64,000 bases of DNA from Candidatus Saccharimonadota bacterium (GCA_046350735.1 JAXLZU010000001.1:12530-76529), one strand, 5' to 3'. Numbered from the stretch's first letter, positions 1 through 64,000 are shown. Made by a program: numbers and translations. Notes: a model not told the origin generated them from the letters alone.

Positions 1-174
1 CATAAGGTGGCCGGCATGGAGCGAACCATTGGCATTGGGTGGGGGCATAATAATACTAAACGATTTACCTTTAGCATTTTTTTGTGGAGCAAATGAATCT
101 GATTCTTGCCACAGCTTGAGAATATCTGTCTCGTACTTACTCGGTTCGTAGGCTTTGGGGAGTTCTTTTTTCAT
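1..174 (-). CDS. class I aminoacyl-tRNA synthetase, N-terminal fragment (Val/Ile/Leu type, ValRS-like); continues beyond window start
   Basis: Minus-strand ATG at 172-174 (cat). Translation MKKELPKAYEPSKYETDILKLWQESDSF...IMPPPNANGSLHAGH carries the class-I HIGH-region pattern PPPNxxGxLHxGH. Confidence 0.5.
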   Translation of the reverse strand, partial: MKKELPKAYEPSKYETDILKLWQESDSFAPQKNAKGKSFSIIMPPPNANGSLHAGHLM

Positions 175-225
175 AGGCTAAATTGTACCATTTTTCAGAT
201 GTAGTCGACTAGGGGTGGGCAATAT

Positions 226-255
226 TTGACAATCAAGCTTACGCTTCATTACAAT
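226..255 (+). promoter_or_regulatory. sigma70-like promoter TTGACA-N18-TACAAT upstream of 299..1159
   Basis: ttgaca at 226-231 and tacaat at 250-255, followed by RBS ggagagg before ATG 299. Confidence 0.45.
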
Positions 256-298
256 AAGCATAACTATTCTTTAATACTAACCGGCAGGAGAGGAACGA

Positions 299-1159
299 AT
301 GATGAAAGATATTTACAGCCCACTCGAAATAGACGAGCAATGGGATCAGCGAGCAGAAATGCAAGAAGGTGACGCCACTGCTGCACCTACTACAAGCGAG
401 GCGGGTGCTATGACCGCTACTATGGAGCCTGCTGTAGAGTCAAATGATGTCAAGGGCGTACCTGCGCCAGACCATGCCGAACCCGGATCGGTAGAACCTG
501 CTACTGAAGATACTCCGCACATTGCTTTGCATGCCGAAGATAATCAGATGGCCCCAGAGGCAGATGCTGCACTGGGTGGAATGAGTGATGATGAGGCTGT
601 AGCCAAACTTGCAGGAGACGACAAAACCGAAGATGCCACCACCGACCCAAGTGATAGTGCTATGGAATCTGGTAGCACTCTCAACCCACAGTCTGGTGAT
701 ACAGTTATTCCAACCACTAAGATAGAGCCTACCGAGCCACGCGTTCAGCCAGAAGAAAAATCTAATACTTCAATGACAGAGAATCATGATGGCGCCATAG
801 CAACCGATGTACCTGACACAACCAGTAACGAGCATTTTGTGCTGGGTGGACAACCAGAACCCAATACCGAAACTCCTGCTCACCCTGATACAGAAGAGGA
901 AGAAGCACCGCCGATTAGCCCAACCGAAACCGAAGAATCTACAGAAGAGGGAATTGATAGTGCTATCGATGCTGCAATGAGTAAAATTAAAGAAGCAGAA
1001 GAGATGCTAAAAGCAGAAAAAGAAAAGATTGCGGCACGTATTCAAGAACACGAACAAGCCGAGACTGAAGCCCGCACTAAAAAAGAGAGTGACCAAGAAG
1101 AGCTGAGACGAATAGAAGACGAGTTAGGCAAACTCGATAAACTTCAGCCAGCTGCATAA
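299..1159 (+). CDS. highly acidic low-complexity protein (E/D/T/P-rich) with C-terminal coiled-coil segment; function unknown
   Basis: 286-aa ORF. Strong RBS aggagagg. Composition dominated by E, D, T, A, P. C-terminus KIKEAEEMLKAEKEKIAARIQEHEQAETEARTKKE is heptad-like. Confidence 0.5.
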   Translation: MMKDIYSPLEIDEQWDQRAEMQEGDATAAPTTSEAGAMTATMEPAVESNDVKGVPAPDHAEPGSVEPATEDTPHIALHAEDNQMAPEADAALGGMSDDEAVAKLAGDDKTEDATTDPSDSAMESGSTLNPQSGDTVIPTTKIEPTEPRVQPEEKSNTSMTENHDGAIATDVPDTTSNEHFVLGGQPEPNTETPAHPDTEEEEAPPISPTETEESTEEGIDSAIDAAMSKIKEAEEMLKAEKEKIAARIQEHEQAETEARTKKESDQEELRRIEDELGKLDKLQPAA

Positions 1160-1181
1160 TTACATACAACTGTAACTATAT

Positions 1182-1209
1182 AAAAACTACCCCAGTTAGG
1201 GTAGTTTTT
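1182..1209. terminator. bidirectional intrinsic terminator between convergent genes
   Basis: Hairpin aaaaactaccc-cagtta-gggtagttttt has A-run and T-run on either side. Confidence 0.55.
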
Positions 1210-2251
1210 ATATAGCCTCTAGGCTCGAGTCTGCTCGTAATTGTTCTGGCGCAATAAACATATTGTTCTGAGCCATTTGTAGCGCCAGGGAGCCTATCAT
1301 GGCAGCATTATCGCTACAAAGCTTTGGTGGCACAAAAATTGCGTTAGGCAGCTTCTCATGCAAGCGTAAGCGTAATTCGCTATTACATGCCACACCGCCA
1401 CCAACTACAATGCTCTTTGGAGAAAATCGGGCGTTAGCAGCTAAAGTGTTTTTTATCAGAGCATCTACAACTGCCTTTTGAAAGCTCGCCGCAATATCAG
1501 CTACTACTTGAGTATCTAATGTGTAAGACTTTTGAGCATCAACAGCACCTAGGTTTTTGCCAGTAATTTCTTGTACTTGCCTAAGAACAGCTGTTTTTAA
1601 GCCAGAAAAACTAAAGTCGAGACTCTCTCTGCCCATATTGGCGATAGGAAACTGATATTTGCTAGCGTCACCATGCTTGGCAGCCTCACCAATTGCTGGG
1701 CCGCCAGGATATGGTAGGCCGAGTAGCTTGGCTACTTTATCGAAAGCTTCACCAGCGGCATCATCTAGTGTTTCGCCCAAAATCTCACGGCTTAGGTCTG
1801 CCTGATAAAGCGACAGGGCGGTATGCCCACCTGAGACGGTTAGAGCCAAGAAAGGAAATTCTGGCGGGGTTTCGGTAAGAAAAGCCGCAAAACCATGTGC
1901 ATAGATATGATTCACCCCAATAAGTGGTTTGTTTTTTACCGTCGCCAGCGTTTTGGCTGTTAGTACACCAATAAGCAACGAGCCAAGCAAGCCTGGGCCT
2001 TTAGTAACAGCAATAGCATCAATCTCATCCCAGTTGCAATTTGCATCGCCAAGAGCTTGCTCAATAACTGGTAAGATTACCTCTATATGACTCCGCGCGG
2101 CCACTTCTGGCACTACACCACCATATTGGGCATGAATCTCCACCTGGCTATTAATTACATTGCTCAAAATCTTGCCGGTATACTTACCAGTTTTTTCTAC
2201 TACTGCAGCGGCAGTTTCATCGCAGCTAGTTTCTATTGCAAGAATTCTCAT
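1208..2251 (-). CDS. tsaD: tRNA N6-adenosine threonylcarbamoyltransferase TsaD (Kae1/YgjD family)
   Basis: MRILAIETSCDETAAAVVEK N-terminus and overall 347-aa length are typical of TsaD/Gcp. Confidence 0.9.
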   Translation of the reverse strand: MRILAIETSCDETAAAVVEKTGKYTGKILSNVINSQVEIHAQYGGVVPEVAARSHIEVILPVIEQALGDANCNWDEIDAIAVTKGPGLLGSLLIGVLTAKTLATVKNKPLIGVNHIYAHGFAAFLTETPPEFPFLALTVSGGHTALSLYQADLSREILGETLDDAAGEAFDKVAKLLGLPYPGGPAIGEAAKHGDASKYQFPIANMGRESLDFSFSGLKTAVLRQVQEITGKNLGAVDAQKSYTLDTQVVADIAASFQKAVVDALIKNTLAANARFSPKSIVVGGGVACNSELRLRLHEKLPNAIFVPPKLCSDNAAMIGSLALQMAQNNMFIAPEQLRADSSLEAI

Positions 2252-2309
2252 GTGCTATATCGTAACATAAAAAGAAAAACTCCCTTACCATTATAGTAAG
2301 GGAGTTGAG

Positions 2310-2382
2310 TGGGGCAGGTGGGGATCGAACCCACGACCAAGGCATTATGAGTGCCACGCTCTAACCACTGAGCTACTGCCCC
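2310..2382 (-). tRNA. tRNA-Met (anticodon CAT; elongator-type; Ile-lysidine identity cannot be excluded)
   Basis: Reverse complement GGGGCAGTAGCTCAGTGGTTAGAGCG...CTCATAA...GGGTTCGATCCCCACCTGCCCC folds as a cloverleaf with anticodon loop CTCATAA. G1-C72 pair and no 3xGC anticodon stem, so not initiator-like. Confidence 0.85.
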
Positions 2383-2386
2383 GGTG

Positions 2387-2460
2387 CGCCGGTGGAGGGA
2401 CTCGAACCCACGACCAACAGATTAGAAGTCTGTTGCTCTATCCAACTGAGCTACACCGGC
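2387..2460 (-). tRNA. tRNA-Arg (anticodon TCT)
   Basis: Reverse complement GCCGGTGTAGCTCAGTTGGATAGAGCAACAGACTTCTAATCTGTTGGTCGTGGGTTCGAGTCCCTCCACCGGCG. Anticodon loop CTTCTAA. Confidence 0.85.
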
Positions 2461-2464
2461 TGGG

Positions 2465-2548
2465 TGCCCGCGGTGGGAATCGAACCCACACGCTCTTGCG
2501 AGCCGGGGGGTTTAAGCCCCCTGCGTCTGCCTATTACGCCACGCGGGC
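2465..2548 (-). tRNA. tRNA-Leu (anticodon TAA), long variable arm
   Basis: Reverse complement GCCCGCGTGGCGTAATAGGCAGACGCAGGGGGCTTAAACCCCCCGGCTCGCAAGAGCGTGTGGGTTCGATTCCCACCGCGGGCA. Anticodon loop CTTAAAC. 84 nt. Confidence 0.85.
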
Positions 2549-2554
2549 TGGGTC

Positions 2555-3250
2555 TTAGCACTGTGAGGCTATTGCCTGGGTTATAGCAGTAGCATAACCC
2601 GCATTACCAGCAGGGCTAAAATGCAAATCATCTGCAGCTTGCCAGTCGGTATGACCCGACATAGCAGCTTCCCAATCGAGAAAATGAGCATTTGGGTAGT
2701 TTGCCACATTCGCGCGAATAGTCGCGTTCATTTCTGGCCCAAGAACTTTTAGATTGCGCTCGGTATTGTGCTCTTGTACACCGACCCAAATCACACAAGG
2801 GGTATCACTAAGAGTCTGAAAAACAGCTTGCTGATGATTGCTAAGGTTAATCATATGCAAGGCATGCTCGTTGGGGTTCTGAGCCAAAAACACAGGAATC
2901 AAATCATTGGTACCAAGTGCAATAACCATTGCATCAGGGTGCCTGGTCTGATGTACCTCAGTAATGAGCGGCTGCAGCTGAACGGTAGAAGTACCAATTA
3001 CCCCATGAATTTCGGGGTTTTGATACCCAGCAAGTTGCATCTGTAGATCGCCTGTAGCGCCAAACACCAAGCTATCACCAAAAACTGCAACAGTATTTAC
3101 CTGCACGTGCGCCTTGGTGGTAGTTGGCGTAGCTGCAAAAGGAGATGACAAAGCATAACTCGAAAAGGTTCCGCTAATAACAAGGGCATTCACCCCAATA
3201 AGTATCGCGGCCAACAAACCCAATGCCATCAATATGTTCCTTCGCTGCAT
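2555..3250 (-). CDS. SGNH/GDSL-family hydrolase (secreted/membrane-anchored esterase-lipase fold)
   Basis: Start trimmed to MQRRNILMALGLLAAILIG (minus ATG at 3250; N-terminal TM/signal). Carries GDS block (VAVFGDSLVFG) and GTND block (IALGTNDL) of the SGNH fold. Confidence 0.7.
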   Translation of the reverse strand: MQRRNILMALGLLAAILIGVNALVISGTFSSYALSSPFAATPTTTKAHVQVNTVAVFGDSLVFGATGDLQMQLAGYQNPEIHGVIGTSTVQLQPLITEVHQTRHPDAMVIALGTNDLIPVFLAQNPNEHALHMINLSNHQQAVFQTLSDTPCVIWVGVQEHNTERNLKVLGPEMNATIRANVANYPNAHFLDWEAAMSGHTDWQAADDLHFSPAGNAGYATAITQAIASQC

Positions 3251-3360
3251 GTTCACAGCATCCACCTCTTTCAACGTTCTAGAACAGCAGTATAATAGCA
3301 TTTTTTTATACATTTGTAAATACTTTTCTAGGTTGTCTGCCAATTTGTTACAATAGAGGT

Positions 3361-4320
3361 ATGTCAAATTTACCCGCCAACTGGGATGATCATCAGCGAA
3401 CCATTAATGCTCATGTGTTGCAAAGTCATATATGGGCAGCATTTCAGACGCAAGTTGGGCGTAAGTTACACTATACATCTGGTAAAAACTTTAGTTGGGT
3501 AGGCTTCGAGCGTCGCAGTCATGGCTTGCACTATCTGGCCTTGCCCTATGGCCCAACTATACTTAGTGATGCCAAGTCGGCTTACCTCTCAATAATCAAT
3601 CAGGCCAAATCTGCCCATCTCGATCTTGTACGTGTTGAGCCGTTTGGCAGCGAAGATATCGAGATACTACAATCTTTTGGTGCCCGCAAGATTGCCGATG
3701 TTGAGCCACAATTTACCCAAGTAATAGATCTCAAAAAGCCCGAAGATGAGCTTCGAGCAGACCTAGCCTCGGGGCATCGTAATCGTATTAATACCGCGCC
3801 CAAGCGTGGGGTAGAGGTGTACAAGACTAACTCTCTAGATGAAATTGATGATTTCTTAGCGTTAATGCACGATACCGCTAAACATGCCGGTATCACCAAT
3901 CACCCAGACGAGTATTACCAACAAATGGCCGAGACAATGCTACCAAGCGGCCAAGCGAGTTTTTATGTCGCCAAGGCAGAAGGCAAAAAAGTAACCATCT
4001 CCCTTATTTATGACTACCATGGTACCCGCTACTATGCCCACACAGGTAGCAACCAAACACTCAATAGAAAGTACAATGCCGGAGTTTTCTTGGTTTGGCA
4101 AATGATATGTGATGCCAAGGCTGATGGATTTTCGCGCTTCGACCTCTGGGGGGTAGCCCCGCCCACATCAGATAGTACGCATAAATGGGCTGGCATTACT
4201 GCCTTTAAACAAGGTTTTGGTGGTGATACTGTTGGTACGCTAGGCACTTGGGATATTCCCATCAAAAAGAACAAATATAAGATATATGGTGTGTATCGAA
4301 AATTGCGGGGTAGAGCATGA
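3361..4320 (+). CDS. FemAB-family peptidoglycan interpeptide-bridge aminoacyltransferase (FemX/MurM-like), paralog 1
   Basis: 319-aa protein with FemAB-type architecture and length. Tandem with a second homologous gene overlapping by 4 nt. Confidence 0.65.
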   Translation: MSNLPANWDDHQRTINAHVLQSHIWAAFQTQVGRKLHYTSGKNFSWVGFERRSHGLHYLALPYGPTILSDAKSAYLSIINQAKSAHLDLVRVEPFGSEDIEILQSFGARKIADVEPQFTQVIDLKKPEDELRADLASGHRNRINTAPKRGVEVYKTNSLDEIDDFLALMHDTAKHAGITNHPDEYYQQMAETMLPSGQASFYVAKAEGKKVTISLIYDYHGTRYYAHTGSNQTLNRKYNAGVFLVWQMICDAKADGFSRFDLWGVAPPTSDSTHKWAGITAFKQGFGGDTVGTLGTWDIPIKKNKYKIYGVYRKLRGRA

Positions 4321-5387
4321 TTCGCTTTGCAAATGAGAACGAACTAAAAAGCTGGGACAGTCTTATTGCTGACAACCCAGATGGCGGGCACATTTACCAA
4401 AGTTATGCCTGGAGTCAATTTAAAAAAACCAATGGTTGGGAACCACTCTATTGTGTATACGAAGAACCTGGGGTAGTGGTCTACTTTACGCTCATCCGTA
4501 AGTCTGCAGGTCTGCTTGGTACGGTCTATTATTGCTCTAAGGGCCCAGGAATATTTAAAGACTTCGTAGCCGATAGCGACAGCAAGGCACATTTTGCCGA
4601 GCTCTGTACGCAATTACCCCATTTTATTGGTCGTCACGACAAGCGAGCCATCCTGGTAAAACTCGAGCCAGAGCTCGAGGATGAGCAATTAGACCTCGCT
4701 AAATTAGGGCTCATTAAAAGCAAGGCTGACTTACAGTTTAAAGCGACCATTTTTGTCGATCTTAACCCAAGTGAGGAAGACATTTTAGCTAGTTTTAAAC
4801 AAAAAACTCGCTACAATATTCGCCTGGCTGAGCGCAAAGGAGTAAAGACCGAATCACGTCCGATGGACAAGGACGGGGTAGACTTAATGTTCTCGCTTAT
4901 GTCTGCCACCCAAGAACGAGCCGGGTTTTTCTTACGTAAAAAAGACTATTTTGCCGGGTATTGGATGGAGTTATACCAAGCAGACATGGCCGAATTTTTG
5001 GTGGCCACCTATAACGACGAGGTGCTCGCCGGAGTATTTGCCACGGCTTTTGCTACCAAGAGTTATTACAAAGATGGTGGATCGTTCCCAATTCATCGTA
5101 ACTTAATGGCGCCATACTTGTTACAATGGCGAGCCATGCAATGGGCCAAAAAGAAGGGAGCAACAAGCTATGATATGGTAGCTGTACCGCCCAAGTCTCA
5201 GCTAGATAACCCCGAGCACCATCAGTATGGTTTGTATCAATTTAAACGCGGGTTTAACGAAGAAGTAACCGAGTTTGTTGGCTGTTACGATCTACCAGTT
5301 GATTCGAGAAAGTTTCGTATTTGGCAGCGGCAAGAGAGTTATTACTTGCGCTTATACGCCAAAATGACCAAGAATTTATTCTGGTAA
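4317..5387 (+). CDS. FemAB-family peptidoglycan interpeptide-bridge aminoacyltransferase, paralog 2
   Basis: 356 aa. Shares order of conserved blocks with the upstream gene (HIYQSYAWSQFK..., ...YNIRLAERKGV..., ...MQWAKKKGATSYDM...). ATGA overlap with upstream stop. Confidence 0.65.
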   Translation: MIRFANENELKSWDSLIADNPDGGHIYQSYAWSQFKKTNGWEPLYCVYEEPGVVVYFTLIRKSAGLLGTVYYCSKGPGIFKDFVADSDSKAHFAELCTQLPHFIGRHDKRAILVKLEPELEDEQLDLAKLGLIKSKADLQFKATIFVDLNPSEEDILASFKQKTRYNIRLAERKGVKTESRPMDKDGVDLMFSLMSATQERAGFFLRKKDYFAGYWMELYQADMAEFLVATYNDEVLAGVFATAFATKSYYKDGGSFPIHRNLMAPYLLQWRAMQWAKKKGATSYDMVAVPPKSQLDNPEHHQYGLYQFKRGFNEEVTEFVGCYDLPVDSRKFRIWQRQESYYLRLYAKMTKNLFW

Positions 5388-5413
5388 TTTTGGCTTTCTC
5401 GGCAAGGTAAAGG

Positions 5414-5449
5414 CCCCGAGAGTTTTTTATTACTCTCGGGGCGATTTTG
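5414..5449. terminator. intrinsic terminator (9-bp GC stem) after the fem pair; also closes the convergent small gene
   Basis: ccccgagag-ttttttatta-ctctcgggg followed by gattttgc. Confidence 0.55.
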
Positions 5450-5662
5450 CTAAATCCTACCTTGGTAGTGTAGAAAGTCTGCTTCTACAAACTCGTCGGC
5501 TGGTGAACACGTTTCCTGTTGGTGGGTATGGTATCGACGCACTTGACCAAGTCTTGCTTCAGTGTAAGCTTCCATTCCATTTGCTACTCTCAAGAGAGCT
5601 TCAGCCTGCTCTCTCAGGCTACTTGCCATCCGATCCAGATGTTGCAAATCGTGATTGTCCAT
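5450..5662 (-). CDS. small acidic helical protein (70 aa), unknown function
   Basis: On the minus strand it has its own ttgact-N17-taaact promoter (5690-5720 region), RBS aaggaaag and ATG at 5662. Moderately GC-rich relative to flanks. No family recognised. Confidence 0.35.
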   Translation of the reverse strand: MDNHDLQHLDRMASSLREQAEALLRVANGMEAYTEARLGQVRRYHTHQQETCSPADEFVEADFLHYQGRI

Positions 5663-5789
5663 GTCTGACTTTCCTTAAGGTACCCTTCGGGCTTTCCGAA
5701 GTTCTGAGCTAGTTTACTACATAACCATAATAAAGTCAATATATAATTGATAAAATATGGTATTATAAGGTTTATTTATAAAAATTTTT

Positions 5790-5832
5790 TTGTCAATATA
5801 ATCTTGACAATAACTAAATTATTCTGATAAAT
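5790..5832 (+). promoter_or_regulatory. perfect palindrome TTGTCAA-N7-TTGACAA overlapping a TTGACA-N17-ATAAAT promoter; ATG 5840 is only ~7 nt after the -10, so possibly a leaderless mRNA
   Basis: ttgtcaatataatcttgacaa at 5790-5810. Second half-site is the -35 hexamer. Ataaat at 5827-5832. Lies between divergent genes 5450..5662(-) and the TrmB-like regulator gene. Confidence 0.4.
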
Positions 5833-5839
5833 TACTAGT

Positions 5840-6625
5840 ATGAATACCAAAACACTCTTAGAGGCCGGCTTAAGTGAGTCTCAAGCCAAAGCTTATGTAG
5901 CCCTTATACAGCAAGGGCAGCTTTCACCACCACAACTTGCAGACCAAGTCAAAGAATCTCGCACCAATAGTTATATGATCTTAGAAAAGCTAGAAGAACT
6001 CGGCTTGGTAAAAAAAAGTGATAAGCAAAAAAAACTTGTCTACGAACCAGAAAATCCGGTAGCCTTAGAACGACTCATAGAAAATCGCCGTAATGAGATA
6101 CTTCGCACCGAAAAAGAACTTAAAGACAGCCTTCCAATGCTATTGAATTATTTTTACACCTATCAAAATAAACCTGGTGTAAAGTTTTTTGAAGGTAGAG
6201 AAGGAATTCTTGAAATGTATCAAGATCAACTACGGGTGCGCAAAGACATCTACTTTGTGCGTTCTGAAGGTGATATTAACCTACTTGGAGCTAAGATTTA
6301 TCAAATTATCGAAAGGCGACTCAAGCTTGGTATAAAAGTCTATGGTGTTGAAGAAGGCACAGAAAAGCTAAAACAATATTCTGCCGAAAATGATAAGCGT
6401 CTGGGGAGAGAGATGACATTTTTTCCTGTAGGTAGCTATACTGAGCCAGTTAACCTATATACCTATGGCGACAAAACTGCTCTCATATCTTTTGGTAAAG
6501 AGACTATAGGGATACTTATAGAAAGTCCTCAGATAGCTGCGGCTATGCGCCAGCTGTTTACATTCTTGCAGCTTGGTGCCAAAGCAATGATGAATAGCAC
6601 CCAATCTGAAAATTCTGTAGAATAA
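5840..6625 (+). CDS. TrmB-family (sugar-responsive) transcriptional regulator, wHTH N-terminus
   Basis: N-terminus LLEAGLSESQAKAYVALIQQGQLSPPQLADQVKESRTNSYMILEKLEELGLVKK matches the TrmB winged-helix. Neighbours are sugar-metabolism genes. Confidence 0.55.
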   Translation: MNTKTLLEAGLSESQAKAYVALIQQGQLSPPQLADQVKESRTNSYMILEKLEELGLVKKSDKQKKLVYEPENPVALERLIENRRNEILRTEKELKDSLPMLLNYFYTYQNKPGVKFFEGREGILEMYQDQLRVRKDIYFVRSEGDINLLGAKIYQIIERRLKLGIKVYGVEEGTEKLKQYSAENDKRLGREMTFFPVGSYTEPVNLYTYGDKTALISFGKETIGILIESPQIAAAMRQLFTFLQLGAKAMMNSTQSENSVE

Positions 6626-6696
6626 GCATATGAATCCCGTTAAAAACCATAACAAATTTTGGCACTTAACCCGTTTCAAGGAAGGTTTCTAACGGG

Positions 6697-8070
6697 ATGA
6701 AGTTTGATAAAGATATCTTTAAGGCCTACGACATTCGTGGGCTCAGCCCAGAAGAGCTTAGCCCTAAGGTAGCTTTTGCAATAGGGCGCGCCTTCGCCGA
6801 TTTTGTGCCTACTGGCAAAATCGCAGTTGGTAGAGACATGCGCAGCGATTCTGCCGAGCTAGCCGAAGCGCTTATTGCAGGACTACTAAAACAGGGGAGA
6901 GAAGTAATAAATCTAGGGTTAATTACTTCTGATACTATGTATTTTGCAGTAGGATCACTCAAGCTAGCCGGTGGAGCCATGATTACAGCTAGTCATAATC
7001 CTGGTGCCTACGATGGCATTAAACTCACTGGTCTTGGCGTAGTTCCTATTGGTATAGATAGTGGTCTCTTAACTATCGAAGAAGAGATTACAGCTGATAC
7101 ATTTAAGAACGTCTCGCAGTCTGGTACTCTGACAACGCAAGAAATAACAAGCGAATGGATAGAACACGCCCTAAATATTGCCGGCAAAATACATCAACCA
7201 CTTAAGATAGGTATCGATTTTGGCAATGGAATGGCCTCGCTTTATCTTAAAGACCTGCAGGCAAAAACCCCATTACACATAGATTATCTCTACGAAACAC
7301 TCGATGGCACTTTCCCTAACCACGTGGCTAATCCTCTATTGCCAGAAAATACTAAAGATATTCGAAGGCTAGTTAAGAGTAGGCGACTAGAATGCGGTAT
7401 TGCTTTTGATGGTGATGGCGATAGGGCATTCTTTTGTGATGAATCTGGCACAATGCTGAGTGGCAGCGAGCTAGGTGCACTACTGGCAATACATATTTTA
7501 AAGAAGAACCCCGGTGCGACAATTCTCTATAATGCAGTATGCTCGCGTATAGTACCACAAACTATCGAGGTATATGGTGGCAAGGCTATTCGTACAAAGG
7601 TGGGGCACAGTTTTATTAAAGCCGAGATGCGCAAGCATACAGCAGTCTTTGCGTGCGAACACTCTGGACACTTTTATTTTGCCGACAATTACAATGCCGA
7701 TAGTGGCCTCATTGCTGCGTTAATGCTTCTACATGTTCTATCTGCTAGCAAGGAATCTCTTTCTGAAATGGTTGCCCCGCTACGCAATCAGTACATACAA
7801 TCTGGCGAAATTAATATTACCTCAAAAGACATTCCTGCCGATCTTGAGAAAATAAAACAGGCTTTCTCTGATGGCAAAATAGATGAACTCGATGGAATAA
7901 CCATTAACTATCCTCATTACTGGGTAAATGTACGGCCAAGCAATACCGAGCCGCTCTTACGAATAAATATTGAGGCCGAAGACCCTGCTGTACTCGAGAG
8001 TACCAAGCAAAAGATAGAACACTTACTTGCTAAAAAGCCCTTGTCAGAACTTAGTTTGAGCGTACAATAA
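6697..8070 (+). CDS. phosphomannomutase/phosphoglucomutase (alpha-D-phosphohexomutase family)
   Basis: FKAYDIRG N-terminal motif, active-site TASHNPGAYDGIKL, GDGDRAFF metal-binding loop. 457 aa. Confidence 0.85.
   Translation: MKFDKDIFKAYDIRGLSPEELSPKVAFAIGRAFADFVPTGKIAVGRDMRSDSAELAEALIAGLLKQGREVINLGLITSDTMYFAVGSLKLAGGAMITASHNPGAYDGIKLTGLGVVPIGIDSGLLTIEEEITADTFKNVSQSGTLTTQEITSEWIEHALNIAGKIHQPLKIGIDFGNGMASLYLKDLQAKTPLHIDYLYETLDGTFPNHVANPLLPENTKDIRRLVKSRRLECGIAFDGDGDRAFFCDESGTMLSGSELGALLAIHILKKNPGATILYNAVCSRIVPQTIEVYGGKAIRTKVGHSFIKAEMRKHTAVFACEHSGHFYFADNYNADSGLIAALMLLHVLSASKESLSEMVAPLRNQYIQSGEINITSKDIPADLEKIKQAFSDGKIDELDGITINYPHYWVNVRPSNTEPLLRINIEAEDPAVLESTKQKIEHLLAKKPLSELSLSVQ
8041..8068 (+). 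promoter_or_regulatory. sigma70-like promoter TTGTCA-N16-TACAAT embedded in the last codons of the mutase gene
   Basis: ttgtca at 8041-8046 and tacaat at 8063-8068. Would start a transcript at ~8076, exactly where the GC-rich block begins. Confidence 0.45.
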
Positions 8071-8075
8071 CAAGT

Positions 8076-8393
8076 AGCACCTCTCACGTTCTGACCTAAG
8101 AGTCGCAAGGCACACAAACTTGCTCCAACCGGACCTCTCTGGAAGGAGCACCCGCGCGCTAACTGTTGAGTACCCGCACATGACATGCGGCGAAAACGGT
8201 CGGCTCTTAGGTCAACCTTTAGCTGGTGGTGCCACCGCATCCAGTCCCTACATACCACCAGCGTTTCCCGGACCGGCTTCTCCTCCCGCCCATGGTTAGT
8301 CGGTCTGGGAAATTCTTGAGGTAGCAGGGCACTGTTTGGATTCACCTCCCCTCTGTAGGTTAGTCCCGGCAGTGTCCTGCACCTCGGGCCAGC
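8076..8393 (+). ncRNA. GC-rich structured noncoding RNA candidate (~320 nt); identity unresolved (SRP-RNA-like GGAA-tetraloop hairpin noted; RNase P/tmRNA signatures not found)
   Basis: Abrupt GC rise in AT-rich context and no credible ORF. 14-bp long-range helix tgacctaagagtcg (8092-8105) pairs with cggctcttaggtca (8201-8214). Internal hairpins include gcaag-N9-cttgc, ctct-GGAA-ggag (8137-8148) and ccgcacatg-a-catgcgg. Bounded by own promoter and terminator. Confidence 0.45.
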
Positions 8394-8428
8394 GCATCTA
8401 GTCTTCTAGGTGCTTTTTTATTTTTTTG
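8394..8428 (+). terminator. intrinsic terminator ending the GC-rich RNA element
   Basis: gcatctag-tctt-ctaggtgc stem followed by ttttttattttttt. Confidence 0.65.
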
Positions 8429-8535
8429 CTTTTGCATTTGCCTCTTATCTGAAATAATACTAGTAATGAGTCTCGCTAGAGTTTGAACGCGGGGCCCACA
8501 GATATATATTGTTTAAGTAAAGGAACTCTAACGAG

Positions 8536-9402
8536 ATGAGTGTCGCTGCTACCGAAAAAAAACTCCGTTCTGCAATTATCTCAGTAATTTGTTATGGTGC
8601 TATTTATGGTGTAGCCTACACCGATAACGAAATTTTGCGCTATATTCCGGTAAAAGCGAGTATTGTTGGTCTTCGCAATCACTTAGCCAGACTACAAAAA
8701 CGCGGTATCATATCTGTCGATAAGCAAGGTAGATACAAGCTAAAAAGCTGTAGTTATCCCCCACAACGCACGCAGCAAAAAAACTGGCAAGAGATAGTGC
8801 ACTCTGCCAAGAAGCACACTCGCCTTCTACGCGCCATACCATTTATTAAGTCTATTGTAGTACTGCCACAAAGTGACGAGCGTAGTATACGTATAGCGGT
8901 TATTGCTTTGCCGGCACGTCTGCATCTTGCCAGGCTCTTGGTAGAAAAGTTTTTTGCCTCTCGCACTCTAGAAAACTCGCAAAAAAAACAAATAGAGGTA
9001 ATTGATACTCTGTATTTTACTACGGCCGGTCTGCGCTTTTTGGATGATTTTGGGTTTTCTGACTTAGACCGTACTGTTTGCCTACTTAATGCCAAGCCTA
9101 TTTTTGGCGAAAAAGTCTGGCAAACAATGCTAGAAAAAAACGACTATATTCGCACCCAATGCCCAAATTATATTTGGGCTCGTAATCATACTGCGGTGTA
9201 CGCCAGTTCTATTCGCTTTCTCGATAGTTACGACGATAAAGCATATAGAGCATTTTTACGTTCCATGGCACGCAAAAAAGAGTACCGCCACGGTGGAGCC
9301 TTACTACGAATTCGGCCCGATGTTATTATTGCCGACCCATATGCCAAAAAGAAAAAGATACTTAGCCAACGCTTTTCTCAGGCCATGCAAAAGGTGAAGT
9401 AA
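8536..9402 (+). CDS. hypothetical protein (288 aa), basic, no recognised family
   Basis: ORF with plausible RBS and codon usage matching the low-GC background. No motif recognised. Confidence 0.4.
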   Translation: MSVAATEKKLRSAIISVICYGAIYGVAYTDNEILRYIPVKASIVGLRNHLARLQKRGIISVDKQGRYKLKSCSYPPQRTQQKNWQEIVHSAKKHTRLLRAIPFIKSIVVLPQSDERSIRIAVIALPARLHLARLLVEKFFASRTLENSQKKQIEVIDTLYFTTAGLRFLDDFGFSDLDRTVCLLNAKPIFGEKVWQTMLEKNDYIRTQCPNYIWARNHTAVYASSIRFLDSYDDKAYRAFLRSMARKKEYRHGGALLRIRPDVIIADPYAKKKKILSQRFSQAMQKVK

Positions 9403-9432
9403 AAAATAATATTATAAAATAGTCAAAAGTTA

Positions 9433-9461
9433 TTGACAAATTTAGTAGGCTGTGCTAGAAT
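9433..9461 (+). promoter_or_regulatory. consensus sigma70 promoter TTGACA-N17-TAGAAT driving the large GC-rich element
   Basis: ttgaca at 9433-9438 and tagaat at 9456-9461. Confidence 0.6.
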
Positions 9462-9467
9462 ACTTGT

Positions 9468-10233
9468 TATCGCTTCGGGAGACCGAAGTGCGCAGCTTGA
9501 CGAAGTAAAGGAAAAAAGTCAAACAATCTTGGGACCGGCCACGTGCCACGGCAAATGCGAAGTCTAAGTGCCACGCTCGTCAGTAGTGTTTCACTGCTGT
9601 CCGGCAGTTCGGCAGTCGTCGCCGGTCTCAAGTGCGGCGGTGGCGGCCAGGTAACCAATCCTGGCGGCCACCGCCCTCGTCCCACCTACAACCCAGATAA
9701 GATGCTAAGGAGGTGATTCCGCCCGACTATTCGAGCCCCTGGCCGCAGGGTTGAGGGGCACGGGGAAAACCCGCACACGCACACGGATGCACACACAGAA
9801 CCGCCCGCCGGCGATCGAGCCGGCTTCGACGAGATACGATCTAACGGGGGAGCAATGATCGGACTTCTCACCAGTTAGCCTAGTCATCTTGCAGTTCTGT
9901 ACTCTGGTGTAGAGCGGTTGCTCTCGCAGTGTACAGAAAGGTGGCCGGGCACCCCTCATGGGGATGATCAGACAGAGAACAGCGTGCCGCGATAACAAAG
10001 GTATAGGCCGGTATGCGGACTTCGGAGGATGCTGAGCGATAAATCATACCGCATCAGCCACCAAAGTCGATACAACGCCCAGAACAGCCTTTGCTCGGCA
10101 TTTAACGCTGTCAGTTCCGTCGTCGCCGGGTGTGGTTCTCCGCCCAGGAGAACCCACCCGGCACGACACGACTTTTACTTCGTCGCTTTTCCAGATAGAT
10201 TAATTTGTTAATACATCTGTAGAAGAATAAAAA
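9468..10233 (+). ncRNA. large (~770 nt) GC-rich, highly structured noncoding RNA candidate upstream of groESL; family unknown
   Basis: No plus-strand ORF of 60 codons or more until a 60-aa GTG-initiated one at 10029..10211, despite high GC. 5' hairpin cttcgg-GAGA-ccgaag (9473-9488, GNRA loop). Closing helix gacgaagtaaa..aagtc (9499-9520) pairs with gacttttacttcgtc (10170-10184). Internal near-perfect 16-bp hairpin at 9636-9675 and 16-bp hairpin at 10126-10161. CA-repeat tract cacgcacacggatgcacacaca. Confidence 0.5.
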
Positions 10234-10255
10234 CACCCGACAAGGGTGTTTTTTG
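10234..10255 (+). terminator. intrinsic terminator of the large GC-rich element
   Basis: cacccgacaagggtg hairpin followed by tttttt. Confidence 0.65.
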
Positions 10256-10305
10256 TTATTTACCCCGTTAGAGTAAATAATTACTATTTCATTAGTCTAT
10301 CGGGG

Positions 10306-10334
10306 TTGACTATATTTTTGTCTCGCTTTACACT
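10306..10334 (+). promoter_or_regulatory. groESL promoter TTGACT-N17-TACACT
   Basis: ttgact at 10306-10311 and tacact at 10329-10334, immediately followed by CIRCE. Confidence 0.55.
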
Positions 10335-10339
10335 AAATA

Positions 10340-10366
10340 TTAGCACTCTCACTATTAGAGTGCTAA
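10340..10366 (+). promoter_or_regulatory. CIRCE operator (HrcA binding site), perfect consensus
   Basis: TTAGCACTC-tcactatta-GAGTGCTAA is an exact 9-N9-9 inverted repeat overlapping the transcription start of groES. Confidence 0.85.
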
Positions 10367-10454
10367 TGCTTTCAAATAACGACTACTGTTCGAGGTTTGT
10401 CGAGAATACGTTCTCGCTAATGCTCGAATAATAACCAAAGAAGGAGATAGCACA

Positions 10455-12367
<1,913 letters not shown>

Positions 12368-12390
12368 CTCGCTACTACACCATTAAAAAA

Positions 12391-12416
12391 GACCTCTGTA
12401 ACAGGGGTCTTTTTTA
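12391..12416 (+). terminator. groESL intrinsic terminator
   Basis: gacctctgt-a-acaggggtc followed by ttttttaat. Confidence 0.6.
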
Positions 12417-12479
12417 ATATTGACTATACTACTTTTTTATTATACTATGTCTATCTGCACCTACCCATGAGACATCAAG

Positions 12480-12941
12480 ATGAAAGCAGGTGTTATGCCA
12501 CCAGTTGGGAGTTTGGTACGGCGATCGCTACGCGAGGCGAGGCGTTCTACCGTAAGATATCGGGTTCCTGCAGTCGGTGAAATCTGTATTGTAAACGTCC
12601 TAGCATTTAACGAGGGTTTGGTGGAAGGCAAAGATAGACCAGGTGTTGTTATTGCACCATTTCGTGCACAAGCCAACCACTGGAAAGTAATGGGCCTTAC
12701 TTCTAAGCGTCAGTTTAATAACGGAGCACCTCGCAAACCACTGCTCGACTACGAGAAGTATGGGCTTAGTAGACAGAGTTGCCTCTGGAGTCCGCGACTA
12801 CCTATCTTGCCACAGTCTGATATTAAGCGAAGAATTGCAGTAATTACTCCAAAAGATGCAATGCAAATTATTCGCTACTGCAACCTGACAGATTATGAGG
12901 CAGAGTGTCTCATTAAGGCAGCTAGAGCTGCACATCTTTAA
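12480..12941 (+). CDS. PemK/MazF-like (Kid/CcdB fold) toxin-family protein with N-terminal extension; no cognate antitoxin gene seen
   Basis: Blocks EICIVNVLAFNEGLVEGKDRPGVVIAP, KVMGLTSK and IAVITPKDAMQIIRYC resemble the MazF/PemK pattern (G.I..V.F...E..K.RP.VVIS ... V.P.TS ... I). True start may be internal (ATG 12495 with aggtg RBS). Own promoter-like ttgact..tatact upstream and terminator downstream. Confidence 0.4.
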   Translation: MKAGVMPPVGSLVRRSLREARRSTVRYRVPAVGEICIVNVLAFNEGLVEGKDRPGVVIAPFRAQANHWKVMGLTSKRQFNNGAPRKPLLDYEKYGLSRQSCLWSPRLPILPQSDIKRRIAVITPKDAMQIIRYCNLTDYEAECLIKAARAAHL

Positions 12942-12947
12942 TTTAGT

Positions 12948-12970
12948 AACCTCTGGAATCAGAGGTTTTT
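12948..12970 (+). terminator. intrinsic terminator after MazF-like gene
   Basis: aacctctg-gaat-cagaggtt followed by ttt. Confidence 0.55.
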
Positions 12971-12978
12971 AATTTGTA

Positions 12979-13007
12979 TTGACTTTTTATAGTACTTATG
13001 CTACAAT
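12979..13007 (+). promoter_or_regulatory. consensus promoter TTGACT-N17-TGcTACAAT (extended -10) for the high-GC small gene
   Basis: ttgact at 12979-12984 and tgctacaat at 12999-13007. Confidence 0.6.
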
Positions 13008-13060
13008 AGCGCACGAGTCTGATAAGTAGATAAGTTCACGACTAGTACCAGGGAGAAGCA

Positions 13061-13351
13061 TTGACCAACATCATCGTGGTGCAGGGCCCCACCGGTGTGG
13101 CACACGTGGTTGACCTCGGCGAGGTCGAAGAGATCTTCGACTTGCCGGCCTACCAGGACGGCCCGCACGCGGCACCAGTGCACGACCCGGTCGAAGAGGA
13201 CGCCGTCTACGGCACCAGCTTCGACCCGCACCGGCAGCGGGTGCTCGAGGAGATCTCGCTTGGTGGGATCAGCCCATGCACGGTACGAGAGCACCGTCGC
13301 GAGCTCCGCACCGACGGCCACCCGGCCCGGCCCACCAAGTGGCACAAGTAG
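13061..13351 (+). CDS. high-GC (actinobacterial-style codon usage) small protein, 96 aa, TTG start; no recognised family
   Basis: RBS gggagaag 5 nt before TTG 13061. Third codon positions almost all G/C (acc aac atc atc gtg gtg cag ggc ccc acc ggt...). Surrounded by AT-rich promoter and terminator. Protein is acidic N-terminus plus basic tail. Confidence 0.5.
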   Translation: MTNIIVVQGPTGVAHVVDLGEVEEIFDLPAYQDGPHAAPVHDPVEEDAVYGTSFDPHRQRVLEEISLGGISPCTVREHRRELRTDGHPARPTKWHK

Positions 13352-13387
13352 CCACTTGCTGACAGCAGGTATAAGGCCTGACCACCC

Positions 13388-13425
13388 AGACCAGCTCACC
13401 CGAGCTGGTCTTTACTTTGTATCTT
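13388..13425 (+). terminator. intrinsic terminator of high-GC small gene
   Basis: agaccagctc-accc-gagctggtct followed by ttactttgtatctt. Confidence 0.55.
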
Positions 13426-13534
13426 ATAATCAGTTGTGAAATGTGTAAAAATTATAGTGCATTTCACAGCTAGAAATCGTATTATATATCTGATATACTA
13501 ATAACCGTTTCGTACCTAATACAAGGAGAGTGAG

Positions 13535-14335
13535 ATGGCCACTCCTCTAGAGTTACAGCGCCAAGCCGACGAGTTTCGTTGTGCAGGCAGGGGTGATAGA
13601 GCAATTCCTCGCTATCAAGAAGCAATAAGGTTGTATACAGAATCTGATCAGTTATTAGATGCTACAGAATGTCTCCATATGCTTGGAGTAAGTCTCATCT
13701 TCGAAGATAGATATGATGAAGGTAAAGCAGCACTCAAGCAGGCATTAGAAGAGAGAGAAAAACAGCAACGTGTGGTAGATGTGGCTCGAGTACAGCGTGA
13801 TATGGGTATTGCCGAGATGGTTATGCGACACTATCTGTTAGCAGTAGAGCTACTTCTAAAGAGTCGTGAAACCCTTTTGGTGATAGATAGCCATGGTGAA
13901 AGAGGTATTACCGAGGCCAAGCTAGGCAGGTTGTACTCTCTTACTGGTGAATTCTCTTCTGTAGATGAGTGCTTTGATGAGGCATATGTGCTAATTGGTA
14001 AGGCAGATAATCTATCTTACCTAGTAGCAGCACATATCGATAATGCAATTGCCTGTCTCGAAAGAGGTCAGTTTGGCCATCTAGATAATCACCTCACCAC
14101 TGCATGGCGTCTTCTAGAAGAATCTGGGCAGCTACAGCAACAAATACGACGTAAGCTACAGATCTATGCCCTCCAAGTGCGTAGCGCTGTTAACAAAGCC
14201 GAATGGGGCGTTGCGCGCTCTATTTACAAGCAATATTACCTAAATACTGCAGATGGCGTTTCACAAGGCAATCTGGCTTCTCTAGACAGAGAATTACGAG
14301 TAAGTGAATTACCATCTCTACTTAGTTTGCCATAG
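13535..14335 (+). CDS. TPR-like helical-repeat protein (266 aa), function unknown
   Basis: RBS aaggagag. Repeated amphipathic helix pairs (AIRLYTESDQLLDATECLHMLGVSLI, GIAEMVMRHYLLAVELLLKS, TEAKLGRLYSLTGEF...). Intermediate GC. Confidence 0.4.
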   Translation: MATPLELQRQADEFRCAGRGDRAIPRYQEAIRLYTESDQLLDATECLHMLGVSLIFEDRYDEGKAALKQALEEREKQQRVVDVARVQRDMGIAEMVMRHYLLAVELLLKSRETLLVIDSHGERGITEAKLGRLYSLTGEFSSVDECFDEAYVLIGKADNLSYLVAAHIDNAIACLERGQFGHLDNHLTTAWRLLEESGQLQQQIRRKLQIYALQVRSAVNKAEWGVARSIYKQYYLNTADGVSQGNLASLDRELRVSELPSLLSLP

Positions 14336-14338
14336 TTT

Positions 14339-14364
14339 ACCTATCCAAAATGGATAGGTTTTTT
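14339..14364 (+). terminator. intrinsic terminator after TPR-like gene
   Basis: acctatcc-aaaa-tggataggt followed by tttttt. Confidence 0.6.
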
Positions 14365-14429
14365 ATATCTTATAAACACTTTTTTATATCTGTAGAGTAG
14401 AAAAAATAGGGCTTTTTTGATAAAAAGTA

Positions 14430-14458
14430 TTGACATTTATTATAAAGTTTGCTATACT
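14430..14458 (+). promoter_or_regulatory. consensus promoter TTGACA-N17-TGcTATACT followed by a ~175-nt structured leader
   Basis: ttgaca at 14430-14435 and tatact at 14453-14458. Leader hairpins include acacttt-gaaa-agagtgt and gattaacc-N10-ggttaatc just upstream of RBS AGGAGG (14626-14631). Confidence 0.6.
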
Positions 14459-14641
14459 AAGCAGCGACACTTTGAAAAGAGTGTAGCAAGTTGCAAATAC
14501 GTCCCTAGACAAAAGCTTTGTAGCACTGGCTGGCAGATGCATACGCCAGCGTGTGCTGCAAAGCCGTATAAAGATAAGATGTCTTTATATGTAGATTAAC
14601 CGAAACCAAGTAGGTTAATCTGGCCCAGGAGGGCCTTTGTC

Positions 14642-15529
14642 ATGACCAAGACCACGAAGTCCACCCGCCGCAACAAGCCGATCCCCGTCCCCGTCGACCG
14701 CGAGAAGGTCACCGAGGAGCTCAACACCAGCATCCAGGCGTGCAACGCCGACCCTCGCTACGTCGAGGTGAAGCAGCACATCGAGGCCCACGACGCCGCC
14801 ATCGAGGCCGGCGCCGAGGGCAAGCCCCTGGGCTGGGTGCTCGACGCCCTGCAGATCCACGGCCAGGACGTCATGCGCAACAAGCGCATGATCGAGACCG
14901 CGGTGAAGGTGTTCAACGGCATCCTCTCGACCCTCGAGAGCGCCGACGGGCAGGCCGAGGCCGCGGCCCAGGTCGAGCTGACGCTCGAGCTGGCCAAGGA
15001 GCTCGACGAGTGGGCCAACAACGGCTGGGAGACCTACATGCAGGACTTCAAGCGCGAGGTCCGCGGCATGAGCGCCGAGTACCTCACCGACCGGCTGGGG
15101 TTCCCAGCCGATCAGGTGACCATCTCGGAGGGTCTCGGTACGGTGTCGATCTCCGACACCATCTACCACATCCTCAGCAACCCGAAGGTGCTCGAGCACC
15201 GGGGCTTCCGCAAGTTCGCCCTCAGCACCTTCGCGGCCTTCTACCGGTACGCCTTCGGGCAGACCGGTCGGGAGGACCAGGACCTGCTCGCCCAGGCCCG
15301 CGCCATCGACGTCTCCCTGTACGGGGAGGAGAAGGTGGCCGAGCGCGAGGCCGAGCGGGCCAAGCCCGCCCACGTGCAGACCTCGACCAGCTCGGGCGGC
15401 ACCGGCGGCCGCAAGACCGAGTCCAAGCGTCGCGCCCAGGAGCGCGGTCGTGCGGAGTACGACCAGCGGATGTCCAACCCCGAGACCAAGCGGGGGTACG
15501 AGCAGGTCGGTGGCCGCAAGGGCAAGTAG
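14642..15529 (+). CDS. high-GC (GC3 near 100%) protein of unknown function, 295 aa; probable horizontally acquired gene of actinobacterial-type composition
   Basis: AGGAGG RBS. ORF atg acc aag acc acg aag tcc acc cgc cgc aac aag ccg atc ccc... has G/C in nearly every third position. Multiple overlapping open frames on both strands are the expected artefact of GC-rich coding DNA. C-terminal basic tail KRRAQERGRAEYDQR. Confidence 0.55.
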   Translation: MTKTTKSTRRNKPIPVPVDREKVTEELNTSIQACNADPRYVEVKQHIEAHDAAIEAGAEGKPLGWVLDALQIHGQDVMRNKRMIETAVKVFNGILSTLESADGQAEAAAQVELTLELAKELDEWANNGWETYMQDFKREVRGMSAEYLTDRLGFPADQVTISEGLGTVSISDTIYHILSNPKVLEHRGFRKFALSTFAAFYRYAFGQTGREDQDLLAQARAIDVSLYGEEKVAEREAERAKPAHVQTSTSSGGTGGRKTESKRRAQERGRAEYDQRMSNPETKRGYEQVGGRKGK

Positions 15530-15671
15530 GCTTCAACGCCTACACGGTGGTAGCTCAGAACCACTGACAACACAAATCTGAGACTCAGCCCATCGCTGGG
15601 GTCGGAAGCTAGCACTTCGAGTGCTAAGTCTCCTACCGAGACTGCTTCCGGCCCCATGTGGGCCACACAGT

Positions 15672-15705
15672 CCGTAGTTTAGAAAAAGCTACGGGCTTTT
15701 TCTTT
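15672..15705 (+). terminator. intrinsic terminator of the high-GC gene
   Basis: ccgtag-tttagaaaaag-ctacgg followed by gctttttctttt. Confidence 0.55.
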
Positions 15706-15779
15706 TACAAAAATATTGTCATTCTGAGGCACACAGTTCTTACTTTGTTCAAACAATATTGTTCGAGGTAATCCGAGAA

Positions 15780-17105
15780 CTACTGCAAGCTCTTTTGTAT
15801 CTCTAGGGTTACCGCTGCAGCGGCTAGGTTGGTGGCTATCTTAGAATCGTACCCTGCTAAATAATTACTAACCATCTCGCGCAGATTGTTATTGGTGGCA
15901 TAGTTAATTCCCCTGTACCAATCACTAGCAGTGGCTATCTGGCGGGCAAATGGGGCCAAGTCTTTATCGTTATACTGTTGAGCAACAAGATCTCTCCTTG
16001 CTGCTGGCCATAGACTAGCCTGAGAGTAAAGTAGTTGTTGGTTTTTACTAGTAGCAAAGCCTAAGAAGTCCCAAGCAATCTCGCTATTCTTACTCGTCTT
16101 GCTTACTCCTTGTGTAAATATTACCCCATAATTAAGTGGTGTTTTAGGGTTGGTTTGTGGTAGAGCAACCATAGTAAAGGGTAGGTTGGTATTCTGTTTG
16201 CGTAGGGTCTTAGCTACCATTGGATAATCTATCATCATTTGTGTCTTTCCAGTTGCAAAGGCAGTTACGCTCGAGCCCAGCGCATCGCTCCAGGTATAGT
16301 TCTCTTTGCTGGGCTGAGCAAAGCTAGCATAATATTCTAATGCCTTGCTGCCAGATGAGTAGCCAGTACTATCTGCAAGCTGAAAAGTAGCTTTGGTAGG
16401 GGGTGAGTTTGTCATAACAGCACCATTTTGCATCATAAACATACTAATAATATCAGGGTAGCTATGAACAGCGGCAGTACCGAGAGCAGCTCCAGAACTA
16501 TATAGCGTCTGGCCTTGCTTATTACGAACACTACTATTGGCTTTATCAAACTCTTGCCAGGTACTTGGTGGTGAGCTAATATTGGCTTTTTTAAATGCAT
16601 CGGTATTATAAAACAAACCAAGTGTAGCAATACCAAACGGCATGCCATAGATGTTCTTGCCACTTACTAGGCTTTTACTAGCAAAATCGGCAAAGGTTTG
16701 ATTAAATTGCTCGGCAGTTATCACACTCTCAGGCGCAGGCTGGAGTGATTTTTGATAGAGCGGTAAGCCATCGTTACGAAATCCAAACATATCAGGCAAT
16801 GAACCAGCAGCCTGGGCCTGCAAAACTTTTGCCTGATAATTAGCCGGGTCTATATAGGTAATATTTACCGTAACATTAGGATGTAGCTTCTTATAGTTGG
16901 CCAATACTGCATCTAAATTACTGGCTTCATCACTTGGCAACCAGTAGCTAAGAGTAATTGGCGAGGTGGGGTAGACCACTTTTGACTGATACTCGATACT
17001 TGGTGAAGTAAAGAGTCCGCTACTCTGTGTAAGAACATAGATAAGTGTGGCGATAATTAATCCACATAGAATAAGTGCAGTCAGCTTGAGGTAGCGATGT
17101 TTCAT
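15780..17105 (-). CDS. ABC transporter extracellular solute-binding protein (family 1, sugar-type); orphan (no permease/ATPase adjacent)
   Basis: Start trimmed to MKHRYLKLTALILCGLIIATL (signal/anchor; minus ATG at 17105). ~440 aa with SBP_bac_1-like composition. Confidence 0.55.
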   Translation of the reverse strand: MKHRYLKLTALILCGLIIATLIYVLTQSSGLFTSPSIEYQSKVVYPTSPITLSYWLPSDEASNLDAVLANYKKLHPNVTVNITYIDPANYQAKVLQAQAAGSLPDMFGFRNDGLPLYQKSLQPAPESVITAEQFNQTFADFASKSLVSGKNIYGMPFGIATLGLFYNTDAFKKANISSPPSTWQEFDKANSSVRNKQGQTLYSSGAALGTAAVHSYPDIISMFMMQNGAVMTNSPPTKATFQLADSTGYSSGSKALEYYASFAQPSKENYTWSDALGSSVTAFATGKTQMMIDYPMVAKTLRKQNTNLPFTMVALPQTNPKTPLNYGVIFTQGVSKTSKNSEIAWDFLGFATSKNQQLLYSQASLWPAARRDLVAQQYNDKDLAPFARQIATASDWYRGINYATNNNLREMVSNYLAGYDSKIATNLAAAAVTLEIQKSLQ

Positions 17106-17143
17106 ATAAATATTGTACCAGACAAGCAAACTCAATAATGACT

Positions 17144-17232
17144 GGCGGAGAGGGAGGGATTCGAACCCTCGATAGAGTTGCCCCTATACCACCTTTCCAA
17201 GGTGGCGCACTCGGCCACTATGCGACCTCTCC
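17144..17232 (-). tRNA. tRNA-Ser (anticodon GGA), long variable arm, CCA encoded
   Basis: Reverse complement GGAGAGGTCGCATAGTGGCCGAGTGCGCCACCTTGGAAAGGTGG...GGGTTCGAATCCCTCCCTCTCCGCCA. Anticodon loop TTGGAAA. Confidence 0.85.
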
Positions 17233-17309
17233 GTATCTGACTACTTTATCAGTTTAGCAAGTTGTTATCTATTAAAAAACCGGCTCATGTCTATTAGAGC
17301 CGGAAATAC

Positions 17310-18257
17310 TTATTTACCATACGAAATACTACGTACGCCTGGCGTGTCCAGGACAATCTGATGCAGGTCTGTAGGGCTAGGTGGTCTTGGAGGTGCTGGA
17401 ACAGACCGACGAGGGTGCGTCGACCCTGGAGGAGGAGGAATTACCCGTTGAGGCGAACCTGGTTGCCTCTGTGTCCACAGCGATGTTGTCTCGCTAGTTC
17501 TTGAGGCAGACTCTGCACTATCATCGGCCTGAGGCAGCTTATTGCCTCTACGGCCAACAACCTTTACCGCATATCTATCAAAAGACTCGATGGTGCCAGG
17601 CGCTACATCGGCAATAGTTCTGGGAATGGGTGGTGGCACCCTAAATGCTCCTGGAATATCTCGAGAATCAATCACTTCAATCTTACTTCTCTGCAAGTCC
17701 GGTGAAATTGGCAAGAATGACACAAAGGCAGTTCTTAGACCAAGCCTGTGTGCTGACTCCAGTACCTTCCTAGTATTCTTACCATCAGGTGAAACGTTGA
17801 AATCATTGGTCATAATAACAAGTACATCACCCGTCTCGGCTTCCTCAATGAAAGCTAAAGCAAGCCCAATTAGATCATCATCGATGTCATTCACTTTATC
17901 ACTATAGAGGGTACCATCGGCCTGAGCTCGCACCTGTACATCCCAACCATCTCGCTCGAGAGCATACCGAAATTTATCTTGCTTATCCACCGAAGATTCT
18001 TCCTCACCATCAGGTGAAGAGTCAGAAACCCTCTTAATAAAGATTGTCTTCTGGAAATCACCATCATCAATACCAAACTTATCACACAAATACTTAGCAA
18101 CGGCGTCGTAACGCAGACCAAAATCTTGAGGGCGCTCCTCGTCGGAAGCCTCCCATAACTCTTTTACCTTAATCATTACGTTTGGGCCGTCCACCAAAAG
18201 CAGTCCTAGTGGACCTGCAGTATCTGTCGATACAACACCAATATTTTGCGTGGTCAT
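17310..18257 (-). CDS. NYN (LabA-like PIN-fold) domain protein with Pro-rich C-terminal tail
   Basis: N-terminal LGLLLVDGPNVMIK and central VLVIMTNDFNV acidic blocks fit the NYN/LabA nuclease-like fold. C-terminus PPPPGSTHPRRSVPAPPRPPSP. Confidence 0.5.
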   Translation of the reverse strand: MTTQNIGVVSTDTAGPLGLLLVDGPNVMIKVKELWEASDEERPQDFGLRYDAVAKYLCDKFGIDDGDFQKTIFIKRVSDSSPDGEEESSVDKQDKFRYALERDGWDVQVRAQADGTLYSDKVNDIDDDLIGLALAFIEEAETGDVLVIMTNDFNVSPDGKNTRKVLESAHRLGLRTAFVSFLPISPDLQRSKIEVIDSRDIPGAFRVPPPIPRTIADVAPGTIESFDRYAVKVVGRRGNKLPQADDSAESASRTSETTSLWTQRQPGSPQRVIPPPPGSTHPRRSVPAPPRPPSPTDLHQIVLDTPGVRSISYGK

Positions 18258-18339
18258 CTCTCTCTATCCTTTTTCTGGGGTACTACAATCACATTATTTA
18301 TATCATATTGATACAAATAATGCAATATTAATGTATTAG

Positions 18340-19380
18340 CTAGCTAAGTTGGGCTTTCAGCTTTTGAACTTGTGGGACTTTTTCTGGATCTACGCCATTG
18401 AGAAGCGCACAATAACCAGCTGTATAGCCGGCAAAAATTACTGCATAGAGTAGCTCTTGCAGAGGGGTTGTGCCTGCCATCTGCATGGTGTTAAATACTA
18501 CACCTTGCTCTTTTATTAGCTCGGTTGTTACTTGAATACGTTTTTTCATGCCCTTGTCTTCAAACTGCGAAACTATCTGTAAGCCCCCAAATTCTTTATG
18601 GGTAGGTAGCCTCCAGCCCTCAAGTTCGTTATGATCGAGCTCAGAATAAGTATTGTACCAGGCCATTTGCTTGGCATCCTCATTAAAGCTAATCTTCCAG
18701 ATATATGCTGCTGAGGCGAGCAGTGGACTAGCATACACAATAACTGGCTTGCCGGCTAGTTTTATGGCCAGTTTTTTTGCTGCATTGTCTTCGTCAATAT
18801 CAGGGCTGAGACGCAATTTGGCGGTATTTAAGAAGTCTGCTGTATCTTCGAGCTCTCGTACTACATCTATCGATACAAGTCCCATATTTTGTATGGCACA
18901 GGTAATAGCACGTAATCCTGCAAAGATTGCCAGACGAGGCTGATCACACTCGGGCAACTCTAAAACAACGCAGTTTTGCTCTCTGGCTTGCTCCAGTAAC
19001 TTGCCACCATTAGTAATTACGAGTATTTGGGCGTTATTCTTTTTAGCTTCTTCATAGGCATGGAGGGTTTCGGCAGTATCACCAGAGTAACTACTAATAA
19101 TAACTAGGCTATGCTCGTTAACATAGCCCGGCATCTGAGCACCACGACAGACCTCTAGTGGTACTGTAAGACGTGTGTAAAGCCAATTCTTAAGCAGGTT
19201 ACCCGGCAAGGCACTACCACCCATGCCACAAAAAACTATGTTATGAATGCCTTCACCATCTTGGTTTGTAAGAGTATCACGCATATCTTCGCCATAGGGA
19301 AGTCGCAAATGATCGGGCATTGCATCTACTGCCGAAAATATACCATTTAGCTTTGCATGGGAGAGATTAGTTAATTTCAT
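18340..19380 (-). CDS. bifunctional phosphoglucose/phosphomannose isomerase (SIS domain, PGI/PMI family)
   Basis: IVFCGMGGSALPGNLL, SYSGDTAETL SIS motifs. ~346 aa typical for the archaeal/bifunctional PGI-PMI family. Confidence 0.6.
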   Translation of the reverse strand: MKLTNLSHAKLNGIFSAVDAMPDHLRLPYGEDMRDTLTNQDGEGIHNIVFCGMGGSALPGNLLKNWLYTRLTVPLEVCRGAQMPGYVNEHSLVIISSYSGDTAETLHAYEEAKKNNAQILVITNGGKLLEQAREQNCVVLELPECDQPRLAIFAGLRAITCAIQNMGLVSIDVVRELEDTADFLNTAKLRLSPDIDEDNAAKKLAIKLAGKPVIVYASPLLASAAYIWKISFNEDAKQMAWYNTYSELDHNELEGWRLPTHKEFGGLQIVSQFEDKGMKKRIQVTTELIKEQGVVFNTMQMAGTTPLQELLYAVIFAGYTAGYCALLNGVDPEKVPQVQKLKAQLS

Positions 19381-19424
19381 CTACTTATTAGTATACTCTA
19401 GAAATTAAAAAAGCGACTGAAAAT

Positions 19425-20240
19425 TCAATCGCTATTCGATGCTTTCGCTACGAGATGACCCGACTCATCATAAAATACACCAGAGTACTGCATGCTTTTT
19501 AGCTCTTCTAGGATAGTTCTTAACTGTCTTAGGCTGAGATGTAGCAAGCCATGATGTCCACGGTATTCATCGTGGTAATTGTGGGACAGAAAGCTATCTG
19601 CCCCCTCAATGCTCATGATCTGTCGAATTAATGCTACTTTTCTCTCAAAGACACCAAGCTTGCCGGCGATTTCCTTAAGTTGCAAATACGTGCAGCTTGA
19701 GAGGGTTACTCCTGGGTATTCTGTACTGTAAAGATCAAAGAATTGATTCTGGCGAATTCGTTCGTAGATATTACACCAACGAAGTGCCTCTCGAGCCTCG
19801 TCGACTGTGGCTGAAAGCTCATTAAAGACGCGTCCGCGCATGGCCTCTTTGCGTATATATTGCTTGAGTGCCGGATGTGTAACCAATAAAGACATATAAT
19901 ACACATCTCTAGCAGAACGCCCAGCATAGAGCTTTAGTTGCTCTGCTTGCCAGTGGTCTTCCATAGGCATCAGTACGCGCTTAAAGAATTCTACCCACGA
20001 AGAAAGTACCGCATCTTCTATAAAACTCTCTTCGCTATATTTCCTTACCAGGCGAATACGTCTCTGCCAGCTTATGGAAAACTGCCTAAACAGTGGAGTG
20101 TTGTTATATACTTCTGCAATCAATAAATAGACCTGACTATTCTCGAGAGCATACAGATCTTCAATACTTCTAGGACTAATACGGGTATGGTCGTCGGCAA
20201 AGACGACTCGCTTAAGGCGTTCTTTCTTTTGGTTCGACAT
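19425..20240 (-). CDS. hypothetical protein (271 aa)
   Basis: ORF with upstream palindromes (gttgac...gtcaac; acaagtaa-aag-ttacttgt at 20296-20314). No family recognised. Confidence 0.35.
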   Translation of the reverse strand: MSNQKKERLKRVVFADDHTRISPRSIEDLYALENSQVYLLIAEVYNNTPLFRQFSISWQRRIRLVRKYSEESFIEDAVLSSWVEFFKRVLMPMEDHWQAEQLKLYAGRSARDVYYMSLLVTHPALKQYIRKEAMRGRVFNELSATVDEAREALRWCNIYERIRQNQFFDLYSTEYPGVTLSSCTYLQLKEIAGKLGVFERKVALIRQIMSIEGADSFLSHNYHDEYRGHHGLLHLSLRQLRTILEELKSMQYSGVFYDESGHLVAKASNSD

Positions 20241-20343
20241 CGTTCACCCCTTTTTGAAAGGTTGACGGTGTATGCACCATAATCTACAAGTAAAAGTTAC
20301 TTGTGTCAACGTAGCCTAACTACTACGGTCTGGGCAAGTACTA

Positions 20344-20372
20344 AAAAAGAGCCTTGTTTGGCTCTTTTTTAG
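20344..20372. terminator. bidirectional intrinsic terminator between convergent genes
   Basis: aaaaaagagc-cttgtttg-gctctttttt. Confidence 0.6.
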
Positions 20373-20389
20373 TGTATACAGAATAGTTA

Positions 20390-20824
20390 TTAAACCGGGT
20401 TTACCTTAATCTTCTTAACTTTGTCTTCTGGTACTACCTTTGGAATCTCGATAGTTAACACACCATCTTTAAGGCTAGCATTCGCTTTCTCAGAAACCGT
20501 ACTGGTAGGCAAAATAACTGAGCGGCTAAAACTTCCCCAGAAACATTCTTGTACATAGTAGTTGTCTTTCTCGATAGTTTTTTCTTCTTTGCGATCACCG
20601 CGAATAGTTACTACGTCTTCAGATATTGCTACATCAATGTCCTCAGGCTTTACACCAGCAATAGGTGCTTTAATAACTATCGTATCTTTGGTCTGATACA
20701 CATCTACAGCTAGCTGGCCTTCAAATTCTTCTTCACCAGCCCATTCTTCTACTGCACCTTGGCCTTCATCTAAAAACTCATCTTCTAAAATTTCTTGCTC
20801 AACCTGATTTTTACGTCTTGCCAT
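20390..20824 (-). CDS. Hsp20/alpha-crystallin family small heat-shock protein
   Basis: VYQTKDTIVIKAPIAGVKPEDIDVAI...GVLTIEIPK alpha-crystallin domain. Own TTGCAA-N18-TATAAT promoter and aaggag RBS. Confidence 0.8.
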   Translation of the reverse strand: MARRKNQVEQEILEDEFLDEGQGAVEEWAGEEEFEGQLAVDVYQTKDTIVIKAPIAGVKPEDIDVAISEDVVTIRGDRKEEKTIEKDNYYVQECFWGSFSRSVILPTSTVSEKANASLKDGVLTIEIPKVVPEDKVKKIKVNPV

Positions 20825-20898
20825 AAAAAATTACTCCTTATGTTTGCTCTTTTTTCTGTTACTTCTTATTATAATCAGATAACGTATAGGTTTGCAAG

Positions 20899-21564
20899 AT
20901 GAGTTTAGTAGAAAGTCTAATTCAGGTTATCGCTCCAAGTAGTTGCAAAATCTGTAATAGTGAGGGGAGCTTACTATGTACAGACTGTGTAGCAACCCAT
21001 ATTACCGCCAGAAAACCAGCCTGCTTCTGGTGTAATACACTAACTCCAAAAGGACAAACCTGTACACGATGTAAGAACAAGACATATCTAAGTGGAGCAA
21101 TTATTCCATTTCGTTACGAGACTGCTATTCGCGAGTTAATATATGCGCTTAAATATGATGGTAATAGAGAAGCTGCACGACTCTTTGCAGGTTTGCTTAG
21201 CAGTAGTATTGATACAAATAACTTTGATGTAATTAGCTTTGTACCTACCACTGGGGTATCTCAGCGCAAGAGAGGCTACAATCAGGCCCAGCTAATTGCT
21301 ACCCAAGTGGGTCGGCTAACTGGCCTACCGCTTGTTAATACCCTACTGAGAAATACACATATCGACCAAATTGGTTTAAACCGCACGCAGCGTCTAGAAG
21401 CAGTAAAGAACAATTTTACTCACACATCGCATAATATAGATAGCAAAAGAATACTATTGGTAGACGATGTTATTACCACCGGAGCAACCATAGATGAGTG
21501 TGCCTCTACTCTAAAAAAATCAGGTGCAAAACAAGTTTGGGCATTAGCCATCGCTAAGAAGTAG
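20899..21564 (+). CDS. comF: ComF-family protein (double zinc ribbon + phosphoribosyltransferase domain)
   Basis: CxxC...CxxC...CxxC N-terminal cysteines and PRTase motif LLVDDVITTGATIDE. Confidence 0.7.
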   Translation: MSLVESLIQVIAPSSCKICNSEGSLLCTDCVATHITARKPACFWCNTLTPKGQTCTRCKNKTYLSGAIIPFRYETAIRELIYALKYDGNREAARLFAGLLSSSIDTNNFDVISFVPTTGVSQRKRGYNQAQLIATQVGRLTGLPLVNTLLRNTHIDQIGLNRTQRLEAVKNNFTHTSHNIDSKRILLVDDVITTGATIDECASTLKKSGAKQVWALAIAKK

Positions 21565-21589
21565 TTAATTATCATATACAATACAATCT

Positions 21590-22423
21590 ATGGATTCACC
21601 GCCAAAAATAACTCCATTTCTCGATAAGCTTTATACATTCTATAGTCAGAATGGTCGCCACGATATGCCGTGGCGCAAAGATACTCGGGCCTACTATATT
21701 CTTCTCAGTGAAGTAATGTTGCAGCAGACCCAAGTAGAAAGAGTAAAGACAAAGTTTGTCGAGTTTGTAAAAGAGCTTCCTGACTGGAACAGCCTCGCAG
21801 AAGCAAAACAAAGCAGAGTAGTATCGCTTTGGCAGGGACTCGGTTATAATCGACGCGCTCTCTACTTATGCAGGTGCGCGGAGACTGTAGTAAATAACTA
21901 TAATGGCAATTTACCAAAAAATTCTACAGAACTCCAACGACTACCCGGTATAGGGCCAAATACTGCAGGGGCAATAATGGCATTTGCCTACGACCAGCCA
22001 GTGGTGTTTATCGAAACCAACATTCGTCGAGTATTATTACACGAGTTCTTTGTAGACAAAGAAAGTGTAGACGATAGTGAGTTACTACTTATTCTAGAAA
22101 AAATTATCGCGCAATTGCCAGGTTCGCAGTTTAGCTCGAGAACATTTTACTGGGCCATGATGGATTATGGCACCTATCTAAAGCAACAGGTCCCCAACCC
22201 AAATAGACGCAGTAAGCACTACACCAAACAGAGTCAGTTTGTTGGCTCAACAAGGCAACTGCGTGGCCTAATTCTAAAAGAATTATTGCGCTCCCCGCAG
22301 CAAAAATCTGTTTTGCAAACCGCTGTTAATGAAGTAGATAGTGAGCGATTTAACATAGTGATAAATTCTTTGCTGAAAGACGGTTTTGTTATTCAGCAGG
22401 GTGAGAGAATACAACTCAAATGA
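21590..22423 (+). CDS. HhH-GPD DNA glycosylase, MutY-like, apparently lacking the 4Fe-4S cysteine cluster and the NUDIX-like C-terminal domain
   Basis: PWRKDTRAYYILLSEVMLQQTQVERV, LPGIGPNTAGAIMAFAY HhH-GPD motifs. No Cx6Cx2Cx5C cluster in the C-terminal third. Confidence 0.6.
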   Translation: MDSPPKITPFLDKLYTFYSQNGRHDMPWRKDTRAYYILLSEVMLQQTQVERVKTKFVEFVKELPDWNSLAEAKQSRVVSLWQGLGYNRRALYLCRCAETVVNNYNGNLPKNSTELQRLPGIGPNTAGAIMAFAYDQPVVFIETNIRRVLLHEFFVDKESVDDSELLLILEKIIAQLPGSQFSSRTFYWAMMDYGTYLKQQVPNPNRRSKHYTKQSQFVGSTRQLRGLILKELLRSPQQKSVLQTAVNEVDSERFNIVINSLLKDGFVIQQGERIQLK

Positions 22424-22938
22424 TTATGATTCTTGCCCTTATACTGGTCAGTATGCTGTTTGTAGCGATTTGTGTTATTGCCTGGGATAAAATTGTTGTT
22501 GGCAAAGTGCCATTTATTTCTCTACCAAACGAAATTATCGAGCAGGTGCTTGCTAATGTCTTTATTCAGCCCAACAAAACGGTATACGACCTTGGCTGTG
22601 GCGATGGTAGAGTGTTGCTTGCTGCCGCCAAAAAGCAGCCTAAGGCCACTTACATTGGTATAGAACGGGCATTTTGGCCCTACTTGCTTGCCAAATACAA
22701 AACCCGCACGGTAGAGCAGATTTCTATTTATCGCGGCGATATTACCAAGCTAACCTTACAGCAGTCGGCTTTGGTGGTGTGCTATTTACTGCCAGAGCTA
22801 TTGGCAAAGATTCAATTTAACGGCCAAGATGTAGTAAGCATCGAGTACCAAATACCGGGCCGCAAACCAAATAAAACAATTGTATTAAAAAAACATTCCC
22901 GACTTGTCTCGAAAATGTTTTTTTATAACGCTAATTAA
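22420..22938 (+). CDS. small class I SAM-dependent methyltransferase
   Basis: Motif I VYDLGCGDGRVLLAAAKK. N-terminal TM segment. ATGA overlap with upstream gene. Confidence 0.5.
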   Translation: MIMILALILVSMLFVAICVIAWDKIVVGKVPFISLPNEIIEQVLANVFIQPNKTVYDLGCGDGRVLLAAAKKQPKATYIGIERAFWPYLLAKYKTRTVEQISIYRGDITKLTLQQSALVVCYLLPELLAKIQFNGQDVVSIEYQIPGRKPNKTIVLKKHSRLVSKMFFYNAN

Positions 22939-23318
22939 ACCTTAAAGATACCAAGTACAAAGTTAACAATAACAAAAGAGAGTATCGCTACAATCAAACC
23001 AATCACCGAGTAGAGAATAGTATCTTTGGCGGCTCGTACGGCATTTTCGTCACCATTAGACAAAGTATAGCGAAAACCACCAATAATTATCATAATTACC
23101 GATACAATGCCAATTGCTACCAAGAGGAAGTTAACAATAATCGACACGTAGCCACCAGAGCCCGTAACACTACCCTTGGCCAATCCATTTGCGCTACCTG
23201 CAGCATTTACGCCTGCCTGCAAGCCACCAGATACATCGTCAGCAAATGCAGTTGGGACTGCCAAGAAGGTAGCACCAAGTACAGTAGCAGTAGTAATTGT
23301 TTTGAGTGTGTTTTTCAT
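22935..23318 (-). CDS. VirB2/TrbC-like putative T4SS pilin, paralog 1
   Basis: Start trimmed to MKNTLKTITTATVLGATFLAVPTAFA (signal peptide; minus ATG 23318). Two hydrophobic helices flank loop GGFRYTLSNGDENAVRAAKDT. Core shared with three neighbours. Confidence 0.5.
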   Translation of the reverse strand: MKNTLKTITTATVLGATFLAVPTAFADDVSGGLQAGVNAAGSANGLAKGSVTGSGGYVSIIVNFLLVAIGIVSVIMIIIGGFRYTLSNGDENAVRAAKDTILYSVIGLIVAILSFVIVNFVLGIFKV

Positions 23319-23337
23319 TTTAGAAAAGAATTCTATA

Positions 23338-23706
23338 TTAAACACCAAATCTGGCAAGAACAAAGTTGACGATAGCAAAGCTAAGCAACGCAACCACAAT
23401 ACCAATTACGGCATAAAGAATAGTATCTTTAGCGCCAGAAACGGATTTTTCGTTACCGTTAGAAAGTACATAACGAAAACCACCAACAATAAGCATAATT
23501 ACAGCAACAATACCAATAACAATAAGCATTACGTTAATGATGTTCTTAACATTTTCTTGCAGGCTACCGCTAGCAGCGTTAGAAGGTTGTACTGCATCTA
23601 CTGCACCGCTAATGCTTTCGTCAGCACGAGCAGCTACCGGCAATAGAGCTACTGCAGTACCACCACTTACAATTGCGAGTTTCTTTAGTTTGTCTTGGCT
23701 TAACAT
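23338..23706 (-). CDS. VirB2/TrbC-like putative T4SS pilin, paralog 2
   Basis: Signal peptide MLSQDKLKKLAIVSGGTAVALLPVAARA, then IINVMLIVIGIVAVIMLIVGGFRYVLSNGNEKSVSGAKDTILYAVIGIVVALLSFAIVNFVL. Confidence 0.5.
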   Translation of the reverse strand: MLSQDKLKKLAIVSGGTAVALLPVAARADESISGAVDAVQPSNAASGSLQENVKNIINVMLIVIGIVAVIMLIVGGFRYVLSNGNEKSVSGAKDTILYAVIGIVVALLSFAIVNFVLARFGV

Positions 23707-23828
23707 TTTTTTGTCTTTCTCCTTTGGTTGAATAACGTTATTTTATTACCTTGTATTATGGCTTATATTCTACCAGAAAACAAGCAAAAAGAAAAAAGAC
23801 TAAGCTTACTTAATATAATTAGTATCTT

Positions 23829-24119
23829 TTACTTAAATACCGAGATAACAAAGTTAACTATTACAAAGGCAAGAATAGTAACTATTAAGCCAATTACTGC
23901 ATTAGTAATGGTACTCTTGGCAGTCCGGGTCTTATCTTCGCTACCACCCGAGGTAGAATATTGAATCCCTCCAACAATAATGAAGATTACAGCCACTGCA
24001 CCGGCAACGAAGAGTAGAATATTAGTTACTCTACTTATTAACACAGTAAAATCTGACGGCCCAGGCACGCCATTTGGTACATTAAAAGTGTCTGATAATA
24101 GGAATTTTATATAGTTCAT
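23829..24119 (-). CDS. VirB2/TrbC-like putative T4SS pilin, paralog 3
   Basis: ILLFVAGAVAVIFIIVGGIQYSTSGGSEDKTRTAKSTITNAVIGLIVTILAFVIVNFVI has the same two-helix core. Confidence 0.5.
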   Translation of the reverse strand: MNYIKFLLSDTFNVPNGVPGPSDFTVLISRVTNILLFVAGAVAVIFIIVGGIQYSTSGGSEDKTRTAKSTITNAVIGLIVTILAFVIVNFVISVFK

Positions 24120-24161
24120 ATTGTCTAAAGTATAGTTTTTTTACCACCTAAAAAGCAACCC

Positions 24162-24797
24162 TTACTTAACAAATGCATTTAAGACACTAATGACTATACC
24201 TACCGACAACGACATTATTAACCCAATAATTGCATAGGTTATTGTAGTTTTAGCTTTAGTTACCTTGTTAGAATCACCAGCTGAAGTTGTATACTGTATT
24301 CCACCAATAATAATAAAAATGACTGCTAGGGCACCGACTGCAAAGAGCAGAACACTTATAACATTATTACTTAAATCAGTAACTCCCTTGAGTTTAGTTG
24401 TATCAACATTTGCAAATATTCTAGTATTTAATAAATTGAAAATTGCGTTAAAAGAGATTAGAAATCCTAGGCTAACTGCTGCTTGCACCAGTCTGTCCTT
24501 GGCCGATTTTATTCTATCTGGACTACCACCTGACGTTACGTATTGTATAGCTGATACAAGTATTACTATTGTTAATACAATACCAACTATGCCAATTAAA
24601 TAGAGAACGATATTACCTATTACAACGCTTAATGCATTGTCACCCGAAATACTACCTTGGTTTGCGCAAAAAATCTGCTTTCCTGCATCACTTAATTTCG
24701 AGCAATCGAGGTCTGCAGCAAAAGCCGGTACATTAATAAACACAATAGCTAAAACCGCAGTAAGTATTGATAATAAAAGCATTTTTGTTCGGCCCAT
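24162..24797 (-). CDS. tandem-duplicated (two-module) VirB2-like pilin paralog 4
   Basis: Two successive copies of the core: ...IVLYLIGIVGIVLTIVILVSAIQYVTSGGSPDRIKSAKDRLVQAAVSLGFLISF... and ...LLFAVGALAVIFIIIGGIQYTTSAGDSNKVTKAKTTITYAIIGLIMSLSVGIVISVL... N-terminal signal/TM. Confidence 0.5.
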   Translation of the reverse strand: MGRTKMLLLSILTAVLAIVFINVPAFAADLDCSKLSDAGKQIFCANQGSISGDNALSVVIGNIVLYLIGIVGIVLTIVILVSAIQYVTSGGSPDRIKSAKDRLVQAAVSLGFLISFNAIFNLLNTRIFANVDTTKLKGVTDLSNNVISVLLFAVGALAVIFIIIGGIQYTTSAGDSNKVTKAKTTITYAIIGLIMSLSVGIVISVLNAFVK

Positions 24798-24875
24798 TTG
24801 TTTATTATTTTAGCGTGAATTTCGTTTTTTTGCTATTACGAGCACAGATATCTATAATATTAAGCACAAGCGCTT

Positions 24876-27155
24876 ATGAAAAAAATCCTCCAAATCCTTA
24901 GCGTACTACTATTGTCGTGCCTGGCGGTAGTGCTTTTTGGTGTAGCAAATCACCAAGAAGCGAAAGCTGATGATTGTGGGGCAATAAATAAATACAACTT
25001 TATTAATGCTTCCGTTATTAAATACTGTGGAGGTGGAGACTACTATTACAGCCCTGCTCTAACAGCAGCAAATTCTGCAGCCGGGTCACCAATCTTTGTT
25101 AAAGGGACATTTGATACTAATACAAAAATCTTTACGCCTGATAGTAGCAACCAGGTTCTTCAGATTATTACTAACCCCAATGATGCTGCACAAACTTTGG
25201 CATGTATAGGTGTAAAAGGAGGTGCACAATCTCCCTGTGACTCAGATAATAATTTACTTGGTGTACAACAAGCTAAGTCAGTAGTGCCAGAATTAAAAGA
25301 TTATTGTGCAGTTACTCAAACAGGAAGTTGTAAAGATATTACGAATGGTCAGACAGTAAGTAATCCTAAAACACCTTTTACCGACAAGATTGGAGAAATA
25401 CAGGGCGCTCAAGCAAAAGTCGGACAAGATGGGGACTGTATTGATAATCCATTAAGTTTTTTCCTGTGCCCATTGTATAGTGCGATAGGCGAAACGGTAG
25501 ATGGACTTAGTAAGTTCTTAGTAGATCAATTAACGATTGAATCTCTAACCGGGCAAGATGCAGGTAGCAATGGGGGTATTACTGGTGGTTTTAATAGGTT
25601 AAGAAACGTTGCAAATTCTGTCTATATATTAATATTCCTCATAATAATATTCTCTAATTTTGTTAATTTTGGATTAGAGAATTATACAGTCAAGAAACTT
25701 CTGCCGCGACTCATAGCCGCGATAATTTTAACCCAATTTGCTTTTTTAATTTGTACATTATTAGTTGACTTTTCAAATGTGTTGCTTGCAACCATACCTT
25801 CTATTATTCAGGGGGCAAACCCTAAAAGCTTAGGGGAGTCAGTGCAAAGTAATTTCGCAACTTTGGTCAATCAACAAGGTACAAATGGTGCTGCAGCAGC
25901 ATTAAATGGGCTAGTAACTGGTATGGCATATTTTGTTTTGATTTTGATTTTAGCAGTTCTCGCATTAGTAATTATAATAATCGCACTTGCATATATAGTA
26001 TTTCGTAATATATTTCTTATTATTCTTGTGTTCCTCAGTCCATTAGCAATCGCAGCTTGGGTATTACCACAAACCCAAACTTATGCAAAAAAATGGTTTA
26101 CATGGTTTATTAAGCTACTCTTAATGGGGCCAATAATAGGCTTGATACTTTCAGTTGTTGTCGTAGTCCAGCAAATATTTCAGAGTTCAAATAATAAATT
26201 TTTATTAGCTATCTCAGTGTTTGTGCCGTTTTTTGGATTAGCAATCATACCAAAATCTCTAAAATGGAGTGGGGATGTTATGAGTGCAACTGGCAGTTTA
26301 GTTACAAAATCTGCGGTTGGCAAAGCCGCTGGTGGTGCTGTTAAAAAGAGTGCAAAAGAAGGCACTATAGCCGAGAAGAGTGGTAAAGCTATTGAATCCT
26401 TTGGTAAGCGCACAGGTAGTGTTGCTCTTGAGGCTAGAGGAGCACAGCTTAGCAAAGTAAAAGCTGGAATTGCCCGAGAACGTATCTCTAAGCTCAGTCT
26501 TGATAGACAAATTGAATTGGCAAGCAAGGGTAAGGGGAACTCCAAAGCACTTGCACAAGCTGCTATTAATGAGAAGCGTCAGCAGTTATTAAATTACAGA
26601 AATCTAGATGGTCAACAGCTGAGAGACCTGGAACGTTTGCATGGTAAATCAGATGCAGATATCGCTGCGCAATATGGGTTAAATATTGAAGATGGCAAGG
26701 TTAAACCTCAATATGATAATACAGGCCAATTAATAGCAGGGGACCCTAACAACGTTAGCTACAACAATCCATATTGGAATAGTGGGGGCCAAACCGGACC
26801 ACAACCGGGTACCGGCACTAACACTGCTACACCAGCAGCCCCAACCCCTCCCGCAGGAGCCACACCCGGTGGCGGAGGCGGCGGAAGACCAGCACCTGCC
26901 GCTGCGCCCGGAGGAACAGGAACCTCAGGTACCGCAACGCCTGGTACCGGAGCAGGTCCCGGCCAGGCTCGCAGCTCAGCAGCACAGTTTAATCGTGGAG
27001 CAAGAGCAGGGCGAGCTGCAACAGGTTCTAGCGCTGCACCGCTTTCTAACCCGAATGCTACACCTCCACCAAATCCAGCCGGTGGGCCTCCTGGCGGAGG
27101 TGGCACACCGCCAGCACCTCCAGCCGGGCCACCACCAGGTTTCCCCGGGCCATAA
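24876..27155 (+). CDS. VirB6/TrbL-like polytopic T4SS membrane protein with Cys-rich N-terminal ectodomain and Pro/Gly/Thr-rich low-complexity C-terminal tail
   Basis: Signal peptide, ~230-aa Cys-containing ectodomain, 5-6 TM helices (LLPRLIAAIILTQFAFLICTLLVDF...), K-rich cytoplasmic region. C-terminus PAPAAAPGGTGTSGTATPGTGAGPG...PPGGGGTPPAPPAGPPPGFPGP is encoded by a local GC-rich tract (26750-27155). Shares LSFFLCPLY motif with downstream paralog. Confidence 0.55.
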   Translation: MKKILQILSVLLLSCLAVVLFGVANHQEAKADDCGAINKYNFINASVIKYCGGGDYYYSPALTAANSAAGSPIFVKGTFDTNTKIFTPDSSNQVLQIITNPNDAAQTLACIGVKGGAQSPCDSDNNLLGVQQAKSVVPELKDYCAVTQTGSCKDITNGQTVSNPKTPFTDKIGEIQGAQAKVGQDGDCIDNPLSFFLCPLYSAIGETVDGLSKFLVDQLTIESLTGQDAGSNGGITGGFNRLRNVANSVYILIFLIIIFSNFVNFGLENYTVKKLLPRLIAAIILTQFAFLICTLLVDFSNVLLATIPSIIQGANPKSLGESVQSNFATLVNQQGTNGAAAALNGLVTGMAYFVLILILAVLALVIIIIALAYIVFRNIFLIILVFLSPLAIAAWVLPQTQTYAKKWFTWFIKLLLMGPIIGLILSVVVVVQQIFQSSNNKFLLAISVFVPFFGLAIIPKSLKWSGDVMSATGSLVTKSAVGKAAGGAVKKSAKEGTIAEKSGKAIESFGKRTGSVALEARGAQLSKVKAGIARERISKLSLDRQIELASKGKGNSKALAQAAINEKRQQLLNYRNLDGQQLRDLERLHGKSDADIAAQYGLNIEDGKVKPQYDNTGQLIAGDPNNVSYNNPYWNSGGQTGPQPGTGTNTATPAAPTPPAGATPGGGGGGRPAPAAAPGGTGTSGTATPGTGAGPGQARSSAAQFNRGARAGRAATGSSAAPLSNPNATPPPNPAGGPPGGGGTPPAPPAGPPPGFPGP

Positions 27156-27162
27156 AAACCCT

Positions 27163-27196
27163 ATCGTTATTTGATAGGGTTTTATCTTTATCCATT
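27163..27196 (+). terminator. intrinsic terminator after first VirB6-like gene
   Basis: aaaaaccctatc-gttatttg-atagggtttt followed by atcttt. Confidence 0.55.
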
Positions 27197-27346
27197 ATAC
27201 TAGTACAAAAACATTTACTTTATTATATAGTTCTGATATAATTACTCATTAACTCTCCAGATAGAGTCTCGGTTAAAAAATTCGAGAGTTAATATCTGCA
27301 AGATAATAAGCCAAATGGCTACAAAAGAGTTAGTGAGTACTATGTA

Positions 27347-29314
27347 ATGGCAAACAAATCTACAAAATTTGCCCGTATATTCTCTGCGCGAAAAAGTATT
27401 ATTGTCGTGTCGCTTTTGGTTATGCTAATATCTAGTATTTTGCCGGCTGTTGCAACTGCCGCACCAGATACACAACAGACAACTAATACTTCAACCACAC
27501 AGGCAGTTAACTCAGTACAACCAACTACTCCAACCACCATCACCCAAACCACTGTGCCAGATAGCCCAGATAGCATGCAGACCTGCGACCAAGCTGCCGG
27601 GCCACTAAGCTTCTTCTTGTGCCCACTCTATGCCATGATAATGAAGGGTATTAATTGGTTGGCAGGGCCAGACGATAGTATCTTGGTACAGATGCTGCGT
27701 GTCCCACCATTGCAATTTACTAAAGACGTTGGGCTTAGCCGTGCCTATGGCAACATATTAGCATTTGTAAATAGCTTATTTATATTAGTCTTCTTAGTAA
27801 TTATTATTCTTAGTCTCATAAAAGACTTTAGTTTTTTAGAAAATTATCATCTCAAACAAACTCTGCCAAGGCTTATTGCAGCAATTATCTTGGCACAATT
27901 TGGATATCTTATATGTGCAGCACTGGTAGATATTGGTAATATTCTTGGCGCTCTGGCTCCTCAAACCTTAGCTGCTGGGGTACTTGGTACAAATGCCAAG
28001 CTGCCAGGATTGGCTGATAGTATTGTTGGTCTACTTGCATTTGGCAATGCAAAGGCAGTAGGTACTGGTACTGCAGTGGTTACGAATGTACTCTTTGGTG
28101 GCGGTACCGGTATTGTATTTATCTTAATGTTCTTAATGGCAATTGCCGTGCTCTTTGCATTATTGCTTGCTTTTATTTATATGGTGGCACGTAATTTAAT
28201 AATTGTCTTACTTGTACTAGCAGCACCATTAGCCTTCTTGGCCTGGGTATTACCGGGTACACAAAGCTTCTTCTTTAGATGGGGAAGAAATCTTATTAAG
28301 CTAATTATGATGTATCCTCTTGTAGTAATCGTTATTACAACCGCTGAGATACTAGCGTTTCTTTTGCAACATCCAAGTCTCGACCCAAATGTCTATACCG
28401 ATAATAGACTGTATCTATTAATTGGTGGTTTGATACCGTTTATTGCATTATTAATGATTCCAAAACTACTTAAACTCTCAGGCGATATCATGGAGGTAAC
28501 TGGTGGTGCTGTGGCCGGCTTTGTGGCTGGCAAGGTAGCTAGTAAGGGTATGGAAAGTGGAAGGAATGCACATGCCGGTGCAAGAGATAGGCTTGCCCAG
28601 TCTAAATTTGGCCAAGAGAACCGCTTTGGCCGAGCTATGGCAGGTGGTGGTACTATGGCCCTCGTTTCGCCAAACAATACTAAATCAATCAAACGATTGG
28701 GTGAAGCCCGGAAACGTGCCAATGCAGAATACGAAAGTGCTGCCAACCTTGGCACTGATGATGAGCTAAAAGCAATGCTTGGCCACAAAGATACAGTGGC
28801 TCGCCAAAATGCTATTATTGGTTTGGCCAAACGTGGCAAGCGCGACATTATTGCCGAAGGTCTGCAGTCTGGTCAAATAAAACCTATTGATATGACTGCC
28901 TTAAAAAATGCTAAATTCGATAGTATGGATTCGATGCCAGACTTACGAAGCTGGGAATTCGAGACTGATCCTGCCAAAGGTACACCAGGTGTTCCAAATT
29001 CCTTCTATACTAATCTAAACGCTGGTGGCTGGGCAGGTGCAAATGGTGCAACTCAGCAAGATTGGACTATGAACCGTGTCTTTAACCAAGCGAAAAATAA
29101 ATATGAATATGTTGGTTATTCTGCCCAAAAGATTCAACGATTTAAAGCTAGTCAGTTAGAGTCTATTTTGCAAGATAAAGAAGTGCGTAAGAAAATGGAC
29201 GAAACTGTTCGACAAGAACTCTTTAATTACGCACAGGCCAATGGCGGAATTCATGGTAATGACCATGCTAAAGCTATTATGAATAATATGACCAATACCG
29301 GGTCATGGTCGTAA
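27347..29314 (+). CDS. VirB6/TrbL-like polytopic T4SS membrane protein, paralog 2
   Basis: Signal peptide, T-rich linker, CDQAAGPLSFFLCPLY motif. TM core LPRLIAAIILAQFGYLICAALVDIGNIL... is collinear with paralog 1. Cytoplasmic C-terminal domain. Confidence 0.55.
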   Translation: MANKSTKFARIFSARKSIIVVSLLVMLISSILPAVATAAPDTQQTTNTSTTQAVNSVQPTTPTTITQTTVPDSPDSMQTCDQAAGPLSFFLCPLYAMIMKGINWLAGPDDSILVQMLRVPPLQFTKDVGLSRAYGNILAFVNSLFILVFLVIIILSLIKDFSFLENYHLKQTLPRLIAAIILAQFGYLICAALVDIGNILGALAPQTLAAGVLGTNAKLPGLADSIVGLLAFGNAKAVGTGTAVVTNVLFGGGTGIVFILMFLMAIAVLFALLLAFIYMVARNLIIVLLVLAAPLAFLAWVLPGTQSFFFRWGRNLIKLIMMYPLVVIVITTAEILAFLLQHPSLDPNVYTDNRLYLLIGGLIPFIALLMIPKLLKLSGDIMEVTGGAVAGFVAGKVASKGMESGRNAHAGARDRLAQSKFGQENRFGRAMAGGGTMALVSPNNTKSIKRLGEARKRANAEYESAANLGTDDELKAMLGHKDTVARQNAIIGLAKRGKRDIIAEGLQSGQIKPIDMTALKNAKFDSMDSMPDLRSWEFETDPAKGTPGVPNSFYTNLNAGGWAGANGATQQDWTMNRVFNQAKNKYEYVGYSAQKIQRFKASQLESILQDKEVRKKMDETVRQELFNYAQANGGIHGNDHAKAIMNNMTNTGSWS

Positions 29315-29376
29315 GACAGAGTTAAAGCATAAGCCTCATCTTGCCACTCAAGATATAATACGGCATACTTATAGAT

Positions 29377-30198
29377 ATGGGTCAGTATAAAGTTCCTCAA
29401 GATGTCGAAACCGAAGATAAAATCTTAGGGCCACTTTCTGTTAAGCAATTTATCTATGTAATTATTGGTGTACTCTGGGCATTTTTAATGTGGCGATTGT
29501 TTAGTTGGTTCTTGCCACTCGCTGCAATCTTAGCCCTGCCAGTAACTGGTTTTATGTTACTACTTGGTTTTGGTCAGCGCGAAGGTGTGCCATTTGAAGA
29601 CTATGTAGTGGCATTTATTCGCTTTTTAGTCTTACCGCGTAAATTAGAATGGCAGAAAGACGATACCAAAGAAACTATTACCAAAGATTTGGCTCCTAAA
29701 GAATCTAACGAGCCAACCCAAAAGAACGTTACTAAAGGTCAATTAAAACAGTTAGCAAGTATTATCGATACACGTGGTGGTGGTAAAGACTCAAGCATTC
29801 AATTACAAGAAAATGATACCGCAGCCGAATATGCCTCGCGCGTTATTGGTCCTCAATCGGCCGGCCCCAGTGGTGCTGTAGTAACGGTACAGAATCAATT
29901 TGCCACTCCAAAAGATGATATTTTTGAAGACACCCAACAGTCACAGGGTGTAGGACAGCTTTTACAAAATGCTGAGGTCGATGCACGCCAACAAGCAGTT
30001 GCGCAAGTACAGACTGTATTAGCCAACCCAACAGCTGCTGCTCCGTCACCTCAACCAGCCTCTGCACCAAATCCTGCAGCAGCACTATTGGCTCGTAAAA
30101 ATAGCAATTTACCTGTTGCCACGGTCGCAAGGCGCGCCGCCGAACAACAACTTAGTCCTGGTGAAGTAGTACAGTTAAGACAGGGTGGTGCACAATAA
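29377..30198 (+). CDS. small bitopic membrane protein with Q/A-rich tail; VirB3-like by position/topology (upstream of VirB4)
   Basis: Two N-terminal TM helices (FIYVIIGVLWAFLMWRLFSWFLPLAAILALPVTGFMLLLGF) followed by a hydrophilic tail. Gene-order argument only. Confidence 0.3.
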   Translation: MGQYKVPQDVETEDKILGPLSVKQFIYVIIGVLWAFLMWRLFSWFLPLAAILALPVTGFMLLLGFGQREGVPFEDYVVAFIRFLVLPRKLEWQKDDTKETITKDLAPKESNEPTQKNVTKGQLKQLASIIDTRGGGKDSSIQLQENDTAAEYASRVIGPQSAGPSGAVVTVQNQFATPKDDIFEDTQQSQGVGQLLQNAEVDARQQAVAQVQTVLANPTAAAPSPQPASAPNPAAALLARKNSNLPVATVARRAAEQQLSPGEVVQLRQGGAQ

Positions 30199-30247
30199 AA
30201 GACCACCTGTAAAACACTCGTGTTTTCTTATATAATAAAAGATTACT

Positions 30248-31111
30248 ATGACAGAAAATCAACCACCCCAATTAACCCCTGGTCAGCGTGAATACGTTAA
30301 TTCAGTAACGCCGCCCAAAAAATCCAAAAACAAGCAATTAAGCACCCAAGCTCATTTGCAATTTTCGGAAATAAAAGATGGGGTAGTAATTATGCGCGAT
30401 GGTAGCTTGCGTATGGTAATTCTATGTAGTCCAACCAACTTCGACCTCAAAAGTCCTGCCGAAAAAGATGCTGTTGAGTTTGCTTTTCAGGGCTTCTTAA
30501 ATGGCCTTCATTTTCCTATTCAAATTGTTATACAATCTCGCCGTATCGACCTCGATGGGTATTTAGAAAAACTCGAGAAAATCCAGAGTGATCAGCCTAA
30601 CCCACTTCTTTCTAGCCTTATGGAAGACTATATCTACAATATTCGTGGTCTTTTAGAAGAAGTGAATATTATGGAGAAAAGATTTTATGTGGTGGTACCA
30701 TACTATGTGGCCGGGGTTAGTAAAGAAAATATTCTTACCAAATTAAAAGGCGTGTTCTCAAATGAAGAAGCAACCCAAACAGTTGGTGAATACGAAAAAC
30801 GTAAAAACGAGCTTGTACAGAGAACGAATCAAGTAGCTCAGGGCTTGGCCCAGGTGGGAGTACGCTCGGTTATTCTTAACACCCAAGAAATAATTGAGTT
30901 ATTCTATAACTCCTATAATATTGATGAGTCACAAAATCAATCGCTGGCTGATGTTTCGCAAATTAATGCACCTGCTGTTACCCGCAAGGGTGGTCCAGCC
31001 ACGCTGCATCCACCTACCCCACAAGAAGCCATGCCAGATGATCTATTTTCGGCGGCGCAAAAACAAGCTATGCAAAATCAGAATCCACAAAATCAAGGAG
31101 TACCACAATAA
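30248..31111 (+). CDS. T4SS protein resembling a VirB4 N-terminal-type domain (possible split VirB4 partner), translationally coupled to VirB4
   Basis: KDGVVIMRDGSLRMVILCSPTNFDLKSPAEKDAVEFAFQGFLNGL..IQIVIQSRRIDLDGYLE resembles VirB4/TrbE N-terminal blocks. Stop TAA overlaps the VirB4 ATG (TAATG at 31109-31113). Confidence 0.35.
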   Translation: MTENQPPQLTPGQREYVNSVTPPKKSKNKQLSTQAHLQFSEIKDGVVIMRDGSLRMVILCSPTNFDLKSPAEKDAVEFAFQGFLNGLHFPIQIVIQSRRIDLDGYLEKLEKIQSDQPNPLLSSLMEDYIYNIRGLLEEVNIMEKRFYVVVPYYVAGVSKENILTKLKGVFSNEEATQTVGEYEKRKNELVQRTNQVAQGLAQVGVRSVILNTQEIIELFYNSYNIDESQNQSLADVSQINAPAVTRKGGPATLHPPTPQEAMPDDLFSAAQKQAMQNQNPQNQGVPQ

Positions 31112-32985
31112 TGGCATTCAAAAAAACGGCCCAACCCAAACTTACTCCTGCCCAGCAAGCCCAAATGGCTCGTCAAGAACAGGCTGAGCAAATTTATCGC
31201 CAAGGTGTCGTTACCTTGCGCGACGTTATTGCACCAAGCTCAATAGAGGTAGAAGCTAACTTTATAAAAATTGGTACTCGTTACGCACGTACACTCTTTG
31301 TATATGCATATCCACGAAGTCTGTTTACTGGTTGGCTTAGCCCTGTAATAAATATTGATGAAGTGGTAGATATTAGTCTAAATATCGAACCTGTCGAGAG
31401 TAGGGTGGTACTAGAAAACCTCAAAAAGAAAGTTGGCCAACTAGAAGCTAACTATTCGATTAATGCAGAGAAAGGAAAAGTACGCGACCCAGGACTAGAG
31501 GCAGCAATTTCAGATGCCGAAGAGTTACGAGACAAATTGCAAGTGGGCGAAGATAGATTCTTCCGTCTGGGTGTTTATCTAACTGTCTATGGCAAAAGTT
31601 TGGACGACCTAGACCAGGTGGTAAAAAAAATTGAATCTATTCTAGGTCAAGAACTTATTTATACCAAACCAAGCACTATTCAAATGGAACAAGGTTTTAA
31701 TTCAACCTTACCTATTGGCCTCGATCAACTTAGTATTAATCGCAATATGGATACTGGTGCAATTGGTACAAGCTTTCCGTTTACCACTGCTAATTTAAGT
31801 AACGAAGAGGGAATATTGTATGGCATTAATCGCCACAACAATGGTTTGGTACTGTTTGATCGTTTTAGTCTAGAAAATGCCAATATGGTAGTATTTGCCA
31901 AATCTGGTGCAGGTAAATCATTTGCTGTTAAGCTTGAGGCGTTAAGAAGCTTAATGTTTGGCACAGAAATTATTATTGTCGATCCAGAAAATGAATATAA
32001 GAGCCTTTGTGAGGCAGTGGGTGGCAGCTTCTTACAACTTAGCCTTACTAGTAATACACATGTTAATCCATTTGAACTTCCCCGAACAGTTGACCCAGAA
32101 GAAGCCGATAATGCCTTGCGGGCAAACATTATTATGCTACATGGTCTTTTACGTCTAATGATGGGTGATATGAGTGCAGCCGAAGAATCAGATTTAGATG
32201 TTGCTCTTATTGCCACGTATGCGCAAAAAGGTATTACTAACGACCCGCTCACCCATACTGCCGAGCCACCAGTAATGGCTGATTTGTACAACACTCTCAA
32301 TACTACCGGAGGAAATGGACCAGCTCTCGCCGCCCGCTTGCGTCGCTATACAGAAGGAACGTTTTCTGGCATATTCTCACAGCAAAGTAATGTAGATCTG
32401 AATAATCCATTTGTAGTCTTTAATATTCGTGATCTCGAAGACGAATTGCGACCAATTGGTATGTATATTGTTCTTAATTATATTTGGAACAAAGTAAAAT
32501 CCGAGAAGAAGAAACGTATCTTGATTGTTGATGAAGCCTGGCAACTCATGCAATACCAAGACTCAGCAATGTTTATGTTTTCTATTGCTAAGCGCTGCCG
32601 CAAATACTACCTTGGTCTAACAACAATCAGCCAAGATGTAGAAGACTTCTTAAGTACACGTCTGGGCCGGGCAATTGTAAACAACTCTTCTCTGCAGCTT
32701 TTACTCAAGCAAAACCCCGCCGCAGTCGACATTGTTGCCGATACTTTTAAACTAACTTCTGAAGAGAAGAAGCGCTTAAGCCAATTCCCAGTTGGAGAAG
32801 GACTATTCTTTGCTGGGCTAAGCCATATTATAATGAGAATTATTGCCAGTCCTACCGAAGAACAACTTATTACTACCAATCCTAAGGATTTACTTGAGGC
32901 AGGTAAAATAACACAAGCTGAAGCTGGTCAAATTGCCGAACAATCGACCAATGATCGCAGTATCGAAGTAGATAGCGCAGCATAG
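31111..32985 (+). CDS. VirB4/TraE-type T4SS ATPase (Gram-positive style)
   Basis: Walker A FAKSGAGKSFAVK, Walker B ILIVDEAWQL. N-terminal YARTLFVYAYPRSLFTGWLSPV block typical of Gram-positive VirB4 homologs. 624 aa. Confidence 0.8.
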   Translation: MAFKKTAQPKLTPAQQAQMARQEQAEQIYRQGVVTLRDVIAPSSIEVEANFIKIGTRYARTLFVYAYPRSLFTGWLSPVINIDEVVDISLNIEPVESRVVLENLKKKVGQLEANYSINAEKGKVRDPGLEAAISDAEELRDKLQVGEDRFFRLGVYLTVYGKSLDDLDQVVKKIESILGQELIYTKPSTIQMEQGFNSTLPIGLDQLSINRNMDTGAIGTSFPFTTANLSNEEGILYGINRHNNGLVLFDRFSLENANMVVFAKSGAGKSFAVKLEALRSLMFGTEIIIVDPENEYKSLCEAVGGSFLQLSLTSNTHVNPFELPRTVDPEEADNALRANIIMLHGLLRLMMGDMSAAEESDLDVALIATYAQKGITNDPLTHTAEPPVMADLYNTLNTTGGNGPALAARLRRYTEGTFSGIFSQQSNVDLNNPFVVFNIRDLEDELRPIGMYIVLNYIWNKVKSEKKKRILIVDEAWQLMQYQDSAMFMFSIAKRCRKYYLGLTTISQDVEDFLSTRLGRAIVNNSSLQLLLKQNPAAVDIVADTFKLTSEEKKRLSQFPVGEGLFFAGLSHIIMRIIASPTEEQLITTNPKDLLEAGKITQAEAGQIAEQSTNDRSIEVDSAA

Positions 32986-33051
32986 TAAAACCACCTGCAT
33001 ATCTGGTACAATAATACATAGTCTTAGTAACCATAAGAGCTTTGTTTTGCA

Positions 33052-36000
33052 ATGGCAGATAGTTTTGGACCAGATAATTTACCAGATGAAGAGGTAAGTA
33101 AAAAGGTATCTTCGGATTCCGGATTTAGTGCACCAGGTGATTTTGGCGACTTACCCGTATCACCAGTTGGTAATAAATCGGGTAGTAGTCAAAAAAATCG
33201 TATGGGTTATAATGCCGATTCACTCCCTGGAAATGATAAGGTGCCCGGTGGATACAGTAATCTTGCTAATGCTGCCAGTGGCGAAGGAAGTGCGAGTGAT
33301 AAAGCCCAAGAAGCTGGCAGGCAGGCTCTAAAGTCTGCAGCAACTGGAGGTGAGGGTGGCTTACCAGGTGGTGCCGGAAAAGTTCCAGGCTTGGGTGGTA
33401 GTGGCCCAGTTACAAAAGGTGACAAAGAAGCTGAAGCAAAAAAAGGCAATACTGAAAAGAACGTTGATGCCGCAGCAGTGGCAGCAGCTAGCTATTTTGG
33501 TACGCCCGCAGCAGGTGCGGCTGTTGAAAAACTTGGTGGTGTTCGGGGAATCACCAAGAAAGTTGGTGTTATTTCTCTCATACTTCTTGTTCCTTTTGTT
33601 CTGTTAGGTTTTCTAGTTGCATATATTATTAGTAATCCCTGGGAAGCCCTCCAGCATGTTCTTCTCGACAAAAAAACTCGTGAGTTTACCTTACAAGTAG
33701 CTGATAATTGGTCTCAAAATAACGGGTTAGTAAATGGTGCAGTAAAAGTTTCTCAAAAATTAAATGAATTTACATATACTCCAGATGGTAATCACGTAAT
33801 TGCTGCCAATCAAGTGACTAAGCCAGAGCCAGGATCTATAGAGGAAAAGTTTGAGAAAATAGATTGGGCTAAATCACAGTATCAAACATTGCCAAGAAAC
33901 GACTGCCGTTATGATTTTGAGCTACAGCAAGTAATAGGTAGTGATGGAAAGCCCCGTAGTATACCAAAATCTGTACTCGATAAACAAACTGGTAAAACAA
34001 CACCTGTAGATCAGCTTAACAGTAACACTGAGGCTGGATACTGTATTGCGCAGAAATACCCTATATACAATCTTATGTGGCGTCAGCCTATGGCGAGAGA
34101 TATAAATAAAAAAGCTAACCTATATCTTAGCTATGCAGCAAATAAAGATTCAAAAGATGTAAATGGTAGTAATTCTGAAGTCGAAAAATATGTTTATGAC
34201 AAAACTCTCAAGAGAATAACTCCTGTTCCAAAAGATTCGCTAGATTTTGGACCATTCGTTGAGGATATTAATGCGATAGAAAGACAATATGCCTATGAGG
34301 TAAAGATCTGGAATGACGCACATCCAAATGACCTAATACCTTTTGATGAGAGTAAACGTGATATTCCAAAAGGTATGCAAAGAATGTATGACGATATGAA
34401 GAACGGCAAAAGTCCCTATGATATTAATATTGCCGACTATATAAATGTCCCTACTAAAGACACCGCCAATGGTTCTGCCGTAGTTCCGACTGGTATAGCA
34501 ATTAGTATATGTCCATATGTTTTTGCATTTATGGATACAGGAAATAGTGATCCAAATAGAGCCACTGCTGCTGCACATAATGCCCGCCTTGCTATTGAAA
34601 GTCGGTTAAATGGGGCGGAAAGAAGTAGTGCAAAAACACTTACCCTTACAGATACTCGTAAGGCAAATGCACTCAACACTAATGAGAGCAATGTAACAAT
34701 TCAACAAAACGATAATTGGGCCTCTTCAACCGCTTATCAATTGGATGTATATAACCAGCTAAGAGGAAACCAAATGAACCCAGAGGGCACTCATAATCGT
34801 GCATATAACGTACCATTAAATTTAGATAGTGGTCCTATGAATGTTATAAAAAGAGCATGTCCATTGATTGCGGCAGCAGGTAAAGAAACGGGTTCTGGTA
34901 ATTTCTTAGGAAGTATTTTCTCGACACTTACAGGTCTTTTTGGTTCTCTTACGCAGGAAACCGGACAAGACGGTAATCAAATTATGATAAATGGCTATAC
35001 TGATCTAAAAACACAAATCTTAAATAATTCACAAGGTGTATTTAGTAGTACAAGCAGTTTTGGTTTGGAACAAATTATGACTTCATATGTAAGAACTGGT
35101 TCTTCAACCTCGGTGAGCGGTCTCGAGCCTGGCCCTAATAATTATAATCGTCAAAGTATGGGTTTACGTCAATTAATGAACGATTACACACTCGGAATTG
35201 GCGGAAGATTTTTAACCCCTTACGAATCAAGAGATTTAGCGCTGAGAGCAGATAATATCGACAGCAAACTACAAAAAAATAATGGTATTGCTTATAGACT
35301 ATTCAATACAGCTAATATCCATTCATTGGCAAGTATTATTATACAAAATACAACTACGCCCAATACTGCAAAAACCGCAATGATAGGAGGTTTTAAATCA
35401 ATTCTAGATCCGTTATGGTCTCTAGCAGATATTCATAGTGGTGTCTTATTCTACGCAACCGGAGAAAAAAACAATGCCTTAGCAGCAGATATTACAGGAG
35501 ATCAGTATTTTAAGATTGAAACAGCCGGCTTTACACCACAAGAGCTTGCATTAGATCCAATCGATAACGCTCACATTATTGAAGCGGTTAAAAAAAGTAA
35601 TGACGAAAATCAAAAACGGAAATTTTCTCACTATGATCAATGCTTTAAAGCAAAAATTCCAACAGCGTTATATTTTGAAATTAAAGAAAGAGAAGTTAGG
35701 GATGATAAAGGTACCCTTACTGGCTATAAGAGATATTTCACTTATTATCCAGATAAATCTGTCGATCTTAATCTAGATAAACAACCTATAAATGATTCTC
35801 CAGATTCAGAATTTAATAAATTTAATGACTGTAAATTTCTTCTACAGGAAGCTAAAGACCTAAACAACCCTAATCAGTTACTCGCAATTCGATATCGTCT
35901 CTATAACTATTACAATACCCAATTAGATTATTTAGGTAAGCTTAGTAGCGACCAGAGCGACACAAGTATCTATGCTGGCAGCTCGGGTGGTAGTGGGTCA

Positions 36001-36447
36001 CTAGAAAATAATGGGCAGTCATCTACCAATTTTATTTGGCCTGTAGAAGAGCCTTATGGTATTAGTCGTTGTACTAAAGGACATGGCTTTCCTGCAGTTG
36101 ATATTTATTTTCCAGGCAAAGAAACTGCTAAGATTTATGCAGTCGCCGATGGTGAGGTGGCCGCAATTCGACCAGTAGAAGGGAGTGGTGGATATGGTAA
36201 TTTTGTAATACTTAAGCATAAAGATGGGCTCTACACTGCATATGCCCATAATAAAGAAATACTTGTTAAAAATGTTGGTGACCTAGTTAAGCAAGGAGAT
36301 GTTATTGCTATCGGAGATAATACAGGAAAATCTACAGGGCCACACTTACATTTTGAGGTACGAAAAGACGGTGTAGAGGGAGCAAAACAAAACCCCGCAG
36401 ACTATCTACCAGACAAGGCAAATATTAGGAGTATCTGTAGTCAATGA
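33052..36447 (+). CDS. giant (1131 aa) T4SS-associated membrane-anchored cell-wall hydrolase with C-terminal M23 (LytM) peptidase domain
   Basis: Gly-rich N-terminus, TM helix VISLILLVPFVLLGFLVAYII. C-terminal HGFPAVDIY...GYGNFVILKH...GPHLHFEV gives the M23 HxxxD/HxH metal ligands. Confidence 0.7.
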   Translation: MADSFGPDNLPDEEVSKKVSSDSGFSAPGDFGDLPVSPVGNKSGSSQKNRMGYNADSLPGNDKVPGGYSNLANAASGEGSASDKAQEAGRQALKSAATGGEGGLPGGAGKVPGLGGSGPVTKGDKEAEAKKGNTEKNVDAAAVAAASYFGTPAAGAAVEKLGGVRGITKKVGVISLILLVPFVLLGFLVAYIISNPWEALQHVLLDKKTREFTLQVADNWSQNNGLVNGAVKVSQKLNEFTYTPDGNHVIAANQVTKPEPGSIEEKFEKIDWAKSQYQTLPRNDCRYDFELQQVIGSDGKPRSIPKSVLDKQTGKTTPVDQLNSNTEAGYCIAQKYPIYNLMWRQPMARDINKKANLYLSYAANKDSKDVNGSNSEVEKYVYDKTLKRITPVPKDSLDFGPFVEDINAIERQYAYEVKIWNDAHPNDLIPFDESKRDIPKGMQRMYDDMKNGKSPYDINIADYINVPTKDTANGSAVVPTGIAISICPYVFAFMDTGNSDPNRATAAAHNARLAIESRLNGAERSSAKTLTLTDTRKANALNTNESNVTIQQNDNWASSTAYQLDVYNQLRGNQMNPEGTHNRAYNVPLNLDSGPMNVIKRACPLIAAAGKETGSGNFLGSIFSTLTGLFGSLTQETGQDGNQIMINGYTDLKTQILNNSQGVFSSTSSFGLEQIMTSYVRTGSSTSVSGLEPGPNNYNRQSMGLRQLMNDYTLGIGGRFLTPYESRDLALRADNIDSKLQKNNGIAYRLFNTANIHSLASIIIQNTTTPNTAKTAMIGGFKSILDPLWSLADIHSGVLFYATGEKNNALAADITGDQYFKIETAGFTPQELALDPIDNAHIIEAVKKSNDENQKRKFSHYDQCFKAKIPTALYFEIKEREVRDDKGTLTGYKRYFTYYPDKSVDLNLDKQPINDSPDSEFNKFNDCKFLLQEAKDLNNPNQLLAIRYRLYNYYNTQLDYLGKLSSDQSDTSIYAGSSGGSGSLENNGQSSTNFIWPVEEPYGISRCTKGHGFPAVDIYFPGKETAKIYAVADGEVAAIRPVEGSGGYGNFVILKHKDGLYTAYAHNKEILVKNVGDLVKQGDVIAIGDNTGKSTGPHLHFEVRKDGVEGAKQNPADYLPDKANIRSICSQ

Positions 36448-37433
36448 TGAAGAATCGAACAATACTATTTGTAGTAATCGCCGTTTTAGGGATTTTAGTT
36501 TTTGGTATAACTATTACATTTATACTCTCTTTACAATCATTACCGTTACTAAAACCAGAACTGGTTGCACAGAATGCCGGTATATTATCTGTAGTTAATG
36601 ATGAACCGTTTTTAATTAATAGTAATAAACTCTATAAAATAGAGGCATCTCAACTCACTTTAAAAAAAGAATTCGCAAATGATAGTCAGTTAGAATTAAA
36701 TCCATTTGGTAAATATATTACTGAAAAAAGACCTAACTTAAAAACGGTTTATACAATTGATAATTTTCAATCAATTCAACAAAATACTGGTAGATTCTTT
36801 GCATGGTTAACAAGTGATAGCTACTTAATTACTAATGCCACCAATTCAACCGAGGGAACAGATGCTGGTGAGCTTACAGAAACCGCCTTTGAAGGAACAG
36901 TGTTAAATAGTCAAAAGAAGAATTTATTTACAAGTAATTTTATTATTTACATGCTACTTGCACATGATTCATATATAGATATCGCGCAAATAGATGAAGA
37001 GGATAATTATGATAATCTAATAGTTAATCAGTTTACCTATAAAGATGGGTTACAAAAGATTAGTAATAAAAGAAATTTTGGCTATAAACCCTTTATAAAA
37101 TTTGGATTTAGTTTAATACAAGAAAATACTGCTTCAAGAGATATTTTCTTGTTAAAAGATAAACAATTGAATCAATTAAAGATAAGTAATAGTGTTAACA
37201 TACAGGCTGTATCAGCGATTAATAATTCTACACTTATATATTTTGACAAAGATAGTAAAGAAGATAAGATATTTCTTTATACATACAATATAAACAACCA
37301 GGAATCAAAGAAAATCGCAAAACTACCAGTTGAATTCACACAAATCACAAGTTTAGCAGTTAACTCCCAATATATTTATATTAATTGTAAGCAAGGAATC
37401 TATAAAATTAGCATTAAGGATATAAATGGGTAA
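36444..37433 (+). CDS. N-terminally anchored N/I/K-rich protein (329 aa), unknown function, T4SS island
   Basis: Single N-terminal TM (ILFVVIAVLGILVFGITITFIL). Strongly AT-biased coding. ATGA overlap with upstream gene. Confidence 0.35.
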   Translation: MMKNRTILFVVIAVLGILVFGITITFILSLQSLPLLKPELVAQNAGILSVVNDEPFLINSNKLYKIEASQLTLKKEFANDSQLELNPFGKYITEKRPNLKTVYTIDNFQSIQQNTGRFFAWLTSDSYLITNATNSTEGTDAGELTETAFEGTVLNSQKKNLFTSNFIIYMLLAHDSYIDIAQIDEEDNYDNLIVNQFTYKDGLQKISNKRNFGYKPFIKFGFSLIQENTASRDIFLLKDKQLNQLKISNSVNIQAVSAINNSTLIYFDKDSKEDKIFLYTYNINNQESKKIAKLPVEFTQITSLAVNSQYIYINCKQGIYKISIKDING

Positions 37434-39867
37434 GTTTAAACACATAACTACAATCTTATTAATAGTTTTCTCTACTCTATTACCTTTTCAAGCCTTGGCT
37501 TTTACACCACAGCAAAGATTTGAGATAGAGAGGACACCACAGTTTGACCCAACCGACGTACCATGCGGAACAACTACTATTACTACCTCTGTTAGCTCTA
37601 CACTACCCAATGATTTACCTGAGCCAGTAAGAACAATGATAACTAAAGCCGCCAATAGTCAGCAGACTGATCCACTCGCATTAATGGCACTATTTATGGT
37701 AGAAAATGGTATTCAAGATTACAGGAAGGCAAATATTAAAGGCTCTAACCCTGAAGACTACAACAAAGGCTGGCCAACAAGTAGTGCGGGTGCCCAAGGA
37801 CCATTTCAATTTTTACCTAGTTCTTTTCCAAAAGATGCAGGAGATATTAATAATTTTCAAGACGCTGCCAATGCCGCTGCGAAGGTATTTTTGAAAGATA
37901 TTGCTCAAATACCAGCCAGTGGAGCAAAGGAAGGCGAATTGGCAGCAAAAGAAAAGGGTACTCTTAGCTACTTATTTGGTGCATACAACGGTGGCCCCGG
38001 CTATAGTCCTGGTAGCGTGCAGGGCTACGTTACACTTGCTTTAAAGCATTATAAAGAACTACAAGCAGGGAGCTCGGGAAGTGGTGGTGCAGGTAGTGGC
38101 ACAATCCCGGCCCAGACTACTCACAAAGATAACCCCTTACTTCCTGCGGCACATGCTGAAGAAACTCAACCAACCACAGTAGATAATAAACCAGCTCCTG
38201 GTAAAGTCTTTGTAATTGGTGACTCAATAACATTTCAATCTAAAGCAAACATACTTGCTAAGTTTGCGGCTGTCGGTTATACCGATGTAGAAGTGGATGG
38301 TTTAAGTAGTAGAGGATTAACTGGGGGAGGACCAAGCCCAACTGGTTTAGAAGTTATAAATTCGAGTACAGAAAAAATTAAAGCTTCTAAGGCGGTAGTT
38401 ATTGCACTAGGGACAAATGCCTATAATGTAACTACATTTGGTAACGATATAAAAACTGCAATTGGTGCTGTGAAGGCTGCCAACCCAGAGGCTAAAATCT
38501 ACTGGGTTGATGTGGCAGGTAGATTTCAAGACAAGCCATCTTTGGCTAGTATATATCAAAATATTAATAAGGCAATTTATGATAATAAAGCTGAGGGATA
38601 TTCAGTTATTTCTTGGTTTAAAACTGTATATCCGCAAGGCGATCCGACAGACATTAAGCCTGGTTTAGTAGATACTAATAATCTAATAACTAACTCAGAT
38701 GGATTAGCTGTTCATCCAACTAGTCCTGCAGGCCAAGATGCCTTTGGTGCGGTTATTGCAGAAAATGTTTCTAATGGTGGCGGGAGTGCAGTCGGTGTAC
38801 AAAAATCTAATGATTGTAATAAAAATGGTGCTCAGGGAGTTGGAACTTGTGTGGATGATGGCCGATTATTTACCATTAATGTAAGTGATGAAGAACTTGG
38901 CAAAGTTATAGATGACTATGCTAAATCTAAAGGCTTGGGCGATGCACCACTTGCTAACTTAGGTGCAAAGTTTGTATCTGGAGCAAAGCGAGCTGGTGTT
39001 AACCCATTCTTACTTGTACAAATTGCTATACAAGAATCAAGTTACGGTAAAGCTATACCAGATAATAGTTACAACTCTTTTGGCAGAACAGCCACCGCAT
39101 CACAACCTAACGTTACAGCAAATGGCCGCCTCTGGTATAAATATGATTCATTTTCTGACAGCTTAGATGGAGGTGGAATTAAAGATGATCAACCAACTTA
39201 TGTAAAAAAAGTGTATTTAGATGAAGGTAAAATTACTATTAGTGATATTATTATGAAATATGCACCACCTGGTGATGGCGGTAATAATCCAGAACAATAC
39301 ATTGCAGGTATAAAGAAAACTATTCAAGAACTTGTAACAGCTTCTGGGGATAAGATATCTTGTGGAGAATCCACTTCATCAGCTAGTGCTGATCAAGATA
39401 CATCAAATATTCCATGTCCAACAATTCCTGGTATTAGTGAGGTTGGTATAGAACAAGATAAGGGCCCCGGGGGTGTGGATACCGTTAAGATTATGGTTTG
39501 TAATGTAGACGGAATACAAGTAAATACTACAATAGCCTCTAAATTAAAGGAATTACTCAATGCTGCAAAAGCAGATGGAGTAATATTTGGTGGTGGTGGC
39601 TTTAGATCATTCCAGCGTCAAGTTGAATTACGTACTATTAATGGGTGCCCAGATGTCTACACTGCACCAGCTAGTTCTTGCAGAGTGCCTACTGCAATAC
39701 CAGGAACATCAATGCATGAAGTAGGTTTAGCGATCGATTTTACTCAGAATGGTAGCACACTAAGTAAAGGGTCGTCGGGTTATAATTGGTTAAAGACGAA
39801 TGCAGATAAATATGGCTTTAAAAATTTACCAAGCGAACCTTGGCATTGGTCGATAAATGGGAAATAA
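37426..39867 (+). CDS. secreted tri-domain peptidoglycan hydrolase: lytic transglycosylase (SLT-like) + SGNH/GDSL esterase + VanY/M15-type D,D-carboxypeptidase-like domain
   Basis: Signal peptide. SLT-like ALMALFMVENG...GAQGPFQFLPSSF. SGNH block KVFVIGDSITFQS...ALGTNA. C-terminal GGGGFRSFQRQVEL...PGTSMHEVGLAIDF (LAS/M15 zinc peptidase His/Asp ligands). Confidence 0.6.
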   Translation: MGKFKHITTILLIVFSTLLPFQALAFTPQQRFEIERTPQFDPTDVPCGTTTITTSVSSTLPNDLPEPVRTMITKAANSQQTDPLALMALFMVENGIQDYRKANIKGSNPEDYNKGWPTSSAGAQGPFQFLPSSFPKDAGDINNFQDAANAAAKVFLKDIAQIPASGAKEGELAAKEKGTLSYLFGAYNGGPGYSPGSVQGYVTLALKHYKELQAGSSGSGGAGSGTIPAQTTHKDNPLLPAAHAEETQPTTVDNKPAPGKVFVIGDSITFQSKANILAKFAAVGYTDVEVDGLSSRGLTGGGPSPTGLEVINSSTEKIKASKAVVIALGTNAYNVTTFGNDIKTAIGAVKAANPEAKIYWVDVAGRFQDKPSLASIYQNINKAIYDNKAEGYSVISWFKTVYPQGDPTDIKPGLVDTNNLITNSDGLAVHPTSPAGQDAFGAVIAENVSNGGGSAVGVQKSNDCNKNGAQGVGTCVDDGRLFTINVSDEELGKVIDDYAKSKGLGDAPLANLGAKFVSGAKRAGVNPFLLVQIAIQESSYGKAIPDNSYNSFGRTATASQPNVTANGRLWYKYDSFSDSLDGGGIKDDQPTYVKKVYLDEGKITISDIIMKYAPPGDGGNNPEQYIAGIKKTIQELVTASGDKISCGESTSSASADQDTSNIPCPTIPGISEVGIEQDKGPGGVDTVKIMVCNVDGIQVNTTIASKLKELLNAAKADGVIFGGGGFRSFQRQVELRTINGCPDVYTAPASSCRVPTAIPGTSMHEVGLAIDFTQNGSTLSKGSSGYNWLKTNADKYGFKNLPSEPWHWSINGK

Positions 39868-40891
39868 TATGATTACTAAAAAAAATATCTTTCTCCTTAT
39901 TTTAATCATTATCATTACGGTAATCACTATAATAATCGTTATCTTTGTTGTAGGGTCAAATAATACAAAGGTCACGCTTATTTCAAAGGATAAATTAGAC
40001 CAATCGCAACAAATAATTGCAAGTGATAATGCGGTTTTTTATATTTCTGAAGATGGATATTTAAAGAAAATTACCAATTCTACTGTGTCTACTATTAGTT
40101 CTATTAATACAAATTTTTCTCCGAAAATTAGCTATAGTGGTGAAAATATTAGCTATATAAATCCTACTACTCGAGAGCTTACTGTTTATAGAACAGATCA
40201 GCAGGGAACAGAAAATACCCCTTTATTAAAAATTGATAGAGTGGCTTTTACACAATGGCAGGACAATAATAACCTTATACTAGTACAACTTAAACCAGGT
40301 GATTCTAATTTTGGTGAGTATTTTAACACAGAAGATGTCCGCCCAAATATACAAGGGTCATTAGTGCGTGTAAATGTATTAACAAAAAATACAGAATTGC
40401 TTGGGGGGATTAATCTTCAAGAACTTTTATTGTCTAATACTAATTACGTTTTATTTACTACAAAAGAAACCGACACACTACTTCAAATTAATAAGTTTGA
40501 TATAACTTCAAAACGAGTGACAGAGGTTACTAAGCAAGCAATTACACAAGTAAAAATTATTAATAATAACAATGTTTTAATAAAATCACCTGTAGATAAT
40601 TTTCCAAAATTAATACAAGGGGCATCAGTTCAGAATATTGATATTTCAACAAATACCAACCTAATTACTGGGTTAAACAACCAATCAATTCAGTCGCTTT
40701 TCTTTATTTCTAGAGAGGGAGATGATAATCTCTTTAATAAATATAATTTATCAAAATCAACACAGAATGTATTACAAAGGATCGATCCAGTTATTACTAA
40801 TCCAATAAATACCGTTATTTTACCTAAGCAACTCATTATTTTTTCTCAAGATGGGGTATATGTAATTAACAACAATAAGGTAACAGAATGA
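39857..40891 (+). CDS. N-terminally anchored N/I/T-rich protein (344 aa), unknown function
   Basis: TM ILLILIIIITVITIIIVIFVV. Repetitive beta-rich composition. Confidence 0.35.
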   Translation: MGNNMITKKNIFLLILIIIITVITIIIVIFVVGSNNTKVTLISKDKLDQSQQIIASDNAVFYISEDGYLKKITNSTVSTISSINTNFSPKISYSGENISYINPTTRELTVYRTDQQGTENTPLLKIDRVAFTQWQDNNNLILVQLKPGDSNFGEYFNTEDVRPNIQGSLVRVNVLTKNTELLGGINLQELLLSNTNYVLFTTKETDTLLQINKFDITSKRVTEVTKQAITQVKIINNNNVLIKSPVDNFPKLIQGASVQNIDISTNTNLITGLNNQSIQSLFFISREGDDNLFNKYNLSKSTQNVLQRIDPVITNPINTVILPKQLIIFSQDGVYVINNNKVTE

Positions 40892-41505
40892 AAAAGATTA
40901 TCATTATTATTCTTCTAGTTATAATTGTAGCCTTTATTACAGGATTTATTTATTTCACAGTTAATAACAATCGGGATCAGAGTTTTTCATTAATAAAAAC
41001 TAAACCTAATAATTATAGTAAAGAGGTAAATGTTAATTCAGAGATAACCTTTGAGTTTTCTGAACCACTTTCTAAAAACGAATCAAAAAATACAGTCGAA
41101 GTAATACCAAATTCATTTCTTATAAAAACTATTAACGATAAGGTATTAACCTTAAAACCAAATATTACTCTAAAAGAAAACACACAGTACACTATAAAGA
41201 TTTCTAATATTGAGTCAATTAATAATGAGAAACTTAGCCCAATAACATTAATATTTACAACCGGAACGGATAACTCAGATCGAACTAGATTTATTAAATC
41301 GCTTCCAATACAGGCTGAGGGTTTTTATATTGAGTATGATGATTTAACTAATATATTCATTGTTACAATACAAAAAAATCCATATGATAAATATAAACAG
41401 AATGCGATAGATTACTTAAACTCAAAAGGTATAAATACCAATACAGAACAAATCCAATATAAAGAACTCCGTTTTCTTCAAGGTAATGGTGCTCCTCCTG
41501 GTTAG
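40888..41505 (+). CDS. N-terminally anchored protein (205 aa), unknown function
   Basis: TM IIIIILLVIIVAFITGFIYF. ATGA overlap with upstream gene. Confidence 0.35.
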   Translation: MKKIIIIILLVIIVAFITGFIYFTVNNNRDQSFSLIKTKPNNYSKEVNVNSEITFEFSEPLSKNESKNTVEVIPNSFLIKTINDKVLTLKPNITLKENTQYTIKISNIESINNEKLSPITLIFTTGTDNSDRTRFIKSLPIQAEGFYIEYDDLTNIFIVTIQKNPYDKYKQNAIDYLNSKGINTNTEQIQYKELRFLQGNGAPPG

Positions 41506-41508
41506 TAA

Positions 41509-41772
41509 TTAACTAATTACAATGCTTATTTGAGATATATTATATTTTTCTAGCTGCTTTAGTAAGGAGTATTGTATTAACCTTAATTCGCTTGCTGCAG
41601 AAGCATTAGGAGTAGAAATAATTAAGATTGGTGGCTGAAATTTCTTAATAGTAACTTGTATTTGAGTAGCTTGTAAGATTGTATTTTGAATTTCTAATAT
41701 CGTTTTTTGCGTATCTGTATAATACGTATGTTTACCAAATTGATGTTTCTTAATTCGCTCTAAATCGCTCAT
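41509..41772 (-). CDS. DUF721 family protein (DciA-like, candidate replicative helicase operator)
   Basis: Located immediately downstream of recF in the dnaA-dnaN-recF block. PILIISTPNASAASELRLIQYSLLKQL matches the DUF721 core pattern. Confidence 0.45.
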   Translation of the reverse strand: MSDLERIKKHQFGKHTYYTDTQKTILEIQNTILQATQIQVTIKKFQPPILIISTPNASAASELRLIQYSLLKQLEKYNISQISIVIS

Positions 41773-42815
41773 ACCAACTCTATATGCTGAAAATCTTTAA
41801 TAACATTACTAGGAATATTTGTACTGGTAATAATTGTCTGATATTTTTTGGTATTTTTTATAAGTAGTTTTTGACGGTTTTCATCAAGCTCACTAAAGAC
41901 ATCATCGAGAAGTAATATTGGCAGCTCTTTAGATTGATTAAATAGCTCTAATTCAGTAAATTTAAATGCTAAAAGTAATGAGCGAATCTCACCGCGCGAG
42001 GCAAAATTCTTTACCTGGTCATTATTAAACAGCACAACAAAATCCTCACGATGGGGCCCTATTAGGGTTAATCCTACCAAGCTGTCTATGTTCCAGTTAC
42101 TCTGAATCTTTTCTAATAAGTCTTCTTCTGAGACATTTGAAGCAATAAATTCAGTTTGAATTTGTTTATTATCAGAAGAAACGCTCATATAAAATTCTTG
42201 TACTAGCGGGGTAATTTTAGTTAGTAATTCTCTACGTTTCTTTGTAATATACGACCCAGCAGTTGCGAGTTGAATATTATAAATATAGATCTGCTCATTT
42301 ATCTTTGGTTTGATACCTGATTGTTTATATTTCTTTAAAAGAGCATTTCTTTGTCGAAGTGTTTTGCTATATATAATACTATTTTGAACATATGTAGGAT
42401 CGAGTTGATAGAGAAGAGTATCAAGATACTTACGACGTATACTTGGGCTCAGAGAAAATAATAATATAGAATTAGGCTCAAACAAAACTACCGGAAATGT
42501 ACCGATACTTTTTTTTAATGTAGTGATTTTACTATTATGTTTAATAGTTTTTTTTGGTTTTGGTTGAATAGTATAATGATATGCTAAAGTATTTTTTGGA
42601 AATTTTAACTCTACTCGAAAGTAATCTGTATTATTTTGTATAAGTTGACTATCATGGGCACGAAAAGATTTTGTAAACAATCCAACAAAAATTGATTCGA
42701 GTATATTGGTTTTACCTATAGCATTTCTACCAGTAATTATAGTAGTAGAGTGGGTTAATTGAATTGTTTTATCTGAATAGTTACGAAAATTAGTAAGGGC
42801 GATACTATTTAACAT
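41769..42815 (-). CDS. recF: DNA replication and repair protein RecF
   Basis: Walker A ITGRNAIGKTNILESI. SMC-like ABC architecture. Position after dnaN. Confidence 0.85.
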   Translation of the reverse strand: MLNSIALTNFRNYSDKTIQLTHSTTIITGRNAIGKTNILESIFVGLFTKSFRAHDSQLIQNNTDYFRVELKFPKNTLAYHYTIQPKPKKTIKHNSKITTLKKSIGTFPVVLFEPNSILLFSLSPSIRRKYLDTLLYQLDPTYVQNSIIYSKTLRQRNALLKKYKQSGIKPKINEQIYIYNIQLATAGSYITKKRRELLTKITPLVQEFYMSVSSDNKQIQTEFIASNVSEEDLLEKIQSNWNIDSLVGLTLIGPHREDFVVLFNNDQVKNFASRGEIRSLLLAFKFTELELFNQSKELPILLLDDVFSELDENRQKLLIKNTKKYQTIITSTNIPSNVIKDFQHIELV

Positions 42816-42816
42816 T

Positions 42817-43917
42817 CTAACTACGAAGTGGCATTATTATATGGACATAGTCAGAATGATATTTACCTTCTGGTCTTACCACACAAGGCTCTAGCTTATC
42901 GGTAAATGAAAGTTGTAGAGTATCTTTCTTAATTGCATTCGCTGCATCTAATAGATAGCGTGCGTTTACGTTAATAGTAATAGGTTTACCCGATACCTTA
43001 GCAGGTATCTTTGAAGAATTTGTACCAATGTCGCTTGCTTTAGAGTTAATAACCAATTCTTTTGCATCTACAACCAATTCTATACTATGTGCATTTTCTC
43101 GAGAGAAAAGTGAGGCAATTTTAATAGCGCGAATTAATTCTTTCTTTTCGAGAGTAACTTGAGTAGAAGAAGATTCAGGAATTATTTTTTTATAATCTGG
43201 ATATTGACCTTCTATAAGCTGGCTAATTATCTGTGCTTGTCCGAGTTCAAAGATTATTTCAGTCTCACTAAGCTGTATTGTTACTTCATCTGGAGAGAGA
43301 ATCGAAGCTACTCGTATTACCTCAGAAAGAGTAGAGGCAGGCACTATAACTGAAATGTCTTCATTAGAGTTAATAGTAAGCTTATTTTGTGCAAGACGAT
43401 AACTATCTGTACCAGCCAGTAATAATTCTTTCTTAGTAATATTTATCAATACTCCAGCTAGAATTGGCCTCGACTCATCTATACTTACTGCTGGTAATAT
43501 TTCTTCGACTGAAGTTATAAATACATCTAAGGGAAGAGTAATAGTATTTTTTGTAGTAATTTCTGGTATCTGTGGGAATTCACTTGCATTTAGGCCATTC
43601 ATTTCCGCTTCAAAGCCATCAGTGCGCAGAATAATATTATCATTATTAGATGTAAGCTGAATTTTATCTTCATTAAGTGAGTGTACAATATCAAAGAAGA
43701 GGCGAGCGGGGAGAGAACAATTACCATCCTCTTCTACCTTAGCTGGCAAACTATATCGAATAGAGAGCTCGAGATTAGTTGCCTGTAACTCTATCATTCC
43801 TTTCTTTGCAAGTACAAGGATATTACCAAGTATAGGTAGACTATTTGTAGGTTGAACTATCCGAGAAGTTATAGAAAGACCTGTATCAATATTTTGTTGT
43901 AATAGAGAAACCTTCAT
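42817..43917 (-). CDS. dnaN: DNA polymerase III beta sliding clamp DnaN
   Basis: 366 aa three-domain clamp. Position between dnaA and recF. Confidence 0.85.
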   Translation of the reverse strand: MKVSLLQQNIDTGLSITSRIVQPTNSLPILGNILVLAKKGMIELQATNLELSIRYSLPAKVEEDGNCSLPARLFFDIVHSLNEDKIQLTSNNDNIILRTDGFEAEMNGLNASEFPQIPEITTKNTITLPLDVFITSVEEILPAVSIDESRPILAGVLINITKKELLLAGTDSYRLAQNKLTINSNEDISVIVPASTLSEVIRVASILSPDEVTIQLSETEIIFELGQAQIISQLIEGQYPDYKKIIPESSSTQVTLEKKELIRAIKIASLFSRENAHSIELVVDAKELVINSKASDIGTNSSKIPAKVSGKPITINVNARYLLDAANAIKKDTLQLSFTDKLEPCVVRPEGKYHSDYVHIIMPLRS

Positions 43918-44194
43918 AATTAATATTGTACTAGATTAAATAAGTGATAGTAGTAATAGGGGCTGTGGAAATTGTGGAGAACGTTATTTTTTACTTTTAC
44001 TATAGCTAAAATGGCTATTCTTACGTTGTGGTTAAATTGTGAATTATAAAAGGATAACATGTGTGTAAAGACCGAGTTATACATAGCTAGTATAACTACT
44101 TCTCGAGTGCTGTGTACAAATGCTATTTTTCTACACATATCTTGCACAAGACTTACACACAATTCCCACAACTTATACACATACTTTTCCACAA
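43918..44194. other. probable oriC: DnaA-box cluster in the dnaA-dnaN intergenic region
   Basis: Perfect box TTATACACA (44172-44180). Near-consensus boxes ttttccacaa (44185-44194), ttcccacaa (44163-44171), tgtggaaat/tgtggagaa (43975-43992), ttatacata (~44075). AT-rich. Confidence 0.6.
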
Positions 44195-45547
44195 CTAGAA
44201 TATCTCAGCTTTTAGTTTATTAATATCTGCAGCCAAATCAGTATCTGTGGGTATTGTCTTCTCGAGTTTTTTAACACCGTGCATAACTGTAGTATGGTCT
44301 CTACCACCTAGTTTCGAGGCAATAATAGGAAAGCTAAGATGAAGCTCAGTACGCATAAAATACATGGCAATCTGGCGAGGTAAGACTATTTCCTTATTTC
44401 TACGAGTACCGGTAATTTCGTCATATGAGATATTGTAGTAACTGGCTGTTTTTTGTAGGATATCCTTTACCTCAACTCGTTTTTTTTGTTTATTCTGCTC
44501 CCCGAGGGCCATTTCGGCTACTTCAAAGGTTAGTTCTGTATTATGGGCCAAACAGTACCCTAGTACCTTAGTTAAGGCACCCTCTAATTCACGTATATTC
44601 ATCTCAGCCGATCGGGCAATTAAATCTGCCACCGATTCATCGAGAGTAATTCCTTTATCTTGGGCCTTTTGCATTACAATAGCAATTCGTGTTTCTAGGT
44701 CTGGTGGTTGAATATCGGCAACCATACCCCATTCAAATCGTGAGCGCAAACGAGCTTCTAATGTTGGGATTTCTTTCGGTGGACGGTCAGAACAGAGTAC
44801 TATCTGACGATTGTTCTGATGAAGTGTATTAAAAGTATGGAAAAACTCTTCTTGGGTTTTTTCAGCACCTGCAATAAATTGCATGTCGTCTACTAATAAT
44901 ACATCTACCTCACGGTACTTATTAGTAAATTTCTCACCCTTGCGGATAGCTTGCACAAACTCACTAATTATCTGCTCACTTGTAACATACACAATTCGCG
45001 CATCTGGATTTAATTTATGTATCTCAGTATTAATTGCCCACATTAGGTGAGTTTTACCAACCCCGGCTGGTCCATATAGAAAGAGAGGATTGTAAGCAGT
45101 ACCAGGCTTCTCTACAACCAACTGTGCTGCTGAGAAGGCTAATCTATTACCAGAGCCAACAATAAAGTTAGAAAAATTATATTTACTCTGAAACGGTGTA
45201 GTTGTAGGCGGCACTGCTGCTTCAGGAGCTGGCTTTTTATCTGGTAGATTTACATTTTGGCTCGTAGATTCTGGCTTTGGTAGTGCAGATTTACTAATTT
45301 TTCCAATACTAAAACTGAGTTTTTCAATAGGATGATCTATATTAGTAAAAGCATCTAGAATATCCTGATAAAACTTTGTTTCTAGGTAGTGCTTTGTCAT
45401 ATAGTTAGGCACACGAATATGGGCTGAAGTCTTTGTAATAGACTCTGCTTGGGTTGGTGCTATCCAAGTAGAAAAGTTAGCCGAAGATAATGATAATTGT
45501 AAATTACCACGTACTAACTCCCATAACTTTGCTTCTGAGTTTTCCAC
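44195..45547 (-). CDS. dnaA: chromosomal replication initiator DnaA
   Basis: AAA+ Walker A GPAGVGKTHL, Walker B LLVDDMQF. C-terminal DnaA-box binding domain. 450 aa. Confidence 0.95.
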   Translation of the reverse strand: MENSEAKLWELVRGNLQLSLSSANFSTWIAPTQAESITKTSAHIRVPNYMTKHYLETKFYQDILDAFTNIDHPIEKLSFSIGKISKSALPKPESTSQNVNLPDKKPAPEAAVPPTTTPFQSKYNFSNFIVGSGNRLAFSAAQLVVEKPGTAYNPLFLYGPAGVGKTHLMWAINTEIHKLNPDARIVYVTSEQIISEFVQAIRKGEKFTNKYREVDVLLVDDMQFIAGAEKTQEEFFHTFNTLHQNNRQIVLCSDRPPKEIPTLEARLRSRFEWGMVADIQPPDLETRIAIVMQKAQDKGITLDESVADLIARSAEMNIRELEGALTKVLGYCLAHNTELTFEVAEMALGEQNKQKKRVEVKDILQKTASYYNISYDEITGTRRNKEIVLPRQIAMYFMRTELHLSFPIIASKLGGRDHTTVMHGVKKLEKTIPTDTDLAADINKLKAEIF

Positions 45548-45705
45548 TCGTTATCTCACCCCTTCTTTACTACTAATAATAATCGCTAAAAAAGTTTTCC
45601 ACAACCAAACAAAAACCAGAAATATATATCTAACCAAGAGCTTGTGGAAAAATATACTATTTAGATTGACTAATGTAATAAAAATCTGTAGTATATATAA
45701 GACCT
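45548..45705. promoter_or_regulatory. dnaA/rpmH divergent control region with inverted DnaA-box pair and rpmH promoter
   Basis: ttttccacaa (45595-45604) and cttgtggaaaa (45641-45652) in inverted orientation. TTGACT-N17-TAGTAT (45665-45693) before rpmH. Confidence 0.5.
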
Positions 45706-45843
45706 ATGAGTAAAAAAACCTACCAACCAAAGAAACGCTATCGATCTCGAGTACATGGCTTTTTTGCCAGAATGAGTACACGACAAGGTCAAGCTGTATT
45801 AAAAAGACGCAAGTTAAAAGGCCGAAAAAAGATTTCTGCCTAA
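45706..45843 (+). CDS. rpmH: 50S ribosomal protein L34
   Basis: [45 protein letters not shown] (45 aa). Below the ORF-track length cutoff but unmistakable. Confidence 0.95.
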
Positions 45844-45850
45844 TTTATAT

Positions 45851-46186
45851 ATGGAACCACTCCGAAAAAAGGTAGAATTTGCAAAAACCTATCGGCTTGG
45901 TAAATCTGTTCGAACGCCCAATTTTACAATTAAGGCCCTTCAAGTAAAAGAGTCTACTATTAAGCTTGGTATTGTGGTGCCAAAAAAGGTAAGTAAAAAA
46001 GCAGTAGTAAGAAATCGTGCACGCCGTCGCGTGAGAGAGATAATACGAAAAAATATTTCATTGGCGATACCTGGTTTTTTCGTTATAGTAAATATATACA
46101 CTGACCTTTCAGAGATAAATCATACTAATTTAGAAAAGAGCCTTATACAGAGCCTTCAGAGCCTTAAAGTATTTAAAACCCAATGA
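45851..46186 (+). CDS. rnpA: RNase P protein component RnpA
   Basis: Basic 111-aa protein. RNR motif region VVRNRARRRVREIIRK. Follows rpmH. Confidence 0.85.
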   Translation: MEPLRKKVEFAKTYRLGKSVRTPNFTIKALQVKESTIKLGIVVPKKVSKKAVVRNRARRRVREIIRKNISLAIPGFFVIVNIYTDLSEINHTNLEKSLIQSLQSLKVFKTQ

Positions 46187-46434
46187 AACCTATTATTATT
46201 ACATCAATCAATCTTTATCAAAAAACCCTATCACCAGACCATGGGTTATTAAAATCACGCTACCCGTATGGTTTTTGCCGTCACTACCCAAGTTGTAGTG
46301 AATATACTAAGCAAGCATTTATTCATCAGCCACTACTGAAGGCAGTTGGTTTAAGTACCAAACGGATACTTAGCTGTAATCCATTTGTAAGCCCACGTGT
46401 GGACATGAGTTATTTACCTAAGGAGATGCAATGA
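46183..46434 (+). CDS. yidD: membrane protein insertion efficiency factor YidD
   Basis: FCRHYPSCSEY conserved cysteine motif. 83 aa. Confidence 0.85.
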   Translation: MKPIIITSINLYQKTLSPDHGLLKSRYPYGFCRHYPSCSEYTKQAFIHQPLLKAVGLSTKRILSCNPFVSPRVDMSYLPKEMQ

Positions 46435-47252
46435 GCCCAATTTTTCATTTATTACAAGTAATTTTTCTACAGCCATTATTAAACTTACTCTTTTTAATTT
46501 ATGGAATTATTCCAGGGCACGACTTTGGAGTAAGTGTTATTATTCTTACCCTTATTATTCGATTTGCTCTTTGGCCACTTACATCTAAACAACTACGTAG
46601 CCAAAAAAAGATGCAAGCCTTACAGCCAGAAATTGCAAAACTTAAGAAAAAAGCTAATGGCGACAAAACTCTCGAGTCTCAAATGTTAATGGAGCTTTAT
46701 AAAGAAAAAGAAATTTCTCCGTTTTCAGCTTGTCTTCCTGTACTCTTACAATTTCCATTTCTTATTGCACTATATTTTGTATTTCAGGCGGCTACACATA
46801 ATACATCTGAATTAGTAAACCTACTCTATATACCTATTCAAAATTTAAGCGCCGTCCAAGCAATAATTCAAAATCCTTCTAGTTTTCAGCCAACCTTACT
46901 AGGAATAATTTCAATGACAAATCCAAGTATTCCACTTGCTATTCTTGCAGGGGTTACACAGTTCATTCAGGTGCAGATGATTACACCAAAACAAACCGAT
47001 AAATCAGACCCAAGTGCTGCGGCAACCAAAATGATGAACTATGTTTTTCCGCTTATTACCGTATTTATTGCCTGGAAGCTCCCTGCTGCCTTACCACTAT
47101 ACTGGCTAACCGCTAATTTAGTTTCTATTTTGCAGCAAAAAGTAGTTATGGGTGAAGAAGTTGAAGAAATGGAAGAGGTAACGGTGGTTAAAAAGATTGC
47201 CGAGCCAAAGAAGCAGAAAGTTAAACCTTCAGGAAAGCGACGTGGAAAGTAA
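46431..47252 (+). CDS. yidC: membrane protein insertase YidC (short Oxa1-type)
   Basis: 5 TM core with ILTLIIRFALWPLTSKQ... and C-terminal basic tail KKQKVKPSGKRRGK. Confidence 0.85.
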   Translation: MSPIFHLLQVIFLQPLLNLLFLIYGIIPGHDFGVSVIILTLIIRFALWPLTSKQLRSQKKMQALQPEIAKLKKKANGDKTLESQMLMELYKEKEISPFSACLPVLLQFPFLIALYFVFQAATHNTSELVNLLYIPIQNLSAVQAIIQNPSSFQPTLLGIISMTNPSIPLAILAGVTQFIQVQMITPKQTDKSDPSAAATKMMNYVFPLITVFIAWKLPAALPLYWLTANLVSILQQKVVMGEEVEEMEEVTVVKKIAEPKKQKVKPSGKRRGK

Positions 47253-47679
47253 GATACTTGCTCAAGAAATTACTGAAAATCTTCTCGACCGACTTAATGT
47301 TAGTTATACTATTACCACAACAGAAGAAAACGGGATAACCATCGATAGTCCAGACCATGCTCTATTAATTGGTAAAAAAGGTGATAATTTACGTTCTTTG
47401 CAACATTTGGTAAATAGTATTATGAAGCGCCAAGATCCACACGTAGAATGGTGTGTAATAGATGTGGCGGGGTATAAAAAAGAGCGCATAGAAAAGTTGC
47501 GTTCTATTGCTGAGAGTATTGCCAAAGAAGTTATTACTAGTGGTAGACCAAAGAGATTGCCAGCCATGAACTCTTTTGAGCGAAGAGCAATTCATACATA
47601 CCTAGCCGAAAATAATGAGGTTGTTACTGAAAGTGAAGGTCAAGAACCTAATCGCTCGATTGTGGTTAAAAAAGCCTAG
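47242..47679 (+). CDS. Jag/KhpB-like RNA-binding protein (KH + R3H domains)
   Basis: R3H motif SFERRAIHTYLAE. Start likely GTG 47242 with aggaaag RBS (track start 47197 would overlap yidC by 56 nt). Confidence 0.7.
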   Translation: MESKILAQEITENLLDRLNVSYTITTTEENGITIDSPDHALLIGKKGDNLRSLQHLVNSIMKRQDPHVEWCVIDVAGYKKERIEKLRSIAESIAKEVITSGRPKRLPAMNSFERRAIHTYLAENNEVVTESEGQEPNRSIVVKKA

Positions 47680-47702
47680 TTACTTTATTAAGTAAGTAAT
47701 AT

Positions 47703-49073
47703 ATGAAATCATCCAACGAAGATACTATAGTAGCTCTAGCTACACCTACTGGGGTTGGTGCCTTAGCAATTATTCGTGTGTCTGGTAATCTCTCAAAGAC
47801 TATATTAGACAAACTTTTTAGACCTATTAATAATCAGTCAATTAAGCCACGAGAGCTACAACTTGGCTGGATACAAGAAGGTAGTAAGAAGTTAGATCAG
47901 GCAATGGCCGTATATATGCCAAACCCAAATAGTTTTACCGGAGAAGATGTAGTGGAGTTTCATCTGCACGGCTCTCCCGCAATTATTCAAAGCTTAATTA
48001 GTAGTATTATTACACACCCTGGAATACGTCAGGCTGAGGCGGGTGAGTTTACTCGACGAGCGTTTATGAATGGAAAAATAGACCTTGTGCAGGCAGAGGC
48101 AGTTGCCGAACTTATTAGTGCCCAAAATGAACGCTCAGCTAAGCAAGCTAGTAGCTTATTAAATGGCGAGCTCTCTAACCAAATTGAAAAGCTAAAGAGC
48201 AAAGTTATATCGCTAAGTGCATTCTATATAGCAAATATTGATTTTTCAGAAGAAGATATACCGGCAATTTCGCCAACCAAAGCACTACAGACTATTACAG
48301 AAATAAAACAGACCATAGAGCAACTTATACAGAATGCAAAGCACCAAAATGTTATACGAGAGGGGTTTAAAGTAGCACTTGTGGGTCTACCAAATGCTGG
48401 CAAGAGCACATTACTTAATAACTTACTAGGATACGATAGGGCATTGGTGAGTGATATTGCTGGTACAACTAGAGATATACTTTCAGAATCTATAACAATT
48501 AATGGTGTGCATTATATACTAACCGATACAGCTGGTCTCCATACTACTAAAGACACAGTGGAGCGTTTGGGTATAGAGAGAACTAAAGCAGAGATAGAGC
48601 AGAGTGATATTGTATTATTGTTAATAGAACCAGGTGAGCAAGCCGACACACAGAAATATTTAGAAGATAATAATCTACTTTATTCTCTAAAGCAGAGCAA
48701 AGTTTTAGTAGTATTTACCAAGTCAGATATAACGACTGAGCCAATTAGTAAATTCTTTTCAGGATTTACCTCTATTACTATTAGCTCAGAAGATAGGCAG
48801 CTTGTAACTAACCTAACTAAATCACTCGAAAAACTCACCAGTGATATCAATCTCGAGAGTGTACAACTGCTTACAAATCGACAGTTATCGTTATTTAATG
48901 AGGCAGTAAAACAACTAGAGCTTTTAGAAAAGCTTTTAATTGATCAAGAAAGTGATGATATTATTCTTGTTGAGTTACAAGCTGTAGTTGATATATTTAA
49001 TTCATTAAGTGGCAAACAAACTTCTGGGGAGATGATTAATGAAGTATTTGCTAACTTCTGTATAGGAAAATAA
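47703..49073 (+). CDS. mnmE: tRNA modification GTPase MnmE (TrmE)
   Basis: G-domain GLPNAGKSTLLN, DTAG, TKSD. C-terminal CIGK. 456 aa. Confidence 0.9.
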   Translation: MKSSNEDTIVALATPTGVGALAIIRVSGNLSKTILDKLFRPINNQSIKPRELQLGWIQEGSKKLDQAMAVYMPNPNSFTGEDVVEFHLHGSPAIIQSLISSIITHPGIRQAEAGEFTRRAFMNGKIDLVQAEAVAELISAQNERSAKQASSLLNGELSNQIEKLKSKVISLSAFYIANIDFSEEDIPAISPTKALQTITEIKQTIEQLIQNAKHQNVIREGFKVALVGLPNAGKSTLLNNLLGYDRALVSDIAGTTRDILSESITINGVHYILTDTAGLHTTKDTVERLGIERTKAEIEQSDIVLLLIEPGEQADTQKYLEDNNLLYSLKQSKVLVVFTKSDITTEPISKFFSGFTSITISSEDRQLVTNLTKSLEKLTSDINLESVQLLTNRQLSLFNEAVKQLELLEKLLIDQESDDIILVELQAVVDIFNSLSGKQTSGEMINEVFANFCIGK

Positions 49074-50813
49074 CTAGTCGGTAATAGGGAAATCGAGAGA
49101 GCTTTGGTAATAGGTGTGTATTGTATCGGTTTTCGTAACCTTGCCATTTAGGTCTAGTACATCACGATAAAATACTGTGTGAGATGGAATAGTAGGGTCT
49201 GCATTACCAGATATGTATTCAGGCCCTCTAATTACACCAGACTTTGTTTTTGTACCATAAAAATCAAATTTTAAGGTAGTACCATACATTTGGGTTTGAA
49301 TAAGAATATAGTGACCAGTGTCATTTAAGAATTTCATGTCTACTTGTGGATAGTAGATGGTAGCATCTACACCTGGCACGCCATACGGAGCGGTATAATA
49401 ACTAATTGCAAAAGCGTGGTTAGTGCGTTGTAAGATTGGCAAACCCGCAAGCAGAGCGGCTCTATAGGCCGTAGAAGAGACTTGGCAGAGCCCACCGCCA
49501 TAAGCCTTTTCTTCATGATCACCAAGAATAATAAGACCAGGTGCATACCCAGTAGCTGCACTAACCTCGCCCAAATACTCACCAAAGCTAAAGACTTGCC
49601 CAGGTTTTAGTAAAACACCATTAAACTTCTTCGCACCAGTGCGGACGTTTTGTAAACGGTTAGCCGGCGAGCCAGGAAAGTAGGTTACGCCTTCAGAAAT
49701 CAGCTCTTTAATACCGAGCTTGTCGATATTTTCATTACTTACAGCGGCTGGTATAGTTTTTACACTCAGAGCAATTTGTCCGTTCGTTGTTTGACTATTA
49801 AGATAACTAGTAATAGCACTAATTGTAGTGGCTTCATCGAGCTGTAGACCATTTCTACTTTGCGCAAAAACTGTAGCTCGACCATCAACAATAGTAAGCT
49901 CGGCATCTTGTGGCTCGGTATTAATTTTGCCAGCCAAATCTTTTACCCAAGCAGCAATTTTTAGGCTGTCAAAATAGGTGGAAGAATTTTCTGAAGGTGG
50001 AGTGTAGTAATTAGTAAGTATATCTTTCTTTAGTGGTAAGTCAGTGGGTGTAGCTGCAAGCCAATTTGCCACAGTATTTGAATCTATCTTCCAGGAATTA
50101 CCCGCATAGCTAAGAGTGATAGGTTGGGTATTAATTGCTTGCCAAAGATTAGTATAGGTTTTGAGTTGGCTACTACTAATCGTTGGTTGAACTTGAAAAA
50201 GTGGAACGACACCGGGTTTATTATTTTGACTACCAAAGTAACTAGCAAGCCAAAGTTGGGTAGTATAAAGATTTAGACGATTTCCAGCTAAACTCTCAGA
50301 AATTGTCACATTCCCATCGGTAAAGTTAATAGCAGAGTTTTGTACTGGCTGACTAAGAGCTTGATTTTGACTAACCAGAAAATCACTTATTTTATTAGGG
50401 TCAAAACTCACAACGGCAATTGGTGTTTGTCTGCCAACCAGTGCCGCTACTTGAGCTGAAATATTTTCAAATATATTACCACCCCGGCCTATCATTAGTG
50501 CTTGGTTAGATGCTACCGCATTATTATAAGTTGCCCCAAGATCGTTTGCTGAGACAGTAACGGTTTTATTAGCAAAGCTAAGACTCTGAGGCTGATCAGC
50601 ATACTTAGTGGTTTGTTTTTGTAGCTCCTTCTGTGCATCGGCAGTAGTTAACCCTCCTAGATAAACGCCATTTGCACTTACTCCTGGATATATTCGTCCA
50701 AAATAGGCGAGACGCAGACCGATTATGAGGAATACAAAAAGAGCCAGTATTACACCGAGCCCAATGAGAGATTTTTTTACCCAAGATAATTGTTGTAGTT
50801 TTTGCATTGTCAC
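49074..50813 (-). CDS. VanW-family protein (N-terminal TM anchor + VanW domain)
   Basis: GGGLCQVSSTAYRAALLAGLPILQRTNH and PGQVFSFGEYLG blocks match VanW/YoaR. Confidence 0.6.
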   Translation of the reverse strand: MTMQKLQQLSWVKKSLIGLGVILALFVFLIIGLRLAYFGRIYPGVSANGVYLGGLTTADAQKELQKQTTKYADQPQSLSFANKTVTVSANDLGATYNNAVASNQALMIGRGGNIFENISAQVAALVGRQTPIAVVSFDPNKISDFLVSQNQALSQPVQNSAINFTDGNVTISESLAGNRLNLYTTQLWLASYFGSQNNKPGVVPLFQVQPTISSSQLKTYTNLWQAINTQPITLSYAGNSWKIDSNTVANWLAATPTDLPLKKDILTNYYTPPSENSSTYFDSLKIAAWVKDLAGKINTEPQDAELTIVDGRATVFAQSRNGLQLDEATTISAITSYLNSQTTNGQIALSVKTIPAAVSNENIDKLGIKELISEGVTYFPGSPANRLQNVRTGAKKFNGVLLKPGQVFSFGEYLGEVSAATGYAPGLIILGDHEEKAYGGGLCQVSSTAYRAALLAGLPILQRTNHAFAISYYTAPYGVPGVDATIYYPQVDMKFLNDTGHYILIQTQMYGTTLKFDFYGTKTKSGVIRGPEYISGNADPTIPSHTVFYRDVLDLNGKVTKTDTIHTYYQSSLDFPITD

Positions 50814-50882
50814 TTTGGCCTTTTGATGGCTTAATTATATACTACTTCACTCGCTATACAAAGCATAAGCTTTGCAGGTTAG

Positions 50883-51914
<1,032 letters not shown>

Positions 51915-51981
51915 CTTCTTGCATTTTAACTAGCATTCGCTATACTACACCTGTTGTACCTTCCCACGACAGGAGAGCAGC

Positions 51982-52554
51982 ATGGAAGTTGAAGACCTTG
52001 GTCTAAATGGCGCACTACTGATAAAACCGACGATTTTTGGTGATGATCGAGGTTACTTTTTAGAAACCTACCGCCGCGAGGCCTATCGCGAGGCAGGGGT
52101 GATTCTTGATGAAGTTCAAATGAATCGTTCGCGTTCGAGCCATGGAGTGCTAAGAGCAATTCATTTTCAGCTCAGCCCTGGCCAGCCTAAGCTGGTAAGC
52201 TGTGCACATGGAGAAGTATTTAATGTAGCTGTAGATTTACGACTGCAGTCACCTACCTTTGGTATGTATGCCGGTGTAGCACTCACTGAGAGAAACGGCT
52301 ATCAACTGTATCTCCCAGTTGGTTTTGGTAATGGTTTTGTGGTGGTTTCAGATACCGCTTCGTATAACTATATTGTAGGCAGTCTCTACGACCCAGCTAA
52401 CGAGGCCGAAATTGCCTATAACGACCCCGATATTGATATCGATTGGCCAGTTGATGATCCAATTGTTTCTGAGCGCGACAAGCAAGCTCCACTTCTGAAA
52501 GATTTTGACTGGAGTAGGTGTACATGGCAAAACCAACCGACCTTATTTAGTTAA
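51982..52554 (+). CDS. rfbC: dTDP-4-dehydrorhamnose 3,5-epimerase
   Basis: FGDDRGYFLETY cupin signature. 190 aa. Confidence 0.85.
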   Translation: MEVEDLGLNGALLIKPTIFGDDRGYFLETYRREAYREAGVILDEVQMNRSRSSHGVLRAIHFQLSPGQPKLVSCAHGEVFNVAVDLRLQSPTFGMYAGVALTERNGYQLYLPVGFGNGFVVVSDTASYNYIVGSLYDPANEAEIAYNDPDIDIDWPVDDPIVSERDKQAPLLKDFDWSRCTWQNQPTLFS

Positions 52555-52596
52555 TAAGGTCTTTTTTGTTATAATTACAGATAGAAAAGGAGCTTT

Positions 52597-53466
52597 GTGA
52601 AAGGAATTATTCTAGCTGGCGGGAGTGGCACCCGTTTATATCCAATTACTAAAGGTATTAGCAAGCAGCTAATGCCGATTTATGATAAACCAATGATTTA
52701 TTATCCGCTCAGTACGCTAATGATGGCAGGTATTAAAGATGTTCTTATTATTACTACCCCGCATGATAGTGATCAGTTTCAACGACTTTTAGGCGATGGT
52801 AGTGTGTTGGGTATTAATTTGCAGTATGCTGTTCAACCCAGTCCAGACGGTCTCGCCCAGGCATTTATTATTGGTGAGGAATTTATTGGTAACGATAAGG
52901 TTGCCCTTATATTGGGCGACAATATTTTTCATGGGCATGAGTTTGGCCTAAGCTTAAAAGAGTGCAGTAATCCAGACGGCGGAATTATCTTTGCCTATCA
53001 GGTATCAGACCCAGAGCGTTACGGTGTAGTAGAATTCGATAGTAATAAGCAAGCTCTTTCAATAGAAGAAAAACCCGCCAAACCAAAGTCTAATTATGCT
53101 GTTGTGGGCTTATATTTTTATGATAATGATGTAGTAGAAATTGCCAAAAATATACAACCAAGTGATAGGGGTGAGCTAGAAATAACTACCGTTAACGAAG
53201 AATATCTAAAACGTAAGAAATTGCAAGTACAGATAATGGAGGCTGGCTCCGCCTGGCTTGATACTGGTACTTTTGCTTCTATGATGGACGCTGCCGAATA
53301 TATTAGTGTTATAGAAAAAAGAACAGGATATAAGATAGGCTGTATAGAAGAGGTAGCATATCAGCAAGGGTTTATTACTAGGCGACAGTTAAACAAGCTT
53401 GCCGAACCACTTGTTAAGAGTGGATATGGAACATACCTCAATAAAATATTAGAGAAAGTAGAGTAA
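52597..53466 (+). CDS. rfbA: glucose-1-phosphate thymidylyltransferase (GTG start)
   Basis: [18 protein letters not shown]-terminal motif. 289 aa. Confidence 0.85.
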
Positions 53467-53470
53467 AAAA

Positions 53471-54169
53471 ATGAGAGTGGCATTTGTAATACCAGCTTAC
53501 AATGAAGCAACAGTAATTCCTAACGTCTTAAAAGACTTAAAAAAAGCTCTTGCCAAGACAAAATTAGATTATGAAATTGTTGTTGTTGACGATGGTAGTA
53601 GTGACAAGACAGGAGAAATTGTAAAAAATGAAGATGTTTTTGTAATCTCGCATATTCTTAATTCTGGTAGTGGTAGCGCTACGGCAACGGGACTCAGCTA
53701 TGCCCAACAAAGTGGATTTGATATCGCCGCTACTTTAGATGCGGATGGTCAGCATGATCCTAGTGAAGTAATTAAGGGTGTGGAATTAATCCAAAAGAAA
53801 AAAACCGACCTCCTTATAGGTAGTCGACTTATTAATTCTAAAGGGATGTCTAAAACAAAAGTTGCTGGCAATAAAGGTCTGAGCTATATTACCTTTTTAC
53901 TTTTTGGTATTAAGGTTACCGACTCACAGTCAGGGATGCGTATTTATTCTAAAAAAGCCCTAGATAATCTTAAGTGGAAAAGCAGTGGGTATGAGTTTTG
54001 CTCAGAAATGTTATGGCGAGCAAAACAGCAGAACATGAAAGTAGATGAATATCCAATTACTGCAATTTATACAGACTATTCAAAAGCAAAAGGCCAAAAT
54101 AATTGGAATTCATTTAATATTATTAAATCACTTTTGCAACGGAGAATAATGGAGGTGTTTGGTGAGTAG
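53471..54169 (+). CDS. GT2-family polyprenol-phosphate glycosyltransferase (GtrB/DPM1-like)
   Basis: AFVIPAYNEATVI and VVVDDGSSDKT (DxD-type). Confidence 0.7.
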   Translation: MRVAFVIPAYNEATVIPNVLKDLKKALAKTKLDYEIVVVDDGSSDKTGEIVKNEDVFVISHILNSGSGSATATGLSYAQQSGFDIAATLDADGQHDPSEVIKGVELIQKKKTDLLIGSRLINSKGMSKTKVAGNKGLSYITFLLFGIKVTDSQSGMRIYSKKALDNLKWKSSGYEFCSEMLWRAKQQNMKVDEYPITAIYTDYSKAKGQNNWNSFNIIKSLLQRRIMEVFGE

Positions 54170-54527
54170 ATATTTATTACTAGTTTTACTTAATACTCCA
54201 TTAATAATTTTAGGAATTACTAATGCTCTAGTGGCATACAAACTAGAACGTACTAGTCGAAGGAGATTTATATTCAGGCTAGTATTATGGCTTGGAATAT
54301 TTACTGGGTTAGTATTTGCAGAACCAATATATAACTTTTTATTTTCTAAGGGTCTGACACAAACTGAACCACTCAGTTTGTTTGATGTGATCCAAATAAC
54401 TGCGATTATACTAGTATTGTTTTTAGCTAATCTTGCTAATAGCCGAGTAGCTATATTAGAAAAACAAGTAAGAGACTTACATCAAGAGCTCTCTATTCGC
54501 CTTTCAGAAAAACAAAACAAAAAATAG
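54159..54527 (+). CDS. small membrane protein (DUF2304-like partner of GtrB-type GT2)
   Basis: 122 aa, 3-4 TM plus C-terminal coiled coil. Gene overlap with GT2. Confidence 0.35.
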   Translation: MVSRYLLLVLLNTPLIILGITNALVAYKLERTSRRRFIFRLVLWLGIFTGLVFAEPIYNFLFSKGLTQTEPLSLFDVIQITAIILVLFLANLANSRVAILEKQVRDLHQELSIRLSEKQNKK

Positions 54528-54581
54528 TTAGAATAATCAGGTTAAATCTGCTACTATACTAGATATAACTTTGTGGAGAAT

Positions 54582-55616
54582 ATGAGTAATTTTACGAATA
54601 AAACATTATTAATTACCGGAGGAACTGGCTCTTTCGGTAATACAGTTTTGCGTCGATTTTTAAAAACTGACATTAAAGAAATAAGAGTTTTTTCTCGAGA
54701 TGAGAAAAAACAAGATGATATGCGAAAAGCTTTGGCTAGTGAAAAAGTTAAGTTTTACATTGGGGATGTAAGAAACCCAGAAAGTATACATGATGCATTA
54801 GTTGGTGTGGATTATGTTTTTCACGCAGCGGCACTTAAACAGGTTCCATCATGTGAGTTCTTTCCAATGGAAGCAGTAAGGACTAATGTATTGGGGACTG
54901 ACAATGTATTGAATGCTGCCATTCGTGAAGGCGTAAAAAAGGTAGTGTGTCTGTCTACCGATAAAGCTGCTTACCCAATTAATGCTATGGGTACATCTAA
55001 GGCAATGATGGAGAAAGTAATTGTTGCCAAGTCTCGAACGGTTGACTCTAAAGATACAACCATCTCGGTTACGCGCTATGGGAATGTTATGGCCTCTCGT
55101 GGTTCAGTAATACCATTATTCATAGAGCAGATTAAAGCCGGCAAACCACTTACTATTACTGATCCTACTATGACTCGCTTTTTAATGAATTTAGATGAAG
55201 CAGTAGATTTGGTACTATTTGCTTTTGAAAATGCCAACCAAGGCGATTTATTTGTCCAGAAATCACCCGCCTCCACAATTGAAGTGTTGGCCCAAGCAGT
55301 AAAAGAACTATTTGAGGCAAAGAACGAGATAAAAATTATTGGTACTCGACATGGCGAAAAAAAAGATGAAACACTACTAACTAGAGAAGAACGTGTAAAA
55401 GCAGATGATTTAGGTGGATATTTTAGGGTTCCGGCCGATACTCGCGACCTTAATTATGGCAAATTTGTTGAAAATGGCGAACAGGGATTAGGGGAGGTTG
55501 TTGAATACACATCAGATAATACCGACAGGCTAAATGTTGAAGAAGTTAAGAATAAACTTCTTACTGTTGAGTATGTTAAAGCAGAGCTTGCAAATAAAAA
55601 AGGAGAATTACTATAA
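54582..55616 (+). CDS. UDP-N-acetylglucosamine 4,6-dehydratase family (CapD/PseB/FnlA-like)
   Basis: LLITGGTGSFG N-terminal motif. SDR extended fold. ~344 aa. Confidence 0.7.
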   Translation: MSNFTNKTLLITGGTGSFGNTVLRRFLKTDIKEIRVFSRDEKKQDDMRKALASEKVKFYIGDVRNPESIHDALVGVDYVFHAAALKQVPSCEFFPMEAVRTNVLGTDNVLNAAIREGVKKVVCLSTDKAAYPINAMGTSKAMMEKVIVAKSRTVDSKDTTISVTRYGNVMASRGSVIPLFIEQIKAGKPLTITDPTMTRFLMNLDEAVDLVLFAFENANQGDLFVQKSPASTIEVLAQAVKELFEAKNEIKIIGTRHGEKKDETLLTREERVKADDLGGYFRVPADTRDLNYGKFVENGEQGLGEVVEYTSDNTDRLNVEEVKNKLLTVEYVKAELANKKGELL

Positions 55617-56476
55617 AAACAAAAAATATTCTTGTTTTAGGTGCTGCCGGAATGGCAGGCCATGTAGTTTCGCTATACTTGCGGGAAGAGGGTTTTGATG
55701 TAAAAACCCTATCTGCACGTAATAAGCTAGACGAAAACACCACTCTCTTAGATGTTACAAATCCAGAAGATCTAAAAAACTATCTCAATAATAATAAGTT
55801 TGACGTAGTAGTTAACTGTATTGGTCTGCTTATTAAACAAAGTGAAGAACGAAAAGACCTAGCAGTGTATCTTAACTCTTATCTGCCGCACTTCTTAGAG
55901 AACTATTACAAAGATAGTAAGACAAAAATAATACATCTTAGTACTGATTGTGTTTTTTCCGGTAAGAACCCTCCATACAAAGAAGATAGCTGGTTTGATG
56001 GTGAGCTTTTTTATGACAGAAGTAAGGCTCTTGGTGAAATTATTAACGACAAAGACCTCACTTTTAGAATGTCTATTATTGGGCCTGATATGCAAGAGGA
56101 TGGTGTAGGATTGTTTAATTGGTTTTATGCTCAAAGTGGTGAGGTATTTGGGTATACTAAAGCGGTATGGAATGGAATTACTACTATTGAACTCGCTAAG
56201 GCAATTAAAGTTGCAATAGAAAAGAATCTGACAGGTCTCTACCAATTAGTCCCTAGTGGTAATATAACTAAATACAACCTATTGCAACTGTTTAAGAAAG
56301 AGTTTAATCGCAATGATATTACTATTAGCCCCAAAGAGGAAGTTGCTCTAGATAAAACACTTGTTAATACTAGAAAAGATTTTAACTTTAAAGTTTCTGA
56401 ATATCCAGATATGATAAAAGAGATGAGAATGTGGATAGAAAAACATAATAATTTATATAGGCACTACAAAAAATGA
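55613..56476 (+). CDS. RmlD-like NAD(P)-dependent sugar-nucleotide reductase (dTDP-4-dehydrorhamnose reductase family); apparent non-canonical ATA start
   Basis: Rossmann GxxGxxG (NILVLGAAGMAGHVV) lies upstream of the first ATG (55652). In-frame ATA at 55613 sits 7 nt after AGGAG (55601-55605), giving MKTKNILVLGAAGMAG. Confidence 0.5.
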   Translation: MKTKNILVLGAAGMAGHVVSLYLREEGFDVKTLSARNKLDENTTLLDVTNPEDLKNYLNNNKFDVVVNCIGLLIKQSEERKDLAVYLNSYLPHFLENYYKDSKTKIIHLSTDCVFSGKNPPYKEDSWFDGELFYDRSKALGEIINDKDLTFRMSIIGPDMQEDGVGLFNWFYAQSGEVFGYTKAVWNGITTIELAKAIKVAIEKNLTGLYQLVPSGNITKYNLLQLFKKEFNRNDITISPKEEVALDKTLVNTRKDFNFKVSEYPDMIKEMRMWIEKHNNLYRHYKK

Positions 56477-57243
56477 ATGATTTAAAAAAGATAGCAATTG
56501 AATGTTCAAATAAAATTATCAAGGCAAAAAAAAATGGAAAAGTTATACAAAAACCCTATAAACATTTGATAATAGACGATTTTTTTCCAAATGAATTGGC
56601 AAAAGATTGTCTAAATGCATTCCCAGATCTAGATGCAGATATTTGGGATAAGTCTAACGATCCTGATATTGAAATAAAGATGAGATCTAATTATCAATCT
56701 GAATTTGATTTTCCTAAAGAAATTAACAAAGTTGTAAGAATCATGAACTCATCTATGTTTCTAAAAGCCATGTCAGCAGCATTAGATATCCCTAAGTTAG
56801 TTCCCGATCCTTATTATTCAGGAGGCGGCCTGAATGTTACTGTTAGTGGCGGCCTCTTAGATGTGCATGTTGATGGTAATTATCATGATGCCACTGGTTT
56901 GAATAGGCGAGTCAATGCTATTCTTTTTCTTAACCCGGGGTGGAAAAAAGAATGGGGTGGTGAGTATGGTGTATATGATAATAAAGGAGAGGAACTAGTT
57001 GAGGCTGTTGCCCCACTTATGAATCGTTTGGTAATTTTTGATACTCATGACTTTTCATTTCACGGTACTCCAAACCCTATTAAATTTCCAAAAGGTACTG
57101 CCCGTAGATCCGTAATACTGTACTATTACACCAAAGAACCGCGGCCATCGAGCCAGATATCAGTAGAAAAACCACACAGTGCGTTATGGAAGAAAAAGAA
57201 TTTTACCGATAAAAAAGGTAATGTAACGCGAGAATATAAGTAG
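56473..57243 (+). CDS. 2OG-Fe(II) oxygenase-superfamily-like protein in glycan cluster
   Basis: HxD...H...RxS pattern: LDVHVDGNYHD ... FSFHGTP ... ARRSVILYYY. Confidence 0.4.
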   Translation: MNDLKKIAIECSNKIIKAKKNGKVIQKPYKHLIIDDFFPNELAKDCLNAFPDLDADIWDKSNDPDIEIKMRSNYQSEFDFPKEINKVVRIMNSSMFLKAMSAALDIPKLVPDPYYSGGGLNVTVSGGLLDVHVDGNYHDATGLNRRVNAILFLNPGWKKEWGGEYGVYDNKGEELVEAVAPLMNRLVIFDTHDFSFHGTPNPIKFPKGTARRSVILYYYTKEPRPSSQISVEKPHSALWKKKNFTDKKGNVTREYK

Positions 57244-57250
57244 GTATACT

Positions 57251-58387
57251 ATGAGTGAAAGTAAGTTAAAAGTAGCTACCATTATTGGCACTCGTCCTGA
57301 GATTATTAAGTTAGCACCAACAATAAAGGCATGCAATGAGTATTTTGAGCACATACTTATTCATACTGGTCAGAATTATGATTATACACTTAACGAAATT
57401 TTCTTTGAAGAACTTGGGTTGCGCAAACCAGATTACTTTTTAGAGTGCGTAGGTGAAAATTTAGGTGAGACAATGGGGAATGTAATTGCGAAATCATACG
57501 AAGTTTTACTAAAAGAACAGCCTGACGCAGTTCTGATCTTGGGTGACACTAATAGTGCACTCAGTGCAATCTCTGCCAAACGGCTAAAAATACCTATTTT
57601 CCACATGGAAGCTGGTAATAGGTGTTTTGATGAAAATTTGCCAGAAGAGATTAATCGTAAGATTGTAGACCACATTAGTGATATTAACTTGCCATATACA
57701 GAACATGCCCGCCGCAACTTAATAAGCGAAGGTTTACGCAAAGAACACATATTTGTAACTGGCTCACCAATGACAGAGCTTATAGAAAACCACAAAAAAG
57801 ATATAGAAAAAAGCCCTGTTCTCTCTAAGATTAAATTAGAAAAAGATAAATATATACTTGTATCAGCTCATCGTGAAGAAAATATTGATAATCCTGATAA
57901 TTTTAAATCTTTAATGAATGCAATAAATGATATTGCTGAGCAATATAAGCTACCGATTATATTTTCTACCCACCCGCGAACTCAAGATAGAATTAAAAAG
58001 AATAATTTTAAACTTCACCCATTAGTGCAAAGCTTAAAACCGTTTGGGTTTTTCGACTACAACAGACTACAACTAGATAGCTTCTGTGTATTATCAGATA
58101 GCGGTACATTAGCAGAAGAAGGTTCTATATTAGGATTCTATGGAGTTTCGTTACGTACCTCTACAGAAAGGCCAGAAGTGTTAGATAAAGGATCGTTTAT
58201 TGTGGGCGGTATTACCACTAAAGACATTACTCAGTCTATTGAGCTTGCACGTTCATTAAAACAAAATAATGGGCCAATTCTTTTAGCTGGCGACTATATA
58301 GACAAAAATGTTTCTGAGAAAGTAGTAAAAATCATTCAAAGCTATACCAAGATAATTAATCAGGTAGTTTGGCATAAATCTGAATGA
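57251..58387 (+). CDS. UDP-N-acetylglucosamine 2-epimerase (non-hydrolysing; WecB/FnlC family)
   Basis: KVATIIGTRPEIIKLAPTI N-terminus. 378 aa. Confidence 0.8.
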   Translation: MSESKLKVATIIGTRPEIIKLAPTIKACNEYFEHILIHTGQNYDYTLNEIFFEELGLRKPDYFLECVGENLGETMGNVIAKSYEVLLKEQPDAVLILGDTNSALSAISAKRLKIPIFHMEAGNRCFDENLPEEINRKIVDHISDINLPYTEHARRNLISEGLRKEHIFVTGSPMTELIENHKKDIEKSPVLSKIKLEKDKYILVSAHREENIDNPDNFKSLMNAINDIAEQYKLPIIFSTHPRTQDRIKKNNFKLHPLVQSLKPFGFFDYNRLQLDSFCVLSDSGTLAEEGSILGFYGVSLRTSTERPEVLDKGSFIVGGITTKDITQSIELARSLKQNNGPILLAGDYIDKNVSEKVVKIIQSYTKIINQVVWHKSE

Positions 58388-59610
58388 AAAAAAAGAAGAT
58401 TCTCATAATTTGTCAGCACTTTTGGCCTGAAGGGTTTCGTGTAAATGATATTTGCGATTATTTTGTAGAAAATAATTATGAAATAGAAGTATTGTGTGGT
58501 ATCCCAAACTACCCCAAAGGAAAGTTTTTTGATGGCTATTCTTATTTTAAAAATCGTCGACAGGTTCATCATAATGCAATTATTCATAGGACTTTTGAGA
58601 TTCCACGGGGTAATAATACAAATATAAAAATATTCCTTAACTATATATCTTTTCCGCTTGCTAGCTTGTTTCACATACCTAGGCTACTAACAAAACGCTA
58701 TGACAAAATTTTTATTTATCAATTATCACCAGTAATGATGAGCCTAGCAGGTGTTATTATTGGGCGCTTAAAAAAGATCGAGACTACAATGTATGTTCTA
58801 GATCTATGGCCAGAAAATTTATACTCAGTAATAGATGTCAAGAATAAAGCTATGCGTTGGCTTGCAGAAAAACATTCACACTGGTACTACAAAAAAGCCG
58901 ATAAACTGGTTGGCCTTTCTAATGCCATGCAAACTAAGCTACTTGAAGCTACGGGCAAGCCAAAAAACAGGGTAATTGTATTACCACAGGCCTGCGAGAA
59001 GGTATACGAAGAAACTATACACGACAAAGTACTTGCCAAACGTTTTTCAGACAGTTTTAACGTTTTGTTTGCTGGTAATATTAGCCCTGCTCAATCGTTT
59101 GAGACTATCCTGGAGGCTGCACAAATATTAAAGAACTCAGGGTTGAGAGATATTAATTGGATAATTGTGGGTGACGGCATGTCGCGTAATTGGCTAGAGA
59201 AAGAAGTAAATAACGCCGGGTTAAAAAATAATTTTTATTTTGAGGGCCACAAGCCAATTGGTGATATACCTAAATATACCGATATAGCAGATGTTTTAGT
59301 TGGGTGCTTAGTAAAGAGCAACTTACTAGAGGCTACTATACCGGCCAAAGTAATGAGTTATATTGCTGCTGGTAAACCTATAGTACTGGCGATGGATGGC
59401 GAAGTCCAAGAATTGATCAACAAAACAATTAAGTGTGGTTTTGTAGGGCCAACTGAAGATGCTAAACAGCTGGCCAATAATATAAAAAAGGTCTACACTA
59501 TGTCTGATTTACAAAGAAATGCGATGGGTAAAAGAGGTAGGAACTATCATATGAAACACCTTGAGAGAAATATAACATTAAACAAACTCCTCAATTTTAT
59601 GTTTAGTTAG
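58384..59610 (+). CDS. GT4-family glycosyltransferase (WbuB-like)
   Basis: GT-B fold, C-terminal EG..P/E..A.G.P motif region. Typical partner of the CapD/WecB nucleotide-sugar branch. Confidence 0.65.
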   Translation: MKKKKILIICQHFWPEGFRVNDICDYFVENNYEIEVLCGIPNYPKGKFFDGYSYFKNRRQVHHNAIIHRTFEIPRGNNTNIKIFLNYISFPLASLFHIPRLLTKRYDKIFIYQLSPVMMSLAGVIIGRLKKIETTMYVLDLWPENLYSVIDVKNKAMRWLAEKHSHWYYKKADKLVGLSNAMQTKLLEATGKPKNRVIVLPQACEKVYEETIHDKVLAKRFSDSFNVLFAGNISPAQSFETILEAAQILKNSGLRDINWIIVGDGMSRNWLEKEVNNAGLKNNFYFEGHKPIGDIPKYTDIADVLVGCLVKSNLLEATIPAKVMSYIAAGKPIVLAMDGEVQELINKTIKCGFVGPTEDAKQLANNIKKVYTMSDLQRNAMGKRGRNYHMKHLERNITLNKLLNFMFS

Positions 59611-59631
59611 TTTTTTAGGTATAATAATTAA

Positions 59632-59985
59632 ATGCAGAAAATCTTATTACCACTATATGTATTAGCTACTTCAGCCGCACTAATTATTATCAAATTAAGT
59701 ACTGCAAATGGTGCTCCTATTTACTATCTTAATAACAAGCTTCACTTTAATATTAATTTACTTACAATTTTAGGGCTGGTATTGTACGTCGTTAGCTTTT
59801 TAACCTACTTATTGTTGATTTCTAAGTTTGAACTTGGTTATATTATTCCTCTTACTACAGGTCTTGTGTATATTCTTATTTTTACTGCCTCATACTTTAT
59901 CTTCAAAGAAGTATTTAGTGTTCCAAAAATATTAGGCATTACCCTAATAATTGCTGGTATTCTTTTGCTGAATTTAAAAAAATAG
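59632..59985 (+). CDS. small 4-TM membrane protein (GtrA/ArnE-like flippase-type)
   Basis: 117 aa, four hydrophobic helices. Confidence 0.35.
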   Translation: MQKILLPLYVLATSAALIIIKLSTANGAPIYYLNNKLHFNINLLTILGLVLYVVSFLTYLLLISKFELGYIIPLTTGLVYILIFTASYFIFKEVFSVPKILGITLIIAGILLLNLKK

Positions 59986-59989
59986 AACT

Positions 59990-61954
59990 ATGAAATCTTT
60001 TCTAAAGCCTTATAAACAAGCAGAAAAGTATTATGTTTGGATATTTCCAGCTATTAGTGTGCTTGTTTTCCTTATACTATGCATAGGTAAAATCCATGGT
60101 TCATCAATTGGTTTGTATGAGGCCACTGCTAACCCTGGCCTCAAAGATAAGAATTTACTCTTTGGTTTTCCTAGGCAGATTCGTAGCGACGAATGGGTGG
60201 TTAATTCTCCATTGCAATATGCCCAAAAAGCTACAAATTTTGCAAGTATCAATCCAAATATTGGTAATGGTCAAGATATGGCTATTGTGCTCGATATGCC
60301 AGTAGGTGACTGGAGTGTAATATTTAAACCGCAGAACATAGCCTTTTTGTTTTTACCGTTCTCTATAGCATTTTCATTTCATTGGTGGTTTATGCTACTC
60401 GCACTGTTAATTGGGGCATATCTGTTATTCAGAACACTAATACCTCCACCTAAAAATAACCTCTTAAGCGCTTTGCTTGCTACTGCATTTTCGTTTAGTC
60501 CTTTTATTATGTGGTGGTACACCAATGGTACCCTACTCTCAATTGCATATGTTTTTTGGATGTTATTCTTTTTTATTGAAATCTTAAAATGTACTAACCT
60601 CAAATACAAAATAGCATATGGTGTAGGATTGGCATATTTTGTGGTGTGCTTAGCACTAACATTCTATGCACCATTTATAATTGCAACTTGTTTAGCTGGG
60701 TTATTTATTGCGGCTGGCTATCTTTTTTCCCAGAAGAACCTAAAGAAATTTATTACAAAACAAAATATTCTCATTCTTTCCCTAGCAGTTTTTGCAGCAG
60801 CTATACTATTAGGAATTTTTTATATTATTCATAAAGAAGCAATACATTTGGTTCAGAGTACTGTTTATCCAGGGCGCAGAAGCAATGTAGATTCACCAGC
60901 CGAATTAAGTGCTCTCTTTGATGTATTTAAATTGTTTTTCCTGCAAAGTAAGGAATTTATTACACGAAACATGATTAACCAGAGCGAGGCATCAAATTTT
61001 GTCTATATGTTTATATATTTGTTAGTGCCTGCAGCTTACATAATTTATGAGGGTGTAAAGCACAAAAAAAATGATTGGTTTCTGATAATAATTAGTCTAG
61101 GCATAATTGTCTTTTTAACAAGAATGCTAGTACCGGCTGATACGGATTTTGTTTTTAAATTATTGCTCTTGGATAAGTCAGCCAAAAAACGACTTCTAAT
61201 TGGATTAGGAGTTTTAAATATTTCTTTTATTATAGCTATTATTCGAAACGTTAGACTTCGCGCAAAGCCGTTACCGAGGTTTGTAATTATTATCACTACG
61301 TTTACTACTACAGTAATGCTAATAGCGCAATACTTTATATTTATAAATAAGCTTGAATTTATTTCAAGTCATACGAAGCAATATATCATCATATTATCCA
61401 TACTTATATTATCTGCAATAGTCTTTCTTTTATATAAACGCACCGTTATCTATGCGGCTCTTTGCTTACTCTTAATAAGTATGGCAATGTCATTTTATAT
61501 TAATCCAATCTATAAGGAGGTTCCATTTGAGTATGATACGGTCGTAAAACGCATTTCTCAACAAAATGCAGCTCAATCGGGTACCTGGGTAGTATTAGAA
61601 AATATTACATTAGAACAGTATCCCCAAATGGCAGGTGCAAATTCTATTTCAGGTGTAATGATTTACCCACAATATGGTGTGTGGGAAGACTTCCCGAACT
61701 ATGAGCAGTATAAAGATATTGTAAATCGATATGCACACGTGACATTTAAACTGAACAACGAGAAAATGGATTATATATATTTAAACCAAGCTGATCTAAT
61801 GACGGTAAATATTGATCCATGTAATGCTTTTGCTCAACAACACATTATGTACTTTATAAGTACTAAAGTAGAGGTGAGTCCATGCATCAATCAGATTAAC
61901 AGATTTTATAATGGCCAGCAGCTTATATATATTTATAAGATCATAAAGATATGA
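59990..61954 (+). CDS. large polytopic membrane protein, probable GT-C-type glycosyltransferase (YfhO/GtrC-like)
   Basis: 654 aa with ~12 TM helices and a C-terminal extracytoplasmic domain. Genetic context is GT2 plus small flippase. Confidence 0.4.
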   Translation: MKSFLKPYKQAEKYYVWIFPAISVLVFLILCIGKIHGSSIGLYEATANPGLKDKNLLFGFPRQIRSDEWVVNSPLQYAQKATNFASINPNIGNGQDMAIVLDMPVGDWSVIFKPQNIAFLFLPFSIAFSFHWWFMLLALLIGAYLLFRTLIPPPKNNLLSALLATAFSFSPFIMWWYTNGTLLSIAYVFWMLFFFIEILKCTNLKYKIAYGVGLAYFVVCLALTFYAPFIIATCLAGLFIAAGYLFSQKNLKKFITKQNILILSLAVFAAAILLGIFYIIHKEAIHLVQSTVYPGRRSNVDSPAELSALFDVFKLFFLQSKEFITRNMINQSEASNFVYMFIYLLVPAAYIIYEGVKHKKNDWFLIIISLGIIVFLTRMLVPADTDFVFKLLLLDKSAKKRLLIGLGVLNISFIIAIIRNVRLRAKPLPRFVIIITTFTTTVMLIAQYFIFINKLEFISSHTKQYIIILSILILSAIVFLLYKRTVIYAALCLLLISMAMSFYINPIYKEVPFEYDTVVKRISQQNAAQSGTWVVLENITLEQYPQMAGANSISGVMIYPQYGVWEDFPNYEQYKDIVNRYAHVTFKLNNEKMDYIYLNQADLMTVNIDPCNAFAQQHIMYFISTKVEVSPCINQINRFYNGQQLIYIYKIIKI

Positions 61955-61976
61955 TATAGTCGGTAATGCTTAAATC

Positions 61977-62540
61977 ATGGGGGGGGTGAACGGTATGAAA
62001 AAAGGTAAAAAAAATAAAATTATAGTTCTTACTGTGCTAGCCGTATTGTTAATGGCTACTATTATTGTGGGAATAGTTATATATAAAAATCAACAAGCAA
62101 AAAAACTATCTGCTGCAAATCAACTACAATCAAATCAAGAAGAGGGTAGTAATACTGAAGATCAGAATAACCAGACAGAAAGTCAGTCAACCCCCACAAA
62201 TACTAGTACACCGCAAAATAACCAGACAAACTCTCCTTCAGTGCCTGAGAAACCTACATTTACAAAAAGTAGTGGTAATAATGGACCGATACCACAAAAT
62301 GTTTTAGTTGAGTTTGTCTGCACTACTTTGCCAGGGCTAGAATGTCAAATTATTCTCGTTAATAGTAATGGACAGAAAATTACCTTACCATTCAAGCCAG
62401 TAGCAGATAATGGTAGAGGACAATACTTCACGAGTTGGCAATGGAAAGGCCAGCAAGGTAACTGGTCAATAACTGCTCAATCCAAAAACAGTGAAGGTGG
62501 AACAAACACTTCCGAAAAGCAAACATTGGTGGTAAAATAA
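61977..62540 (+). CDS. secreted/anchored Q-N-T-rich protein (187 aa)
   Basis: N-terminal TM IIVLTVLAVLLMATIIVGIVI, low-complexity linker, Cys-containing C-terminal domain. Confidence 0.4.
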   Translation: MGGVNGMKKGKKNKIIVLTVLAVLLMATIIVGIVIYKNQQAKKLSAANQLQSNQEEGSNTEDQNNQTESQSTPTNTSTPQNNQTNSPSVPEKPTFTKSSGNNGPIPQNVLVEFVCTTLPGLECQIILVNSNGQKITLPFKPVADNGRGQYFTSWQWKGQQGNWSITAQSKNSEGGTNTSEKQTLVVK

Positions 62541-62545
62541 TAAGC

Positions 62546-63742
62546 ATGAGAAAATTGTTATTCTTATTAATGGCATCTATATTTTTGGCAAGTTCTTTTG
62601 TTGTTTCTACACCATCACAGAGATCCGCCAAAGCATATAGTAATAGCTTAATGATTACTGATGGTAACTTTGATCGTTCTGGCAGTATGTCTGCTGCTGA
62701 TATACAGAACTTTCTTAATAAATATCCTAACAGCTGCCTAAAGAATTATACCGATGAGTATCCAAGTAATTACTTTACGTATAGTGGTTCTGCAAGCGCT
62801 GCGTCAATTATACGTAAAGTATCAGATTTATGGGGCATTAATCCCCAGGTAATGTTAACCAAGCTAGAACAAGAAGAAAACTTAGTAACAGGCAATGCAG
62901 GATGTCCATTATATAGATATGTTAGTGCAGTTGGATTCAATTGTCCTGGCCCTACCAGAAATGCTGTCTTTAGAGGTACACCGGTTGTTACTTGTGTGCA
63001 AAGCGATGCTAATATGGGGTTCAGTAGACAAGTTACAAAAGGTGCATGGCTGCTTAAATGGGGTAAAGAGCGAGCAAATGGCAATCTCAGCTGGTTAGTA
63101 CCAGATGATGCAAGCTATTACTATGGTGGCCCAATGACACAAGGCAATCGGCAAAGAAGCTCAAGTAGCCCAGTAGTGTATTATGATGGCTATTGGAATG
63201 GGGTATTGCTAGGTAGTGGAGCAACTGCCTCTTTGTACAATTACACTCCATTTTTAAATCAGGCTTTTTCGTCTGTATTTCAAAACTTTTTCGGCTATGA
63301 CCCAGCCGTTGATCCAAACCCTTATCATTCAGCTTCGATTTTCCGTTCTTACTTCCCAAGAACAGGTGAGCATTTTTATACCCAAGATTATATAGAGTGG
63401 CAAACTACAGTTCGTAATGGAGCTGTACCAGAGGGAGTAGTCTATCTGATGCCTCATACAGCTACCTCAAAACCTGTTTATCGATTACTAACAAATGTAG
63501 GCCTGCATTTTTATACTAGCGATGTAGCTGAAAAAGATTATCTAGTAAATACTATAAGATTTAAATTCGAGGGTATAGCTTTTTATGCTGAACCTAATCA
63601 AATACCATCTACGTTTCCTATCTATAGATTAAGAAATGATTTAAATGGTGACCACTTGTATACTGCAAGTACAGGAGAGAGGGACAACCTTACAAAATAT
63701 CCGGGTTGGAAGTACGATGGTATAGCCTGGTATGCCTACTAG
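62546..63742 (+). CDS. secreted protein (398 aa) with three C-terminal ~40-aa repeats carrying a conserved HFYT/HLYT core
   Basis: Signal peptide. Repeats IFRSYFPRTGEHFYTQDYIEW..., VYRLLTNVGLHFYTSDVAEKDYLV..., IYRLRNDLNGDHLYTASTGERDNL... each end with G(I/V)A(F/W)YA. Confidence 0.45.
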   Translation: MRKLLFLLMASIFLASSFVVSTPSQRSAKAYSNSLMITDGNFDRSGSMSAADIQNFLNKYPNSCLKNYTDEYPSNYFTYSGSASAASIIRKVSDLWGINPQVMLTKLEQEENLVTGNAGCPLYRYVSAVGFNCPGPTRNAVFRGTPVVTCVQSDANMGFSRQVTKGAWLLKWGKERANGNLSWLVPDDASYYYGGPMTQGNRQRSSSSPVVYYDGYWNGVLLGSGATASLYNYTPFLNQAFSSVFQNFFGYDPAVDPNPYHSASIFRSYFPRTGEHFYTQDYIEWQTTVRNGAVPEGVVYLMPHTATSKPVYRLLTNVGLHFYTSDVAEKDYLVNTIRFKFEGIAFYAEPNQIPSTFPIYRLRNDLNGDHLYTASTGERDNLTKYPGWKYDGIAWYAY

Positions 63743-64000
63743 AATTAACTAATTTAATAACCTTTTTTCATTAAGTGCCATAAATAGTTTTTATCTATGT
63801 TCCGACTTTTGTTAAGTCTTAATCTCTTAATATAGAAGATAGGTAAAAGTAGTAGGCCAAACAACCGTCCCTTAACTACTGCTTTCGCTTCTTCTTTTCT
63901 ACCAAGCTGTCTAAGATGTTTAACGCGTGCCCTATCTGAACTAATAACTCTAAAGAGGAGCTTTGCAAGAGTACCGATAGGTAAGTTTTTAACTAATAAT

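Follow-up and report, generated by a model that had tools for sequence, protein, structure and literature searches.

Two predicted peptidoglycan hydrolases with replaceable catalytic modules in the oriC-adjacent type IV secretion cluster of a Saccharibacteria chromosome

The analysed window, a stretch of 64,000 nucleotides from Candidatus Saccharimonadota bacterium (GCA_046350735.1 JAXLZU010000001.1:12530-76529), contains two long ORFs, proteins A and B, whose lengths and positions (Table 1) agree with the first-pass annotation. They lie in a conserved chromosomal cluster for a Gram-positive-type (MPF-FATA-like) type IV secretion system (T4SS) adjoining oriC, with the gene order pilins, VirB6 x2, PrgI, u287, VirB4, A, B, recF-dnaN-dnaA. 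The pilin array, the two VirB6-like paralogs, PrgI and the CD1110-type VirB4 bear out the T4SS setting proposed earlier, but not the "island" that came with it: the cluster is chromosomal, sits at recF-dnaN-dnaA and keeps its order across related loci, and a mobile-island setting was rejected. Orthologs of A and B remain linked to the T4SS genes, the order being kept in every related Saccharibacteria locus with sufficient flanks; the same order is found in L004-L008, L010, L011, L013 and L014. VirB4 directly precedes A, and from A to the Big_5 gene, which is syntenic in all long loci, neighbouring ORFs of the operon overlap by 4-11 nt.

Table 1. Features at the A/B locus; positions are counted from the first nucleotide of the window.
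Feature	Position	Strand	Basis
Four VirB2-like T4SS pilin genes, array	22935..24797	-	Pfam T4SS_pilin and ORFs
Pair of polytopic VirB6-like membrane paralogs, 759 and 655 aa	24876..29314	+	BLASTP E 4e-51; weak TrbL match
VirB4 ATPase, CD1110 family, immediately 5' of A	31111..32985	+	NCBIfam E 3.6e-113
Protein A, 1131 aa	33052..36447	+	ORF; position corresponds to SEML1_0007
A low-complexity G/A/S/K-rich tail, aa 1-170	33052..33561	+	composition, model
A single predicted transmembrane helix, aa ~171-197	33562..33642	+	Kyte-Doolittle peak 2.91 at aa 171-189
A core, aa ~200-975, mostly helical, ending in LSSDxSDxSIYA	33649..35976	+	alignment, cluster search
A C-terminal predicted M23 metallopeptidase (Hx5D, YAH, HLH)	36058..36426	+	Pfam, PDB alignments, motifs, Foldseek
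u329, N-terminally anchored, 329 aa, between A and B	36444..37433	+	ORF
Protein B, 813 aa, predicted Sec-exported four-module wall hydrolase	37426..39867	+	ORF, domains, model
B predicted signal peptide, aa 1-25 (...FQALA|F)	37426..37500	+	hydrophobic aa 7-25, then AxA
B mature N-terminal peptide FTPQQRFEIERTPQFDPTDVPCG, aa 26-48	37501..37569	+	sequence comparison
B module 1, putative SLT-type lysozyme-like (E93, GPFQF125, AYNGG186)	37603..38073	+	Pfam, profile, motifs, model
B module 2, SGNH esterase/acyltransferase fold (GDS S267, GTN N331, H430)	38188..38775	+	fold, motifs
B module 3, putative GH73-like glycosidase (E537, NSFG, YKYDS, KYAP), aa ~475-645	38848..39360	+	Pfam, profile, motifs
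B module 4, predicted M15B VanY-type metallopeptidase (SMHEVGLAID, EPWH)	39508..39864	+	Pfam, PDB alignment
u344, N-terminally anchored, 344 aa	39857..40891	+	ORF
Anchored Big_5 (bacterial Ig-like) protein, final operon gene	40888..41505	+	Pfam E 5e-11

As judged from its sequence, protein A is a membrane-anchored core amounting to about 90% of its length plus a replaceable C-terminal peptidase, an architecture that is new from this analysis. The tail (G 18%, A 15%, S 11%, K 9%; pLDDT <30 in the model) is predicted to lie on the cytoplasmic side and contains motifs conserved among orthologs. The core of ~780 aa is lineage-restricted, being found in just 41 representative clusters out of 1.84 billion, and has >150 invariant columns in an alignment of 17 sequences. 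Residues 1-1000 gave zero matches in Pfam, NCBIfam and PHROG, and Foldseek returned no PDB fold match for the core with a low-confidence model (pLDDT 53); the core may serve as a scaffold. A likeness of A to the cyanophage pre-ejectosome was dropped, a Foldseek TM of ~0.1 on a low-confidence model not being evidence.

The M23 assignment of the first-pass annotation holds. Peptidase_M23 (PF01551) matches aa 1020-1108 (E 6.3e-25, 87.7 bits vs a gathering cutoff of 28.7), Foldseek recovers the fold, and the HxH (GPHLHFEV) and the catalytic His (YTAYAHN) align with solved M23 enzymes, in a module that makes up only ~10% of A. The zinc-ligand site in the subclade of the window protein reads GH-GF-PAVD (Hx5D), as opposed to the canonical HxxxD; the canonical form, GHPGID, occurs in more distant A orthologs, and the Hx5D spacing looks like a 2-residue insertion kept in P0016-P0021. 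M23 modules at the B position likewise show Hx5D or Hx6D.

Protein B appears to be built from a signal peptide, then a conserved peptide at the mature N-terminus, then variable modules, a layout that is also new from this analysis. The peptide FTPQQRFEIERTPQFDPTDVPCG is common to all T4SS-linked B-position proteins, whatever modules come after it, and is restricted to the B gene within the window and within the compared loci. Four modules are predicted in B; the earlier "tri-domain" description had overlooked the GH73-like one, and with A the pair would carry five wall-directed modules. The VanY module, again as annotated before, is above its Pfam cutoff (PF02557, aa 697-809, E 1.4e-13, 51.2 bits vs 25). 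Its SMHEVGLAID aligns to SEHQLGLAVD of solved VanY structures, and EPWH is placed by motif position alone, the PDB alignment stopping at aa 800.

The other three modules of B each fall under Pfam's curated cutoffs. The SGNH module proposed earlier (aa 255-450; 25.9 bits vs 32.9, E 1.6e-5) is confirmed by modelled fold and motifs: the model has a pLDDT of about 85-90 and matches GDSL esterases and PatB with a Foldseek probability of 1.00 (TMt 0.58-0.70). SGNH blocks I, III and V can all be located, with S267 invariant and GTN and VHPT conserved; the block V Asp (DxxH motif) is displaced in B (SDGLAVH). The related proteins P0005, P0011 and P0014 exceed the Pfam cutoff. The SLT identity of module 1, also claimed earlier, is weaker (aa 60-216; Pfam E 0.003; SLT 17.6 bits vs 21.3, SLT_2 16.9 vs 24.3), and a profile search of PDB found Slt35/MltB at E 0.07. 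E93 is conserved in all nine module-bearing sequences, GPFQF is present and AYNGG occurs in 5 of 7 close orthologs, while P0009, a homolog of B, matches SLT_2 at 2.7e-14. The GH73-like assignment is suggested by Glucosaminidase (PF01832; 21.3 bits vs a gathering cutoff of 30.2), which matches, at E 7e-5 to 5e-4, window B and all but one of the six full-length orthologs, and by profile matches in PDB to 8yxk, LytB, Atl and AtlE (E 0.002-0.085), a phage wall hydrolase among them; E537, NSFG, YKYDS and KYAP are invariant across 6-7 orthologs. The domains proposed earlier for A and B were confirmed, SLT more weakly, and orthologs keep the catalytic motifs, with two non-canonical spacings; neither of the two outcomes named in the first-pass annotation as speaking against it was seen.

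The gene pair is already known from a cultured relative, Ca. Southlakia epibionticum ML1, in which Wang et al. (2023, PMC10633639) annotated SEML1_0007 and SEML1_0006 as homologues of a peptidase and a lysozyme. Both genes, downstream of virB4, are described in two papers as essential for epibiotic growth by Tn-seq (PMC10633639; PMC12102498), an observation of the literature and not of this analysis. The proteins were matched by position and description: they share position and orientation between virB4 and recF-dnaN-dnaA, similar length and a C-terminal peptidase. SEML1_0007 (1113 aa) resembles A in that only a C-terminal peptidase fold is recognised, and SEML1_0006 resembles B as a multi-module lysozyme plus peptidase. 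The modules themselves differ. The place of M23 in window A is taken in ML1 A by a DD-peptidase (M15-like) fold, and ML1 B (643 aa) has GH73-like, Phage_lysozyme2 and Cys proteinase modules and no SGNH (annotated as lysozyme-like x2 and Cys proteinase), as against SLT, SGNH, GH73-like and VanY in window B. Unlike ML1, the window has the additional u329 between A and B.

Essentiality is what would be expected of many growth genes, and A and B could be housekeeping autolysins for growth, budding or cell separation of the epibiont, tied to the T4SS merely by their oriC position. M23, M15, GH73 and SLT are all families common among autolysins, and the oriC-near site may simply favour high expression (PMC12102498). 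Tn-seq essentiality by itself shows no action through the T4SS. Nevertheless, we regard the autolysin explanation as highly improbable, given the translational coupling in the T4SS operon, the VirB4-adjacent position strictly conserved across divergent lineages, and the restriction of the A core to the T4SS context; switching of bond specificity between close relatives would also be unexpected of housekeeping enzymes. With somewhat better than even probability, A and B are the peptidoglycan-hydrolase subunits of the conserved chromosomal Gram-positive-type T4SS in Saccharibacteria and stand in functionally for VirB1. Encoded beside VirB4 in a T4SS operon, they are predicted to be exported or anchored and to join glycosidase with peptidase modules. 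A Patescibacteria T4SS paper names the S. epibionticum counterparts as likely VirB1 substitutes (PMC12102498).

The first-pass annotation judged this enzyme set to go well beyond the one VirB1-like transglycosylase that a T4SS normally requires, which is the wrong baseline, since two- and three-domain hydrolases are normal in Gram-positive T4SSs. Two-domain VirB1 homologues occur in monoderm systems, e.g., TraG of pIP501 (PMC12102498). PrgK of Enterococcus faecalis pCF10 comprises LytM, SLT and CHAP domains, only one of them active and under the control of the remaining two; its "SLT" domain turned out to be a muramidase, and PrgK binds the VirB8-like PrgL (PMC11323569). With this precedent, domain counts do not equal catalytic activities, and the "four catalytic activities" derived earlier from such a count cannot be upheld; by analogy, some A/B modules may be regulatory. 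The likeness to PrgK lies in an N-terminally membrane-anchored multidomain hydrolase of a Gram-positive T4SS operon with LytM/M23, SLT and peptidase domains. However, PrgK is a single protein, whereas in the window the function would be divided over A and B; the unique core of A is absent from PrgK, and the window pair adds SGNH and GH73-like modules. The M23 module of A appears to retain its metal ligands, whereas PrgK LytM is degenerate. The window system has pilins, and most Patescibacteria T4SS clusters are described in the literature as lacking a relaxase.

Comparison of lineages indicates that enzyme modules are swapped on the conserved carriers A and B, a further result new from this analysis. 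The C-terminal cassette of A is M23, VanY, M74-like or none, with VanY commoner than M23, and the Phage_lysozyme2 module was found in other lineages. Two discrete replacement tracts are visible. B and its L005 ortholog are 90% identical over aa 1-640, after which VanY gives way to Amidase_2; similarity breaks at about 39390, just 5' of the VanY module, and the tract runs from the B cassette into u344. The L016 tract covers the A cassette and the entire u329 and ends at the B start codon. A conserved carrier with a variable C-terminus, exchanged together with a neighbouring gene, is reminiscent of polymorphic effector-immunity systems, in which the C-terminal modules would be toxins against competitors or hosts and u329 and u344 their cognate immunity proteins, exchanged jointly. 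This is highly improbable. Co-variation of the downstream gene with the C-terminal class is absent, only the two local tracts including a neighbour gene; u329 and u344 contain no known domain and resemble no known immunity family in Pfam, and in several lineages B follows A with no intervening gene. Both are fast-evolving everywhere, u344 very fast, and u344 identity within a cassette class (24% for two Amidase_2 loci, 26% for two M15C-like loci) is not above that between classes (20-29%).

The gene set, its domains and their motifs, the synteny, the replacement of modules and the signals of topology are observed; the enzymatic activities, substrates, docking and target wall set out next are inferred, taking A and B as VirB1 equivalents. 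A would be held by one transmembrane helix, with the disordered tail of ~170 aa inside and the core outside, presenting the replaceable C-terminal peptidase, here M23. B would be exported by Sec and could dock to the machine through its 23-residue N-terminal peptide. Its SLT-type and GH73-type modules would cleave glycan strands, accompanied by the M15B peptidase, and its SGNH module would remove, or possibly add, glycan O-acetyl groups. Acting jointly, A and B would open glycan strands as well as peptide stems at a confined site and let the T4SS channel with its VirB2-type pilus through the peptidoglycan. The wall cut would be the epibiont's own, by analogy with other Gram-positive T4SSs, and possibly the host wall too at the contact site.

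Frequent replacement by modules of different bond specificity is not obviously explained by self-wall assembly alone. It is conceivable, though we lean against it, that A and B target the host, maybe with the T4SS or pilus positioning them, and digest the actinobacterial wall at the contact site so that a pilus or tube reaches the host membrane; module replacement, seen in both tracts, would then track host wall chemistry and shape host range. The nearest relatives of the modules are phage virion- and tail-associated lysins, which act from outside. Tail lysins and tape-measure or ejection lysin modules resemble A in that an M23 or M15 module sits at the C-terminus of a long carrier that is mostly helical. 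The best PDB sequence match of A M23 is Gp16 (9m7n), whose M23 spans aa 813-911 of 915; A M23 and B VanY both have matches among PHROG tape-measure and endolysin families, the best match of B VanY being a tape-measure family, and B VanY groups with proteins whose genes adjoin ORFs of 2870-3174 aa. The phage likeness is limited to the catalytic modules, the A core matching no PHROG family. In cryo-ET a tube ~9 nm wide enters host cells, but it was not identified as T4SS-derived. No cell-wall-binding domain was detected in A or B with Pfam, multidomain hydrolases of Gram-positive conjugation act on the donor wall (PMC11323569), and module diversity may also reflect epibiont wall divergence or neutral domain shuffling. 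Module turnover, phage tail lysin affinity and the cryo-ET tube are compatible with host-wall as well as self-wall action.

The SGNH module might serve a host-directed enzyme by stripping the O-acetyl groups. Such groups block glycan cleavage, and their removal by Ape1-type esterases, which are SGNH-fold peptidoglycan O-acetyl enzymes, permits lytic transglycosylases to act. The fusion of B SGNH to putative glycan-cleaving modules fits de-O-acetylation before cleavage. Ser, Gly, Asn and His are common to B SGNH and the SGNH-fold O-acetyl enzymes, and PatB (7tjb, 8tlb) is among the top Foldseek matches; GDSL esterases and sialate/xylan O-acetylesterases match equally well.

The hydrolases A (1131 aa, C-terminal M23) and B (813 aa, several modules) are encoded in a T4SS cluster which the first-pass annotation had called an island, but which is a conserved, non-mobile part of the chromosome located beside oriC. 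Its pilin genes agree with the arrays reported for Saccharibacteria. The 759-aa protein, formerly an "unknown", is 30% identical over 451 aa to the 655-aa VirB6-like protein (BLASTP E 4e-51), so the cluster encodes two VirB6-like polytopic proteins; the 759-aa one bears a lengthy Pro/Gly/Ala-rich C-terminal tail. PrgI, a 287-aa protein (u287) and a CD1110-type VirB4 (NCBIfam E 3.6e-113) follow upstream of A, while downstream of it u329 (329 aa), B, u344 (344 aa) and a Big_5 protein are encoded with consecutive overlaps of 4-11 nt. Each of u329, u344 and the Big_5 protein has one N-terminal TM anchor, and beyond the Big_5 gene recF, dnaN and dnaA lie on the opposite strand. No strong terminator was found between VirB4 and the Big_5 gene, and the promoter scan was uninformative (62 sites versus 59.5 expected). 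The genome scan yielded 12 loci, all from Saccharibacteria or Patescibacteria MAGs, the nearest being a groundwater MAG at ~90% identity. Wherever the flank suffices, the order of pilins, two VirB6 genes, PrgI, u287, VirB4, A, the gene in the place of B (B-position) and recF-dnaN-dnaA is kept.

Features of the window and of compared loci (L numbers, other genomes or contigs), with the architectures found at the B-position
Feature	Coordinates	Strand	Remarks
Overlapping ORFs	14615-15567	both	three, mutually overlapping
VirB2-type pilin genes	22935-24797	-	array of four; 211-aa member with two pilin repeats
VirB6-like pair, 759 aa and 655 aa	24876-27155 and 27347-29314		paralogs by BLASTP
Terminator-like hairpin	27155-27183		12-bp stem
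A	33052..36447	+	ORF, 1131 aa
B	37426..39867	+	ORF, 813 aa
Conserved B peptide QRFEIERxxxYDPTDC	37501-37569		directly after signal peptide; also in B-position genes of L002-L012
Small ORF	41509-41772	-	87 aa; between T4SS operon and recF
VirB4 and upstream TraC-like gene	L013, 723-3517		inverted relative to A, B and remaining cluster
Stand-alone VanY locus	L017, 1-12867		
Stand-alone VanY locus	L019, 1-12843		
VanY protein gene	L018, 6001-6912		303 aa
B-position architecture 1			SLT-SGNH-GH73 with VanY, Amidase_2 or M15C-like
B-position architecture 2			SGNH-Phage_lysozyme2 with CHAP or M23
B-position architecture 3			Phage_lysozyme2-M23
B-position architecture 4			unassigned module with CHAP

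Some minor features of the cluster were also recorded. The strongest terminator-like hairpin of the region lies right behind the first VirB6-like gene. The small ORF preceding recF is conserved in relatives, and its L014 counterpart gives a weak DciA (PF05258) match. In L013, PrgI adjoins the inverted segment on the other side, a local rearrangement in an otherwise conserved cluster.

Both hydrolase ORFs exist as annotated at first pass, and the claimed M23 domain of A and VanY-like domain of B exceed the Pfam cutoff. In A, Peptidase_M23 (aa 1020-1108, E 6.3e-25, far over the curated cutoff) is the sole Pfam domain, and residues 1 to ~1000 match nothing in Pfam, NCBIfam or PHROGs. A G/A/S/K-rich tail precedes the single strong TM helix (aa 171-189); the core (aa ~200-975) contains more than 150 invariant positions among 17 sequences, and its end is marked by the conserved motif LSSDxSDxSIYA, behind which comes a G/S linker. 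In an exhaustive search this core was present in only 41 representative clusters out of 1.84 billion. The C-terminal module, by comparison, was VanY in 14, M23 in 6 and M74-like in 6 of 35 representatives, being unrecognised or absent in the rest, and the A counterpart of L007 stops right behind the core. Sequence comparison thus presents A as a predicted carrier, of which M23 is a minor, replaceable portion. A fold assignment for the core was dropped, as the AlphaFold model reached a mean pLDDT of only 53; Foldseek with the A model returned M23 matches only, plus a cyanophage pre-ejectosome at TM ~0.1.

Protein B had been described as a tri-domain enzyme, a description that overlooked a fourth, GH73-like module. 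The VanY/M15B domain (aa 697-809, E 1.4e-13) is over the Pfam cutoff, and three further matches are sub-threshold: Lipase_GDSL_2 (aa 263-406, E 1.6e-5), Glucosaminidase (aa 516-594, E 4.5e-4) and SLT (aa 71-192, E 0.003). Fifteen sequences went into the AlphaFold model of B, whose confidence is good over aa 60-216 and 255-450, moderate over 475-645 and poor in the VanY part. The SGNH fold was confirmed by Foldseek against the PDB (probability 1.00), with GDSL esterases, carbohydrate O-acetylesterases and the peptidoglycan O-acetyltransferase PatB as best matches. Since the search of the PDB with the entire B model returned the SGNH module alone, the SLT and GH73 modules were assessed by profiles. 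For the N-terminal module the profile gave a weak match, by way of GAxGxxQFxPS, to lytic transglycosylases of the Slt35/MltB type (E 0.07), and P0009, a homolog of this module, matches SLT_2 (2.7e-14); the earlier SLT call is thus supported more weakly than the SGNH one, both being below the Pfam threshold. With the profile of aa 472-646, E values of 0.002-0.085 were obtained for a phage cell-wall hydrolase and for three GH73 enzymes (LytB, Atl and AtlE), and the Glucosaminidase match recurs in B and 5 of its 6 full-length orthologs. On the strength of the fold, profile and recurring Pfam matches, B is counted as a protein of four predicted modules (SLT-like, SGNH, GH73-like and M15B), and the A and B pair as having five predicted wall-directed modules. 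B also has a predicted cleavable signal peptide. Apart from the GH73-like module and the minor share of M23 in A, the first-pass observation was essentially right.

Neither of the refuting outcomes named at first pass, failed domain matches or catalytic residues mutated in most orthologs, was seen: the catalytic motifs are conserved in the orthologs, with two departures. Across B and the six orthologs of full length, the SLT-like module conserves E93, GPFQF and, for the most part, AYNGG; the SGNH module conserves GDS, whose S267 is invariant, as well as GTN and its block V His; and the GH73-like module conserves E537, NSFG, YKYDS and KYAP. The first departure is the displaced Asp of the SGNH DxxH motif. 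SMHEVGLAID of the B VanY can be aligned to solved VanY enzymes, and EPWH was placed from motif position only. YAH and HLH of the A M23 are likewise alignable to solved M23 enzymes; the second departure concerns the first zinc-ligand motif, which is Hx5D (GH-GF-PAVD) in the window subclade, with GHPGID retained in remoter A orthologs.

B-position proteins range from 379 to 828 aa and vary widely in their modules. Every T4SS-linked one has a signal peptide and, at the N-terminus of the mature protein, the peptide QR[FK]E[IL]E[RK]xxx[YFW][YF]D[PKE]TDC, present whichever catalytic modules come next and absent from the other ORFs of the window and the compared loci. It is put forward as a candidate signal for docking or sorting.

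Pairs of A and B were considered in the window, L004-L008 and L010-L016. Their peptidase classes differ in all 12 loci in which both proteins could be classified, these loci being phylogenetically non-independent: seven loci combine M23 and either M15 or amidase, three have VanY paired with M23, and two have VanY paired with CHAP. Such differences may arise from selection for complementary bond specificities, as far as non-independent loci can indicate. Two discrete replacement tracts are visible in DNA alignments. Identity between the window and L005 is 82-85% until ~39390, 35-45% over the remainder of B and 49-65% over u344, returning to 74-79% by 41142. Between the window and L016 it is 61-75% until 35940, 35-55% over the C-terminal enzyme cassette of A and the whole of u329, and 63-81% again starting at the B start codon; L005, as a control over this tract, stays at 61-85% throughout.

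Direct transfer of VanY between A and B, an idea drawn from the 54-58% identity of the B domain to A-borne cassettes, was rejected because the whole M15B subfamily is equally conserved. The B VanY core is 65-68% identical to phage-like stand-alone proteins; its identity to the best of the A-borne copies reaches up to 65-68%, and that to proteins on high-GC Actinomycetota-like contigs is 55-61%. In an NJ tree of ~119 residues, bearing no support values, B-borne VanY groups with phage-like proteins and A-borne VanY falls in separate clades. The M15B-wide conservation and this short, unsupported tree make it more likely that A and B acquired VanY independently. Among the matches listed, the nearest relatives of the B VanY are stand-alone M15 proteins, in a search that omitted known positives such as P0001 and so cannot show that the nearest relatives lack proteins of type A or B. 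The closest of those listed are encoded on L017 and L019, low-GC contigs (0.37 and 0.48), right after giant ORFs (3174 aa and 2870 aa), one of which has a LAGLIDADG intein domain; next come small genes, a 382-aa gene and a further very large ORF. These surroundings look like a phage tail module. The L018 protein, ~60% identical to the B VanY core, is encoded on a 69% GC contig beside Actinomycetota-like p450, aldo-keto reductase and Rv2525c-like genes; the few named matches listed likewise belong to Actinomycetota, the phylum hosting cultured Saccharibacteria.

The anchored proteins u329 and u344 were considered as cognate immunity proteins. Identity of u344 is no higher within a cassette class than between classes, so that co-variation with the cassette is unsupported and the idea fails for u344. 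The two are not paralogs either (BLASTP E 0.53).

In Ca. Southlakia epibionticum the T4SS comprises SEML1_0006-0019, adjoining dnaA-dnaN-recF, with SEML1_0008 as VirB4 (Wang et al. 2023, PMC10633639). SEML1_0007, the positional counterpart of A (3342 nt), has a C-terminal Hedgehog/DD-peptidase fold as its sole recognised part; SEML1_0006, the positional counterpart of B, has two lysozyme-like domains and a cysteine proteinase, and both were scored essential in co-culture (PMC10633639). Given these data, neither the gene pair nor its importance is a new finding, and multidomain wall hydrolases in this cluster are not new either; what is new is some comparative detail on carriers and modules, which could be useful experimentally. 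The T4SS is essential in the only genetically tractable Saccharibacterium, its role being "completely unknown" (2024 perspective, PMC11665869).

On the best supported reading, A and B serve this Saccharibacterial T4SS as its VirB1-equivalent hydrolases. A would sit in the membrane and hold its peptidase outside the cell, and B would be secreted and dock through its N-terminal peptide, whereupon the glycosidase, esterase and peptidase modules could locally open peptidoglycan for the channel and pilus. [quoted passage not shown] Action on the cell's own wall would follow from this Gram-positive precedent. The first-pass interpretation as a whole is partly supported; action on the host wall would be compatible with the module turnover, the affinity to phage tail lysins and the ~9 nm tube seen by cryo-ET to enter host cells in another Saccharibacterium. 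A further reading is, in our estimation, rather improbable as a whole: the modules would have the host wall as their target and contribute to host range; recombination would have swapped them from a phage tail lysin pool onto the two conserved carriers, in some cases along with the neighbouring anchored gene; and QRFEIERxxxYDPTDC would dock any following enzyme set onto a host-penetrating T4SS or pilus. Within the T4SS machine, it is the hydrolase pair whose biochemistry is most readable, and conserved carriers with modules that turn over, together with one shared B peptide, make the question of self- versus host-wall action testable in S. epibionticum.

Elsewhere in the window, GC content peaks at 0.54 (14000-16000, versus ~0.40 window-wide); no Rfam family matched this peak, and the three overlapping ORFs lie inside it.
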